Source: Phaeosaccion multiseriatum
Lineage: Eukaryota; Protista; Ochrophyta, other classes
DNA length: 64,000 bases
Assembly: GCA_965112735.1 (NCBI GenBank)
Contig: OZ218960.1
Span: 248,001-312,000, forward strand
Direction of reading: 5' to 3'
Part shown: piece by piece, positions 1-64,000 of the stretch
Position numbering within the stretch: position 1 is the first letter of the stretch
How the letters are laid out: every line of letters starts with the position of its first letter
The notes under the pieces: generated by a model
What the model saw: the letters and a program-made list of their open reading frames with translations, nothing else
What the model was told of the DNA's origin: nothing
The model's database searches: none
Program-made: the position numbers and the translations under genes

Positions 1-230
1 TGGGAAGGGAGGTAGGGCTGCATGGGCCTTAGGAGGAGAAAGAGGCGGCCTGGCGCATGGTACGCCTTCGTAGGAGACGTGGGGTGGAGGGCTTCTCTTT
101 AGTGGGCGTGCTTGTGCCTGAACCCTGGCTACTAACCAACCAACGAATCGATCAGCCAACCAAACCCCAAACCAACCAACCCAACCAACGAACCAACCAC
201 CCACCCACATACACACCCAACTACCTCCAG

Positions 231-353
231 TACGTGGACGTGAACAACAAGTTCAGCGTGCGCTACTTCCTCAATCTCGTGCTCGTGGATGAGGAGGACC
301 GCAGGTACTTCAAGCAGCAGGAAATCATCCTCTGGAGAAAGTTCTTCGGCTGA
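231..353 (+). CDS. VPS26: Retromer subunit VPS26, terminal exon (gene begins upstream of window)
   Basis: After the acceptor CAG (228-230) the frame reads YVDVNNKFSVRYFLNLVLVDEEDRRYFKQQEIILWRKFFG*, the highly conserved VPS26 C-terminus. Confidence 0.95.
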   Translation, partial: YVDVNNKFSVRYFLNLVLVDEEDRRYFKQQEIILWRKFFG

Positions 354-728
354 GGAACTCATCTTCTGAAGAACGTTCGTCCACTGACTGCTGACGACTT
401 GCTTCAGTAGAACAATAGTGCAATTGATTGGGGACGTGCCGTTATTATTGGATCTATCTGTCTGCCTGCCTGCGTGCGCTTTCGGTTATTTTCTTTCCAC
501 CCGGCGCGGTGGAGCGTTGAGGAGCGTTGAGGAGCCCCCCCCCCCCTCCGGGGTGATGGGATGGTGATACATTGAGTTGTCGTGATGGTGATACATTGTT
601 GTTGTCGGCGGTTATCACCCCACCCTTGCCTCGCCTTTGTCTCCTGTTGCTTCGCGGAGGGAGGAGCATTGCGCACGGCAATTGAAGACAGAGAAAGATT
701 CAAGCAGCGGCGGCAGCAGCAGAAGAGA

Positions 729-765
<37 letters not shown>

Positions 766-1476
766 ATACACATCCAGTTGTACCAGCAGCAGTACAGTAG
801 TAGCAGCAGCAGGGACACAAGAGGGACAGTGACCGAGCCCCCCCGGGGTGGCGCGTCCCATGAAGTCAATGGGGAAGCAGAGCACTTTGCTCACCCAAGC
901 CGCCTGGCGCTGTGTGAGCATTTGGACGCCTCTTTCGGTCTGTGCCCTCGCTCCATCATAAGGGGCTGTCGGTCGTCAGGAGCACCACCGTTGAGGGCAG
1001 TCAGTTGGGCAGTATGTGACAAGAGCGGCTCAGCGAAGGGGTGACGCGCCTGCCGCCCCATGCCAGCCGTGCAGATCAAAAGAATAAGTATGAGTATGTA
1101 ATTACGGACGAGGACGCAGTTTCCGCGGGCCTTGCTCCCCTTCTCCGCCTCCTCCCGCAGCAGCCAGGAGAGACCGTATGCGTCGCACCATGTAGGGTCC
1201 TGCGTAGCTCAGCAGGGAGGAAGGGAGGGAGTGGGGGGGGCCTCTGACTGCGTCCTGCAGGGATGCAGGCTGCCACGCGCCGGTCGCCTCCTTCTCTTAG
1301 TGGCTCACCCAAGCATCAGAGCATCCAATTCCTCCTTCCCTCCCTCCCTACCCAGGACACACCCGGGAAAGAGTAAAGCGATGCCTTAGGACCCCCCTCC
1401 CCTCAGGCCCACGCCGTGGCTGTGACACAGGGCATGCGCTCCAACACGTGTACTTCAAGTACCACCGACCGGGCCA

Positions 1477-1576
1477 ACTGACCGACTGACCGACTGACCG
1501 ACTGACCGGCTGACCGGCTGACCGATTGACCGATTGACCGACTGACCGACTGACCGACTGACTGACTGATCGACTG
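1477..1576. repeat. Degenerate (GACCGACT)n simple repeat
   Basis: Tandem actgaccg units visible directly. Confidence 0.9.
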
Positions 1577-2223
1577 AGTGAGTGTCGGGTCTCTCCGAGT
1601 CACCCGCACAGCCTGCCTCGCTGCTTGCCGCTAAAGGAATATTGACCCTATCCGCCACTTCTTCCCCTCCACTCTTCTCTCATGCGTCATTTCTTCCGTG
1701 AGGTGTGGGGGGGGGTTGTACATGCTCCTCGAACAAAGCTCAAACTCAAACTGATGGCAAGAACCGTCCGCGTGCCTCTCGGACTAGCAAGCTCTCAGCT
1801 CGCAAGCCCCACACTCCACCACAGCGAAGCCCATCAACGGTCTCGAAACCAGAGGGAAAAGACCGAAGACAAGACTACCCTCTCCACCTTCAATCTCCTC
1901 TCGTCGTCTTGGTGTCTATGCCCACTGGAGGGTGGGGTTAAGAGTGATGAAAGAGCAGTCCCCGGGAACAAGGTGGTGGGGGGGGCAGTCAGAGAGGCCG
2001 GACTCACCGACCCCCGCTTACTGGGATAGCCTTCGGTTCTCTCTGCTCAGCGCCTGCATCTCCTGCGCTCTGGCCCGCCTTCTGTCCACCTTCCGTCGGC
2101 CGCCTCGCTCGGTCCTCAGTCCCCACGGCCTCCCGATGCAGACTCAAGAAAAGATCGCCGCAGGCCTTGCAAGTCCACACCCACTCTAGTGGGGACAGGG
2201 TGGGTATGGCGTGGCGTGGGGGA

Positions 2224-2907
2224 TCAAATGCGCACTTCCAAGTACTCGAGCACCGTTCCGTTGCAGAACATGTGCACAAGGAAGACGATGAGATCGGCAG
2301 AGGCCGGCACCGCACTGAACAGGCAAAAGCTCCAGATGTACGCTTGCACCGTCCACCCGTCCAGAATCATGATGAGAACGACCCACGTGCCGATGATGTG
2401 CAGAATGCTGGACCAGAGGCTCACACCGGCGAAGAAGAGCGTGCCGCTGAACATGTGTCCGAGCTCGAAGACCGCAAGGAAGATGGACACGGCAATCAGG
2501 GCTTGCAGCCTGAGAACGAGGAGGAGCGACAAGCGTAAGTGGCGGGGCCACATCATCAACACGACGATACGGATGTGTGCGTGTATGTGTGTACGTGGGG
2601 TAGGCCTGGTTGGGCCGAGACATAGGGGTGATGGGAACACTGAGAAGGGATGCTCCTTACCAAGTATTTGCGTTTTGATACTGCACCTCCTGCTCCGCTT
2701 GCGTGTCATCAGGATCCAGCATTACCTGAAGAGCAACACCGGGTGGGATTAGAAGCTGAAGGAGAGGCATTGGTCGCTTCCCCTCGCGTTCCTCACCTTG
2801 ATGAGGGGGATCTTGGTGTGGATGAGGTTGAGGGATGCAATGCAGTGGCACAGGATGGACAGGAATCGTAGCCCCGCCAGCCCGACCAGCAGCCTACTTT
2901 TCGGCAT
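2224..2907 (-). CDS. TMEM107: Transmembrane protein 107-like (ciliary transition-zone protein)
   Basis: Exons 2907-2797, 2725-2661 and 2509-2224 are joined by GT-AG introns (462 nt, in frame). The protein MPKSRLLVGLAGLRFLSILCHCIASLNL...FELGHMFSG...SSILHIIG...DGWTVQAYIWSFCLFSAVPASADL has four hydrophobic segments and the TMEM107 pattern (RFL-x3-H, EL-x2-F-SG, H, W-x4-Y, FSAxPA). Confidence 0.75.
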
Positions 2908-3623
2908 GATCCTGGGTAGCAAGACCAGAAGGGGCTCTGTAAAAGAGGGGGGGATGGAAAAGCGAAAAGAAGAAAAGTTAACGGCAAGATCTTCACGCGC
3001 TTGGGCTCCCAACTTTCACTTCAATTTCGATGCTTTCGATTTTATCTTCCGATCGTAGCCCCCGGGGCCCTGCTTGGCTGCTCAGACACGGGATCGGATC
3101 GGAGCCAATAAACGCCAGCAAAGTCCGAGAGAGCTAAGGTGAGAGGCGTGGGATGCAGTGGGAGGGGAAGAAGAGGAGGGGCTTGCTGGAGGCCGCGGGG
3201 TAGGCTTGGCTTTGGTGCGGAAGAGGATGTGCGGAGGCAGGGAAAGGGAAAGGGGCGGTGAGAATGACCGGCCAAGAGCAGCGAGAAGGCGGAGGGAAAG
3301 GGGCTGCGGCTGAAGTGGGGAGGGGGGAGGGGGGTTAAACGAAGACATTCATGAGGAAGAGGAGAGGAGGGCCTGTTCTCCAGGCCTCTGCTTTGCCACG
3401 TGAAGAGAGGATCCGTATCTTGTTGCAGTAGGGAACAAGCTGGGCCTTTAACCGCACTGGATAGTAGACTCGTGAGAAGCAGAGGGAAGGCGTCTACTGC
3501 TTCTTCTCGTACTCATCACCCCTTACTCCTCACCCGTCCGCCCTTTTGCCCAATCTAATGTCATGCAGCCAAGTACATTAACTTGATCGAGAGCAGCACA
3601 CTCCACCACTTTCATCCATCACC

Positions 3624-6600
3624 ATGGCTACCGAGGAGATTAAGGACGTTGACGAGCAGGAGCTGCTGGACTATGAGGAGGACGAGGAGGTGAACGGGGA
3701 GGGTGCCAAGGCCACTGGGGATGACGTCAAGGACAGCAAGAAGGGACACTACGTTGGCATCCACTCCTCAGGTAAATTGTGGAGGGGCAAATTCCCTGAG
3801 AGTCCGAGTTGCCCAGTAGTGGGAGGTGGCACGCACACTCGTCTTTGTATCTTACGCTCAATCCTCCCCCCCCCCCCCTCAAAGGTTTCCGAGACTTCAT
3901 TCTCAAGCCCGAGCTGCTCCGCTCCGTGGTGGACTGCGGGTTTGAACACCCCTCGGAGGTGCAGCACGAGTGCATCCCGCAGGCCGTGCTGGGCATGGAT
4001 GTCATCTGCCAGGCCAAGTCCGGTATGGGGAAGACCGCCGTCTTTGTGCTGGCTACGCTGCACCAGCTCACCCCCGAGGCAGGCACTGTGTCCTGCCTGG
4101 TCATGTGCCACACTCGAGAGTTGGCGTGGCAAATCGCAAGGGAGTACGACCGATTCTCCAAGTACCTGCCCGACGTCAAGGTGAGGGGGAGAGAGAGAGG
4201 GAGGAAGGAAGGAAGAGCGCGCGAGAGAGAGAGACGATACCAACATGAGTGACTACAGCGTCCACAAGGAGGCCAGCCCCTTGGTTTGCTCTACTGAGCT
4301 GCTCCTTCTCTTTCTAAGGCCACTCCTTCTGCTTCATAGAACCCCCCCTTCCCCACACCCCTGCTTCCCAATGCAGGCGGCGGCCCTCCCTCGCACTCGC
4401 TGACCCCTAACGCGTCTCTCCCTCTCCCTCTCTCTCCGTCCGTCCTTCCCTGCTGCCCCCCCGCCCCCCCCCCCTTCCTCCCCCTCTCTGAACGAACAAC
4501 TAAAGGTGGGCGTCATCTACGGAGGCATCCCCATCAAGAAGAACCGCGACATGCTCAAGAACGACTGCCCGCACATCATCGTGGCCACCCCCGGGCGTGC
4601 CAAGGCGCTTGTCAACGAGGGCGCTCTCAAGCTGGACAAGGTTCAGTTCTTCGTGCTGGATGAGTGCGACAAGATGCTCGATGAAATCGGTAAGTGGAGG
4701 ATGGGGGAGAGAGGGGGGTGAATGGGAGGGAGTGAGGGGAGAGAGACTTACTCATTGGGCGAAGGTGCCGGGCCCCGGCGGACTTGTTGGTGCGGCCTCT
4801 CTTATCCCACCCCTAATGGCGCCACTCTCCGACCCCTCCACCCTCCCTCAATCTTGTTCGCTTTCCCTTCCGACGTACGTCTGGCGTGGCTGCGAAATCG
4901 AACCATGGTTGGTTGGTTGATTGCTTGGTTGGTTGGTTGATACACACCATTCATCCTTCTCCCTCCGGAATTTCTTTGGGCCGGGCTGATTTACGCAGAC
5001 ATGCGAAAGGACGTGCAAGATATCTTCCGCCACACCCCCCACAGCAAGCAGGTCATGATGTTCAGCGCCACCCTCTCCAAGGAGATCCGCCCCATCTGCA
5101 GAAAGTTTTGCCAAGATGTACGTGTACCTTCCGCGGTTGGCGAGAAGAGAGGAGAAGAGTTGTTCTGGTCACGGAGAGGAGAGAGAGAAGAAATGAGGCG
5201 GAGGCGGAGAGGGCGGCGGGAAACGGGCTGGGGCGGAAGAGTGAGAGGCTGACCCCGAGGCCCGAGGAGGGGTACTGCTGCCCGAGCTTTTTTTAACTAA
5301 CCGCCTTTGCAGGGCAGGACCAGCTCTGTGGCTGTGACTGGCCCTCTGGCTGCCTGACACTGACTGCTGCTCCAAGGAGGGTGGGAGGGAGACCCCAACA
5401 GCGCAGCGCGAACAGCGAACAGCGATGACCGCGGCAGTGAGACACACCAGCACCAGTAGCAGTTGGTGATACGGCATGCGCTGGACAAGACTGAGAATGA
5501 GGGTGGTTTTGATTGGTGTTGATGTGTCTTCTTCGGAAGCATGGCTGCGGTTGGCCCTCCCTCCTGCCTGCCGGTGTCGTTTCTTCTTCCTGCGGTAGTG
5601 TGTCTTTTTGGTCTTTTATTCCGCCGTTGGCGGTTGAGGAGAGGAGAGGCAAGGGAGAAAGGCCCACCTATCGGGACCCCCCGCACGTCACATGCGCCCC
5701 GGCTTGTGTGTGCGCGTGGCACGGGTGCGTGCGTGCGTGCAGGGGCTTCGCGGAGGGCTTTCGTTTCACTCCTTGGGAAGTACTTGTTTCTTCTTGTTTG
5801 GCGGGTCTGATTCAGCACAGCGTGTTGAGCAGCAGCAGCGGCTGTGGCTGTGAGTGTATTTGTTCTTTGGGGGAGAGGGTAGTCCAGCACCGGCAGCCAG
5901 CAGAGGCAGAGTGGAGTGTGATTGTCTGGCGATGCATTGGGAGGGAGGGGGAGGAGGAGAAGGAGGACCGACATGGAGCATTAGAGCGCCAAGGGGAGGA
6001 TAGCTCGACCGCGCCGTGTTGGTCCTACATTACACACGCACAAATCGACTCCGTGGATGGACGGACGGGACGGAGGGACGCACCCACCCTGGACTCGTTC
6101 CTGCCGCCCCTGTCTCCCTCGAGCTCCCTCGGGTGGCCTGAGGAGGGAGAGAGGGCGAGGCGCCCATCCTTCTTCAAGTCAAGCCCTCCAGCTGGGAGCT
6201 GACCTGCATCTTCTGACAAACCGATTACCGCGCCCTGGCCTCTTTCCCTCCTCTCCCTCCCTTTCTTCTCCCTACCTCCAACTACTCCACCTTACGCTAT
6301 ATTTCCTATATTTCCCCATTTCCCATCCTCTCATCCCTCCGTGCGGCTTCGCCCTTCTTTGGACATCATCGTGTTTTGGGTCGTCACGGGAAATCTTCGA
6401 CTCTTTTCACACCCACACACACACACACACATGTACACCTTTACACCCCAACCGAACAAACCAAACCAAACAGCCCATGGAGATCTACGTGGACAACGAG
6501 ACCAAGCTGACCCTGCACGGGCTGCAGCAGTACTACATCAAGCTCGCCGAGACGGAGAAGAACAGGAAGCTCAACGACCTTCTCGACGCCCTCGAGTTCA

Positions 6601-7592
6601 ACCAGGTGGTGATCTTCGTCAACAAGATGAACCGAGCCACGGAGCTGGACCGGCTGCTGTGCATGTGCAACTTCCCCTCCATCTGCATCCACGGGAAGGT
6701 GCCTCAGGAGGAGCGCATCAAGAGGCTGCAATCCTTCAAGGACTTCAGCAAGCGCATCCTCGTATCTACGGATCTCTTTGGCCGAGGAATCGATATCGAG
6801 AAGGTACGCACACGCACGCACATGCTCGCGCATGAAGAGGGCGGAAGAGAGAGAGAGAGATTAGTTGTCTTTGGGGTAGGGAGGAGATGTTGGGTTGGGG
6901 GTTGAAAGTACATGCTCTTCCTGTTCTCCCTTTCCCTTTCCCAGCTGTCTTTTTATATTCCATGAGTTCCCCCCTTATTCTCCCATCTCTCTTACGCTTG
7001 CACCTCTCTCTCTCTTCTTTCCCGCCCCTCCTGTCATGTGTGCAGGTGAACATTGTAATCAACTACGACTTCCCCGTGGACACTGACCAATACTTGCACC
7101 GAGTGGGCCGAGCGGGCCGCTTCGGTACCAAGGGCATGTCCATCAGCTTCGTCAGCACCAAGGAGGACGCGGAGGTGAGGCAGCGGAAGGACAGGTGGAG
7201 GGAGGGAGGGAGGGAGGGAGGGAGGGAGTGACACAGAGCGAGGGCGAGAGGCGGCTGGTGAGGTGCCAAGTTTGGTTGTGACAATTCTCAATTCCTTCCC
7301 AGTGGCCGTGTTTGTGTGTCTGAAGGGTGTGGTACTCCAAAGAGTGTACTCCCAAGAGTAAGTCCCACTCTTGCACATTGAAGTGTCCCTTCCCTTCCCC
7401 CCCGTGTCTTCGCCTCAATGCCCTCAACTGACTCCATCGCACTCGCTGCTCTCCTTGTGCTGCGCATGGACTGATTGCTACTGATTGCTGGACTGCCGAG
7501 TGCAGGAGCTGGCGAAGGTGCAATCTCGCTTCGAGGTCAACATCCCCGAGCTTCCGGACCAGATTGACGTGGCCACATACATGACTGCTTAA
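3624..7592 (+). CDS. UAP56: DECD-box RNA helicase UAP56/SUB2/DDX39
   Basis: Exons 3624-3771, 3885-4180, 4506-4689, 4999-5117, 6474-6803, 7046-7174 and 7506-7592, all GT-AG. Motifs: [74 protein letters not shown]. Confidence 0.98.
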
Positions 7593-8575
7593 GAGGGGGC
7601 CAGAGCGGGTCTGCCAGAGAGAGAGAGAGAAAGCGAGAGAGAGAAGGGCGAAGGGAGGGATAGCAGCAGCCCCCATGCCAAGAACAGCGCAAATGTCGAA
7701 CAACGACGAGAGGGCAGTGCGAGTCTTGACACTACGCGCCTTCGACGGAGGACTGCTGGGCAGTGCTGGGAAGTGCTGGGCAGATGTGTAGCCTAGTCGT
7801 ACGAGAGGGGCGCTTTCAATGCATCGCATCGCAACACGCTGTACGCTGTAGTTTCGGCGGTAGGACGCGAAGGAGTAGTAGTGTAGTAGCAGGAGGGAGG
7901 GAGGGAGGGAGGAGGGGGAGGAGACATGAAACAATCAAGGAAAATAAATATATACGTAACCCGCTTGTGCTGGAAACTGTCCTCCACATGAGCCTTTACT
8001 CAGCAACACCCTTACCTTTCTTCCTCCCAGGAGGGGACTACTATGAGTATGACTGATGGGAGGAGAAGGTAGCGTGTTGGAGGGGGTTTCAACAACCCAG
8101 CCCTCCCTAGAACCGTTGCATGTATGTTTTTTTTTGTGAGTGCTTTGGGGAGGCCGAGGGAGAGGGGGGGGGTGGGAGCGGGCAGGGGCGTGGAGGAGCA
8201 TGGAGGACGGAGGGAGGGCGACGGAGTGACGGAAGAAGGAGCAAGAGCGAGTGCGCAGCAGGAGGGGGTGTGAACCACACACACACACACACGCACGCAC
8301 ACACACACACACACACACCGTGATTGGTGCACGCACCCACCCAGCCGTAGACGGATAAGGCCCCGTGATGCGTTCGGTATATCGGGCCCAGGATGGGGGG
8401 ACGATACATATCGTGGTCTGATCACCGCCCTTGTCACATTAATCATGAATGAATCGAAGCAGTCAGCAGCCGGTAGAGACCTCTGTCTCCTCTCTCCACG
8501 TGCAATGCGCATCTCACTCCTCTATGCAGAGCACTATTGCACTCTATGCCAATCTATGGCAATCTATGGCGGCGC

Positions 8576-9893
8576 CTAATCGAAGTCGCCTTCATGGAGG
8601 TGCTGTCCGACGGCGGGCACGAGCTCCCTCGCCCTCACCACCCGTAACCGTCCGTAACGGTCGTGCACCATGACCTGTGCCTCTCCAAAGCCATGCTCGC
8701 TCAGCAGAGTGCGCCCCGCCGCGGAGGGGGCGTGGCATGAGCCGAACTGATGATGGACATTCGGTGGTGGTGGGAGCGGGCAGGGGCGGTGTGAGCGAGT
8801 GAGGGAGTGAGTGAGGGAGTGAGTGGGTGGGTGAGTGAGAGAGTGAGTGAGTGAGTGAGAGAGAGAGAGTGAGTGAGAGTGAGAGAGAGAGAGAGAGAGT
8901 GAGTGAGTGAGTGAGTGAGTGAGTGAGTGAGTGAGTGAGTGAGTGAGTGAGTGAGGGAGGGAGCGAGTGCCCTTCCTTCCCCATCAGTCAGTGCTATGAC
9001 ACGACATGGCTGATATCATGCCATGTTGATATCGCAGTGCCGGCGACTGTACTACCAATGGATCAACATGTGTACTTGTTCCCCGCCACAAGCCTCCAAG
9101 CCCCACTGGTCTCAAATCAAAGCTCAAAGCATCAGGGCCTCAGCGCTCACCTGGTCCACAACAACGACGAGGGTGGGGAGGGCGGCTTCCTCTCGTTTCC
9201 GCTTCTGCATGTGCCCCGCCAAGGCCACAAGGGGGTCCACGGTGCCTCCGTACTCCGTCGCCTTCATCATATGCGCGCTCTGTTAGAAGGAAAGGTTTTA
9301 GTGAGAGAAGAGTGCAGTTGAGTTTCAGTTTCAGCACGTTGGACCATCACATGACCTCTTCGGGCGCAGGGTGAGAAGCGGGGTCGAGGTGGTTTCCATG
9401 CTGGGGGTGTCTACCACTCAGTCGTCGGTGAAGGGGGGGGGGGAGGGGGGCATCGCCCTTCTGACTTCCCCGAGCTCGTCCAACAGCGAGAGTGCATACA
9501 CACACACAGAGGGCGCAAAGTCAGTCAACAAGCTTCACCTCATCACACCAAGAGTGTGCAAAGGAAGTCAACACTTAAGCCTCACCTCAATCTTGCCGTC
9601 CTCGTACAGGGCAGCGGCTGCGTATCTGCCAGTGGGCGGCGGGCGGAGGGACGAAGGGGCATCGATCGGGGCGTTGCACAGTGTTGGGTAGTGCGGGGAG
9701 GTGCGGAGGGAGAGAAAGGAAGACCAGAGCGCCAAGAAGGCCGCGCAGGCAAGGGCAGGGAGACAGCCTGGCGAGAGCGAAAGGCTTCGGTGATACATTA
9801 CATGCCGCCTCCCTCGACATGCAATATCGATGCCGACGTAGCCCTCTCCCAGTGCGGTCACTCTCTTTCTCTCTCTCTCTCTCTTTCTCTCTG

Positions 9894-9955
<62 letters not shown>

Positions 9956-11346
9956 TCTCTCTCTTTCTCCCTCTCTCTCTGTGTGTGTATGTGTGCGTGT
10001 CTCCCTTAACCTGATGGGGTGAAGCGCATCTCGAACGTCCCCCTCCGTGGCCTTATGGGCCTCCTCCCACAGCTGCACCGCGCTGTCGCCAAGCATCAGC
10101 TGCCATCCACAACAAGGGAGGGGGGGTGTGTGTGAGTGAGTGAGGAAGAGAGTGAGTGAGCGACGGGCTGAGTGATTGTGCCCAACCTGAGCCGCAATAT
10201 CTCTGATGCACTCCGCTTTCTCGCTGAAGTGGAAGCCTTTCTGAACCACTTCCGCCCGAGGTGTGGAGCCTGTCGACATGTACATACACGTCAGTGAACA
10301 GGGGAAGGGAGGGAGGAAGGGAGGGCGGGTCGGACACAGCAGTCACTGCAGCGAGACTCTGCAACAGCCCCAGAGCAAACTAGAACGGAGGGGAAGGGGC
10401 GAAGTAAAAAAAAGCAAGCAGCTTGCGTGTCTGTGGCAGCTCTTGTTCCCTACCGTAGATGCTGGGAAACGGCCAAAGCTCCCCCACCGTGCAAGAGCCA
10501 TGCCCCCTTCCTCCAGAGAAATCACCGCTCGTTGCTTCCACTGCTGTCCCGCCCCCCGAGTCGTTGCTTCCCGCCATGACCACGAGGGTCTCCGGGTCGA
10601 GGTGCGAGGCGAGGAACTCTCGACAAAGCAGGCCCGGGCTGAGGGGAGCGTCGCTGTCTGTGACCACGGCCAGCTTGAGCACTTGCCCCGCATGTCCCGC
10701 CTGCTGGAGATTGCCCATGGCGACGCGCTCGGCGCAGATGCTCCCTCCTGGGGGTCAAGGGGTGGGGTGGACTGCGGTCTGCGGGGGCTTCTTCCATCGG
10801 GTGCCATCTATGCATCGAGGGTCCGTGGTGAGGACAAGGGAGAGATTGGGAGAAAGCTAGAGAGAGAGAGAGAGGGGGGGGGGGGGAGGGAGAGAGAGGG
10901 AGAGAGGATGATGGCGAGAGAGGGGACGGCCCCTACGAACCCCTACGCACCTAGGTGGCAGGGCTCTGTGTTGACTCCGGTCACGAAGCGGATGCTGCCG
11001 TCCTCTCTGCCGGGACATGCAGGCGGAGGAGAGCGGAAGCGGCGCAGACCACATCATCTATGGGGTGAACTACTTGCCGGTGGGTCGAGAGAGCGCTTTC
11101 GAGGCGTGTGTGCCATCTCATCATACCCGAGCCTCAAAGAGTTAAAAGAAGTCCCCTACGCAACCGGCCCTATCCCCTCACCAACACCAACCTGTGTCTG
11201 TAGGCAATGACAGCGGCCACCCGGAAGGAGGACAGGTGCGGCTTAGCCGTCTTCCGTCGGACCTCCTGCGCCCTGGCCACCATATCCTCGTCGGTTGGGG
11301 CTGAAGGGAGCGCCTCACATTGCGCAGTCTCTACTTCCCCTCCCAT
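8576..11346 (-). CDS. Cytidine deaminase-like protein (N-terminal deaminase domain plus degenerate C-terminal deaminase fold)
   Basis: Exons 11346-11192, 11006-10951, 10747-10454, 10269-10187, 10099-10011, 9625-9586, 9279-9151 and 8746-8576. Motifs: PHLSSFRVAA, GVNTE, GSICAER, SPGLLCREFL, VGELWP. The second half reads YAAAALYEDG...KATEYGGTVDP...HAPSAAGRTLLSE. Confidence 0.85.
8790..8955. repeat. (GAGT)n/(GA)n intronic microsatellite
   Basis: Visible directly, within the last intron of the deaminase gene. Confidence 0.95.
9861..9980. repeat. (CT)n intronic microsatellite
   Basis: Visible directly. Confidence 0.95.
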
Positions 11347-11990
11347 CGTTGCTACTGCTAGTGCCGCAGCTGCTGCGGCTGCGGCTGCGGCCGCTGTTGC
11401 TGATGCTTCTACTGCTCCTCCTGCTACTGCGCGAGACCTGAGGGGACGTCTTATTCGTACCACCGCTACAGAAGAAGAATGAGGTTTAAGAGAAGGGCAA
11501 AGGGGGAGCAGGGACAAGCATCTTCCACTGCATCTTCTCGTGCTCCTGGAGCAAAACAAACTTATCACCTTGCTTGCAGTACTGGCGAGCGAAGCGGAGG
11601 GATTCATTACTCTCGAGACGGACAAAGTGTGGGTTATAGAGGGGGTAACTATCCCGAGCACAACCTTGCTTCTGTGAACGGATCTCCAACATGTGTATCG
11701 CCAATTCTGATACAAATCCAAATTAATTGACACCCTCCGCCCGCACCTCCGCAACAAAGGTGACACCCTCCTCTACCCGGTTCCCCACAGAGATCTAGAA
11801 GACGGTAAAAGAAGCTTCAGCAGCAGCAGATAGGGACGAGATTGGAAAGTGGTGCCGCTACTGCACCGTCAGCCGCCACACAGAGGAGGTCCAAGGGGGC
11901 CCTTTGTCGTCTTGGGGGGGAGTGAGAGAGGGTGAGAAGGCGGGGGAAGATAAAGCGGGTACAGCTACCCGGGTGGTCGCGGGGGGCTGC

Positions 11991-14465
11991 ATGCCGCCTA
12001 TCCCGGGCGTGGCACGAGACGCGCCCACCGTAGAGGCAGCCTCAACACCAGCAGAATTGCCAGTACCAACAGACACCGTGTCCTCCGGTCCTGCCCTGCA
12101 CCAAGCAGCGCATGCAAGGCCTGTAGGAGGAGAGGATACAACAGATTATGCCGAAAAGGTGGGCGGGAAGACCCCGGTGCCGGGCTTCTTGACCAAGACA
12201 TACACCATCTTCGACCGCAATGAGGGCTGGGAGGATATCGCGGGGTGGGGGCCCAATGGCGACACCATCTTCATCAAGGTAGTGCCCCAATAGGGTAGAT
12301 CGTTTATGCTCTAGTAAGGGAGGTCGTTTTCCGGGTCAGCCAGCCTCTTACGCTCTCCTTCTGCTCTCCCCTCCTGTTCCATTGTCGCGCCTCAAAGGAC
12401 TTTACGGCCTTTGCGCAGAGAATCCTCCCGCAGTTCTTCAAGCACAGCAACTTTCAGTCCTTCGTGCGGCAGCTCAACATGTATAACTTCCGCAAGACCA
12501 AGCAGGACCCTAGCCACGGCGAGTTCCGCCACCCCCTCTTCAAACGAGGCCGTATGCAGGACCTGCACCTCATCAAGCGCAAACCCTCCTCCACCACCAG
12601 CAGCAACGCCCACAACAAGGCCAGGAACAACAGCAGCAGCAGCAGTCGCAGCAGCGGCGGTGGTTTTTCCCAGATGGGGGGCGGCGCGGCGGTGGCTGGA
12701 GGGCCGAGTGGGGGGGGTGCACAGGGGCTTGTGCATATCAAGCCTGAGCTGGGCGGGGGTGAGCATGGGGGGGGGGCACTGCTGGTGACGGGTGGTCCGA
12801 GTACGGCGGATGTTGTGGCACAGTCCGACGCTGTCATGGCGGAGCTGCTGGAGCTCAAGAGGTGGAGGGCAGGTGAGGGAGGCACGGGCGTATATATATA
12901 TACGTGTGTGCGTGTGTGTGTGTGGGTGGGTGAGAGTCGAAACTCCGTTGATTTCCTGACTATTCCCGCCCCTCGGACCCTTTTGCATTTACCGTGACTC
13001 ACGCATTCCTCACGCTTCCCTCCCCCCCTTTCTCTCCCCTCTCTTCCCTCTCCCCCTCCCCCCTCTCGGCCCTCCTTCCCAAAGGCATGGAGAAGCAGCT
13101 AACTCAACTCAAGGAAGAGAACAGAGTGGTCCGTAGAGACAACGATCTGCTGTGGAACGGGCTGCGCACCCACGCCGCCTCCCAGAAAGCCATGCATCAA
13201 AAATACCAGAACCTCCTGCATTGCATGTACGATGTGTGCGTGGGTGGGTGCGGCATTGAGGGAAAAGGTTTGCGGGAGGGGTGCCCTTCCCGCGCTTCGA
13301 AGGGGAAGGGCAAGAAGGAGGCGTTGATGATTGAGGGACTCTCCGATGCTGCCGCTGCCGTAGGTGTAGGACCAGGCACTGGGCGGCCGGCTGCTGCCAG
13401 AGGTATCTCAGGCGGAGGAAGGGGTGGGGGTGAAGGGGGTGGAAGGGGTGTTGGTAGTGGCCAGAATGGAGGAGGAGGAGGAGGAGGAGGAGGAGGAGGA
13501 GGTCAACCGTCCCAGGGGGGAGAGCTGGTGCGCCAGGGGGGAGAGCTGGTGCGCCTGAGCTCTGTTCGGCATGGGGGAGGCGGGAGGGGGGATGGAGCGG
13601 CAGCAGCAGCTGCGGTGGCGGGCATTGGGAGTTTGGGAGACGAATTGCAGCAGCGGTTGGGGGTACAGCAGGCAGAGGAGCAGCTACATGAGCAGCGGAA
13701 ACAGCAGCAGCAGTGGATCATGCAGCAGCGACAGCAGCCACAACAGCAACAGCCTATCGCTAGCTTCGACCGAGAGAGGCTCCAGCGAAGCATTAACCTG
13801 CTTGACGTCGATATTGACAACACGAGCCCGCTCTTCATGCATGGCCTACCGGGAGGAGGAGGAGGAGGAGGGGAAGCAGCAGCAGCAGTTGGTGGTTCAG
13901 CAGCAGATGGGCGGCTAGAAGGAGGAGGGGGGGAACTGGGTGGGCTAAAAGGATCCCCCTTGGAGAGAATGTCCTCTCTGGACTACCTCGCTGCTAGCTT
14001 TGGGCGCGACGACAAGGGCGCAAGGAAGAGGAAGCGAACATCGTCCTCCAGCGATGGAGACGGGGGAGAAGCAGCAGGAGGAGGTGGTGGAGGTGGTGGT
14101 GGTGGTGGTGGTGGCGGTGGTGGTGGAGGAGGAGGAGGAGGAGGAGGAGGTGCGGAGGACTTTGGCAAGAGCGGAGTGCAAGGGAAGACCTACGATGCTG
14201 ACAAGGACGCAGAGATCGGTCCAGAGGATGGAGACCTCTTGGCCACTTCGCCTGGTAACAAAGACACCACTGCCCTGCAAGGGGCGCTTAAGAAGCTCAA
14301 GGCATCAGAAGACTCCACACTCACAAAGATCGACAGCTTGGGCTACCAACTCGCGGAACTGTTGGACAGTAGTGGCGTGGACAATAGCGGCGATTTTCTC
14401 AATCTGTTAGACGATCACTTCTACGGAGACGGCACCCCTGCGGATGAGGCAGGTGAGGAGGAAGA

Positions 14466-14497
<32 letters not shown>

Positions 14498-14912
14498 AAC
14501 TACTACGGGGGACAGTAAGGACTGTAGTTTTCTCTCTCTCTTACACACTCCCCCCTCATCTGTACCTCTCCCCTTCACTCTCATTGAGTAGTTTGTTCCT
14601 TCATTCCTTCCTTTCAGGAGCTCTCATTCAACCCTTTGTTCATTCTCGTTGCCTTCCACCCCCGTCTCTCCCCTCCCTGCTCTCATCTCCCTCCCACATA
14701 TCGTAGAGGGCGACGTTGAACCTTCGCCTTTGAGCCCTGCTGTTGGGGCTGCTGCTGATGGCCCTGTGACGTCAGTGGGCCTTGGTGCTGGCCTTGTGAC
14801 GTCAGTGGGGTCCGGGGGGCCTCTGAAGGAGGCGGCCAATCGGGCGACGGAGACCTCCGGACGGACAAGGACCGGCAGACAGGCATTCGGGCAAGCAGAC
14901 AGCCAGGCGTAG
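11991..14912 (+). CDS. Heat shock transcription factor (HSF DNA-binding domain, coiled coil, acidic C-terminal region)
   Basis: Exons approximately 11991-12278, 12398-12872, 13085-14452 and 14707-14912. The DBD reads PGFLTKTY...W-x3-G-x2-FI...[24 protein letters not shown]...FRHPLFKRG-x3-LHLIKRK, followed by the heptad region [23 protein letters not shown]. The start codon is less certain. Confidence 0.93.
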
Positions 14913-15209
14913 GCGTAGGGGCGCATGGAGCGGCAGAGAGAGAGGGAAGAGGAGGCTTACGGGTGGAGCGAGGGCATCGCTTTTTTACGAAAGGCAACGA
15001 ATTGAGGACGCCGCCCCCCCCAATGCAATGCAAGGGAGTGTGGGGCCTGCTGTCCACATGTTTTCGTTATCAGGTCTAATTAAATGCCCGCACCAGCCTC
15101 ACACCAGCCTCACTCACGGTGGCTCACGGAGCCTGGGGAGGAAAGGGGGGCGCTCGTGGAAGCGAAGCACGCCAGCTCGGAAGCACTCGTCTGTCTTCTT
15201 TCTACCTTC

Positions 15210-18200
15210 TCACCAGTCCTCAATTTCCTCAACCGCTGCACCAGTCGGTGATGCAGCCGCCCCCGCCCCAGGGCCTCTCCCAATCACCGTCACTCGATTG
15301 CCGCCTCCTCCTCCTCCTCCTCCTCCTCCTCCTCCTGCTGCTGCCGTTGCATCCTTTCTGCTCTCTTCCACGTAACTGCATAAAGCCGTCTCCGTGTGAA
15401 AGTGCTTGCCGAGCGTCCGTACCGCGGGGATGACTTCAGTGTTAAACTCTCCGGCCGGAAACCTTCAGAAATACACACACAGACACGTATACACACGAGA
15501 GTGAGAAGGTAAACCCGCTGGCAAATCCGCTTGTCTTACGATGGTCCAAGTGGGGCGAGTAGGCGGTGTTGGGTAGCTTCCCTGCACATCCACCCAACCA
15601 GCACCCATCCATTGACGTACTACATCCCCTCACCTGGAAGGTGCCCAGAGCTCACCCGCCTGGCACCACATGTCCTCGCAGAAGCGCCCCACTACTTCCT
15701 CATGATGGGTCTGGGCAAATGGAGGGAGGGAAGACGGAGGGAACACGGAGGGAGCAAGGGAGGGAGAAGGGAGAGGGAGAAAGGAGGGACGGAGGGAGGG
15801 AGGAGAGGGAAAGAGCAGGCGGAGGGAGTGAGGGAGAGAGGGAGGGAGAGTGAGAAGGGAGGGTTAAACACCATTTGCAAAATCCATCCGACCGACCTAC
15901 CCCCCCCCCCCCCCAACAACACCAACTCACTCACTCATGCACTCTCTCACCTGCAGCCGCCTTAGCTCGAAGATCCTCGGAGCCGTGAAGGGCTTGACGC
16001 CACCCTGTGTGGGATGTCTGTTGAAGGCCGATATTGAGCGGGCGGCGAGCGTCTCTACATAGGACATGGGGTACACGGGATCGCCTCTGTCGAAGGGGCG
16101 AGAGGGGTCGTACTGACGCGCGTTGAACACGTCACTAGCGGATAGGCTGTAGGGGAGGACAGGGCAGGGCAGTTGGTGATACAGGCCAGAGTAGGGCAGT
16201 TGGTGATACAGGACAGAGAAGGGCAGTTGGTGATACAGAGCAGGGCAGGGCACGCACTCACTCACTCACTCACCAATCCAGCGTGGCGCACAGCTCATCG
16301 ACGTCGCTGAACCTGTCTACACAGTGGCTCTGGAGGAAGGAGGCGGCCCTCTCCGCCGTCAAGCCGCTGCGAGCAAGCACCATGTCCGGATCGTACACCA
16401 GGGCGGGGCGATCGTCAGGCCATGACAGGGAATCGCCAGAGCCCACTGCCGCAGTTGGTGATACGACCGCAGCCGCCGAGGAGGACGTGCTGGTGCTAGT
16501 GCTGCGGGTGCTGGGCCAGGCTTCCACCCCGGTCCCCACTCCCCCCGTGGCCTTGGACCGCTTGGACTCGGACCCTCCTCCTCCTGCCGGCCCCCGCTTG
16601 CAATAGACAAGCTTCCCCAGCGCGTGGAAGGGGGACATGAACGCGTCCCTCTCTCTGCCCACCTCCGTTGCCCCCTGTGCAGTCCCTCTGGAAGAGCTCG
16701 AGCGCCGTCCTTTGGCAGCTCCGCCGCTGCTGCTGCCGCCTTTACTCCCACCCACACTGCTGCCCGCTTTGCCTTTGGCTGCCAAGGAGGGAGAGGGTGA
16801 CAAGAAGGCACGGGGAGCGTGCGTTTAGGAGGCAGAGGCAGAGACAGAGAGAGAGAGAGAGGGATAGGGATAGGCATCCCTTGTCGTCCCCTCCCCTCCA
16901 CTCCGTACACCACACCGCACCACACACCCTTCCGTAGCGAGAGAGAAGAAAGAGAGATAGAGAGAGAGTCCAGACAGAGAGGCCCGCCGCGCCCTTCCGT
17001 TCGGAATGAATGCTGCGTAGAATCTTACCCCTCCTTCCCCTCCTTGAGCTCATCTGCCCCCCTCACCTTTGGATGACAATGCTTCCCCCCTCCCCCTCCC
17101 CCCGAGGCACTGCATCTGTAACGCCATAAGACCGTGGCGAAGGTCCCCTCCTGCAGCGGAGAGGATGTGCTCCAACACCTCACTAGTGCACCTGCCGCCC
17201 CCGTCGCCACTTGTTGTCGTGCCTCTCCTTCTACCGCCGCTGCCCATATGACTGCTGCTGCTGACCCCCTCTGCCTGGGCCACCGCCAGGAGGTGCTTCT
17301 TCATGAGGGTGTTGTTGATGGCGTTACAGAAAATCACGGAGACCGCCGCGGACTGAATCAGGGCTTTGCCGAGCACGCGGTCCAGCTGAGGGGGATGGCA
17401 GCGGAGGGGATGGCAGCGGAGGGGATGGATAGGGAAGCACGACGACGGTGGAATGGGGACATAGGCAGGCATGTGGGTTAAGAGGTGAGGGCACGAGAGG
17501 GCACAAGAGGGCACAAGAGGGCACAAGAGGGCACGAGAGGGCACGGAAGGCGGCGCACGGGGCCGTGATGCGCCGCGTGGCGGCAGTGAAAAGAGTAGCA
17601 GTAGCAGCAGGAGCGGCGGCAGGGGAGGAAGGGAGGGAAGAAGAAGGGAGAGGAAGGAGGTACTGCACCCACCCACCCACCCACCCACCCCATTCACCCC
17701 TACCTACCTGGCTGGTGTAGCTGCTCTTGTCTGCACCTTCGCTCCAGATGAGCACCCCTGGGTGTTTGGAGAAGGCAACGAAGTCCGCTACCGCCTGTCT
17801 AACCCGGTCAGCACGGCCCTTGGCGCCTCTGCTCTCGGAGGATGTCGATCCGGAGTCCCACGCGCCCTCTCCGTTGTTGGGCACCTCCTCCAGTAGCACC
17901 AGGACCTTACGTAATGCATTGACGTACATGTAGCGGTGTATTGATGCATTGAAGTTTGGGGTACATTGATGTGGGGATGCAGTTACGTTTGGGTGCGAGT
18001 GGCACCCAAGAACGGATGGCGCAAGCAAGGTGAAGGACGGACAGGGCGTGTGAGTACGGCGGATGGCAGTGGATGGGGGGAGAGAGGAGAGATACGAACG
18101 CGACAGGAGGAGGAGGAGGGGGGGGTGGGGGCAGCGGCAAAGGGCGAAGGCGTGCTCCGCACCTCCACACACAGCTTTCAAGACGGAAGATGGAAGAGTC

Positions 18201-18722
18201 GCCGCCCCTCAGATGCCTATCTCTCCCAATCTCTCACTCTCACCCGTCCATCAGCATCCGTTGGAGTGCCAGCACCTTCGCCTGAAGCCTCGTTGCCCGC
18301 CCCGCCCCCACCCCCTCCCCTCTCGCTCTTGGCCTTCAGTGCCCCGTTTTCTTTCCCCTTCCCCTTCCCCTGTCCCTTTGCTTTCCCCTTCCTCCCCAGA
18401 GCTTCTTCCGCCTCTCTCTCCCTGCGCCGCTTCTTCTCGTCGCCTCCTCCTCTCCCTCTACTCCCTCTACTCCCTCCTCCTCCTTGTTGCACCATGAGGG
18501 TGCTCTCCAGTCCCAGTGCGGTTCGAAACGAGGCTCTTAAGAAGTTTTCAAACTGCTCTGTCTGCCCTTCGCCATAGTCCTTGAAGCTTCCTCCTCCTTC
18601 CGGACCTCCTCCCTCCCGATAGTACCCTGGAGAGAGGAAAGCAGAGAGAGGAGAGAGGAGAGAGGCGATAGGGATCGTGTGCGTGAAGGGCGGTGAAAAA
18701 AAGGCTCGGGAGGTAAGAAGCT

Positions 18723-18756
<34 letters not shown>

Positions 18757-18824
18757 GCCCCACAGTCGGGTATCACATGTCCTCTCCTCCCGACTGCTTT
18801 CATGCATTCACCGATACGGCTACG

Positions 18825-18862
<38 letters not shown>

Positions 18863-20547
18863 CACACACAACGCACACACATATATACATACACACACGC
18901 ACACACACGCACCCGCACCTGCAACGTCTTCCCTCTCCAACACCGTCGCTCCCAGCTCGGCCGCCAACACCCTTGCCATCGTGCTCTTGCCGCTCCCCGG
19001 GGGGCCGGCCAGGACCAGGAGCTGGTGCCGCGACACCTGCATGCAGTTACATAATATGGGCCGGCATATGGGCAGTCAAGTGGGCGCGGGGGGCGAGTCG
19101 GGATGGTGAGAAAGCATAGTGGAACACGTGAGAATGGTCTGCTCCGCTTGCTTACCGCGCCGGCTGTGCGGGGCTCTCGGAAGGCCGCCTCGAGCCACCC
19201 CCGCACCTCCAGCAGCTTTTTGCTGTGCACCGCCAAATCGGCCGAGCAGTGAGGGGCGTACTTCTGGTACCACAGCTGATTCGCCGCCCCATACGCCTTG
19301 CTTCCCTTCTCCTCCTCCTCCTCCTCCTCCTCCTCCTCTTCGTCGTCGTCGTCCTGGTCCTCCTCCTTCCCCTTCCTCCTCCTCCCTGCTGCTGAACCCT
19401 CTCTTCGTGCTACTCCTGCTGCTGCTTCTTCTCCAGCACTGGCCGGCCTTGGCCGCTTCTTCCCTCCCGTTTGACGGGCAGTCCATAGCTGATCCTGGCC
19501 CTGCCAGCCCGTCTGCAGTTGCAAGGTACCCTGCTGCTGCTGCCGCTGCTGCGTCGTGTTCCTCGTCGCCGCGGTCTTGGCCTTGCTACTCTTCGCCTGC
19601 GACTGCTGTTGCTCCTCCCGCCCCCCTTTCTGCGGCCCTCTTGCTGCGCCAGTCTTCGGAGAAAGGGCCTGCATGCTACTGCCCTCATCACGGTGCTCAT
19701 CGTCGCTACTGTCAAAGCTCAAATCGATGGTCGAAGGGGGTGGTGCCGCTGCTGCTGGTGGCGGCGCTGCACCTCTCCCCCCGCCCCCGCTGTTGGTGCC
19801 GCCACTCTTGCCTGCCGCCGTCGCCTTGGAAGGGGCCGAAGCAGCACCGGGGGCTTTGAAAATAGAAGCGATTGACATGGTTCTCCGCTGTGGCACCTGC
19901 CCCGCCCTGAGGTGCTCTGGCTGCTGCCGAGCCTGTTTTCGCTTTTTCGCCATGGGCGCGCTGCCGCCGCCGCCGCTGCTGCCTCCCTTCCCCCTACTCT
20001 GCCCACCACCGGTTGCTGGTTCCTCATACTCATCGTCATCCTCACTGCTGCTGTCGAGGGTGCGAGCAGAGGCAGCAGCAGCAGTAGGGGGGACAGCCGC
20101 CGCTGTCCGGCTTGGTGCCGAGGTAGCTCGCCATGGATCCTTATCAAAGACTTCATCGTCCGTGGTAGACTCATCGTCATCTGGGGAGCGATCAGGGGCA
20201 AGTGAGCAGGCCAAGGGGGGGGGGAAGGAGACAAGCGAGCAGCAACAAATTGCTCTGTTACGTGAGCACCTCTCTTTTCGCCCCCTCGTGGCGAAGGGGA
20301 CTACTAAGAAGAAGAAATAACAGGTGTGGTGCACTACGAGCTGTGTCAGAGCTTAAAGACCAGAGAGAAGCAGGCACTTGAGTCTTCAATGATATCCCTC
20401 AATAATGGGCCAACGGCGAGGGGCCGCATCTTGGGAAGGGAGGAGCCGCGCCACGCTAGAGCCACCGCCACTATGAAGCATCTCACCTTCTATTGGCTTC
20501 TTCTTCACCACCTTGCGTAGCTTCCTCCTCCTCCCCTGGTCCGCCAT
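15210..20547 (-). CDS. RAD17: Cell-cycle checkpoint clamp loader RAD17
   Basis: Motifs across about ten exons: LWYQKYAP-x4-LAVHSKK, Walker A GPPGSGKST, VLLEEVPN, IFCNAI, GGDLRH, FHALGKLVYCKR, and acidic terminus VEEIEDW* (stop 15212-15210). First exon 20547-20487 (MADQGRRRKLRKVVKKKPIE) is followed by a long disordered exon. The 3' exon boundaries are less certain. Confidence 0.92.
16165..16245. repeat. Three 27-bp tandem units, each containing CAGTTGGTGATAC, in a RAD17 intron
   Basis: The motif starts at 16170, 16197 and 16224 (27-bp period). Confidence 0.92.
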
Positions 20548-20755
20548 CGTTGGGGAGGGGATTGGGATTGGGGGGTGCACACCCACTTTGCGCTTCATGG
20601 CCCGCCCGTACTCTTCCAAAGTACCCGATTTCTGTAACGTTTTTGTTTTTTAAAAATAAAAGGACGCGGCGATTTTCCACAAGCGGCCGGCAGTAAATGA
20701 GAGACCAAAGAAGAACGATGAAGATCTGAAGACCCGGTAAAAAGAAGGGGGGACG
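20548..20755. promoter_or_regulatory. Probable bidirectional promoter between RAD17 and the ETR-like kinase
   Basis: Only 208 bp separate the divergent predicted ATGs. The interval contains a rare AT-rich island (ttttgttttttaaaaataaa). Inferred from gene geometry only. Confidence 0.55.
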
Positions 20756-23700
20756 ATGGTACTGAGTGGGAGTCCCCTGTGCGCCATCGAAAAGGACACG
20801 GGGTACGGCATCGTTGTGACGCTGTGCGATCTTGTCATCGCAGTGAGCTACTACATCATCCCCGTCATTCTCGGTAAGGGGTTCTCTCTCTCTTCAGGAA
20901 CAGCAGCACCGGTTTCCCTTTCCCCCCTCCTCTACTGCTACTCTGCCGGCACCCGACACCTCGTCCCCCCTCCCCTCCCCTTCCATGGATGAACGAACGG
21001 TGCATTTTGCAGCTTTATTGGTCAACGTTACCAACCTAGACTTGAGCGGCCTGACGGACTCCGATCCGAAGAATGACCGAATGTTCGCAAGGGTCTGGGT
21101 GCTCGTGGTGCTTTTTCTTCTCTTCATAGGTGAGGCTCGGCAGCGGCTGTAGCGGGCGTTACTCTTGCTTGTACTCCTCCTGCAATGCATTTCTTCCTGC
21201 CTCGACCTGCCTCACCCACCATTCTGTCCCCCCATTGGACGCTCCCTAGTCGTCCATTCGATCGCCTTCCCAGTCGCAGTCGCACCCATGGCTGTCCCTT
21301 ACTCTTTCCTTCGGCCCATCGCCCCCCCTCCCCGCCCTGCCTCCCTCCCTCACCACCACTCACACCTGTACACACACAAACAAGTCCTGTGTGGAACTGT
21401 CCACCTCTTCCACGGCTTGGAAAGTGTCGTGGACATGCCTGCTGGCACAATGGTATTCATGGAGGTCGCCACAGCAGTTGTGAGCCTGTCCACAGCCGTC
21501 TATCTGGCGCTCTTCTGCCCACGGATTCTGCCTTACATCCGCTCCAAGGAGCTGGCCAAGCTGAAGCAATGGCAACGGGACCTCTACAACGCCAGTATTC
21601 ACCTCATCAGTACGCATTCCTTCGATGTCGATGCCCCGCTCTTCATCACCATGAATCCGTGCGCACCCAAATTTGGTTTCCCCGACAAGTACTCTCTGAT
21701 TGTGAGGACGTTGCTTTGATTCACTCTGACGTAGACACACGGAGGGAGGGAGACGGGAGGTTGATGCAGTCGAGCAAGGCATGAAAAGTGCCAACTCAGC
21801 TGCGCCCTGTCCTCGGCGAACAAGCCTCTGCTATGCATACTAATTACCCCCCCCCCTCTACTCTCCTCTCCCCATAACTTCATTTTGCCTGTACTGCTGT
21901 ATCACCAACAGGGAAGGAGCTTCTTTGACATTGTGCATCCCGATGATGTGGCGCTCGTACGCTCGGAGCTGCAGAGGCTCAAGAACAAGGCTCTCGGTAA
22001 GGATATGGCAGGGGGATGGTTTGCCCCTACAAGCTTAGTTAGACTTTTGCCGAGCGCATCAGGGGTCGATCAGTACGGCTTGGTCCTGAACAGGGGATGA
22101 AAAACTAGACTCAGGGAAAGGCGTGTTTGATAGTCGACCGCTTTGTATGTGTTGAGTGTGTGTAGCAATGTGTGGAAGGCGAGGACTCACTGCACATGTG
22201 TGCTGCTCTGGACGCTGCTGTACAGGAGAGAAATGTGAAATCCACCCCTATTGGGGGCGTGCCCCCTTGGGGGATGTGCCGCATGGGGCTGCCCCATTGG
22301 GGTTCCCCTCTCTTCTCTCTTCTCCTCATTCTCTCTTCAAACATCCCACCTCTATGTCTCACACTCTGTCTCACGCGCTCTCTGTCTCCGTCCCCTACCC
22401 CCCTCCGTTCTCTCTCTTTATGGCAAACACACATGCATGCGCACGCACACACACACACACAAATACACGCACACACACAAACACACACAAACAGTTCAAA
22501 CCCGTTCAGGTCACAACAATAAGCTCAAGTCGCAGGGGAGCGACACGCTGGACCCTGACCAGCATTCTGTGGAGAGCATTGAATTCCGCGTGCAGCCTAA
22601 CGGTTTCCGCACCATCCAGGTGGAGAGCCTGGTGAGCTGCAGGGAAGAGATTGACTCCACCTGGACGTTCCTTATCATCACACGTGACATCTCACTGCGG
22701 AAGGCCAAGTGAGTACACAACGGTAGTTATGAGCTGCTCTCAACAGACTCTTTTGGGCTGTCTCTTGAGAGGGCATCGTAGCTTTCATCTGTTGCCATCT
22801 GTTGGTCTTGCTGCGCCTCGGCATCGTAGCTGCCATCTGTTGGTTTTTATGCGCCTCTCTCTCAACCTCTATTCTCTGCTGCTGCTCCTGTATCACCAAC
22901 TTGCCTATTGCTGCCTCCCTGTACCTTGAACTGTATCACCAACTGCCCAGGGAGGACTCTGAAGAGGAAAGGCGCAAAAACGACATGTGCACGCGACTCA
23001 AGTACATCTCCTCCATCGCTCACGACCTCAAGACGGTAGGTGGGGGTGAAGGCGGCTGCTTGCACATGAGGGGTGGAAACCTTCGCTCCCAAGGGGGGGG
23101 GGACTCAGGGGGTTCAGGGGGATGAGTCCGGAAGCTTACGGGTGAAGCGGCGGGTCGCGCACACACGCACGGACAAGGCCATTTAGAGAAGCGTTGGAAA
23201 GGAGAGGAGAGGAGAGGAGAGGAGAGGAGAGGAGAGGAGAGGAGAGGAGAGGAGAGCGGCAAGGCTGCCCCGAGGGTGGACGAGGAGGGGGAGGGCCAAG
23301 GCAAGGATGAAGACCAAATAGACCAGACGTGTCTCCTTCCACAAGCCAGCGTGAGAAGCGAGGGGTGAGGAGTGAGGGGTGAGGAGTGAAGGGTGAGGGG
23401 TGAGGCAGGGCAAGCCACACATGTGAGTAGGAGAACAGATACGTTACGGGTTAGGCTGCCACCGGAAGAGGCCCGAGAGGAGCCTCTCTGTGCTCAGATT
23501 GGGCTGCTGCTGGGGGGGCGCAGTGTGGTTATCCACCATCCTATCACAGCTGGCATCGCTAGAGAGTGGGGCCCTCTCCCACCAATCACCCCCTCCCCAT
23601 CCACTGCCATCCCTCCACCCGGCCCTTCGTCGTGTGTCTCACAGCCCCTCGCTGTCCTGCAAATGAGCTTGGAGCTCGTGAGCAACAAACACAAGAAGCA

Positions 23701-25770
23701 CTCAGAAGAACTCAACATCTTAAGGGAGGCCCAGGTGAGGCTCAGTTGGTCCTCTCTCCTGTGAGGAGGAGGTTTGCTCTACCTCTCGCACTTGGGAGGG
23801 AGCACTTTGCTTTACCTTTCGCACCTGTGCGGCTCAGAGACATTAGAAGCACGTTTCTTTGCCCCTCACGACTGGAACCCTCCGTCTGTCACCAGTGGCT
23901 CAGCTCCAGTACCACAGACACTGCATCTGTCACCACTGGCTGGACATTAAACCATCGCGTGGACATGCGTATGTGTGTGTGTGTGTGCGTGCGTGTGTGT
24001 TCGTGTGAATGCGTGCGCGCGCGTCTGAGTGCGTGTACGCGCGCGTGAGTGCATGTTTAGGTGTATGGGTATGGTGTGTGCGTATGTATGTGTATTCATG
24101 TGTGTATAGCGCCACTGAACCTTCTCCACCCCCCCCACCCCTCCCGCAGTCCTCCCTCTACCTTGCACCCTCACCCCCCCCCCCCCACACGCGTTGGGTG
24201 TCTTTAATCGTCGCCAATCAATGAAACCATCAATCAATCAGCTCTCCCTGGAGCTCATGAAGGTCACAGTGCATCAAGCAGTGGACATCGGCCGAGCCAC
24301 CACGGAAGGAATCGTCATGAAACCGCAGTACGACTCCGTCTCTATAGGAAACATGCTTTCCAAGTGCCGGCACGTCATCAACGGTTACAGCAAAGTTGTG
24401 CCCATACGGTACGTCCATGGCCGAAGTGCGGCTCAGTGTCAAACTGTAGCTAGGAATCCACCTCCGTCCAAATCCCCCAACCCAAAACCTAACCCTACCC
24501 AACCCACCCCACCCCGGCTACTCACAAGTTCTGCATTTGTTCTTCCCCTCGTCACCCACGGTACCACGATGCCCCGCCCCGACAGATTCGTGTTACAAAA
24601 AGGGCTGGCGAGTTGCCACCTAGTCACAGATGGCGAGTGGCTGTGGCAGATGGCGATAAACCTGTGCACCAACGCCTGCAAGTACACCTCCAAGGGTTAC
24701 ATCTCGCTGGAGATGGCCCTCGTGGAGAAGGTTCATCAGGATGCTACCGATGGTTCGGGTCATCAGCAGCAGGGCCGTAAGCAGCAGGGCCGTAAGCAGC
24801 AGGACCAAGAGCAGCGAGATATGCATTTGGTGGTCCTAGTGGCAGATACGGGGATCGGAGTGCCGGAGAGTCAGAGACAAAAGCTGTTCAAGCCCTTCTC
24901 ACAGGTGCAGGAGTATCAGAATCAGGGCACGGGGCTGGGGCTCTATGGAATCAAGGAGAAGGTGTCCGTGCTTGGGGGTCAGTGCGGCGTGGAGCCCAAT
25001 AATCCACACGGCTCAATCTTCTTCTTCACAGTGCCCTATACAGCCGACAACACCGTGGAGTGCGAGAGAGACCCCCAGGACAGACTTCACTCCGGCTCCC
25101 GCTTCTGGGACGATGATACCGTTCAGCAGGACGACCCCAATGACACCCATCGGCCGTCGGAAGTGGAGGAGCTGCCGTTGGAGCAGCTGCATCTATCCAG
25201 GTTGTTGCAGCTGCAAGGAGACCGGGTGGCGAGGAGGAAGGCAGAAGAGGCGACAGCAGCGGGAGCGCGAGCAGAGCGCGCAGCATCCATGGCTCTAAGG
25301 GAGGAGGGTGGGGGTGGCGGAGCACCGGCGGCGGCGGGAGACAAGGAGGAAACCAGCAAACGGGCGAGTCGCAGCAGCAGCAGCAGCAGCAGCAGCTGCC
25401 TTCGGTTCGATGAACGCTCCGCCGCGGGCGGCAGTGCCGTCGGCGTAGGGGGGTTGGGCTCGTATGCTCCTCTCATGGGGGGATGGGGTATCGCAAGCAT
25501 TCGCCAGACGCCGACCCCTGAAGCGCAAGAGGGGGACCCGCTGGGCGGACGAGCGACAGTGTTGTTGTCGATGCTTCAGCAGCCCATGCGGAACCTCGTG
25601 TGCGGAGCAAAGCGCAGGCTCGGCCAACTCGGATTGAAGAGGATGATCGGCAAGGACGGGGCGATTCACCCCGTCGAGGTGGAGACAGACACGCCCACGG
25701 CGGCTCCTGCTATTACTGCTGCTGCTGCTGCTGCTGCTCCTGGGACCAAGAAGCAACAACCGCAGAAAGT

Positions 25771-25801
<31 letters not shown>

Positions 25802-28290
25802 GCAGCCGCAGCAGCCGCAGAAGGTGGGTCATGGCGCAGGCCTTCTCCCGAGGGTGTAGATAGTGAAAAGCCTGCAGCCCATGCGCGCTCGGGCTGGCCG
25901 ACGGAGCGGCAGGATGAAGAGAGCGGGGGGGGCGAATGGTTTGAGTTTGACACTTTCGTGCCGCTGGAGACCCTCACGAGTGCTCACACTCGGCCGTCCT
26001 CTTCCATGAGGATCGACCCGGACACGCTGGAGGCTGGACTAGGGGAGGGGGCTTGTCCGGCGGCGGCTGTATCACCAACTGGGACCTCTACCGAGGTTGG
26101 TACTGTTGCGGGCCTTGCTACGGCTGCTGCTGCTGTTCCTGCTGCTGCTCCGGCGGGTGCTCCAGCTCCGACTGCTGCTACCGTCGAGACTGGCGCTGGC
26201 GCTTCGACGGCTGCTTCGTCTACCCCGGGCAAGGGAAGCATCCTTATCATTGATGACACCAGGTACGTATTCGCTGGCTCCAGCTACGACTCCGTATGTG
26301 TTGACCCTCCCCTCCACAGGCACCAGTCTGCACACCTCATTACTCACTCACTCACTTACTCACTCACTCACTGAGTCAGTCAGTCAGTCACTCACTCACT
26401 CACTCACTCACTCACTCACTCACTCACTCACTCACTCACTCACTCACTCACTCACTCACTCACTCACTCACTCACTCACTCACTCACTCACTCACTCACT
26501 CACTCACTCACTCACTGAGTCAGTCAGTCAGTCAGTCAGTCAGTCAGTCAGTCAGTCAGTCACTCGTTCACCGTCATTGACGTAGTGATTCATACCCTTA
26601 TTGACGTATGCTGTACACAGGAATGTGCTGGCGATGTACGGGCGGGCCGCGAGGAAGGAGAACTACGAGGTGTTCACTGCCATCAATGGTGAGTGTGTGT
26701 ATGAGTATGTGTATGTGCGCGCGTGTATGTGTGCGTGCGTGCGTGTGTGTAGTGTGTGTGTGTGTGTTTGCGGGTGTGCGTGTTGAGAGGAACCCAATGT
26801 GGAAGGAGTCTGAAGTTCCTCATCCGCCTCAGAACGAAAAAAACAGCGCTTCGCCTCGCCTCGCCCTTGCTTAGGTCTTGCTCAATCCTTGCTTAGCTGG
26901 TTGTTGCAGGCGCGCTGGCGGAACAGATCGTGGGTGTGTAAACAGTTTGGACTCTAAAGCACAGTCGACATGGCCCCGACATCCGATGTCGCACAACTGA
27001 AGACCAGGGTCGATCCGACTCAGAAGAGCTTCACCCGTACCCCCCCCTCATTGATTTGATTTTCTACAGGAGAGGAAGGGCTGGAGCTGATGACGAAGCG
27101 CATATTCACTCTGGTCATGTGTGACCTTCAAATGCCCATTATGGACGGCACAGAGTGCATTTCTCGCCTCAGAGAGTTCGAAAGGACGAACCGAAGGGCA
27201 GAGAGGCAAATTGTTCTCTCCATGTCCACTTCCTCCGACGGATCCGCCATGGAGGCTTGCGTGCGCTGCGGAAGTAAGTCATCACAGTCCCTCCTTCCCT
27301 GCTACAGCTTCGGTTTGAGTTTTAAAAAAGAGTTAGTTCCCTGGACAAGCATCGTCGAGCCGGAAGACCAATACCGATGTGCGATATCGCTATGGTTGGA
27401 GCTCAGTGAACGCTTTCTCTCCTTTGCTCACTGCCTCTCACCCACCTCATGCCTTCACTGACTACTCGTCTTCCTTCTCGTCCTCCTCTTGTGCTGGATG
27501 GAATGGCAGTGGACGGTTTTGCGCCGAAACCTCTTAAGCTCCGCATTTTCGCAAAGGTGAGGAGGAGAAGGAGGAGGAGGAGGAGGAGGAATGTATAGTC
27601 CTCTTGCGGAGAGGATAGAGGACGAGACGCATGCCTTGCCCTAAGCTCTCTGCGACCATCTAACGACACCACCCTTGCTGTTTCTGTTGGCTTACTTTCC
27701 AACCGCTCCAGCTGCTGGATGCGTACTCCTTCTCTATGGAGGACGGAGGCTCAACAGTCACCCCGGGAAGCTCTCGGCTTCAACTGCCTTCAGCAGAAGG
27801 AGACAGCACCACCAGCCGCAGTAGGAGCGGCGGTCTTGTGAGTCCACAGGCGGCGGAGGCGAAACAACCCACGGAGCTCCCGAGCCTTGTGATCCGAGGC
27901 CAACGGGGGTTAGCCTCGTCGCAGAAGCAGGAGCCTGTGGTGATTCAGCAGCAGTCGCCACAGAAGCAGGAGCCTGTGGTGATTCAGCAGCAGTCGCCAC
28001 AGAAGCAGGAGCCTGTGGTGATTCAGCAGCAGTCGCCACAGAAGCAGGGGCCGTTCGTGATGTCGCCACCACCGGCGATTAGGGCTACTGTGAGTCCGAG
28101 TGCGGTGCGGTGGGTGCAGCTGTCGACGAACCGCAACGACGAGAGCAACGACGGAGCCGCGAGCCGTGCAGAGGAGGAGAGAGACAGACGGGGTAGTGTG
28201 GGGCAATACGGCGAGTGGGAGTTGATGTATTGCGGGGAGGTGGAGGCGCGGGGGCTGGCAGACGGTGGGACCTTTGTGCTGTGGAAGTGA
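20756..28290 (+). CDS. Hybrid histidine kinase: ETR1-type ethylene-binding 3-TM domain, PAS, HisKA, HATPase_c, receiver
   Basis: Thirteen GT-AG exons: 20756-20873, 21013-21129, 21385-21701, 21912-21996, 22510-22708, 22951-23035, 23645-23734, 24242-24408, 24586-26262, 26621-26688, 27070-27273, 27510-27556 and 27712-28290. Motifs: DLVIAVSYYIIP, FIVLCGTVHL, GRSFFDIVHPDD, IAHDLKTPL, NLCTNACKYT, DTGIGV, LFKPF, GTGLGL, ILIIDD, CDLQMPIMDG, DGFAPKP. Confidence 0.93.
23201..23256. repeat. (GGAGA)n pentanucleotide repeat
   Basis: Visible directly in a kinase intron. Confidence 0.95.
26342..26563. repeat. (TCAC)n/(TCAG)n compound intronic microsatellite
   Basis: Visible directly in the intron that splits the receiver domain. 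Confidence 0.95.
27919..28048 (+). repeat. Coding 39-bp tandem repeat (SPQKQEPVVIQQQ, about 3 copies) in the kinase C-terminal tail
   Basis: cagaagcaggagcctgtggtgattcagcagcagtcgcca repeated three times. Confidence 0.92.
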
Positions 28291-28631
28291 AGAGAGGAGG
28301 GAGGGTAAGTGGAGGGTCAGGAGGGACGGTCTCTCGGTGGATCTTTGACGTGAAGCACCACCGCAGGTACCTGTGAATATGTAGAGCGTTTCCGTCCGCC
28401 TGAGAGTTGTGTTGGGCGTAAGTACCTAAAAAATAATATACCGGTTGAAGCACAAAAACATCGAATCAAAGTAATCTTATATCCGCCACAAGAGAAAACG
28501 TCTTAGGTTGGCAGCAGCAACGGACAAAGCATCAGCTGACATGCCTCAGCAGGCAGAGATAACACCACAGAGCAGAGCATCAGATATCACTGCTCCGTGG
28601 TTTCCGATCTCCGGGTGTGGTGGCAAAAGAG

Positions 28632-29759
28632 TCAAAACGTTAGACAGCGGCCCTCTTCATCCGCTCCTCCAACTACATCTTCCTCTTCCTCCTCCTCCTC
28701 CTCCTCCTCCTTCTCCTCCTGTATCGCCAACTGCTGTTCGTGTCGCCCCCCCTCCGCCTGCAGCTCCCCTGACTTCTGCATGGACGACTCTACAAGTTTG
28801 GCTATCTCCTTGACGAGGGCCTTGTTGTCTCGCTTCAGCGAGCTCGCCTGCCGCGCAATGGCCTTGAGAAGCTTCTCTGCCGCTGCTTTGGTCTTGCTCG
28901 AGCTCGGGTCCCACTCCACCATGCTCTTGGCATCCTTCGTCGCGAGTTTAATGTGGTTTTGGGACAGGTGAAATGTGGCCCTCAACTCAAACGCCGTGGC
29001 ACAGCTTCTCTTCAACTGCTCTCGCTCCTCCCTCGTCCCAACACCAGGAGCGACGTACTTCTTCATTAACGCCACCACGACCGTCGTCACCGCCACCCCT
29101 TCTGCCCACCTATGCAGCTTACCATGGCACCGAGACAAGTTGAGCAGGCACGAGATATGCAAACACCGGCTTTCAAAGTCCATCGCAGCACTGACCAACT
29201 GAGTCTCTTGTACGCCTTCCGCCTCGTCCTCCCCCCCGTCCTGCTCCTCGTCGAAGAGAACATCGTAGGTACAGGACTGCTGCTGTGGAGAGTCGCTGTC
29301 GCACTCCTCCATGCCAGAAATCATTCCCCACCTGTAGCCCCCCTCTGCTTGCTGACGCGTCATGACTGCCTGACCGATCGTCAGCGGTTGCAGGGTCTTG
29401 CACACCCCCTCATAGATCAAACCTGCCGCCCACGCATCACCCATCTTGAATAGGGCATTGCCGCGTACCTTCCACTCCTCCCCCGTCTCCTTCGTTACCA
29501 CTGGAGCGCCCCCCTGTTCAAAATCCATGAGCTTCTCCAACCGACTACTCTCCACCACCATCTCCTCGTCATCCTCACTGCTACTGCTGGCAATGCCATC
29601 ACAGAAGGCCGTCGATGCCTTATTGTGGAGAAGGACGTCAACTCTTGGTCTCGACTCCTCTGAGTCAACGCAAGTAACAGTAGCTTTGCAACACAGCGAC
29701 CCGGATGGACCCAGTCCTTTCACCCTGACCTCACTGCCGACGCTATACTCCACGGTCAT
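28632..29759 (-). CDS. Intronless TPR-repeat protein with putative Tudor/SH3-like segments
   Basis: Uninterrupted 375-aa ORF. TPR-like helices: EEWKVRGNALFKMGD, SCLLNLSRCHGKLHRWAEG, AFELRATFHLSQNHIKLATKDAKSMVEWDP. Coiled and acidic tail. Confidence 0.8.
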   Translation of the reverse strand: MTVEYSVGSEVRVKGLGPSGSLCCKATVTCVDSEESRPRVDVLLHNKASTAFCDGIASSSSEDDEEMVVESSRLEKLMDFEQGGAPVVTKETGEEWKVRGNALFKMGDAWAAGLIYEGVCKTLQPLTIGQAVMTRQQAEGGYRWGMISGMEECDSDSPQQQSCTYDVLFDEEQDGGEDEAEGVQETQLVSAAMDFESRCLHISCLLNLSRCHGKLHRWAEGVAVTTVVVALMKKYVAPGVGTREEREQLKRSCATAFELRATFHLSQNHIKLATKDAKSMVEWDPSSSKTKAAAEKLLKAIARQASSLKRDNKALVKEIAKLVESSMQKSGELQAEGGRHEQQLAIQEEKEEEEEEEEEEDVVGGADEEGRCLTF

Positions 29760-30041
29760 TGCAGGAGCTTGGTGGTTGATGGTATAACAACCCTAAGTGG
29801 GCCGCTCCCGCCCTCAGCGTGGTGGTTCTTCGCCGCTCACAGATGGGACACTTTTAGCGCGAACCGCTTCCCTATTTTTCTTTCCTTTGTCGCTTACTCA
29901 ACTCAGGCCTAACGTAGCAGTGCAGCACGGCGAGGACACACATCACAGGTCTGCACTGTGAGGACCACAGGGCAATCCGCCACTAGCAAGGTACACCGAT
30001 TAGCAACATCCACCTCCTCTCTCCCCCCAAAACCCCAGAGG

Positions 30042-32603
30042 ATGGCTCCTCGGCGAAAGCGTAGAGCCCCTTCTCCGCCAGAAGCCTCGAGAAGCAGTAG
30101 CCCCGGAGGGACGCAGTGCCCACTGGAAAAGCTGCGACTGACCCCCCAGGACTGCAGTTGGGAGACCTTGAGGTACTAGAGAGGAAGGAAAGGGAAGATT
30201 TTTGGAGGACCAATCGGCATCACACGGTACATTTAAAATGTACGCAGGAGCGGGGTCAAAACCCTCATTCTATTCACAGCCCAGCTGAGTAGAAGAGCCC
30301 CCTCCCCTCAACTCCTGATGCCTGCTGCTCTCTGCTTTCTTTGTCACTCCTCTCTCTCTGCTCCCTGCTGCATCTCCTGCCGACGTACCTACCATGACCT
30401 CCTTCCCCCCCCCCTTTCTCTTTATGCAACCCCACATCGCACACGCCACCATCACGTGCAGGAGCATGGGCAAGCACCTGATCACGACTCTTGCCGCTCC
30501 CGTCAAGAGCCGTCCAGCAGCAGTCGGTGACACAGCAGCAGCCCCTGGCGGAGGCCCGGCTCTAGGGGCTGTCTGTGCCTGCGACTGGGCCCCTCCCACC
30601 ACCACCCCTACTGGACAGGGGGAGGGGGGGGGGGAGCTCGAAGCCCGCCTTGCCGCGGCAGCTCTCTTCGCCAAGGCATGTGCGGCGTGTCAGGGTCAGG
30701 GTCCGGGTCAAAGTAAGGGGAAGCAGAGCTCTTCCGCGGCTCGGGCCGCCGAGCGGAGTAGCCTCCTGGAGGTGCAGGTTAAGTTGCTTGGCGCGCTGCA
30801 CAGGCTCCCACCTCTCCAGGGAAGAGCCACTCGACACGCCAGGTGTGTTCGCCCGTAGTCTAGATGAGGGCTCTTCGCTCGATGCCACCGGCTTCATGTG
30901 GGTAGAGAAGGGAGTGGAGGGTAGTGACGGGTATTGAGGAAGGCTTCCCGCCCTCGCTTCCTCGCCCCGCCCCCCCGCTCAACCCCTCTCCTCGCTGACC
31001 CTTCGGCGCTCCTGCTTGATCTATCTACCTCTGCTGCTTGACTCGTGCTCCTCGCCATCGTGGTGGTGCAATAGAAGCGTGCGTGAAACATTGCTCGCGA
31101 TGTTGGGGCAGTTGCCCGCTGCCCGTGCTGCCAAGCCCAAGTAAGTGAGGCTCTCTGTCATCGGTCACGCGGCTCGGGCCACTGGTAGAAGGCAGCTCAC
31201 ACACACACGCACTCGCAGGGAAGTCTTTGGACTCGACGTGCTTCTCTCACCGACTCAGCCGGGCACCGCTCGCCTGACACCCTGTACCGCCGCTCGTGCC
31301 TTGCGTCTTGCCCGTATGCCTGCCCGTATGTATGACTCTGTCTGCATTATTGTTGATTTCAAGGAGCGTGGTCTGCAGCAACGCTGAGAAGAGCTTCCGG
31401 AAGGCTCTCGTGCTCGTGCTGACGAGGCACGCCAAGGTGAGAAGAGAAGAACGGCTTCCCTGACTTATGAACTGATTCCCAACGGGCTTGGTTGCTCACT
31501 CGCACATGCACACTGCCGAAGGTCTCATCTAAGCCAGGCAGGATGGCAGCAGTCGTCGGAAATGAAACTGCTGCTTGCACCTATGTACCGCAGCTTGTGT
31601 GGTGTGCGTGTGCATCGTGATCGAAGTCTGCAGCCGGGCAGGCAGACATGGGCCAGGGGGGAGAGGGGCTCACTGACTGACTCGCTCGCGTTGACGCTTG
31701 CGCTCAGCTCTCAACCTTGGGCTTCCTCCATGGACGGCCTAACCAAATTGACACAAACTGAAGCTGAAACTGAACCTGAACTAAGTCCACATCACCTCCA
31801 CCCCAGGCCCTGCACCCGGTGGACTGCTTCCCGCTGTTCCTCTCTCCCGACAAGGGACCCTCCATCGGCGCGGTCTTGCTGGAGGTCATGCGAACGAGGC
31901 CCTACTGCGATCTTAGGCCGGTGGCAGGTGAGGTGATTGACAAGTGGTGGACGCACCTTGGTACGGTACCGCAGATGGTAGAGCTTCTCTGCTGTACAAG
32001 TGGTCGCGCCCGGCAGGCACCCAAGCATGCGTCCCACACGCGTCACCATCGCCATCCATCGCTCCTCCTCTCAGAAGGGAGGGTGGAAGCACCTCACATC
32101 GCTTATCCTCCCTCCCTTTCTCGCTCCTTCTGACACCGCTACTCCCTCATACCACCTCATACTACTCATATCCGTAGTGTGCCTCACCCCCTCCCGTTCC
32201 CCCCTCCGCTCCGATTCGCCGGGCGGCTCTCTCCCTGCTCTCTGCGCCCTTTTTGTTGTGCCACACACATAACTATATACCCAATTTCATGTACATGTAT
32301 GCCCAACCAAGCCTTCTTTACGCGGGTCGTCGCCACCATTGTCAGCGCAGCACCGCCCAACAAGCGCAAGGGAAAGGGCAGGGGCATGGGCAGCAAGGGC
32401 GAGGGGAACAAGCCGCTCCCTGGCGCTACTGCCTCTGCTGTGTATGTGCACAACCCCGCGTGTCCTCCGCATGTGCTCTCCTTCCTGACGGAGGCGGTGG
32501 CTGCATCCCCCTCGCTGGTGCTGCCCTTCGCCGAACAGCTCTGCAGCGAGGCAGTGCTAATCGATGCGCCCTCCGCGGCGGTGCGCAAATTGCCCCTCAA
32601 GGT

Positions 32604-32676
<73 letters not shown>

Positions 32677-32950
32677 CGTGTATGTGCGTGTGTGTGTGTG
32701 CGTGTGTGCGTGTGTGTGTTTGTGTGCGTGTGTGTGTGTGTGCGTGTGTGTGTTCCGTCCTTGATGATGATGCGAGATATCTCCCCAGATGGGTTTGGCG
32801 GCGCTTCGCTTCTCGCTTGTCAACGACCTCTCTTGCTTCACCACCCCTCCGCCCCTTCCTCAAAGATTCTGGGATGCATCCTCAAGAGCGGGGCACTCCA
32901 CACTCCGCACAATGACGAGAGCAAGCGAGATGCGCCATTGCCAAAAGCAT

Positions 32951-32987
<37 letters not shown>

Positions 32988-34565
32988 GACAGCAGGAGGA
33001 GACTACAGTAGAAGCGAGGGCGAGACTACCCACCCGGATGACAGAGAGGGAGGGGGCGGGGATCTCGGAGCCGATGATGATGACGACACAGAGAGAGGCG
33101 AAGGGAGAGCCTCAGGGGGGATGGCAGTGGATGGGGAGTGTGAGGGTGAGACAACTGGGGGGCAGGAACATGGGCAGGGGCGGAGCACAAAGGACCGCTC
33201 CTCTGACCGCGGCGGTGAAGCACAGCTCATACGGCAAGTGCTCAGACGAGTCCTCGCCGTGGCGCAGGGAGACAGGGATGCCACAGTGAGGGGCGTCGCG
33301 TACGATCAAGTCATCGCATTTAGCGTCCGGCAGGGAGCGCACAGGAGGAGGAGGAAGAAGAGGACGAGAAGGAGGAGGGGCTGCGCGGAGGGTGGTGATA
33401 CACAGCCGCGCCGCGTGATCCAAGGCGAAGGAGAGCAGCAGCAGCAGGAGGAAGAGGAGCAGCAGCAGTTGGTGATACAGCAGCAGCAACAGAGTTTGGA
33501 TGTGTCCCCCCAGGAGGAGGAGGAGGAGGAGGAGGAGGAGGAGGAAGAGGCTGAGTGGGAGCGACTCTTGACGTGTCTATTGGGCAGCATCGCGTGGACT
33601 CTGACGCACGACGGCGCCAAGACGGTGCGATTCAAGGTGAGGCGCGCCTTCTGCGGGCGAGAGCGACACTTGACACCCTTCGACATATTTGATGCATGTC
33701 GTGTGTGCCCCTCGGAGGGATGGACCACTCACACGGCCCAACTAGGTCCAATCCCAAGCCGCCATAAATTATTCCTGCCTGGACTGGCCCCGCTCCTTCC
33801 CCTCTCCCCTCTCCCCTCTCCCCTCTCCGCGTATATCTCTCCACAGGCGCTGACGTGTCTGGAGCGACTCCTCCTTGACGACAAGAACAACGACGGCCAC
33901 ATGGAGGAAGGCGAGAAGAGCGAGGAGGGCGACGGCGGCATCCTCCACCTCGCCGCAAAGACGAGCGCCGCTGGCTCCTCACTCACAGGCCGCTCGAGAG
34001 CAACTGATGGCACTTCAGCCGCTGCCGCTCAAGACGGGGAGGGCGGCATGGAGAAAGACATTTGCATGAGCCGAGGTCATGCAGCAGTTGGTGATACAGC
34101 AGCAGAGGATGGGCGTCCTGGCAATGCTGTACTTGGGCAAGTGCTGAGCGAGGCGTTCCAAGGCTGCTGCTCCCTCCTCGGACATCTGGCGCGCATAGGT
34201 GAGCGGGGCGGCTCCTGGGGCGGGGATGGGAGGCGAGGGGAGGGGAGGGGAGGGAAGCCGACAACGCGGAAACACATACACGTACGTCTTACCATATTCC
34301 CACCGGTCGAATTCCTCCCCCCCGCTCTGTCTCCTGCTGCTGCTGAAGGTGGTACTCCAGCCAACTTTGCGACGCTTCAGAGCACAATCTTCGCCTTCCC
34401 TACGCATTCCTTGGATGCATCGACGCTTGCCAATGTGAGTGCGTGGGGTGTGGGTGCGTGAGTGGTGTAAGTGGCGTGGGAAGTGCTTTGTGTGGCGTTT
34501 TAGGACCACATAAATGTCCTCTGCCCGCTTCTTGGCTGTGTCTAGCCCTACACAAGAGTCGTTTC

Positions 34566-34633
<68 letters not shown>

Positions 34634-36942
34634 GTCTTTCTGTCCCTGTCTCTGCCTCTGTCTCTGTCTGTCTCTCTCTCCCTCTCTCTCTGCCCTGTCC
34701 CCACTCCCTCAGTGCTTCACGCGGGCCAAAGGCAGCTTGGAGCAAGCAGCGGTGCAGCAGATGCTCGGGAGGGTGGTGGCAGAGCACTTGTTTGGGGCAG
34801 CAGCTGAAGGAGATTCGCCTGTCAGTGCGAGTGAGAGAGGCGCGAATAAAACTCCTTCCGGTGCCATCTGCCGACGCTCACGCTTTCTGACCGCACTGAA
34901 CGCCTTGCAGCGCATCAAGGGGAAGATGATGGGCGCTCCGGGCCAAGGGCAGCAGCAGCACCACCACCACCACCAACAGCAGCAGCAGCAGCAGCAGCAG
35001 GTACGCGCGAAGAGGTTAATGGAGCGGGAAGGTCGTACCTGTCCCGTCGGGGCAAGGAAGGAAGGAAGGAAGGAAGGAAGCTGGCTGCTGCATGCTGTAC
35101 AAGTAGGCTGAGCTGCGGAGGGCCAAGGGCTTGACCCGATGGCAGCAAATGACAAGAGTAAGGTCAAAGGCAGGCACTTGAAGAAGCCTCTCGTGCCCCA
35201 CCTCATTCCCTAACACACACCATGCCCCACGCACTCGTTTTGACTCGCTTCGCACACGCGTGCTCTTCCCTCCCGCTCCACTCCTCCACTCCTCCACTCC
35301 TCCCCTCCTCGCTCCCTGCCGCTCTTGATGCTCTTGGGGGTCCTGTCCTCACCCCTCCCACCCCCAAACACGCCGAGGTGCAGGTACAGGGTTCACGTCA
35401 TCCCGTGCTTCAAGACGATATCCTCACGGCTATGCTCCTGGCCGCCCCGGAGGAAGTTCGAAGGCGTTTGGGCGGAGGAGTGTTACAAGAGGGGCTGGGC
35501 TTGTACCTGCAGCTGCGGGCAGAGGTGGGGGGGGCAGTGACACCAGGTTGTCGAGGTAGTAGAGAGGTGGTTGCCGTTCTGGAGACGGTGGTGCCGTTGC
35601 TTGAAGCCAGTGGGAATGTAAGTGCAATGCAGAGGGAGGGAGGGAGGGAGGGAGGGTTCCATTGGATTTGATTGAATTGGTTGCTTGCTCCACGTCGATC
35701 GGTACCCCAACTTACGTGAACGCTTCCTTGCTTCAATGGCATGCCCAATCAGTGTGTTTCATTCCATCCTTGCCCTTCTCCACAAGACGTGTCGTGTGTA
35801 CCCTCCCTCTCCCTCTTGACGAAACGTCCGGTTGCTTTTCATGAGCTTGCCCCCTCTCTCTTTTGACTGAATGCCCGCTTCACTTGCTTCCGCTCGCTTC
35901 CTCTCGGCTCTTGAACGAATCAGACGGGGGCTCTGGAGCCTCTGCTCGTCCCTCTGTGGGAAGACACACGCCGCCATTGCAACACGCTGGAGAGGCGTCT
36001 TCTCTCACCGCAGCGGCAATCATATAGGCAGCCGCAGCAGCAGTCGTATGGGCAGCAGCAGCCCGAGTCGGTTGGTCATGGCGAGGAGAGTGAGCAAGAG
36101 TGCGCCCTGGACAGTCTCTTTCAGCTTCTTCGAGTGTGGGATGCAGTGCTGGAGCCCAAGGCCCAGGGACAAGGGCAAGGGCAGGGGCAAAAGGTGCCAC
36201 ACACTACCGTCGGAGTTGTCGGAGAAGGAAGAGGAGGAGGAGGAGGAGGAGGAGGAGGAGGAGGAGGAGGAGGAGGAGGAGGAGGAGGAGGAGGAGGAGG
36301 AGGAGGAGGAGGAGGAGGAGGAGGAGGAGGAGGAGGAGGAGGAGGAGGAGGAGGAGGAGGAGGAGGAGGAGGAGGAGGAGGAGGAGGAGGAGGAGGAGGA
36401 GGAGGAGGAGGAGGAGGAGGAGGAGGAGGAGGAGGAGGAGGAGGAGGAGGAGGAGGAGGAGGAGGAGGAGGAGGAGGAGGAGGAGGAGGAGGAGGAGGAG
36501 GAGGAGGAGGAGGAGGAGGAGGAGGAGGAGGAGGAGGAGGAGGAGGAGGAGGAGGAGGAGGAGGAGGAGGAGGAGGAGGAGGAGGAGGAGGAGGAGGAGG
36601 AGGAGGAGGAGGAGGAGGAGGAGGAGGAGGAGGAGGAGGAGGAGGAGGAGGAGGAGGAGGCGGCGGCAAGGGGAAGGGCAGTGCCCATCGGCAAGGGTTA
36701 CAGAACAGCGAAGGGGACAAGAAAAAGGCATCGGGCGGCTCCGTCCCCCCGGGGAGCCTGCTCTCCCCTCTGGAGGTGAAGCAGCTCTCTGCGTGCCTCT
36801 TCCCGACGGTTCTGTCCTTCCGCCGCCTCACGAGGGTCGGGGTGTCCATCGCACTGAAATTGCCAGGTACGTGTGCCGTCCCGAGTGAGCCAAGGAGTGG
36901 TGGAGAGGGATCGAGGCATTGAGGCGTTAGAGAGCAAGCAGG

Positions 36943-36974
<32 letters not shown>

Positions 36975-39786
36975 AATAGGAGTCAAGGGTACGCTTTTAT
37001 CAGAAGTCAGGCATAGAGGCTTTATTGACTTTTAGCTGGGGGGGGGTGAGCAATGGAGTGTTGGAGGGGGCCAAGCGTCACTCCCTCATTGACCGGCCTC
37101 ACGGGCTCCCACTACCCTTCTTGTTTCGAGCACCTTCAGATGCCCAGCAACTGCTGTTCATGGCTTTGGCCACGCAAATGGACACGGCCTTTGGACCCCA
37201 GGCAGTCCAAGTGGCAGCTGCCCTCGACTACCTGTATCTGCTCAAGGTGAGACAGGAGAGAGTACCACGGCTTGAGTTTCAATTTAACAGCGCTATACAG
37301 CGCTATACCAGGACCTAACGCCCCGCTGTCTGTCCTGACACGCCGCCCCCTCTGTCGCTATCGAAGGTTCTGGTGGAGGAGAACAGTAGGGTGGTCGCCG
37401 CGCAGGTGTGGAGAGAGTGGAGAGAGCGGCTGGATGCTGACGAACTATGGGTGAAAAAGGAAGAGGAAGAGGAGGAGGAGGGGAAGGAAGAGGAGACGGA
37501 GAAGAGGAGACTCCATCGCGCGACAGGGAAGAGTGTGTACGGTAACAACGCTAGGGCTGGTACGGGGGAGGGCGAAGAGAGCGGAGCCGATGAGGAAAGG
37601 GACAGAGACGGAGAGGAAGCGCCGCCACGAACGGGCTCAGACTACATGGCTCGCACGCGCCTCACGTGAGTCTCTCTCAAGTCACTGGGCCCCTGTGCCC
37701 ACCCGAGACGGGTGATGCTGCGTCCCATCCACTGCTCTGCTTTGACTGTTTGCGCTGTCTTGTTGACATGGTTCGATCGTCTCCATTGCTGCCCTTGGTC
37801 CGACCCTGACCCCAACCCCACCCTCACTCCGTCCTACCCCACCCCACCCGACCCGACCCGACCCCAGGGATGAGGCATCGCGAGAGGTGGTGCGACGGCA
37901 AGAGGCTGCTCTGATCGGCGACGGAAGCCTCCTCTCCTGCTACCTGCCCTTCTTGGTAGCCATGGCCGGGCTGGACAGGAACGGGGCCGTCTCCGGAGTA
38001 CCCGGCGGGATGACAGCCCACGCGGGCGAGGGAGCTGCTGGTTCTTCTCTCCCCCGGGGGTCCTGGCAGCGGAGTGCGTCTCACAATCCCCTGCTGCAGT
38101 CGGCGGCGCTGCTGACGCTTGGGGCGTACATGTCTGTGTCTCAGACCCTCGCGGATATGTACCTCCCCGCGGTCATGGCCATGGCGCTGCAGCAAGAAGG
38201 AGGGCAGGGGCAGCAGCGGGGAGAGGAAGCTCCTACCACCCTCGCCAACTGTGACGACAAGGGGAGAGCGGAGATAGTGGAGAGCGGAGCTGAGAGAGGA
38301 GGAGGAGGAGGAGGAGGAGGAGGAGGAGGAGGAGGAGGAGGAGGTGACGCTCCCAGTATGCTGCTGGTGCTGACGAGGGCCGCTGCAACACAGGTTTGGT
38401 GCTCCACCTTCTCCGTCGACGCGGAGGTAAGAGAGAGAGGGAGGGACAAGGACACTGCTCACCTTGGAAACATAGACAGAGAGAGCGAGCTTGTTGAGGA
38501 CACACACATGGCATCGGCTGATGGCTTGTGCCTATGCCTTACCCCTTCTCTCTCCCTCCTCCCTCTTCTTCCCTCCCGTCTCCCTCGCTCTTTCTCTCCT
38601 CCCTCCTCTTCCCTCCCCCCTCCCCTCGCTCCTCCTCAGGCTCGGCAGCTGCTCCGCCTCCTCCGCGAGCCCAATCCGCACCTCCGCCTCTTGGCCGTGC
38701 AGCACTTAGCAGGCAAGAGGGGCGTGTTTGAATGTTTGGCCCATTAGAGCATTTCCCTCACCCATCTTCCTTCCCCTCCTGCAGAGCTGCTGCGAGAAGG
38801 ACGCGTCAAAGAGGACGAGATGCAGCATTTGGCACTCTGTGTCTCGGACCCAAATGAAGGTGTGGCCAGGGAGGCCAAGGCGTACATTCATGAGCACCTG
38901 TCGCGCGACCCCTCTCTGGTGTGCAGAGTGCTGTTCGAGGTGTGCTTCTCCTGTGAGGAGGACCAAGGCGAGCATGATGATGATTATGATGATGATCACA
39001 ATCGTGTGCGAGAGGGGAGGGAGGCACACGAGGAAGATGGGATGGGGAGAGGAGTGGAGGAGGAGCAGCAGCGAAAGTGGCACGAGAAGCCGCACGAAGA
39101 GCGTCGAGAGCGGCGTGCTGCTGCTGCTGCTGCCGCTGCTGCTGCTGCTGACTGTCGCAGGGAGACGAGGAGGGAAACCATCGTCATTCTCTTGGGCATC
39201 TCTCGCCGAATCGCGAGGTGAGTGGGTGGTCGGTCCTTGAGCCGCGATAGCCTCTGAGGGAGGGAGGTCTGGGCATCCATGAGCCTTTTCGTCGCCGCGT
39301 AGTCGTATCTCTCTGTGTGTGTGCAGGTCTTTCGGCCTTCTGCGCTGCTCTGCTCGCGTTCTTCTCGACTCGAAGGGCATGAATAACTCGCCAACATCTT
39401 CTGCTGCCTTCCTTGGCCTTGTCGACTCATGCTCGCCTTGCCACCCCCCTCCCTCCCTTGCCCTTTCTTCGCCTCTTCTTCGACGTGCGTGCCTACCTGG
39501 TGTCGGGACGCAAGCGGCGGAGCGCGCGCTCAGTGCCGCCTCGACACTTTGGCCGCCTCGCTGATGCGCACAGTCGCTGACTCGACCGTCATTGACTTGA
39601 CCGACGCATCCTCCTCCTCCGCCGCAGTGCGAAAGAGTGGGGGAGGGCACGGAGGGTTTCCAAGTCGAAGATGCGGAGGGGGTAGCCCGCGCCTCCTGGA
39701 AGCAGCCTTCTTCTTGAGCCTTCTGGTGAGTCGTGGCCTCGCTCGATTAGTCTGCAATAGCAGCGCCGGTGTGATTGTGCGTGTGC

Positions 39787-39835
<49 letters not shown>

Positions 39836-41992
39836 GTATATGTGCCCCCCCGCCGCCCTACTCACCTATGCGTCGCCCCAACAGCCCCTGAAACCCCCTT
39901 CCTTGTCGGCTCCTTTATCTTAGCCTCCCACCAACGGAAGCTTCAGTGTAGCAGAGCTTGCTCTGAGTAACGGAAGACTCGCCCGTGCAGCTCAAGTATC
40001 AGCAACTGCCGCTTGTGCTGCTGTTACAAGAGACTCCTCGGGTGGCCGTGGTGGGCCAGACACTGTGCTCGACCTCATTGCGAGGCACTTTGACCCAGCA
40101 GGCTCCTATGCATCAAAAGTTCACAACCCTGTCGTTCCAATGTGAGTGAAGTAGTATATTTAGTGGGTTTGCGAGTCGAAAAAGTATATGAAGTAAAGTT
40201 GGCTAGGGAAGGGGCTACGAGAGGGGCAATGGCTGCAGAGCAGTTGGTCTGTAAGGGAGAGAAGGAACGGGAGGGCAATGGAAAGTGGAAAATGAATGGT
40301 GCAGTCTGCCGCCTGTACGTATCGGAGGGCGGTGAAGGGTAAGGGTGATGCGACCTTCTTTCCGCAAGATGTGTTCTCGTCGGGGGGCCCGCAATCTTGC
40401 GCCGTGACGCCCATGGACAGACTCGGCCATGAAGCGCTCACTGTCTGACCTCTCCCACCCGCTGCTGACTTTCGTGACGCAGGGGAAGAGGGGGAGCAGG
40501 AGGAGGAGGAGCAGGAGGAGGAGGAGGAGGAGGAGGAGGAGGAGGAGGGGGGGGGGGGGGGGGGGCAAAGGGCAGAGCGAGCAAGGAAGAGCAGCCCCTG
40601 GCTCGAGACAAGGCCGAATCGATGCGGCACGCGATTCTCGCGCTCCAGCGGAAGTGCCAGAAGCGGAGTACGGACGACAGCAGCAGTGACGACATCAGCA
40701 GGCGGCACAAGCCAGCAAGGAGACGAGGAGGGAGAGGAGGAGGACGCAGAAGGGTGGGCAGGAGACAGAGGGCGGCGAGGTCGAGATCTGTGTCTTCCTC
40801 CTCTTCAGGGGCCTCGTCCATGGCGGTGTCGCTGCCCTCATCATCATCTTCTTCTTCGGACTCAGAGAGCAAGCCCAGGAACGGACGCGGGATCGAAAGC
40901 GGTAGTGAGACGGGCAGCATGAATGGTGATTCCTGCAGCGATGCTTTCGACGATGCGAGCCGTGGTAACAAGGAGAGGCGCCGGCTGCGAGGAGGAGGAG
41001 GAGGAGGAGGAGGAGGAGAAGGAGGAGGCCCGGAGGTGCCGCAATCGGAGCCTCGTTCAATGTCTACCAATGAGGGCCGCACAAGGCGGGGCGCGAGGGG
41101 GGGGGCGGGCAGAAGGGCAGCGCAGAGGAGAGTGAAGCTGGGGCAGGAGGAGGAGGAGGAGGAAGAGGAGAATGAGGAGGATTACGACACAGATGGCGAT
41201 GACGAGGAGAGCGGCGCAGGGCGACGAAGGGGTGGTGCTCGAGTTGAGGATGATGGCGAGGAGCCTCAGGAGGGTCGGGGAAGCATCTCGGGGCCTAAGA
41301 AGATGAACGCGCCAGACAGAGGAGAGGACAAAGAGAATAGAGACACGGAATGCAAAGACGAGGGCGAGGACGAGGAGGCAAAGCGATCTGTTGAAGGTGT
41401 CTCTCACTCCTTGTCTCAAATCATGGACGCCCCCCGACGCGGTCGCCTCGCCCGAGCTTCCAAAGTGGGACTGAGAACGTACGGAGGGAGGAGGGGCGAG
41501 GGCGCGGTGGGGCATTGGGCGGCTTCTCGCGTGGCCCGGTCTTCTACTTTGGCGGTGGAGGATCAAGACAAGCCGAGAGGAAGAGGGAGACAGACAAGGG
41601 CTCGTCGGGGTCGGGAGGAGGCCACTGCGACACAGCTTGAGACTGGGGAAAGCCCCTCCTCCTTCACCTCCCCCTCCTCCTCGCTCGAGGGAAGGCCGTC
41701 CTCCTCGATGGAGGGAAGGCATTCCTCCTCTGAGGCCGAGGGCGACGCTGGGAGGAGGAGGAGGAGGAGGAGCCAGCGGGCGAGAGGGGTGGTGGCTCAG
41801 GCAGGCAAGCGCGATCGGAAGAGGAACACGGGAAGGGGTGACGACAAGTTTAGCAGGGGAGCCGCGACGACAAGCCCTAGGCCCGCTGTGAAGAAGAGGA
41901 AGCTACGAAAGATCAGGGGGGTCGGGCGTGAAGGAGGAGGGGGAGGAGAGGGCAGGGGCGGCAGCGAGAGCGACGCTGACCTCTTTGCGTAG
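30042..41992 (+). CDS. Large HEAT-repeat protein with Cnd1 (condensin CAP-D2/D3)-like C-terminal region and long disordered tail
   Basis: Multi-exon plus-strand model from MAPRRKRR (30042) to stop 41992. HEAT-like segments: [95 protein letters not shown]. The last three resemble the Cnd1 domain pattern. Several internal exon boundaries are unresolved, and the region could be more than one gene. Confidence 0.55.
32606..32752. repeat. (TG)n intronic microsatellite
   Basis: Directly follows the donor AAG/gtaagt. Confidence 0.95.
34567..34633. repeat. (ATC)n intronic microsatellite
   Basis: Visible directly. Confidence 0.95.
36231..36660. repeat. Perfect (GAG)n tract of about 143 units
   Basis: 430 bp of uninterrupted GAG. 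Confidence 0.95.
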
Positions 41993-42482
41993 AGCGAGTG
42001 GGTAGGGCGAGCATGATGAGCTCGTGGAGAGGCAGCAGATGAAATTGAGATACAATTGTAGGAGGGAGTGGACAGTGTAGAAACCACACATCGCGGGGCG
42101 AATTCCATTGGGCGCGGCAGCCCGTTCGTAGAGATGGACACCACAAGAGGATGGAGAACACATCAAAGTTTCAAAATTCTTATTTTCTTTTCTTCGACCT
42201 ACAGTACTACTGTTTCATGGTCTGGTCGCCTCGGCCTCGGCCTCTGCTCGCCTCTTCACTGGAGCCAAAGTCACCGATGGCGCCAAGACAATAATTCCCT
42301 CCCTCCCCTCCCCTCCCTCTGCTCGACAGAAGAAACGCACCGCTTCGCCTCCTCTTGTTGTGCCGAGCTGATGAACTTGATTAAAAGAATGTACACATGC
42401 CCCTCCTTGCGCCGAGGAGCAACATCTCCACCGTAACAGCACACGACTGACTAACTAGACTAGCTTCTCACCCTTATACCCT

Positions 42483-45400
42483 TCACGCAATGGGGATGGT
42501 GACTGCTTCCTTCTTGGGCACTCTCGCGAGCTTCACCTTGAGCCCCGCCACGTCGTCCTTCTTGCTGCCCTCTGCCTCCTCCGCTGTGAAGCTGGCGGAA
42601 ACGCCGCTATCGGTGTTGACGTCGGTGGGAATGGGGATGGAACGCTCGCCCTTGTCCTTCACTGACACCTGTTCGCACAGTCCACGAATGTACGCACAGT
42701 CCACGTTAGCACAGTCCACGTTAGGACAGTCCGAGTGAGAGAGTGAGCGAGTAAGTAAGTCCGTCAGTGAGCGAGCGAGTATGCAGGGTGGGAAGCGAGC
42801 CAGGATCAGAGCAGGGAGCACAGTCAGTACAGTAAACTGTGACGTTTGACGTGCCTTGAGAATGAAGTGGTCCCTGGTGTCCACTCTCCAGGGCGACTTT
42901 GGGCTTGTGTCCACGGAGAGGCTCACGTCCCCACGCTTCGTGCCCCTTGGCAGCGCCACGCTCAGTGAGTACTCGTTGCCCTGCGGAAGAGAAGAGGGCA
43001 CCCCCGACAAAGCAGTGGGTAGGAGGTAGGAAGGGCAGGCAGACGGTTACAGACGGTTACAGACGGTTACAGACGGTCACGGGTAGGGGTGCGCCGATGA
43101 CTGCGCGACAGAGCATATCATAGACAGCGAGAGACAAAATATCACAGACAGCCTGGGAGCCCTGCCCTTCTCCCCCAATGGAGCGGCGCGTCACTTACCT
43201 GTGATTCGGGTGTGTCCCAAGCGGCTGCCATGTTGGCCCGGCGGTTGTCCTCAGCTCTCTGTTTCTGCTGCAGCAGCCGAGTCTCGCGGCTGGGGAGGGC
43301 GGATCGGGTAGTGCTGGTGTCAAAGAAGTCGCTGCCGAACATCTGTGGTAGGCAGGGAGGAAGGCAGGGAGGGAAAGAGGGAGGCAGAAGGAGGGAGGGG
43401 GGGCGCGAGCAGAGGCCTGTGTCGTCAGTTGGAGTACTCAGTTAGAGTAAGTAGAGGAGAAGAAAGCGCGGTACGTTCGTGCGCGTGCGAGCGTGCGTGC
43501 GTGCGTTGCTTGCCTGCTGTGCGAAGGAAGAGAGGCCCATGTCGTCATCGTTGAACCAGTCCCACACCCTTCCGAAGGCGCTCTCCGCAACGTCCACAGC
43601 ACCACTCCCAGTCACATCTTCCACCTATGAGGAGCCAACAACAAGTCAAAGAAGAAAAAGCAGAATTATAATACACATAGTGGCCTGAGCGTGGAGGCGG
43701 AGGGAGAGGGCGGCAGTATGTGCAGCACACGTGCTCTTCTTGTTGATTACTTGCTTGCTCTGGCCCACTTGCTTGCGTACTGCCCCATCCTCCCCTGCCC
43801 CTCACACGCACATGAAGGCTACGCACCTTGGCCTCTCGCTTCAAGCCGCTCTCGATCTCCTTGGGTGGCTCGGTCTGCACCTTGCCGTATTCCGCGGTCT
43901 TGGGGAAGGAGATGTTCAACTTGCCGTCGGAAGATGTGCGACTCATCTTGGCCTGAGGAGCGAGCACGAAACCGTCGTACACAAGTACGTGAGTGCAGCA
44001 CAGGACGAGTAGCGGTCGCGAGCAGTGGGTAGATGGTGAGAGAGTGACGGTAACAAGCATCATAGAGTCATACGGAGTCCGGTCGGAAGGGGCACACATG
44101 AGAAAGGCATCGCCTACCAAGGCACTTGAGCCTGTGTTCTTCCACCCACCGTGTCCAGCCCCTCGGGCAGTAGGAAGCTTCGGCTCACACTCCCGGAGCT
44201 GCGTTGGCTGCGCGTAACCGTTCCACTGGAATCCGTGTAGTCCTTCATTAACAGTCGACGCATGCGATATCGAGGAGAGGAGGAGGAGCCAGGGGACGAA
44301 GATCAGTGCCGACGAGAGACAGGAGAGCGAGGGAGGGAGGGGAGCATGGTGAGGAGGGAGCAGAGGTCAGAGCGACGAGGGAGAGGAGAGCGGGGAGGGC
44401 CGCGAGGGCATTGCGGGAAACGGAGTCAGCGCGAAGAGAGCGAGGGACGAAGCGCGAGGAAGAGCGAAGTCAAAAAAAAAAGAAGTGAACTATCTTATCG
44501 GACTGCGAGCGGCTGCCATCGGCATTGAGCGACGGCGGTTTCCTTACCTTGGTGTGCGAGCGAGTCATGGAGAGGGTGAGCATCGGCCCCTCCACTTCGA
44601 CCTTGAGACCATTGCCAGTGGCCGGCTGTGAGGTTGTGAGGCAGTGAGGCAGTGAAACAGTGAGGCGGTGAGGCAGTGAGGCGGTGAGGCAGTGAGGCGG
44701 TGAGGCAGTGAGGCAGTGAGGCAGTGAGGCAGTGAGGCAGCGAGGCAGTGAGGCAGTGAGGCAGTGAGGCAGTGAGGCAGTGAGGCAGTGAGGCAGTGAG
44801 GCAGTGAGGCTGTGAGGCTGTGAGGCTGTGAGGCTGTGAGGCTGTGAGGCAGTGAAGCAGTGAGGCAGTGAAGCAGTGAGGCAGTGAGGCAGTGAGGCAG
44901 TGAGGCAGTGAGGCAGTGAGGCAGTGAGGCAGTGAGGCAGTTGGGCAGTGTGAGCGAGGGGCACAGAGCCCGCTCGGGTGACCAAACGTGGGGAGGACAG
45001 GAGGGAGGAGCGCAAAAAGAGGATAGGGAGTGTCTCTCGTCAGAACTGAGAACCGAGGCACTCACCACGTCCATGGGGAAGCTCAGGTCGTACTTTTTGT
45101 CCGTCTCTGTCAGCTCGGGCTTGAAGTCCATGCTGCCGAGTTGCTTCAGCTGAGAGGGAGAGAGAGCAAGTGAATGGGGGTTAGAGAGGGACTTGACTGC
45201 GGTGTAGACTGAACTAGAGTGGCCCTCAGGGTTTGAGTGCACGAAGACTCCGCGTACCGTACCTGCGGGTCATCCTCAAGCATCTTGGTCGGGGCAGTGG
45301 CGACGGGAGCGAGCATCGTGTCGGACATGAAGGAAGGAAGCGAGGGCCTCATGTCCCACAAGAGGCCTGCGCCGGGCGGGGTGAAGAACGCCATCATGCT

Positions 45401-45753
45401 CGGCAGGGCTCGACTCGAGCGAGGGGCCGAGCTACTGTTCTCTCCGACGCAAGTCTAGCGCGGGAGGAGAGGGGTTGAAGCCGGCTTCAGAGAGAAACAA
45501 CATGACACTTTAGAAATCTTTGCACTATAACCCTTCCTTTTATGAGGAGAAGAGCTACAAGTGCCCTGTCCAGTCGTCTCTTTACACCACGGAGGCGAAC
45601 GGGGCCCGCGGAGAAGGGTCCGACGCGTGCTATATGACGCTCTCTCACCTTTTCTTCGTGCTTGTTCCGCACTTGAAGTGCGGAAGTGCTTCCGAGGACG
45701 AAGGCGCACGCGGCGGAGCACCACGCCGCCAGGATACACAGCTGGAGCTTCAT
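42483..45753 (-). CDS. Small heat shock protein (HSP20/alpha-crystallin) with two tandem domains and a predicted bipartite plastid-targeting presequence
   Basis: Exon 1 (45753-45649) reads MKLQLCILAAWCSAACAFVLG; exon 2 starts at 45454. Domain 1: ELTETDKKYDLSF...LKVEVEGPMLTLS...RSQRSSGSVSRSFLLPEG...DGKLNISFPK. Domain 2: NEYSLSVALP...DVSLSVD...RSIPIPTDV...LKVKLARVP. C-terminus VTIPIA* carries an IxI motif. Confidence 0.82.
44628..44940. repeat. (GAGGCAGT)n octamer tandem array in a small HSP intron
   Basis: About 39 units with minor variants. Confidence 0.95.
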
Positions 45754-47459
45754 GTCAGGGTAGTACTCTCTTGTTGTAAAATATCCGTGTCTTTCTCTTT
45801 CTCTTTTTGTTGTTTGTGTGTGATAGCTGGAAGCCAGCTCTGGATGTCAATTGGGTCTTCGCCTTCGAGAACAGCCCAGCCAGTTGTGAGTCGTCATTTT
45901 CGCGCTCTTTTGTTGCATTGTGTTTTGCTCCTGCCACCCAGCGGAGCAGGAAGAAAAGCAAAAGAAGAACGTGGCTGGAGGAGAGGAGGAAGGGCTGGTG
46001 ACCACTTCGTAGAGTAGAGTTTCCTTCGCCGCCCCTTGGTAGCACGTCTAAGTGGTACGTTCTCAAGTGTCCCCCTTCATTCTTTTTTCCCTCCCCGATT
46101 CTCTGGCCGCCCTTTCTGTGCCTACCTGATCACACTTCTTCCCCCTGTTGTTCTGGTCCCCCTAATGATTATATACCCTAATACGTCTTTCTTTAGTGCT
46201 AAAACGGGGGTGAAGAAGACGAGTATGAGGACGAGGTGAATGGCGATCCGGGCGAGGAGGGGGGCGGCCGTGGTAGGGGAGGGTTTGGGAAGAAGATTAG
46301 ACCTCCAGCGCAGACTGATCTCATCAAGGAAACACTGCATGCGGCAAAGGGCCCAAAGAAAGCGTGGTGTTCTTGGCAAACCCTTTGCTTCAGGGCCCAG
46401 ACACCAAGCCGCCAGTCTGAAGCGGAAGAGTACGCCAACAAACGTGACGTGTGTCACGTCCCTGTCTGCCCCTCCCACCTCTTCCACAACCGGCCTGCCC
46501 TTCTTCAACAGTAAGCACCCCGCCAATTTCAAGACTGCTATGAGCCACGTCACGGGAGGCTTTTGGACAGGCCGGTACTGGAGATGTAGGGGATGTAGTT
46601 TCTACCTACGGACGACGAAGACTGACGACCCTCCGCTGCTTGCGCCGGAGCTCTGCTCTGGAGGGCACCACCTTCACTTGAGGCTTGTGCTGTCTGCTCT
46701 GTCGAAAAGGGCAAGCGCGGAAGAGCCAGGTGGACACCAGAGTCAACGAGTTTGACTTTCGCTTCTTCTGCGTGAACGCTCTCCGCAAGCTCCCCTCTGG
46801 CGTCTTCCGCTACGACCTCGAGCTGCTTGAGCAAGTGGCCGCCTCGCTTGGCCGCCTGGGACTCCAAGTTCCAAAGGGGATGCACACAGTACTTGTTGTG
46901 GTCGTTCTGCGCCCGTTGTGCTTCAGCATGGCATGCACTACGCGTGGGAGGTGAGGGGAGGCAGGCGAGGTGCAGAGCTTACAGGTCGTATTAGCGACTA
47001 CCACCACCGCTTCATCACCGGCGCAGCTGCCGACCTCGCCGGTGTTCGAGTCTCGTGTCGCCACGGGAAGTGCAGGAGGTGGCGGCGGGCACATCCAGGG
47101 GAGGTGAATTTGTGACAGCTCGCCTTGGGAGACACGGGGGGGCGGCTTTGAGGAACTCAGAAGCTTACGAAAGAGGAATCGGTAAAGCATGCAGTCGGCG
47201 GTGGACACCTCACACAGGGCTCGAAACCCGTTTCGGTGTGTTTATGGTGGGCATGTTTTTGATCCTCACCTCAAAAAGAGGCCAAGCACTCTCTTATTAG
47301 AGGACTTCACAAGGGCCCCGACCAATTCGTCCTCTCTCTACCCTCAATACCATCTTATCTTACATTTATAAATCATCAATAAAGTAACTCCCCATTAAAA
47401 AGAATGAATTCCTCGTTCTCCTGCTCCTCCTGCTCCTCCTGCTCCTCCCCCTGCCCCCC

Positions 47460-50261
47460 TCAAATATACCCGGCTGCCACATCCACAGCCATTTCCATAT
47501 ACCCGCACACGTACGGCGCCACGTAGCAGGCGATGAACGGCTTGTTGGCCCGGCCACACACATTGCACCTCCACAGGGGCACCCTCACCATGACACTATC
47601 CCGGCTCTCCACGGCCTCTCGTAGAGCCTCCTTCTCCTCGTCCACATGTCCGTAGGCCTCTGCAGCCGCCGCTCGCCACTGCCCCAGCCACTCCAGCGCC
47701 GCCGTGAGGGATAGTCCCAGCTTGGAAACCAACCCCTCGGCGATGGGCGTCAGAAGCGCCGCTGCCTCCTCCTCACTCGATAGGCACAGCCTTCGGACGG
47801 TGGCCTCGTCGTTGAGACCCCGCTCGTCGAGCACGTCCTGCAGACTCGCCATGACCCTTCTGTCCAGACCGGCGAAGAGAGTACCTTCGTCCTTCTCCTC
47901 CTCCTCCTCCTCCTCCTCCTCCTCCTCCTCCTGCACCTCCTGCTGCTGCTTCGTCCTTGCTGCTACTGTTGCCGCGACTGACACAGGCGGGGCTGGAGGT
48001 GCCATCGTCTGTCCCGCTGTGGCGAAGCGAGTGGATGGTGCCGGTGCGTCTGCTGCTCTCTCTGAAGACCTAACAGCGATGCTCTCCTGCACCCTCCTGA
48101 CGGCCTTGTGCAAGTCCTGTGCAAGTACCTTGCCGTCACTCTCGCCCCCCTCTCCATCCCGCCCCTCGGCGGCCATTGTCCTCTCGGCCATGCACTGAAA
48201 TACCCGCTTGGCCAACTCGTCGCAGGTCCTGCCGTTGCCGAAGCGCGGGGCGCGAACCACTTCTTCCATCAAGGAGGACAGTGCACTCTCCGCCTCCTCT
48301 GACAGCTCCAGGCTTCCAAAGTGCCGACTGCGAAGCTTCATCCGCAGTAGGGTGCAGGCGTCCTCCACGCCAAAGTCCTCAAACAGCAGCGTGTTAGGGA
48401 AGCGAGAGGCCAATCCGGCATTCGCCTCCATGAGTCCGTCGATATCCTCCTCGTACCCGGCGAGTATGACCACCATCTTCCCCTTGAAACGCTCGTCGGT
48501 GAGGCTCTCCACAAGCTGGTCCACGACCTCCTGCAGGGGCGTGCGTGTGTGTGCGTGTGTGTGTGTGTGCGTGTGTGTGTGTGGGTGTATGTGGTGGGGA
48601 GAGCAAGCAATGTTCGAGTGGTGAATCCCTCCAGGGCGGTAGCTCGTGTACCCCAGTGCTGTACTAGCCTGCATCATCCCGCTGCTGCTGCCACTCAGGG
48701 TACCCCCTCCGTGCGAGGGGTTGAGTCCATACGCCTCGTCGATGAAGAGAACCTTGCCCAGCGCGCTCTCCATCACCTCCTTGGTCTTTAGCGCTGCCTG
48801 CCCTAGGTAACCTTTTGTACATGGCGAGCAGGGGGGCAGAGGGATGGCAGTGGATGGGTACGGTAGAGGGGCAGAGGGACAGAGGGGAAACCAACCGCGC
48901 ATATCGAACAGAAGAAGGACGAGAGAGGGTGGATGGTAGTGGATGGCGAACAAAGCACGTGAGGACGAAGGACCTAGATATCTATCTCAGCAGCAGGTAG
49001 TGATCGTGGAGCCACAGCAACAGGAATGTGGAGAAGCAGCAGCGAAAGGAACGTTTACAGCCAGGAGAGGCATATGGGTAGAAGGGCGCAGATGATGATG
49101 ATGGTCAGACAGATCACCGCCCACCGCATGCCGCCTCTTACCCGTGATGAGGCTGGAGGGGCTGACTTGCACCACATCGTCGCTGGAGAGCACCCCCAGC
49201 CGCTTGAACATCTTGCCCATTCGACGAGCCACAGTGGTCTTGCCTGAGCCATGAGTCGAAGCAGGAGGGAGGGGGGCAGGAGGAGGAGGAGGAGGAGGAG
49301 GAGGAGGGGAAGGACGAGGAGTGAAGTGCAGCCCGTGATACGAACAGGGTTGAATGACGAGGCTCCTGCGTGTTATGTGCGGGCGTGCACTTTTGTTTTC
49401 GAAGGAACCTTTGCCCTCATCCGTACCTGTACCGGGGGACCCGACAAACTTGAAATTCAAGCTCATCATCTGAAGGAGGGTTGAGGTCAGAGGTCAGAAG
49501 AAGCAGGCCCAGGGGTGGGGGGCAACAGAGGGTACCAGAAAGACTCGGTCAGGCAGGTATAAAGCATAGGAGCAAACTGGCAGGAGGGAGGGAGGGAGGG
49601 AGGGAGGGACAGGAGGGAGGGAGGGAGGGAGGGAGGGAGGGAGGGAGGGAGGGAGGGACAGGAGGGAGGGAGGGAGGGAGGGAGGGAGGGAAGGGAGGGA
49701 GGGAGGGAGGGAGGGAGGGAGGGAGGGAGGGAGGGACAGGAGGGAGGGAGGGAGGGAGGGAGGGAGGGAGGGAGGGAGGGAGGGACAGGAGGGAGGGAGG
49801 GAGGGAGGGAGGGAGGGAGGGAGGGAGGGAGGGAGGGAGGGAGGGAGGGAGGGAGGGAGGGAGGGAGGGAGGGAGGGAGGGAGGGAGGGAGGGAGGGAGG
49901 GAGGGAGGGAGGGAGGGAGGGAGGGAGGGAGGGAGGGAGGGAGGGAGGGAGAGAGGGAGGGAGGGAGGGAGAGAGGGAGAGAGAGAGAGGGAGGAGAGGG
50001 GAGAGAACGAAGGAGGAAGCCGATACGCACCTCCAGGGGGTTGATGCCGCGCCTCTCTGCGAACTTGAAGGTGCTCTGAAGCTCCGTGAGTGTCTTGATG
50101 ACGGCCGCACAGCCGATCAGCCCTTCGAACAGCTCTGTCTGGAGCCCGCTGCCCCCCCCCGTCTCGTCGCCCCACTCAGGGTCGAAGTCGATGGGAAGCA
50201 GTTCCGCATCGAGTCGCTCGCTGCCGGAGGTGGTGCGGCGCAGTTCCTATTCGCACGTCGC

Positions 50262-50303
<42 letters not shown>

Positions 50304-53221
50304 AGGTTAGGGCAGGAAGGAAGGACGATCGACCGTTGCAGAGCGGCAGGGCAGGACTGACTCTCTCTCTCTCTCTCTCACTCACCTTCCTCCTCATGGC
50401 CTCACTCAAGAGATTGTCCACCTCCCCGCCGTTCCCAAAGTGCTTGGAGGTGTCCCTGCGCTTTGCCAACACGGCTGCCGCAGCGAGACGAGCATCCAGT
50501 GAGGCGGTCAGCCCCTTCTTGGCCTGGGAAGGCGGGAGGGGAGGGGGAGGGAGGATAGGCAGGAGGGGAGCAGGAGGGAGGCAGAGCGACGTGAGTCATG
50601 ATATGCTGGTGCAGAGTGGCCGTCTCGATGGGAAAGCGACCCTTTCGCGACCTTTCTACCGCAGTGGGAGGGCAAAGTGGTGAGCAAGCCAGAAGAAGAG
50701 AGAAGGGTCCGGACTTACCATCTTGGCGGCCAGGATCCTGAGCAGCTGCTCGTCGGTGAAATTATCAAACACAAAGGCGTCGTTCAGGCCAAAGCGCCGG
50801 GCTGGGGAGGAGAGGGAGAGGGAGGGGAGGGGAGGGGAGGGGAGGGGAGGGGAGGGGAGGGGAGGGGAGGGGAGGGGAGGGGAGGGGAGGGGAGGGGAGA
50901 GGAGGGGTCAGTTGGCACAGAGACAGAGATAGAGCCAATGTAGCCCAAATTAAAGCGTGAGTTAGGCATTGAGACGTAGGGCCTGGCACCTAATGGCGAG
51001 TCCACTCATGAGTCCACTCATGCAATACCCCTTGCTGCAAGTCGCCTCTCGTCCTGTCCGCAAGAACGCCGTCACCTACCGAGGCCTGGGTTTGAGTTGC
51101 GAAGCATCTCGTCCATCTCCTCCCTGTACCCGAGCATGCACACGGCACGGTCCTCTCCAGGAACGTTCTGCACTTGCTCCACGATGGTGTCCAGCACGCC
51201 CTTGCGGTACACATCTCCAGTCTTCGAGTACAGCCCGTAGGCCTCGTCTGAAGGGGAGGGGGGGAGGCAAACAGAACCACGCACGCACGCACGCACGCAC
51301 TGTCAGAGCACGTCCAGCAAATGGACGAGAGGAGGAGCAAGCAAGCAATACGAAGGCGCTCAGGCCACCCTCCTTCCACAAGGGGGAGAAAGTAAGGGCC
51401 GACGACGAACGAAGGGATTGAGATGAGACGGCCTCTCTGTCTGTCTGTTTGGCAAAGCAACGCAACGCAATGCAACGCAACGCAACGCAAAGTAATGTAA
51501 CACAAAGTAATGTAACGACGCACCGATGACGAGGACGCACCCCTCCGCCTGTTTGAGGATGGAGCGCGTGGTCGTTTCGGAGGCGCCCATTACGTCCCCC
51601 ACGAAGTCGCTCGCCATCTTCATCACCAACTCTCCCTTGCTGAGGAGCCCAAGCTCGCACAGCACCTCCCCGTACAACTTCGCGAAGGTGGTCTTGCCTG
51701 TGCCTGACAAGGTCAGGGTCAGGGACAGAGACAGACACCGTGACAGCATCGTCCGTGGGTGCATTGTTGGGAGTGTTTGTGTGTGTATTGAGTGTTGTGC
51801 GAGGCGGCCGTACGAGAGGGGCAAAAGGCAGCGCCGAGCGATGCGTGAGAGTGCAGTGGTGGAGAAGGGTAGGAGGGAAGGAGGGCGCGGGAGGCCTTCC
51901 TTGTGGGTAAGGTCTTGCCACGCGGAGCAAGCTCATCCATCTACCCACCATCCATCTACCCACCCTCCTTTCCCCTCACCCACCCGACTCCGTCCATCCT
52001 GCCGTTCCAAGTTCCAAAGTCATTTGGCGATTGGCGACTGGGCATAATTCACCCATCCATTATTGACATACTACACCCACCCCCTTCCTGCCTTTCCACG
52101 TACCCGGATTGCCGAGCATCAAGCGATTGAGCGACACCTGCCTCAGGGGTTTCTGCTCCAGCTCCAGCGCCAAGTTGGTCTTGACAAGCTCCGCGATGCC
52201 CTGCATGGCTTGCTTCACCCCGGCCAGTCCCTCCAGGCTCTGCAGCTTTCGCCAGGCGGGTATGGCATTGAGGTCATCGACCTTGGGCTGCCCCAGGAGG
52301 TCCTCCTTGGTGAGCTCGAACTTGTTGGCGGAGGGGTGTCGAACGAGTCGGTCTGTCTGACGCTGCTGGATGTGGTCGAAGAGGACCCGCACTGCCCGAG
52401 CGTTGCCAAAGCCTCTGGTGCCTGGTGTCGGGAGGCAGAGGAAGAGGTGAGGAGCATGGAGGTCGGTCGTGGTATGGAAGGTGGTGTGGGAGGAGAGAAG
52501 AAAGATTTGATAGAGGCCGTTGCTCATAACACACAGAGCAAGTGGAGAGGGCTGTCCGTCCCTGCCCCGCGCCGCTGTGCGTGACAACAAACAAAGTCGT
52601 GCAGCATCGTTCACCCCTTCCGTGGTGCGTGGTGTGGTGTTTGCCCCCCCCACCGTTTGACTCTTCTCACCCACCTCTGAGCCTTCCCAAGCGTGCGATG
52701 GCGACCTCTGCCCACTTGGGGTCTTCATCGGCGAAGAAGAAGCTGCTCTCCGCCTGCCATCATCACGCACGCACACACGACCCCACTCAGTGAGAGCCAG
52801 GTACATTCATCAAGAGCCAGTGAGAGCACGTGAGAGCAAGTGAGAGCCAGTGAAAGCCGGTGCAGCCAAAGCCAAGCCAAGTGAGGAGGAAGCAATAGTG
52901 GTAGTGTGGCAAGGGAAAAGTAGGTACGCACGCACATCACATCGTACCTGCTTCTTGCTCATGAGGCCGCGTAGGATGCCGAGCAGGATGTCGTCCGAAT
53001 AGTCAGCAAAGACGAGGGTCTGCGGGAAGCGGGAGGGTAGCCCCTCGTTGAACTCGAACAGCTTCTCCATGTCCTTGTGATAGCCGGCCAGCGCCACTAC
53101 CAGCGAGTCGCGCTTGTTCTCCACCTCGCCCAGCAGGAAGTTCAGCACCTGATCAAGTGAAGGTTCCATTGGCTGATTGAAGACAAGCATCTTTCATGGG
53201 CGGGCCGCACTGGAGGAGGAG

Positions 53222-53265
<44 letters not shown>

Positions 53266-54759
53266 GCTTCCCTCCCCCCATTCCAGAGCTCTTGTCCGGC
53301 GTGAGCTGGTACGCCTCGTCGATGAACAGGAGCCCTCCTTCCTCCAACTCTTCCAACTTCTTCTTGAGGAGCCCCACTCCCCCATCCACAAGGTCGGCGC
53401 CTGTCGTCTCCACCACCTTGGGCTGGGGCAGGGGAAGGGCGGGCTTGCTCTTGGACGGCGCGGGGGTTGCAGCTGCGGCAGAAGCGTGCGGGGCGGTGCT
53501 CGACGGGTATCCTCCTTGTTGGTAGCCGAAGGATGCCCCGGTTCCCATGGCAGACTGCAGCTGCGCGTTCACCATCGCCTCTGCTTTCTTCCGCTTGTCC
53601 TCGGCCTCCTTGGCCTTTTCTTCCGCCTCTTTTTGCTCCTTTGTCTGCTGCCTCTTGCGGGCCTCGTCAAATACACCAAGCTCGCCGAGCAGCCGGGCAT
53701 AGAGCCGGGCCACAGTGGTCTTTCCTGGAGAAGTCAATGCGGCGGTGAGGGAGGGACGAAGTGTGTCTCGCTGAGAAAACAACAGCATGCACGGGAGTGA
53801 AACGGCAAGGCGGAAGGGGAAGGCCTGCAGCGGGCAGGCAGGGCAGGCAGGGCAGGCAGGGCAGGCAGGGCAGGCACAAAGGCACCAAGCACACCCCACG
53901 ACCGTTTCGGTCCTTGGGTCTTCCTGCCCATGTGCTTGCCTGTCCCGGGGTTGCCCTCCAGACGGACGTTGTAGGACCGCTCGCTGAGCTTCATGCCTCG
54001 CGCTTTGTCGAGCACCACTCCTTGGGCGATGTTGAGGAATCGCGCCTTGATGCTGAGGGGCAGTTGGTGATACGGCGACAGTTGAAAACATGGTGAGTAA
54101 AGCGCGCCTACCCCCTTCCCTCCCTCTCCCTCTCCCTCTCCCTCCTTACCTGTCCATGCCCGACATGGCAAGAAGCTTGTCCATAGCAGGGCTCTCCACC
54201 CCCTCGGCCGTCTGGAGGCGACTCCGCTGCGCGTCAAGGAGGCTGCTCTCCGGCCCCTCCCCGTCGCCGCCGCCGCCGCCGCCGTCGCCACCTCCACCTC
54301 GACCACCACTTCCAGAACGAGGCCCGCTTGCTACCCCCCCCCTCCCCTCGTCTCCACCTTCTCCTTGGGCGACAAGTGCCTCCCCCAGGCTGCTGCCGAA
54401 TCGCTTAAAGACATCCTCGGCCTCTGTCTTCCACATCATCACCTCCCCGTCGAGCTCCTGCCCTCTGCCCCCGAGTAGCGAGGCAAGCGCAAAGGCGGCG
54501 GCCTGTAGTTGAACGGGAAGGACCAAACAACCACCACACAGACACATACACACATACACACACACACAAAAACACACGCACGCACACACATACACACACA
54601 AGGGATTCGGTACGTTACGCACGGGCGAATAGCATGGATGGGATGGGCCTGCTCCTCGCCTTCGCCTCCACGACCACACGCATGGAACCAATTAAGTAAT
54701 ATATTGCGAATAGCATGGATGGGCCTGCTCCTCGCCTTCGCCTCCACGACCACACGCAT

Positions 54760-54830
<71 letters not shown>

Positions 54831-57800
54831 CAATTCTATTAATGTAAAATGCATAACAGAAATAGAATCAATGTGGTGGGCATATACCACAACCCACCTG
54901 CTCGTGCTGGCCAGCGCTGGTGAGGAGGGAGCAGTACGTCCAGTCCCTCAGCTCACGGGCACCGCGGGACTGAACCGGCGAGAGAGAGGGAGGGGAGAGA
55001 GGGAAGAGCGGGCCCAGACAGAAGGAGGGAGTGGGGAGCCAACCCAGAGAGTGATCCGACCCGATAAGCACGTCAGCGTGGAGAGAGGAAGAAGAGGGGC
55101 CCGGGAACCTTGACCGACGCCAGTTTCAGAAAACCCGAGCCGCACAACAGATCAGCACCCGCCCCTTCCCCTCCTCTTCGCTACTACTAGCTAGCTTACC
55201 CAGCCACGCATCAACTCTTTACTGTAAAAGGCCGTTGCTGCGCTCCGCTCACCTTGAGTCTCTTCGGACGGTTCCCCCCCCCCCCACCGAAGTCATCGGC
55301 TGACGTAAGGCGAGAGAGGAGCGCCTTAGCCTCCGCCCCTCCCCCTCCCCCGCCCATGACCAACGACTCCGTGAGACAAGTTGCGTAGAGAAGGACCGCT
55401 GCCTCTTCCCTCCCCTTCTCCTCTCCTCCTCCTCGTCCTCCGCCTCCTGCTCCCTTCGATGGCGGAGCATCCCCCGCGCCTTCACCTTCCTCCTTCTTGC
55501 CGCCGCCGGATACGGAGTAAGTCATTGAGGCGTCTCTCTTGCGTGCATAGGCGTCGAGAAGCTTGTGGGCGTTGATCCACTCCCCCTTGGGCAGAAGTGT
55601 AACGGCACTCACAAGGGCCATGTCGAGCCCCGCCCACACCGCGCTGCCTCCTCCTCCTCCTCCTCCTCCTCCTCCTCCTGCCTTGGCCTTGGAAGATGAA
55701 GAGGACTTGTTGCCTTTGCCTCTTGCCTCCGGCTGCGAAGAGGGGAGGAGCGGCAAGTGATATGCCTCAGCGTCTGCCTGCTGCCCTTACGCCTCTATCT
55801 ACCCATAAGCCTATCCCTGCCCGCCTCTATCCTGTCTGCCTGTCCACACACCATCCCATGTGTTCTCGTTCCGTCCATATAGGCCTCCCTCTCCTCCCCT
55901 CCCCTCCCGCGGCCCCTGCTGCCCCTGCGGCCCCTGCTGCCCCCCACTCACCTCCGGGAACCAAGAGGCCGCTCCCTCCCCCACCGCCTCACAGAGCACC
56001 TCGGCAAGGGCTTTTCTCTGCTCGAGAGGCACCGCCGCCAGAGTGCTCTCCACCCGTCCGACGTCCGCCGCCGTCACAGCCGCAGACAGGTTGGTGAGAA
56101 GAGACACGAGCACATCATCTTGGAAGGAGGCGGCGTAGGCTTTGCCTTTAAGGGAAGGACATTTCGAGCCTCCCCCTCCCACTCCTTTGCCTCCTTTGGC
56201 TCCTCCTCCTCCTCCTCCTTCTCCTCCTCCTCCTCCTTTGCCTCGAGTACCGCCGTTGCGGTTGGTTTCCTTCGCCTTCTTTCCTTCTGCCGAAGGGCAA
56301 TGGAGGGGTGAAGCAAACGCGTTGAGTACAGAACGGGGAGTGAGGAGTGGATGTACAGCAGGGAGGGAAGCCAGTGGTGATAGTGATACAGTACAGTAGC
56401 GCTATGAACGAGCGAGCTGCCCTAACAACTGACAGCGACCAGAGATTCCACAGCTTCGAAGTACTGTGGGTAGCTATGAGCTGCACGCGTCTCATCTCCA
56501 AATCACCTGGTTGCTTCGTGAGAGCCAATGGCTGGGCTTCTGTCTTTCTCTTCGGTCCTGCCTGCTGCTCCTCTTCCCCCTGCTGCTGCTGCTGCTGTAT
56601 CACCAACTGCTGCTGCTGGCTCTCCGAATCCAAGGCACCATGTGCGGCAACTCCGAGCTCAACCTCGTGCTGCATCCTCTCCTGGGCCTGCTTAGCAAGC
56701 TCCCGACTCTGCTCCAGGGCAGCCTCTCTGATGGTGGAGGACGGAGTGTTTAGGGTGTTTGGGTGGGCATGCAGCGTGTCAGCCACAGAGCCACGGCAGA
56801 GGGTGGCTTCTGCTTTCTGGGTCACTGCCAGTCAAGCCGGTTCGAAGTTTCAGCTCAGAGAGACCGGTACCAGCCATTGGTTGAGCTGCAAGAAGTTGAC
56901 ACTGAAACGCAACCATACCTGGCCCTCTCCAGGCGCTCTTGCTGCATCGCGTCGGCCTCTTCCTGCGCTGCGCTCGCCTTCGCCCTGCCCAGGGAGAGCA
57001 AGGAGAGGGATTAAAGTGTCAAAGAAGGACGTGAAGGAGAGAGAGGAGAGGGAGTAAAGTAACAAGGAGGGAACTCCTTCCCCTCTCTCTGTCTGGCTTC
57101 TACTCCCCTCTCCCCTCTCCCCTCTCACCTCCTCTCCTCCTCGTCGATCTCTGCCTGTCGGATGTCCCTCTCCATCATGAGCATGTCGTTGGCATGCTTG
57201 AGCTCCTTGAGTTGGAAAGCGGCCTTCGCTCGGGCCTCGGTCAGCCTCGCCGCCAGCTCCGTCTGCGCAGACCAGCCCAATCATACAGGCCATCAAGCAA
57301 TGAGAGGTGTCCGTCAGGACCATGCGGTAATAGGTGTCAGGCAACGCGGTTCAGTCAAGCTATGGGAGCGGGTCGTACGAGGACGAAGGACTTCCCTCCC
57401 TTGCCCGTCCTCTTCCCTTCCCCTTCCCTCTCTCTCTCGAAACAGCCGCCGCATGCCCAGCCTGACTGATGAAGAGGGCTCAAAGCATCACAGGCAACAG
57501 CGAAAGAGAGAGAGAAAGGTGCCCCACTTCAGCCCGTACCTTCTCTCTCTGAAGACGGGCAGCCTCGGCCGCTGCGGCTCGCTCCCTTGCTATGCATATC
57601 ACGCACTTGTCGGGCTCCGGCTCGTGGCAAGGCCGCTTGTAACTGTGGGATTGGTGTGATTAGTTTGTTGCATGTTGATGTCTTATCGGTTTGTTGCATG
57701 TTGGTGTCAAAGTGTTGATAGTGACGAATGTTAAGTGCTGCTTTCACTCAGTAAGTGAGCCAAATTGTAATAAGAGGGAGCGGCACAAAGTACACACACA

Positions 57801-60800
57801 CAGCCAAGTGGCGAAGAGAACACGTGGAAGAGTTGGTGGTACGGTTGAGCAAAGGCGGAGAACATGATCATGTGTGGTCACTGAAGCGTCAGAGTATTCA
57901 GACTCTTGAGCTTTTCTGCGGTGGAAGGAGCACCACTTGAGGGCATGGCAGCCAAAGCCATACACTTACAGATGCGCTTGGCCTACATCACGCCACGGTC
58001 ACCCATGGAGGATGCCCTGCAAGCAACCCACTCCACCACTCGCTACTTTCGTACGTACTTACGTATGCAGCTCCTTGGGGCATGTCCACTCCACGACTCT
58101 CTCGCACTTGACTTGCGAATGCTCGATGCGGGGATGGCACTTCAAGGGGCACACGTGACCGCACGCCTCCAACACCGCCCCGCAGTCCAAACTACACCCA
58201 CCATTCGGGGCCAGCTCCAGAAAGGCCTCAGGGGTGCTCAAGGTCATGTGTGTGTTTCCGTGGCGCTCGCAGGCGACGGGTAGACCGGGGTAGATGTGCC
58301 CTCCCTTCTGCAGAAGGGCTTGAAGCTTGCTGAAGAGAGTACGGTCGGCGGGCTTGCGCGACCTGTGGAGAGGGAGGAGGAGGAGAAAGAGAGGAAGATG
58401 GAGAGGGAGGTGGAGAGAGGGGATGGGGAAGGGCGGGTGCGTTTGTGGGTGTGTGTGAGTGTGTGAGTGTGCTTGTGAGCGTGTGGCGTGTGTGTATGTG
58501 CGCGCGTGTTTGCGTGTGTTGTGTTTGTTAGCTTTTGTGTGGCGGCGTATGTTTGTGTGTGTGTGTTTGTGTGTGTGCGTGTGTGTGTGTGTGTGTGCAT
58601 GCAGTCGAAGTGAGCTACATCCCACCCAAGCTCTCTCGGACTCGCATCCCGTGAGTCACCTTACACCCCATACCGTACTTCTATATATTAAACTAGCCTA
58701 CCCGATGAGGTGCTCCAGATCGGCGAATATGATCATTGCCGCCCTAGCTCGAGACATGGTCACGTTCAAACGGTTGGGGTCGCCGACAAAGCCCACCTTA
58801 TCCATAGAGAGGCACAAAGGAGCGCAGCCCGAGGAGTGGAGGAGGGGAGGGAGGATGCAGGTGTAAGGATTCTTCCTCTCTTCCTCTTGTTTCTCTCTTC
58901 TTCTTGTGCTCACCTCCTTGTTGCCGTTACTCCTCACAAGCGAGACGATGACAATGTCGCTCTCTTCCCCCTGGTAGTTGTCCACCGTGGACACGCGAAC
59001 GGCCGACGCTCCTCCCCCCCCTCCTCCTCCACCACCAGTGGTGGTACGGGCGACTCCGTTGGTCTGCTCAAACGCTGCGAGCTCGGCATTGTCCTGCGCG
59101 GAGATGTCAGCTATGAAGTCTGCCGCCGTGATCTTCTCTCGGAGCTCTCGGAGCTGGGCCAGGTAAGGCGTCAGCACCACCATGTCCGTCGTGGCGTAGC
59201 CCTTTTGAACATGGGGGGCGGTTTGGGTTGTTGGGTGGGTGGATGGGTGGGTACGATTGTGCGTGGGTGAGTGAGATTGAGAGGCCGCTCCCTCCCTTAC
59301 TCCCTCACTCCCTCACTCCTTACTCCCTCGTCCCCTCACTCCCTCACCCCCTCACCTGCTGGGCGAGGTAACGCACTGTCGACACCGCCATGTTGACCTG
59401 CGAGGGGAAAGAGGAGAGGCACAGATGGGGCAGCGAAGAGACGCGCCCTCGCGTTACTGGGCAGAATACGTAAGCAGTGCTTGAGTAGGCACTGCGTGAG
59501 TAGGCCCGGCTTGGCAGAGGCCGTGAATCGACACCCCTTCTCGTGTAGTGCTAGACTGAGACGGACGACATTGACGCCGCTCGCGTGGCCGGAAACCCTC
59601 ACTACCTCAGCGCTGACAAACAACCACGGCAACGACGAGGAGGAGCCACACACGCCTCGCACTCAGAGTCCCCACCCCTCACCCTCCAAGGGAAGGCCAA
59701 CAAACTGAAGCCCGCACTAACCTCGAAGTCGTTGATCTTCGAGGCCGATCCTCCGTCCCCTCTCTGGGCTAGGGAGGTGCTGCTCGCCTCGCTATGCCGG
59801 TGATCCACCACCACCACCCGGTCTAACAGCCCCCGAAGGGAGGGGCGCTCCAGCGTCTCGGGGGCATCCAGCAACTGGGGAGGAGGCGGAGAGGGAAAAG
59901 GGGAAGAAGGTTTTAACAACCGAAAGAGGGCAGCGAGGCACTGAGGGTGGGTGCTACCTACAGTACAAGGTGTCTACTTGTAGAGAGGCAGGATGGGGCC
60001 TTCTATCTTGTCTGAGCAAGCAAGCAAGAGTAGTCGGAGAAGTGCTCAGGGGCAGTGCGTTCGAAGCAAGGAACGGGGGGGGGGGGGGGCGATTCAACCA
60101 CCCATCATCGCCTCAATTGAGCTCCTTCCCCTTCCCCTCCTCCTCCCCCTCCCTCCTCCCTCCTCCCTCCTCCGCCTCGCTTGAAGGCCTCCGCACTTTT
60201 GGATACGTCATCTCTCGGACGAGGGCGGAAATGACTGGAGGCATGCGGTGCTGCTTGGAGAGGGTGACGTGCGGGTAGCCCGCGTTGACGAGGCGCTCGA
60301 AGAGAGACACGTTGAGGTTGTAGCCGTTGCTGCTCTCCACCCTCAGGTGGTACTGCTCGGTCTTCGGCCTACCAGGATCATATAGGTAGTGACGTGGTGA
60401 GGCAGTGAGGTAGTGAGGCAGTGAGGCAGTGGGGCAGCGAGGCAGTGAGGTAGTGAGGCAGTGAGGCAGTGGGGCAGTGGGGCAGTGAGGCAGTGAGGCA
60501 GTGAGGCAGCGAGGCAGTGAGGCAGTGAGGCAGCGAGGCAGTGAGGCAGCGAGGCAGTGAGGCAGCGAGGCAGTGAGGCAGTGAGGCAGCGTGGCAGTGA
60601 GGCAGTGAGGCAGTGAGGCAGTGAGGCAGCGTGGCAGTGAGGCAGTGAGGCAGTGAGGCAGCGAGGCAGTGAGGCAGTGAGGCAGTGAGGCAGTGAGGCA
60701 GTGAGGCAGTGAGGCAGTGAGGCAGCGAGGCAGTGAGGCAGTGAGGCAGTGAGGCAGTGAGGCAGTGAGGCAGTGAGGCAGCGAGGCAGTGAGGCAGTGA

Positions 60801-63106
60801 GGCAGTGAGGCAGTGAGGTAGTGAGGCAGTGAGGCAGTGAGGCAGTGAGGCAGCGAGGCAGTGAGGCAGCGAGGCAGCGAGGCAGTGAGGTAGTGAGGCA
60901 GTGGGGCAGTGAGGCAGGGAGGCAGTGAGGCAATGAGGCAGTGAGGCAGTGAGGCAGTGAGGCAGTGAGGCAGTGAGGCAGTGAGGCAGCGAGGCAGTGA
61001 GGCAGTGAGGCAGCGAGGTAGTGAGGCAGTGAGGCAGTGAGGCAGTGAGGTAGTGAGGCAGTGAGGCAGCGAGGCAGCGAGGCAGCGAGGCAGTGAGGCA
61101 GTGAGGCAGTGAGGCAGTGAGGCAGTGAGGCAGTGAGGCAGCGAGGCAGTGAGGCAGTGAGGCAGTGAGGCAGTGAGGCAGCGTGGCAGTGAGGCAGTGA
61201 GGCAGTGAGGCAGCGTGGCAGTAAGGCCCCTCCCTCGCCCCTCACCTCAACTGGAGATGATCGCCGATCATGATGATGTGTTGCGTGCTGGGCGATATCG
61301 ACGAGAGGATGTGTGCCTCCAAGATCTCGCACGCCTGTGTGGGGAAATAGCGACATGGGTGGGTAGAAGACACAGAGTCCATTCATTTGTTGCCTAGTGT
61401 TGAGTGGGTGTAAAGCGGGTCAGAGCCGGAGGGAAGAGGAAGGCACAGAGGCAGAAAGCCGTCCTCCATCCACTGCCATCTCCACCACCATCTACTGCCA
61501 TGGTCTTGCTCTCATGCTTCAATACCAATACATACCTCCTCCACGAGCAAGACGCTGCAGTTGGCTCTGCGGAGGAGATCTGCATTCATGGCAGCTCCTG
61601 TTGTGGTGCAGGCAATCACCCTGGCCAGTGATCGAGGAGTGAGGAGCGAGGAGAAAGCAAGACGGGCCATCAGGGGCAAAGACAGGGCAAAGACAGGGCA
61701 ACAACAGGGCAACAACAGCAGCAACAACGTAGGGGCACTCTACACACCTGACTTTGTCCACCAGTTCGTAGTCCGCCACCTTCTTGAGGTCCTTGAGCTC
61801 GTTGCCGAGGTCGTCGTACTCAGCCATCTGTGATGCGAGATCCAAGCGCTTCTCCCGCCGGATGGACTCGTGCCATGTTTCGAGCAGCTTCACTCGCTCC
61901 TGTATCAGTAAGTCAAGGAATGGGTTGGGGGTTAGTTTCATCGATTGGCTAGTAGGGCATACCCGCAAGACGTGTCCATCTATCTGTCAGCAGGCGGACT
62001 GACTAGACTGACTAGCTAGTGCTCTAGCCGATGGTTCAAGGGTTACAAAGCGCAAGGGTACAGTATGCATATCTCATCAGAGCCACTTGTCACTTTACCA
62101 CTTGCCTCCTTGGACTTGGCCCACAGATTGTCTGCTGACACCAGGTAGGTGGGGGGGGACAGGGGGAGCAGGGGTGGCAGAGGCGGGACGGTGAGGAGGG
62201 AAGGAGGGTCTGAACATGAGCCGAAGGGATGGGGAGGGCCAATCAGGAGGGAGGCGCTGTGGTGTAGGCCCACGAAAAGTGAGCAAGCAGGAGAGCCAAA
62301 GCAACAAGGAGCCAAAGGAGCCAAAGAAGCCAAAGAAGCCAAAGAAGCCAAAGAAGCCGGTTCCGTACCGCTCGCCTCCGACGCCTTGAGGCGAGTGGGC
62401 AAGGAGGAAGTCTTCTTGCCGCTTCGCCAGTCACGTATCACGCTGTCGATGCCGGCCTTCTTGCCATTCCTGCCCACTAGCGTCGCTCCATGCTCTTCCC
62501 GGATCGCGAGGGAGAGCTGGTTGTGGTACTCATCCTCCCCTTGCTGACGCAACCAGTCGAGGACGATGGAATAGGACGGCGTCATGTTGGGCCTCAGGAG
62601 CCTCTGCCCCCGCTCTATCATGCCCTCCAGGTCCTCCATCTGGCTCAATATCACGCCGTGACGTCTGCGCTGACAGGCGCTGAAGGACCCCCCGCCGCCG
62701 TTCCTCGCGAGCCCTGCTTCCTCGCTCTTCTGCCTGATGGTGTACTTCTCCATATCAGCGTCTCTACTGCCCCTACCCAGGCGAAGCATATCCGTGATGC
62801 CTGGTGTAGATGGTAGTGGATGGCAGTGGATGGCAGTGGATGGCAGTCGATGACAGTGAACGGCAGTGGATGGCAGTGAATGGCAGTGAACGGCAGTGGA
62901 TGGCAATGGATGGCAGTGGGTGGCAGTTGATGGCAGTGGACGGTATGGACGGACAGTAGCGCGGGAGGTGAGCGGGGAGCGAGGTGCGCGCTGTCTCCCG
63001 TATGCTTGCCAACCAGCCCGAACGCCTGTCTGTCTGTCTGTCTGTCTGTCTGCCTGCCTGTGTGTCTGTCTCTGTCTGTCTGTCTGTCTGTCTGTCTGCC
63101 TGTCTA

Positions 63107-63143
<37 letters not shown>

Positions 63144-64000
63144 ACGTCTGTCTGCCTGCCTACTGCCTGCCTTCCCGTATGCCTGTCTGCCTGCCTCCCT
63201 GTCTGCCTGCCTGCCTGTCTGTCTGTTTATCTGCCCACATGCCTGCCAACCGCTCCTCCCCAGTGCTCCTCTCCAGTGCACATTCCTGATGTGCTTGAGT
63301 AGTCGGCCTGCCCATATGCCTACGCCTTACTGACTTACTGACCTTTCGCCTCCAAGTCCTTCATAAAGGCATCCAGCGCGTGGTTCGTGTAACAGACGGT
63401 CAGGATCTTGGCCTCGGTGTTCTGCACAAGGGCGGGGGGGGTACCACAGAGCAAAGTGGCGAAGCAAGAGGGGGGGATAGCAAGAGAGTAAGAGCCCGCC
63501 CACGAATGGTATGGCAGGGTGAGTGTGTGTGTGTCTACCTGCTCTCTCTGCCTCTGCAGATCCCCTATTTCCTTCGCTTGCCACCACCAAAGTCCTCCCT
63601 AGAGGCATACGTGCAGGCTTGAGCATCTGCTTACCTCAAGGATGGCCCGCGCCAGGAGGGCTCCGATGAACGTCTTTCCTGCTCATGTTGGGCATCCAGC
63701 AAGTGCATATCCGAAAAGAACAAGTTGAGGGTGTGACAGAGTCGCAGAGAGGGGGCCGTGAGGCTTGCTGGAGAACGGGCAAGGCAGGGCAGGGCGGAGA
63801 TCTCCTCCCTAAATTGCCGACTCTGTTGAAGCGAGTAATGCACACACGCACATACACACACACATACACACACGTACGCACTCACTCACTCACGCACGCA
63901 CGCACGCACACCTCCTCACCGGTTCCAGGGGGGCCCTGAATTAGCGCGATGGCTTGCTGCAGAGCCCCCTCCACCGCGGCCCTCTGACTGGGGTCCAGCA
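47460..64000 (-). CDS. ZNFX1-like UPF1-family SF1 helicase with Cys/His zinc region, fused to three CbbX/SpoVK-type AAA+ domains; 5' end outside window
   Basis: Helicase motifs: [84 protein letters not shown]. Zn region: [23 protein letters not shown]...[15 protein letters not shown]1: [36 protein letters not shown]2: [32 protein letters not shown]3: [29 protein letters not shown]. Stop at 47462-47460. Confidence 0.9.
49583..49980. repeat. (GGAG)n tetranucleotide array in a helicase-AAA intron
   Basis: Visible directly, with periodic GACA interruptions. Confidence 0.95.
50821..50898. repeat. (GGAGG)n pentanucleotide repeat
   Basis: Visible directly. Confidence 0.95.
54625..54829. repeat. 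Direct duplication of about 55-60 bp followed by (TA)n
   Basis: gcgaatagcatggatggg...cctgctcctcgccttcgcctccacgaccacacgcatg occurs at 54625-54684 and 54706-54760; (AT)n spans 54763-54829. Confidence 0.9.
60397..61222. repeat. (GAGGCAGT)n octamer tandem array in a helicase intron
   Basis: About 100 units. It fills the intron 61245-60369 that splits GDHLQL/RP. Confidence 0.95.
62810..63225. repeat. Compound intronic repeats (GGCAGTGGAT)n and (CTGT/CTGC)n
   Basis: Decamer units at 62810-62940 and tetramer units at 63026-63225. Confidence 0.9.

Follow-up and report, generated by a model that had tools for sequence, protein, structure and literature searches.

An ethylene-receptor-like hybrid histidine kinase gene in the alga Phaeosaccion multiseriatum with glutamate at the position of ETR1 Lys91

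The analysed window, a stretch of 64,000 nucleotides from Phaeosaccion multiseriatum (contig OZ218960.1), contains on its + strand a gene that we modelled as 13 exons between positions 20756 and 28290. The predicted protein has 1250 amino acids, the spliced reading frame of 3753 nt is free of internal stops, and all junctions are of the GT-AG type (Table 1). Its layout comprises an ethylene-binding domain (EBD), a divergent PAS-like region, HisKA, HATPase_c, a long disordered linker and a receiver. Splicing was modelled from homology, frame and codon bias. GC3 ranges from 0.65 to 0.86 per exon, except for the 47-nt exon 12 (0.53), the overall GC of the introns is 0.50–0.62, and codon-position bias is present in nearly all exons. 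A single BLASTP alignment (E 2e-61) joins residues 25–591 of the model to residues 15–561 of the single-ORF relative P0002 and spans eight predicted junctions. Among annotated protein records of 372–1185 aa we found none from the same organism, the best match showing 43% identity.

Table 1. Positions in the window of the exons, selected codons and one inferred intron of the gene model
Feature	Position	Strand	Content	Basis
Exon 1	20756–20873	+	Start codon and EBD helix I, residues 1–39	ORF, sequence, Pfam ETR1_N profile 7–24, alignment to plant EBDs
D25 codon	20828–20830	+	Exon 1; Y32, I35, P36 downstream	
Exon 2	21013–21129	+	Long helix I–II loop and first half of helix II, residues 40–78	GT-AG, frame, alignment to relatives' helix II
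I78			Exon 2; equivalent of ETR1 I62	
Exon 3	21385–21701	+	Rest of helix II, helix III, linker, PAS-like start	ETR1_N profile 49–95 (23.7 bits), alignment, hydropathy
C81 codon	21390–21392	+	Exon 3, helix II	
H85 codon	21402–21404	+	Exon 3, helix II	
E105 codon	21462–21464	+	Exon 3, helix III; at the place of ETR1 K91	
Exon 4	21912–21996	+	PAS-like core, motif FFDIVHPDD	Pfam PAS_3 E 0.002, profile 25–48; weak PAS matches of relatives there
Exon 5	22510–22708	+	PAS-like C-terminal strands	Colinear alignment with P0001, P0002, P0007; GC3 0.78
Exon 6	22951–23035	+	Coiled-coil linker and H box SIAHDLKT	tblastn against relatives
H303 codon	23021–23023	+	Exon 6; phospho-acceptor	
Exon 7	23645–23734	+	Remainder of first HisKA helix, begins PLAVLQ	HDLKT/PL completed across the junction
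Exon 8	24242–24408	+	Second HisKA helix	tblastn E 4e-10 against P0001
In-frame stop-free intron	24409–24585	+	177 nt, GTACGT...CAG	Inferred from relatives' spacing
Exon 9	24586–26262	+	HATPase_c (about 24620–25045), ~400-residue low-complexity linker, receiver start (IIDD, D949/D950)	
Exon 10	26621–26688	+	Receiver helix 1 and strand 2	Frame, GT-AG, GC3 0.86, alignment to relatives
Exon 11	27070–27273	+	Receiver core; D993 (27123–27125), S1027	Pfam Response_reg 1.3e-5, tblastn 3e-12 against P0004
Exon 12	27510–27556	+	Receiver K1049 (27527–27529), motif APKPL	Alignment to relatives, sequence
Exon 13 (tentative)	27712–28290	+	End of last receiver helix, 190-residue tail, stop codon	GTGAGG donor, CAG acceptor, in frame, GC3 0.72

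The three helix strings lie where the initial annotation had placed them, and the joins it had proposed, 20873 to 21013 and 21129 to 21385, are both in frame with GT-AG borders. The second join is favoured because intron 2 splits FI/VLCG, the most conserved motif of the family, which this join alone restores, whereas the first sits in a variable loop and is less constrained. The initial annotation had remarked that introns hide the helices from the ORF track; a further predicted in-frame intron, at 24409–24585, is hidden there as well. The 59 codons of this interval have no counterpart in the relatives, and their removal restores the family spacing ahead of the TDxEWLWQM motif. An unspliced reading was rejected, as read-through of exon 1 meets a stop at 20990 and the ORF at 21165–21719 scores 43 bits, the same as exon 3 alone. 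Parts of the exon 9 linker have a low GC3 (0.40–0.52), and further hidden introns may be present there. Exon 13, whose tail contains three QKQEPVVIQQQSP repeats, is modelled with the least certainty; alternatively, reading on from 27557 as far as a stop near 27597 would give a protein of ~1073 aa. A search of sequencing runs for the region returned no RNA run containing it; the four matching runs consist of genomic contigs, all from a single sample, in which the locus DNA (part of 20700–26600) is identical. Apparent 'joints' in these four runs were rejected as splice joins, being matches of 20–23 letters at dispersed repeat words. A repeat is located within the locus at 26388–26516.

The EBD was identified with an HMM built from 112 other fetched EBDs. 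Since only three proteins came from a word-index search that used the P0007 EBD as query, this set was collected by exhaustive profile search. The spliced EBD scored 83.9 bits as one domain over profile positions 22–124, compared to a maximum of 9.5 bits for 200 shuffles, while exons 1, 2 and 3 individually reached 19.9, 2.8 and 43.0 bits. Run exon by exon, Pfam ETR1_N (PF25487) matched exon 1 (7–24, 14.6 bits) and exon 3 (49–95) in colinear order, each below the 27-bit cut-off. Kyte-Doolittle windows indicated three hydrophobic segments, at about residues 16–48, 60–94 and 101–127, and none elsewhere. A PDB search with the exon 3 part of the EBD matched no solved structure.

The domain downstream of the EBD is PAS-like and not GAF: Pfam gave no GAF match there, exon 4 matches PAS_3 instead, and relatives show weak PAS matches at the equivalent place. 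Boxes H, N, G1, F and G2 are intact, and so are Asp and Lys of the receiver, in agreement with the initial annotation. H303 is part of SIAHDLKTPL in HisKA, followed by the N box (418–427), G1 (DTGIG, 480–484), F (FKPF, 494–497) and G2 (GTGLGL, 507–512). Exon 9 matches HATPase_c with E 1e-15, exon 11 alone matches Response_reg with E 1.3e-5, and D949/D950, D993, S1027 and K1049 align to the receiver residues of the relatives. The linker in exon 6 is exactly 7 residues, or one heptad, shorter than that of P0007. In the closest kinase relatives PF25487 is combined with HisKA, HATPase and REC, and the best histidine kinase match in the PDB was 7z8n (E 5e-10). That the kinase core is specifically related to ETR1 was rejected: generic kinases matched better than 4pl9, which reached an E of just 6e-5. 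Taken together, the matches support a product with an ETR1_N-type EBD on a predicted intact hybrid histidine kinase, encoded in a stramenopile-type genome.

In an alignment anchored on plant sequences, P0172 (Protea) and P0240 (Mucuna 'Ethylene receptor'), the protein has D, Y, I, P, I, C and H at ETR1 positions 25, 32, 35, 36, 62, 65 and 69, which agrees with the initial annotation. We take D25, Y32, I35, P36, I62, C65 and H69 to be the seven ETR1 residues that ethylene binding depends on. Seven such residues were reported as required (PMC11819568, citing Wang et al. 2006). The spacing, described as identical, is so within each helix, but the loop that connects helix I with helix II has 16 residues more than in ETR1. 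D25, Y32, I35 and P36 thus keep the ETR1 numbering, and the Cys and His corresponding to the Cu(I) ligands C65 and H69 become C81 and H85. These two columns are invariant in 113 of 113 sequences; T94 and S98 of ETR1 are kept as well.

At the column of ETR1 K91 the protein has Glu105, as had been noted, and a basic residue to pair with Asp25 is missing. Lys occupies this column in 73 of the 113 EBDs and Glu in two, and the combination D25–E91 is restricted to two of the 113, the Phaeosaccion model and P0217. Outside Phaeosaccion, this rare pair is carried by a stand-alone domain of 121 aa that lies on a probable phage contig. In ETR1, normal binding of ethylene and normal signal output are reported to depend on the basic side chain of Lys91; K91M reduced binding to about 6% and K91A to about 1%, and signalling was uncoupled or disturbed (PMC10266040). 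In view of the exchange to Glu and these data, calling the ligand-binding signature 'full' was an overstatement. With Glu105 in the place of Lys91, the conserved partner of Asp25, affinity and coupling probably differ from those of ETR1.

A tree of the EBD, a step the initial annotation had recommended, placed the domain in a 27-row group of SAR (stramenopile, alveolate, rhizarian) sequences with an SH-aLRT of 86, apart from the plant rows. The group includes Vitrella, Chromera, Minutocellus, Epipyxis and the transcript of a dinotom, a diatom-bearing dinoflagellate. In this tree of 134 columns, which is weakly resolved, the EBD thus appears to group with chromerid, diatom and chrysophyte sequences and not with plants. 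Non-plant homologues were already on record, as the earlier description had stated: the diatom Fistulifera solaris has ethylene-receptor homologues with all conserved residues (2018; PMC6324907), and others have been listed for chromerids, diatoms and brown algae (2020; PMC7700396). The gene is a further member of a family already known in SAR protists, of whose receptor homologues none had been tested according to the 2020 review (PMC7700396). In the EBD alignment the closest relatives have lost both P36 and K91, which suggests that ligand chemistry has become relaxed or has changed in this lineage and speaks against an ethylene sensor.

We propose, with a probability of roughly 60%, that the locus represents a single intact nuclear gene, belonging to a stramenopile alga, and encodes a membrane-bound hybrid histidine kinase of ~1250 aa with an EBD presumed to be a Cu(I)/ethylene sensor. 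The N-terminal domain would hold Cu(I) and bind ethylene or a similar small unsaturated molecule. Ligand binding would be relayed via helix III and the PAS-like/coiled-coil linker to alter autophosphorylation at H303. D993 would then receive the phosphate and hand it to a separate His-phosphotransfer protein and a response regulator. This putative route would be that of the bacterial receptors SynEtr1 and AzoEtr1, not the CTR1/EIN2 pathway of plants.

A possible but less convincing explanation is that the protein retains the ethylene-binding fold and the copper, is no longer a high-affinity ethylene sensor and informs the same phosphorelay of something else, such as copper, redox state or a different small ligand. 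Glu at the place of Lys91 would fit such a change, since basic character at this position is reported as a requirement for normal binding and output (PMC10266040). So would the variation of the SAR relatives at positions 25 (N/D), 36 (T), 91 (M/L/H) and 94 (C) beside C65 and H69, invariant throughout, as expected where the metal site is conserved and the ligand pocket drifts. However, the Phaeosaccion protein, unlike its diatom-type relatives, has all seven residues reported as required, including P36 and D25, some ethylene binding remains in K91A and K91M (PMC10266040), and a protonated Glu could still bond Asp25. We regard it as improbable that Asp25–Glu105, two carboxylates in place of the usual acid-base pair, marks a variant sensor whose metal site, ligand preference or on/off polarity is unlike ETR1 in kind; one could think of a gas sensor, adapted to seawater, that is gated by pH or depends on a second metal, and the pair would then have arisen independently in the Phaeosaccion model and in the phage-contig domain. 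That the gene yields no protein with an entire three-helix domain, being silent, in decay or incorrectly modelled, seems very unlikely: the result of the RNA run search, the placement of the exon 1/2 join in a variable loop and a last exon and long linker unconstrained by homology would allow it, but the stop-free frame, the codon-position bias, the catalytic residues, all of which are kept, the alignment to relatives that stays colinear across junctions and the motif restored solely by the 21129 to 21385 join speak against it.

Ethylene occurs in sunlit seawater, and the domain is carried by many microbes. The Phaeosaccion copy is a good test case, as it keeps every reported binding residue, unlike most diatom-type relatives, and has a naturally reversed charge at the place of Lys91, a site that recent work ties to signal output. 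Its binding behaviour would bear on ethylene sensing in marine algae and on the importance of the Asp25–Lys91 bridge; as genome annotation it is otherwise an expected member of the family.

Among bacterial receptors, AzoEtr1 of Azospirillum brasilense has an EBD-PAS-HK layout, and its residues 1–130 bind ethylene experimentally (PMC11819568), which favours the proposed sensor. In both AzoEtr1 and SynEtr1 of Synechocystis the EBD is followed by PAS and a histidine kinase, as in the Phaeosaccion model, and signalling occurs by phosphotransfer to a response regulator. While the bacterial proteins retain Lys in place of K91 (K98 in AzoEtr1) and work with a separate response regulator, the Phaeosaccion protein has Glu and a fused receiver. 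P0268, a sequence of SynEtr1 length (844 aa) and putatively SynEtr1, shares 32% EBD identity with it. Arabidopsis ETR1 and plant subfamily 1 share the equivalents of all seven binding residues, and ETR1 is likewise a hybrid kinase with a receiver; the plant EBDs P0172 and P0240 are 33% identical over 112–114 residues. The distance of 32–33% identity to plant and SynEtr1-length sequences, and thus to tested receptors, counts against the proposed Cu(I)/ethylene sensor. Differences to plant receptors are the PAS-like region instead of GAF, Glu for Lys91 and the 16 additional loop residues. The kinase core shows no greater similarity to ETR1 (4pl9) than to bacterial kinases in general, and a CTR1/EIN2 output is not expected. 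The SAR homologues (FsolaHK12-15 of F. solaris and the taxa in PMC7700396) likewise combine a three-helix EBD with a histidine kinase in a SAR organism, and P0002, P0007 and P0121 have the same EBD-PAS-like-HK-REC layout. EBD identity to the members of the SAR group that were compared, all from outside F. solaris, is 25–35%, and the nearest relatives are at most 43% identical in a part of the kinase core. In contrast to the diatom-type clade, which has mostly T (some S or A) at position 36, C (one A) at 94 and M, L, H or R at 91, Phaeosaccion keeps P36 and T94 and has Glu at 91, and it differs from the SAR homologues further by its many introns and its 400-residue linker.

The predicted gene, of which the ORF track holds fragments only, is by its sequence an intact ethylene-receptor-like hybrid histidine kinase. 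A model of 13 exons on the plus strand was built from a reading of the DNA and from tblastn with four relatives as guides. All 12 introns are GT-AG, with the donors GTAAGG, GTGAGG, GTGAGT, GTAAGT, GTACGT or GTAGGT and the acceptor CAG (11 introns) or AAG (one), and the spliced frame of 3753 nt encodes 1250 aa with no internal stop. GC3 is 0.65–0.86 per exon, except for the 47-nt exon 12 (0.53), and the introns have an overall GC of 0.50–0.62. Both joins proposed in the initial annotation (20873 to 21013 and 21129 to 21385) are contained in the model as GT-AG junctions. The stretch 24409–24585, in frame and without a stop, was added as an additional putative intron that was not visible there, since none of the relatives compared has an equivalent of it and the family spacing returns once it is removed. 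Exon 13 is tentative; read-through at 27557 would give an alternative 3′ end, the protein stopping ~14 residues further on.

Exons of the kinase gene model and flanking genes (window coordinates)
Feature	Position	Strand	Remark
Exon 1	20756-20873	+	model
Exon 2	21013-21129	+	model
Exon 3	21385-21701	+	model
Exon 4	21912-21996	+	model
Exon 5	22510-22708	+	model
Exon 6	22951-23035	+	model
Exon 7	23645-23734	+	model
Exon 8	24242-24408	+	model
Exon 9	24586-26262	+	model
Exon 10	26621-26688	+	model
Exon 11	27070-27273	+	model
Exon 12	27510-27556	+	model
Exon 13	27712-28290	+	model, tentative
Upstream flanking ORF	18820-20334	-	opposite strand to gene
Other flanking gene	28632-29759	-	opposite strand to gene

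Comparative support for the predicted splicing is strong. A single BLASTP alignment of model residues 25–591 to residues 15–561 of P0002, a kinase relative encoded by a single ORF, spans eight predicted junctions (E 2e-61), and the alignments to two further database proteins, P0134 and P0147, are similar. Intron 2 interrupts FI|VLCG, the most conserved motif of the family, which is restored by the predicted join alone. Among sequencing runs, the stretch was found in four genomic ones, all of one sample, and in no RNA run. Their contigs carry the introns, show no splice joins and are identical to the window (for example, zero differences over 20700–22423), which confirms the DNA and not the transcript.

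Pfam ETR1_N (PF25487), the three-helix ethylene-binding domain (EBD), matches exon 1 at profile positions 7–24 and, colinearly, exon 3 at 49–95, each single-exon match lying below the 27-bit cut-off. The EBDs of the relatives and the window's own exon pieces, used in an exhaustive profile search, retrieved 1464 proteins at E<=0.001. Against an HMM of 112 full-length EBDs from the fetched sequences, with the model left out, the spliced N-terminus scored 83.9 bits as one domain over all three helices, compared to 19.9, 2.8 and 43.0 bits for the exons singly and a maximum of 9.5 bits for 200 shuffles. By hydropathy, the protein has three hydrophobic segments, all inside residues 16–127 and none elsewhere.

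In an alignment of 113 EBDs, anchored to ETR1 numbering by the plant sequences P0172 (Protea cynaroides) and P0240 ('Ethylene receptor, partial', Mucuna pruriens), all seven binding residues (D25, Y32, I35, P36, I62, C65, H69) are matched and position 91 is Glu, both in agreement with the initial annotation; T94 and S98 are kept. The model's own numbering is D25, Y32, I35, P36, I78, C81, H85 and E105. The identical spacing claimed earlier holds inside the helices, but helices I and II are joined by a loop with 16 residues more than its plant counterpart. The signature had also been called 'full', a term we do not retain, mainly because of the Glu facing Asp25. At position 91, ETR1 has a highly conserved Lys that is reported to co-evolve with Asp25; ethylene binding is retained at 63% in K91R, ~6% in K91M and ~1% in K91A, copper binding is unaffected, and without a basic residue there the on and off states of the receptor become uncoupled (Azhar et al. 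2023, PMC10266040). Among the 113 EBDs, which are the top of one profile search and give no family-wide frequencies, column 91 holds K in 73, L in 9, D in 9, M in 8, H in 3, R in 3, V in 2 and E in 2, and the 25/91 pair is D-K in 71 rows, N-D in nine and D-E in the model and the metagenomic P0217 only. Glu opposite Asp25 is, within this sample, a rare state.

N25 and D91 occur together in nine EBDs (P0171, P0175, P0193, P0194, P0200, P0206, P0212, P0218, P0237). This is a swapped polar pair, in line with the coupling reported for Asp25 and Lys91, and it suggests a second solution to that contact. P0217 is a stand-alone ETR1_N domain of 121 aa on a 12.6 kb ENA metagenome contig (L001:6001-6366), with all seven binding residues and Glu at 91, as in the model. 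Its surroundings are many short, closely packed ORFs, mostly on one strand, and one neighbour resembles a phage internal virion protein (phrog_511, E 1.4e-8); P0217 may be a phage-borne EBD.

Following helix III, exon 4 gives a PAS_3 match (E 0.002; motif FFDIVHPDD), and the relatives have weak PAS matches at the corresponding place, while exon-by-exon Pfam searches of this region found no GAF domain. All the kinase boxes, H (H303), N, G1, F and G2, are present and align with the relatives, as do D949/D950, D993, S1027 and K1049 in the receiver, in agreement with the earlier reading of boxes and receiver Asp/Lys as intact (Pfam HATPase_c 1e-15, Response_reg 1e-5). Ahead of the H box, the coiled coil lacks exactly one heptad compared with the kinase relative P0007. 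In its catalytic core the protein is similar to generic bacterial kinases (7z8n, HK853), whereas the core of ETR1 itself (4pl9) is a distant match only. About 400 low-complexity residues form a linker ahead of the receiver, where low GC3 in parts makes further hidden introns possible.

The 11-mer GTATCACCAAC has 13 copies in the window (0.01 expected), four of them in the gene on the sense (+) strand (21899-21909, 22890-22900, 22933-22943, 26069-26079) and nine elsewhere. Introns 3 and 5 have three of the four directly ahead of their 3′ splice sites, where one copy makes up the acceptor ...CACCAACAG|G; the fourth is part of the linker coding sequence in exon 9. Around 22757-22943 and around 23505-23691, word depth in the contigs rises 4- to 5-fold, in keeping with a dispersed repeat. 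Intron 9 is filled by a CTCACTCA-type microsatellite (26388-26516), and (CA)n/(GT)n tracts fill several further introns. By look, neither flanking gene resembles a two-component partner; the upstream ORF has a motif, YQKYAPHCSADLAVHSKKLLEVRGWL, reminiscent of Rad17/RFC-type clamp-loader proteins.

The closest kinase relatives (35–44% identity) carry PF25487, HisKA, HATPase and REC. In a weakly resolved EBD tree of 134 columns the model falls into a group of 27 rows (SH-aLRT 86), whose named members include sequences of the diatom Minutocellus, the chrysophyte Epipyxis, the chromerids Vitrella and Chromera, and a transcriptome of the dinotom Durinskia; the plant rows and a large group with a SynEtr1-length protein lie elsewhere in the tree. 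This grouping fits the probable ochrophyte origin suggested initially. Judged by its residues, the model is more canonical than the diatom-type clade of its group, which at position 36 (model P) has T for the most part and S or A in some rows, at 94 (model T) mostly C with a single A, and at 91 (model E) one of M, L, H and R.

The most likely role of the kinase is copper-dependent sensing of a small molecule, with output into a phosphorelay. Of the functional copper-dependent gas or small-hydrocarbon sensor proposed initially, the intact EBD hybrid kinase stands, while Glu at 91 makes ethylene a less sure ligand than was assumed. The gene would make a clean test case for a binding assay. Its kind and layout are already known: four kinases of Fistulifera solaris, each with the three helices and every conserved residue, were described as the earliest ethylene-receptor homologues from SAR (Kabbara et al. 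2018, PMC6324907), a 2020 review lists such proteins for zooxanthellae, chromerids, diatoms and brown algae and states that none had been tested (PMC7700396), and AzoEtr1 of Azospirillum, whose EBD-PAS-HK layout resembles the EBD, PAS-like and HK order of the model, binds ethylene and passes its signal on to a response regulator (PMC11819568). Compared to these systems, what is new is the organism, a gene hidden by its introns, and the pairing of D25 with E105.

Follow-up and report, generated by a model that had tools for sequence, protein, structure and literature searches.

The window considered here, which is the whole stretch of 64,000 nucleotides of the Phaeosaccion multiseriatum genome, carries on its minus strand, from 63998 to 47463, a mosaic of about 37 exons with about 2,320 codons, or about 7.0 kb of coding sequence. 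Because the helicase with which it opens begins at the very edge of the window, the N-terminus of the gene is missing, and the 5′ end lies beyond position 64000, outside the window. All four P-loops and several other key motifs are interrupted by introns, the P-loops being complete only after splicing. The preliminary description of this DNA had reported one minus-strand gene with its motifs in order; the motifs, their order and the strand stand, but the continuous 16.5-kb open reading frame does not, given this number of exons. The features, with the evidence for them in brackets, are as follows.

63998-63920, 63678-63635 and 63421-63343, minus strand: helicase domain 1A, in the three exons with which the gene enters the window (translations, junction read, HMM positions 135-203, tblastn with P0019 and P0085)
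62800-62369, 62131-62106 (uncertain) and 61899-61748/61706, minus strand: insertion separating helicase motifs I and II (HMM positions 207-398)
61620-61536, 61334-61246, 60368-60197, 59874-59722, 59397-59356, 59201-58914 and 58796-58702, minus strand: helicase core motifs II-VI, seven exons (HMM positions 383-679, Pfam, PDB)
About 58362-58063 and 57642-57540, minus strand: NFX1-type zinc-finger module (phmmer, HMM positions 681-819, tblastn)
54150..57262, minus strand: linker, about 500 residues, poorly conserved (coding-potential profile, splice-site chain)
57262-57129, 56984-56919 and 56727-56507, minus strand: charged helical exons of the linker
56286-56251, 56145-55952, 55687-55253 and 54969-54898, minus strand: helical or low-complexity linker exons, the two small ones (first and last) uncertain
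54502-54150, minus strand: last linker exon, running into the N-terminal helix of AAA+ module 1
54052-53940, 53724-53264, 53148-52948, 52753-52675 and 52421-52104, minus strand: AAA+ module 1 (motifs, AAA_lid_6 at 2.4e-7, HMM positions 1163-1487)
P-loop start in 52421-52104, then about 51703-51524, 51247-51080, 50801-50719, 50523-50386 and 50246-50031, minus strand: AAA+ module 2 (HMM positions 1484-1749)
49469-49427, 49243-49142, 48811-48669 and the first 125 or so codons of 48530-47463, minus strand: AAA+ module 3 (motifs, PDB, AAA_lid_6, NCBIfam)
47463..48150, minus strand: C-terminal tail inside the last exon (conservation, AF2 model)
47364, minus strand: TGTAA motif, candidate chlorophyte-type poly(A) signal, 96 nt downstream of the stop codon (motif read)

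A family HMM trained on eleven full-length relatives matches the window in about 29 colinear exon hits, covering HMM positions 135-2174 between 63998 and 47490 with E values down to 7e-70, and full-length fusion proteins used as tblastn queries also match colinearly. At the level of sequence, the HMM chain excludes a chance origin of this array of features. Helicase, zinc finger, linker, three AAA+ modules and tail lie colinear on one strand, as expected of a family member, and the domain composition and order proposed earlier are borne out by the HMM chain together with Pfam and PDB sequence matches. The stop codon is TGA at 47462-47460; TGTAA is a poly(A) signal in Chlamydomonas-type algae and may serve as one here. 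That the exons form one gene is something that we infer, not something that the sequence displays directly.

The P-loop of the helicase, GPPGTGKT, is interrupted by a phase-1 intron (63935-63920/63678), and the insertion between motifs I and II is the counterpart of the 1B/1C-type insert in UPF1/ZNFX1 helicases. Within this insertion neither exon 5 (62131-62106) nor the 3′ end of exon 6 is certain; exon 6 probably stops at 61748, where there is a strong donor that the model leaves unused. Motif II, LLVEE/A (the slash marks an intron, here at 61536/61334), is followed downstream by ACEILEAH and then GDHLQLRP, and Pfam AAA_12 matches 58701-59312 with an E value of 3.5e-22. Among solved structures human ZNFX1 is the best match of the helicase exons. 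It is the sole PDB match (9q9z) of exon 8, which aligns to its residues 1094-1124, and it matches exon 9 at 4e-5, compared with at least 0.07 for UPF1; exons 12-13 match both proteins, and the helicase of the homologue P0019 matches ZNFX1 at 4e-85 and UPF1 at 3e-33. The NFX1-type Cys/His exon at about 58367-58065 matches only ZNFX1 in the PDB (9q9z, residues 1328-1407, phmmer E 2e-8), and the zinc-finger module matches all fusion homologues by tblastn with E values of 1e-10 to 1e-21. The PADLOC profile for MkoA matches one window exon at 1e-15 and P0019 at 1.4e-65. Judged by its motifs, the helicase is a ZNFX1-type SF1B (UPF1-like) enzyme with intact ATPase motifs, and the earlier claim to this effect is upheld by ZNFX1 being the best or only PDB match of the helicase and zinc-finger exons. 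Human ZNFX1 (9q9z; PMC13710534) has the same UPF1-like SF1B core with the EEA form of motif II, EAxEVLEAH and GDHxQLR, and its first NFX1-type zinc finger likewise comes directly after the helicase. In contrast, its twelve-finger stalk (PMC13710534) was not found in the window, where Cys/His motifs occur in two exons only and make up about one to two fingers, and in place of its C-terminal Miz-like and RZ-finger E3 module there are three AAA+ modules. A counterpart of the N-terminal armadillo domain of ZNFX1 would lie outside the window, which ends at the helicase P-loop.

Each of these modules has the features of the SpoVK/CbbX/EccA clade, namely Walker A GxPGTGKT, Walker B hhhhDEAY, the GxxSR[FI] region and an AAA_lid_6 lid. 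Module 1 reads GNPGTG/KT (53955/53724, a GC-AG intron), DEAY (53320), SRF (53034) and FGN (FGNAR, 52410), with a low-complexity insert of about 100 aa after the P-loop helix. Module 2 reads GNPG/TGKT (52104/51703), LVI(D)EAY (51248), GLARRF (RRF at 50799) and FGNGG (FGN at 50439), and module 3 reads GSPGTG/KT (49442/49243), DEAY (48740), SRF (48407) and FGN (FGNGR, 48242), the GC donor of exon 36 being uncertain. The NCBIfam ranking for the modules is SpoVK, then CbbX, then EccA: the module 2 exon at about 51704-51525 matches SpoVK at 2e-12 and CbbX at 2e-10, and module 3 matches SpoVK at 8e-14, with PDB matches to EccA1 at 1e-7 and CbbX at 3e-5. The equivalog cut-offs of these three NCBIfam families are not reached by the nearest relative, Mesostigma P0001, which with its three modules summed scores 411 (cut-off 423), 367 (459) and 352 (467), and single window exons score far below these sums. 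P0001 is 64-80% identical to the window in the exons of module 1. The fold model examined is of P0001 residues 1013-2152, that is, of this relative and not of the window protein (64-80% identity in core exons), and has a pLDDT of 88. Its top structural match is CbbX 3syk_A (Z 24.3, rmsd 4.5, 285 of 290 residues), with other AAA+ proteins at 19.3 or below; against CbbX 3syl_B the TM score is 0.72 at 32% identity, and the CbbX-like fold includes the N-terminal helical extension. By these sequence comparisons and the model of the relative, the modules belong to the SpoVK/CbbX/EccA clade, and the CbbX-type assignment made beforehand agrees with NCBIfam, the PDB sequence search and the modelled fold.

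With CbbX, the red-type Rubisco activase (3syk/3syl), the modules share the fold, GxPGTGKT, hhhhDEAY, GxxSR[FI], AAA_lid_6 and FxNxR. They differ from CbbX, SpoVK and EccA in that a single chain carries three of them, which have diverged separately, and nothing links the window gene to Rubisco, sporulation or type VII secretion. The three modules had also been called intact, which is true of Walker A, of Walker B and of the arginine-finger region but not of the sensor-2 Arg, which is absent from module 2 in the window and family-wide, nor of the pore-loop Tyr (TG-YLGQ), which the window, like the family consensus, has in module 3 only, modules 1 and 2 being without an aromatic residue at this place. 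The pore-loop aromatic that CbbX has in every subunit is the Tyr in ...GQYIG.... Since one module in three has this Tyr, classical six-fold threading is argued against.

The tail is conserved along its entire length in hundreds of relatives and consists of an acidic disordered stretch, a four-helix domain and a beta-hairpin with WRCNVCGR...IACYV. It had been described as Cys-rich; a Cys-containing tail does precede the TGA, but only three Cys are conserved (invariant, C-x2-C-x9-C), with no RZ pattern. The AF2 model of 47463-47876 has a pLDDT of 92.8 and is without a structural relative among its matches (best Z 4.8, TM 0.42). The RZ finger of ZNFX1, which RNF213 also has, contains the Zn ligands C-x3-H ... 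C-x2-C, a catalytic Cys and a His base (bioRxiv 10.1101/2025.10.14.682297). We rejected the tail as an RZ finger or Miz-like E3 module, since it has no conserved His and is built of helices and a hairpin rather than a beta-sandwich, a comparison made by motif and fold and without direct alignment to an RZ sequence. The parallel to RNF213 drawn in the preliminary description is loose. Both are large proteins with several AAA+ modules and another enzymatic module, which is an analogy only; RNF213 has six dynein-like modules, a RING and an RZ, whereas the window protein has three CbbX-type modules and no RING/RZ pattern, and no RNF213, dynein or midasin arc is found among the structural matches listed for the nearest relative's model.

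Pfam finds AAA_11, AAA_12 and three AAA/AAA_lid_6 pairs in P0019, P0027 and P0040, and this fusion architecture in nearly all of the best 120 relatives. The hosts are many fungi, volvocine algae, Botryococcus, Sphagnum, chrysophytes, a cryptophyte, a haptophyte, a jakobid, a diplonemid and Picozoa, and in three cases (Lacrimia, from a TRINITY assembly; Hemiselmis; GEMP01000289) the fusion is a single open reading frame on an assembled transcript. Similarly built fungal proteins, mentioned in the preliminary description, do exist in many fungi. The search that it proposed found the fusion across eukaryotes, in a broad distribution that fits an ancient family at least as well as a patchy defence gene. 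Several paralogues per genome, some of them on one contig, are present in Mycena, Roridomyces, Hysterangium, Pisolithus and Edaphochlamys. We saw no prokaryotic member of the fusion family, and the metagenomic homologues inspected have eukaryotic neighbours. Named relatives include Chlamydomonas reinhardtii XP_001692158.1, Schizophyllum commune KAL1691007.1, Chlorochromonas danica EP00981_P011845, a Tetrabaena socialis 'NFX1-type zinc finger-containing protein 1' and an Andalucia godoyi 'Protein cfxQ homolog'. They share with the window gene the domain order, the short zinc-finger module, a linker of about 450-550 aa, the module-specific signatures and the conserved tail, but identity is only about 40% and the window gene is far richer in introns. 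Because the same fusion is found in many eukaryotes, the window gene is a new member of an uncharacterised family already present in databases; in the literature that we searched, there was no functional study of this helicase and triple AAA+ family or any of its members.

In 110 fusion proteins each module has its own signature: SR[VF] and GNAR in module 1; RRF, GN[AG]G or SNGE and no sensor-2 Arg in module 2; SRF, xNGR and the sole pore-loop Tyr in module 3. The window fits these with SRF/FGNAR, RRF/FGNGG and SRF/FGNGR, and also has the C-terminal WRCxVCGR...C motif. As the three modules are individually specialised family-wide, the triplication is ancient, and the cassette most probably operates as one unit, asymmetric and fixed. 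The cassette of the window groups with Mesostigma P0001 and not with the volvocine or Botryococcus fusion proteins.

The join between the two halves of the protein depends on the linker, for which no sequence similarity to the homologues' linkers was detected. Its length of about 500 aa equals theirs (about 450-550 aa), coding potential is spread through it, and the splice-site chain keeps one open frame and uses all seven strong donors, none of which was in the training set of the splice-site matrix. The charged helical exons within 57642-56507, the place of the putative coiled coil, have an A/E/K/R/Q/L/M fraction of 0.65-0.90. An alternative explanation, which we regard as quite unlikely, is that there are two neighbouring genes on the same strand, one for a ZNFX1-like helicase ending at about 55211 (...FTVKS) and one for a triple AAA+ protein starting with ATG ATG TGG at about 54440, a pair that would have arisen by later splitting of the ancestral fusion or would be neighbours by chance. 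The 750-nt stretch 55253-54502 is without coding signal, holds (AT)n and (TG)n repeats and could be intergenic, and in-frame ATGs stand directly before the conserved Trp of the N-terminal helix of module 1. Stand-alone triple AAA+ proteins with short N-termini are known (P0005 from Didymoeca, a complete open reading frame, and P0003, on contigs of up to 188 kb), and in P0001, the cassette's nearest relative, an MSP domain takes the place of the helicase. However, a strong donor at 55253 lies 40 nt before the proposed stop and is in phase with the acceptor at 54502, the minus strand has no TGTAA anywhere between 57900 and 49100, domain order, orientation and linker length are those of fusion proteins from at least six eukaryotic lineages, and the clade into which the cassette falls consists mostly of fusions. 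On these indications a single transcript for the helicase and the AAA+ parts is well supported, though short of proof.

Our preferred reading, to which we give a probability of about 0.7, is that this is one multi-exon minus-strand gene for a helicase, zinc finger and triple AAA+ protein that would couple RNA engagement to the remodelling of a protein or RNP. Functional statements on the fusion protein rest on homology throughout. The helicase would bind single-stranded RNA and translocate 5′ to 3′, as UPF1 and ZNFX1 do. The cassette would sit where ZNFX1 carries its E3 ligase module, and would use ATP to remodel a partner protein or RNP, in the way that CbbX, SpoVK and EccA act on specific clients; a dimer may close a six-module ring. 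The dimeric ring and a role in defence are conjectures.

What such a protein would do in the cell can be read in different ways. A doubtful proposal, that of the preliminary description, is that it is an antiviral or anti-foreign-RNA machine, in which the helicase would recognise foreign or aberrant RNA and a dimeric ring of six AAA+ modules would extract or remodel proteins on that RNA. The specific likeness of the helicase to ZNFX1, an interferon-induced antiviral helicase/E3 ligase (PMC13710534; bioRxiv 10.1101/2025.10.14.682297), the paralogues within single genomes and the match to MkoA of the bacterial Mokosh defence system are consistent with this, as are Type III-A CoCoNuT loci, where a UPF1-like helicase (CnuH) is sometimes accompanied by a SpoVK-family AAA+ protein (PMC11090510). 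However, the MkoA match reflects generic UPF1-clade similarity, the tail is not an RZ/E3 module, and a broad, ancient family with module-specific conservation fits a conserved cellular role as well. What MkoA shares with the window protein is a UPF1-clade helicase; in Mokosh and CoCoNuT the components are separate operon genes with nucleases and McrB GTPases, whereas the window has neither such partners nor a nuclease domain. A broader form of this idea, an ancient eukaryote-wide RNA-triggered effector in which a ZNFX1-type helicase would sense foreign or aberrant RNA and an asymmetric triple AAA+ cassette, standing in for the ubiquitin-ligase module of ZNFX1 and closed into a ring by dimerisation, would remodel or extract the bound proteins, we consider unlikely.

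It is also possible, if only tentatively, that the protein assists small-RNA or heterochromatin silencing, or mRNP or ribosome quality control, as a cofactor, with the cassette recycling or disassembling an RNP complex. ZNFX1-family helicases act in silencing, as in S. pombe Hrr1, Neurospora SAD-3 and C. elegans ZNFX-1, and the helicase here is of that family type. Members occur in fungi and algae that have RNAi, and the family's spread over the eukaryotic supergroups is ancient. AAA+ proteins of the CbbX clade each serve one client as a dedicated chaperone or activator, SpoVK and MurG being an example (PMC11513918). Against such a role, no link to Argonaute, Dicer or RdRP genes appeared, either in the window or at the two homologue loci that we inspected.

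What the Phaeosaccion multiseriatum genome gains in practice is a corrected gene model with about 37 exons; the window contributes one further family member rather than a new kind of protein. Recent work has shown ZNFX1 to be both an antiviral helicase and an RNA-ubiquitinating E3 ligase, and our findings point to a large sister family in fungi, algae and many protists in which a ZNFX1-type helicase is joined not to a ligase but to three CbbX-type AAA+ motors. This family amounts to thousands of database entries and occurs in the tractable Chlamydomonas, Schizophyllum and Aspergillus. If an RNA-triggered effector role were true, the family would add a third to the pairings of helicase, AAA+ and RZ-E3 modules seen in ZNFX1 and RNF213, and may represent a branch of innate immunity or of genome defence that is so far unstudied in fungi, algae and protists.

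The minus-strand gene whose exons in the window extend from 63998 to 47463 is heavily spliced and adds a new member to a large eukaryotic family already represented in the databases. Its last exon (47463-48530, 356 aa), used as the query against 1.84 billion representative proteins, gave 5,778 matches, many of them 2,000-2,500 aa long and matched in three stretches, and a large number spanning the whole C-terminal tail. The closest proteins to the window are about 40-45% identical, the best being from Mesostigma viride, and all the relatives lie at about 40%. Eleven of the last-exon relatives also span the helicase colinearly when aligned to the window by tblastn. A family HMM built from these eleven full-length proteins and run on all minus-strand ORF pieces gave about 29 exon matches, with E values down to 7e-70, in strictly colinear order between HMM positions 135 (63998) and 2174 (47490). 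The sole unmatched stretch of the HMM, positions ~820-1130, is the linker between the zinc-finger exons and the first AAA+ module, which the relatives do not conserve either. Use of the HMM on all ORF pieces overcame a limit of Pfam, which on stop-to-stop pieces detected AAA_12 and AAA_lid_6 alone because the exons are short; plus-strand ORFs of the same region (47460-64000) had no Pfam match. The original observation is real, and the preliminary description read the domain architecture correctly.

That description had proposed a single gene of more than 16.5 kb. Scanning the three minus-strand frames recovered all of the motifs it named, but the minus strand of 47460-64000 has no long ORF, and since stop-free pieces reach 508 codons at most, a gene of this length is possible only as a spliced gene. 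The window has a GC content of about 0.6 and many introns. All searches were made exon by exon, and exons were chained solely to check the open frame and to place motifs across junctions. Four truncated P-loops (G.PGTG) each enter an intron, and in each case the next exon supplies the remainder.

Motifs of the minus-strand gene (P-loops from junction reading; DEAY, SRF/RRF and FGN from the scan of minus-strand frames)
63920/63678, minus strand: helicase P-loop, GPPGT-G-KT
61536/61334, minus strand: junction splitting helicase motif II, LLVEE/A
53940/53724, minus strand: AAA1 P-loop, GNPGT-G-KT, with a GC-AG intron
53320, 51248 and 48740, minus strand: DEAY, three copies
53034, 50799 and 48407, minus strand: SRF, RRF and SRF
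52410, 50439 and 48242, minus strand: FGN, three copies
52104/51703, minus strand: AAA2 P-loop, GNP-G-TGKT
49427/49243, minus strand: AAA3 P-loop, GSPGT-G-KT

In the helicase, AAA1 and AAA3 P-loops a phase-1 intron cuts the same Gly codon of GTG/KT, and in the fourth P-loop, that of AAA2, the intron lies 6 nt upstream of that position. The P-loop coding sequence ...ACA G/GT AAG... is a near-perfect donor site in its own right. Introns could have been gained repeatedly at such a proto-splice site, or inherited via the triplication of the modules. An intron just 3′ of the Walker B region is seemingly common to AAA1 and AAA3, and the donor of the AAA1 P-loop intron is CAG/GCAAGC. The introns are dense in micro- and minisatellites (~63160-62900, 61240-60400, 54840-54770, 54610-54540 and 49990-49600), including (CAGA)n-like 'RQTD', an in-frame LTASLPHC repeat, an (AT)n tract of roughly 35 units, a (TG)n tract and a CTCCCT-like 'SLPP' array. 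A ~45-nt direct repeat, catgcgtgtggtcgtggaggcgaaggcgaggagcaggccc, is present twice, at ~54760 and ~54690. Outside the gene, the window holds the following features.

6057-6902, plus strand: DEAD-box Helicase_C exon, UAP56/Sub2-looking (4.7e-16)
18823-20334, minus strand: Rad17 P-loop domain (2.3e-8)
24194-26371, plus strand: HATPase_c, histidine-kinase-type (1.2e-15)
36100-36900: pure GAG/GGA/AGG trinucleotide tract of ~600 nt, reading as poly-Glu, poly-Gly or poly-Arg by frame and as poly-Pro on the opposite strand

The proposal that the helicase is of the ZNFX1 type was borne out by PDB searches. ZNFX1 (PDB 9q9z) matched the homologue P0019 at 4e-85, versus 3e-33 for UPF1, and it was the sole PDB match of window exon 8 (a 31-residue alignment), the top match of exon 9 and the sole match of the Cys/His exon, which aligned to residues 1328-1407. 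ZNFX1 itself consists of an ARM domain, a helicase, twelve zinc fingers and a C-terminal E3 module (PMC13710534; bioRxiv 10.1101/2025.10.14.682297), the last made up of a Miz-like domain and an RZ finger (bioRxiv 10.1101/2025.10.14.682297). In contrast, the window protein has one or two zinc fingers, and its C-terminal half is an AAA+ cassette in place of the E3 module. These differences place the window protein in the ZNFX1 helicase family without making it an orthologue of ZNFX1.

In NCBIfam, SpoVK, CbbX and EccA rank together as matches to the AAA+ modules, all below the equivalog cut-offs, and a PDB sequence search returned EccA1 and CbbX. In place of the many-exon window protein we folded the cassette of its nearest relative, residues 1013-2152 of the Mesostigma protein P0001, with a 76-sequence alignment; it is 64-80% identical to the window in the core exons. 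The model (pLDDT 88, pTM 0.72) had as its top structural match CbbX 3syk_A (Z 24.3, 285 of 290 residues aligned), other AAA+ proteins reaching at most 19.3, and Foldseek gave 3syl_B at TM 0.72 and 32% identity. These fold matches to CbbX make 'CbbX-type', as the modules had been called, a fair label, although 'SpoVK/CbbX/EccA clade' is the more precise one. The fold searches of this model gave no support for an RNF213-, dynein- or midasin-like arc. P0001 (EP00899_P014092, 2152 aa) has an MSP (major sperm protein) domain at its N terminus and about 870 residues that Pfam leaves unmatched, in place of a helicase; the triple-AAA+ cassette with its tail thus occurs behind other N-terminal parts, and in Didymoeca (P0005) it occurs alone.

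DEAY is kept in all three modules across 110 fusion proteins, and each module also retains a signature of its own: SR[VF] and GNAR in the first; RRF with GN[AG]G or SNGE, without the sensor-2 arginine, in the second; and SRF in the third, with xNGR in the 19 proteins that yielded the sensor-2 pattern (77 of the 110 did not yield it). The window matches this pattern exactly, with SRF/FGNAR, RRF/FGNGG and SRF/FGNGR. The CbbX pore-loop tyrosine is kept in the family consensus by the third module only (TGYVGQ; TG-YLGQ in the window). Such module-specific signatures across the family show that the triplication is old and that the three positions are not equivalent. The modules had been described as three intact motors; this holds for the nucleotide-binding motifs and the arginine-finger region, but not for the sensor-2 arginine of the second module or the pore-loop tyrosine of the first and second.

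Conservation of the last ~135 residues extends over hundreds of relatives, in which C104, C107, G108 and C117 are invariant inside WRCxVCGR...P[YF]IxC[YF]VxP[FY]IV. In fungi, Sphagnum and Diacronema a second tail type, GVCxxG[FY]xW...GGYRCxGGSH (also given as GVCxxGxxW...GYRCxGGxH), replaces the WRCxVCGR hairpin within the last ~40 residues (for example in homologues P0085, P0187, P0217, P0242 and P0263), and its Cys/His spacing differs from that of the WRCxVCGR type. The window's own tail was modelled as four helices and a beta-hairpin (pLDDT 92.8), and structure searches with this model returned no structural relative (best Z 4.8, best TM 0.42). Identification of the tail as an RZ finger or as a known zinc ribbon was rejected, the RZ Cys/His pattern being absent and no fold matching at these values.

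Pfam found AAA_11, AAA_12 and three AAA/AAA_lid_6 in the homologues P0019, P0027 and P0040. In a word-index search P0019 matched 4,994 proteins at E <= 1e-10, and both helicase and AAA+ domains are present in nearly all of the top 120. The mention in the preliminary description of similarly built fungal proteins was correct.

Members of the fusion family
Fungi: dozens of Agaricomycetes and Ascomycetes (Schizophyllum, Mycena, Suillus, Pisolithus, Aspergillus, Colletotrichum and others)
Volvocine algae: Chlamydomonas reinhardtii (XP_001692158.1), C. incerta, C. schloesseri, Edaphochlamys, Gonium, Astrephomene, Tetrabaena (annotated 'NFX1-type zinc finger-containing protein 1')
Other green lineage: Sanguina, Botryococcus, Sphagnum
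Chrysophytes: Chlorochromonas, Epipyxis, Mallomonas
Others: Hemiselmis (cryptophyte), Diacronema (haptophyte), Andalucia godoyi (jakobid; annotated 'Protein cfxQ homolog'), Lacrimia (diplonemid), Picozoa

The fusion is a single ORF on an assembled transcript in three cases, Lacrimia (TRINITY), Hemiselmis and GEMP01000289 ('type:complete'), and is therefore not a gene-prediction artefact. No prokaryotic fusion member was seen; a bacterial origin was rejected for the two metagenomic candidates (IMG 'AAA+ superfamily predicted ATPase'), whose neighbours are of eukaryote type (arrestin, flavohaemoglobin, YVC1). Literature searches on ZNFX1 with CbbX, with AAA+ or fungi, or with Chlamydomonas found no study of the fusion.

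We put the probability that the helicase and AAA+ halves of the window belong to one gene at about 0.8. The point at issue is the linker, where tblastn of ~130 homologues, algal ones included, gave nothing past the continuation of the zinc finger, so that the linker exons rest on sequence statistics only. A first splice model based on codon statistics (39 exons, continuous frame) was rejected, as it ran through the P-loop introns and chose tiny poly-Glu exons and weak GC donors in the linker. Its replacement forced the P-loop junctions and let splice-site strength drive the linker, with matrices trained on 28 junctions, all outside the linker.

57540, 57129, 56919, 56507, 55952, 55253 and 54898, minus strand: seven strong linker donors (splice matrices)

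The best linker path takes all seven of these donors in a single open frame of 1,614 nt and joins the zinc-finger exon to the exon with the N-terminal helix of AAA1. As a control, 20 GT sites on the minus strand of the whole region score at least 8.5 bits, and 19 of them are donors of the model; the twentieth, 61748, probably marks where exon 6 truly ends, and only six sites of this strength lie on the plus strand. In the resulting 37-exon model the chained frames are open up to a TGA at 47460-47462; its uncertain parts are exons 62131-62106, 56286-56251 and 54969-54898, the donor of exon 6 (61748 or 61706) and donor 48669. A TGTAA lies at 47364 on the minus strand, 96 nt past the stop codon, and none was found on that strand between 57900 and 49100, a copy at 57970 lying outside this interval. 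By analogy with chlorophytes, TGTAA is a candidate poly(A) signal here. Counted against one gene are the MSP domain in place of a helicase in P0001, the cassette's nearest relative and the sister of the window in the last-exon tree (98*), the existence of stand-alone triple-AAA+ proteins, and a stretch of 750 nt (55253-54502) without coding signal that is followed by in-frame ATGs. The other minus-strand copies of TGTAA in the gene (57970, 58665, 62047 and 49059) are all in predicted introns. That at 57970 is about 90 nt past the stop codon read if the intron after exon 58362-58063 is retained, and such retention could allow a short helicase-only isoform.

On grounds of homology, the protein would couple a 5′-to-3′ RNA translocase to a CbbX-clade remodeller. 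Relatives in this clade serve single dedicated clients: that of CbbX is Rubisco, and that of SpoVK is MurG (PMC11513918). A dimer forming a ring, with three modules from each chain, as proposed earlier, is a reasonable candidate arrangement. Support for the RNA-sensing defence role that had been suggested is only circumstantial: ZNFX1 is itself antiviral, several paralogues per genome are present in some fungi, there is a generic similarity to Mokosh MkoA, and in bacterial CoCoNuT loci a UPF1-like helicase is paired with SpoVK-family ATPases (PMC11090510). An antiviral mechanism for the helicase and triple-AAA+ protein is a conjecture, and RNA silencing or RNP quality control is no less likely than defence as its role.
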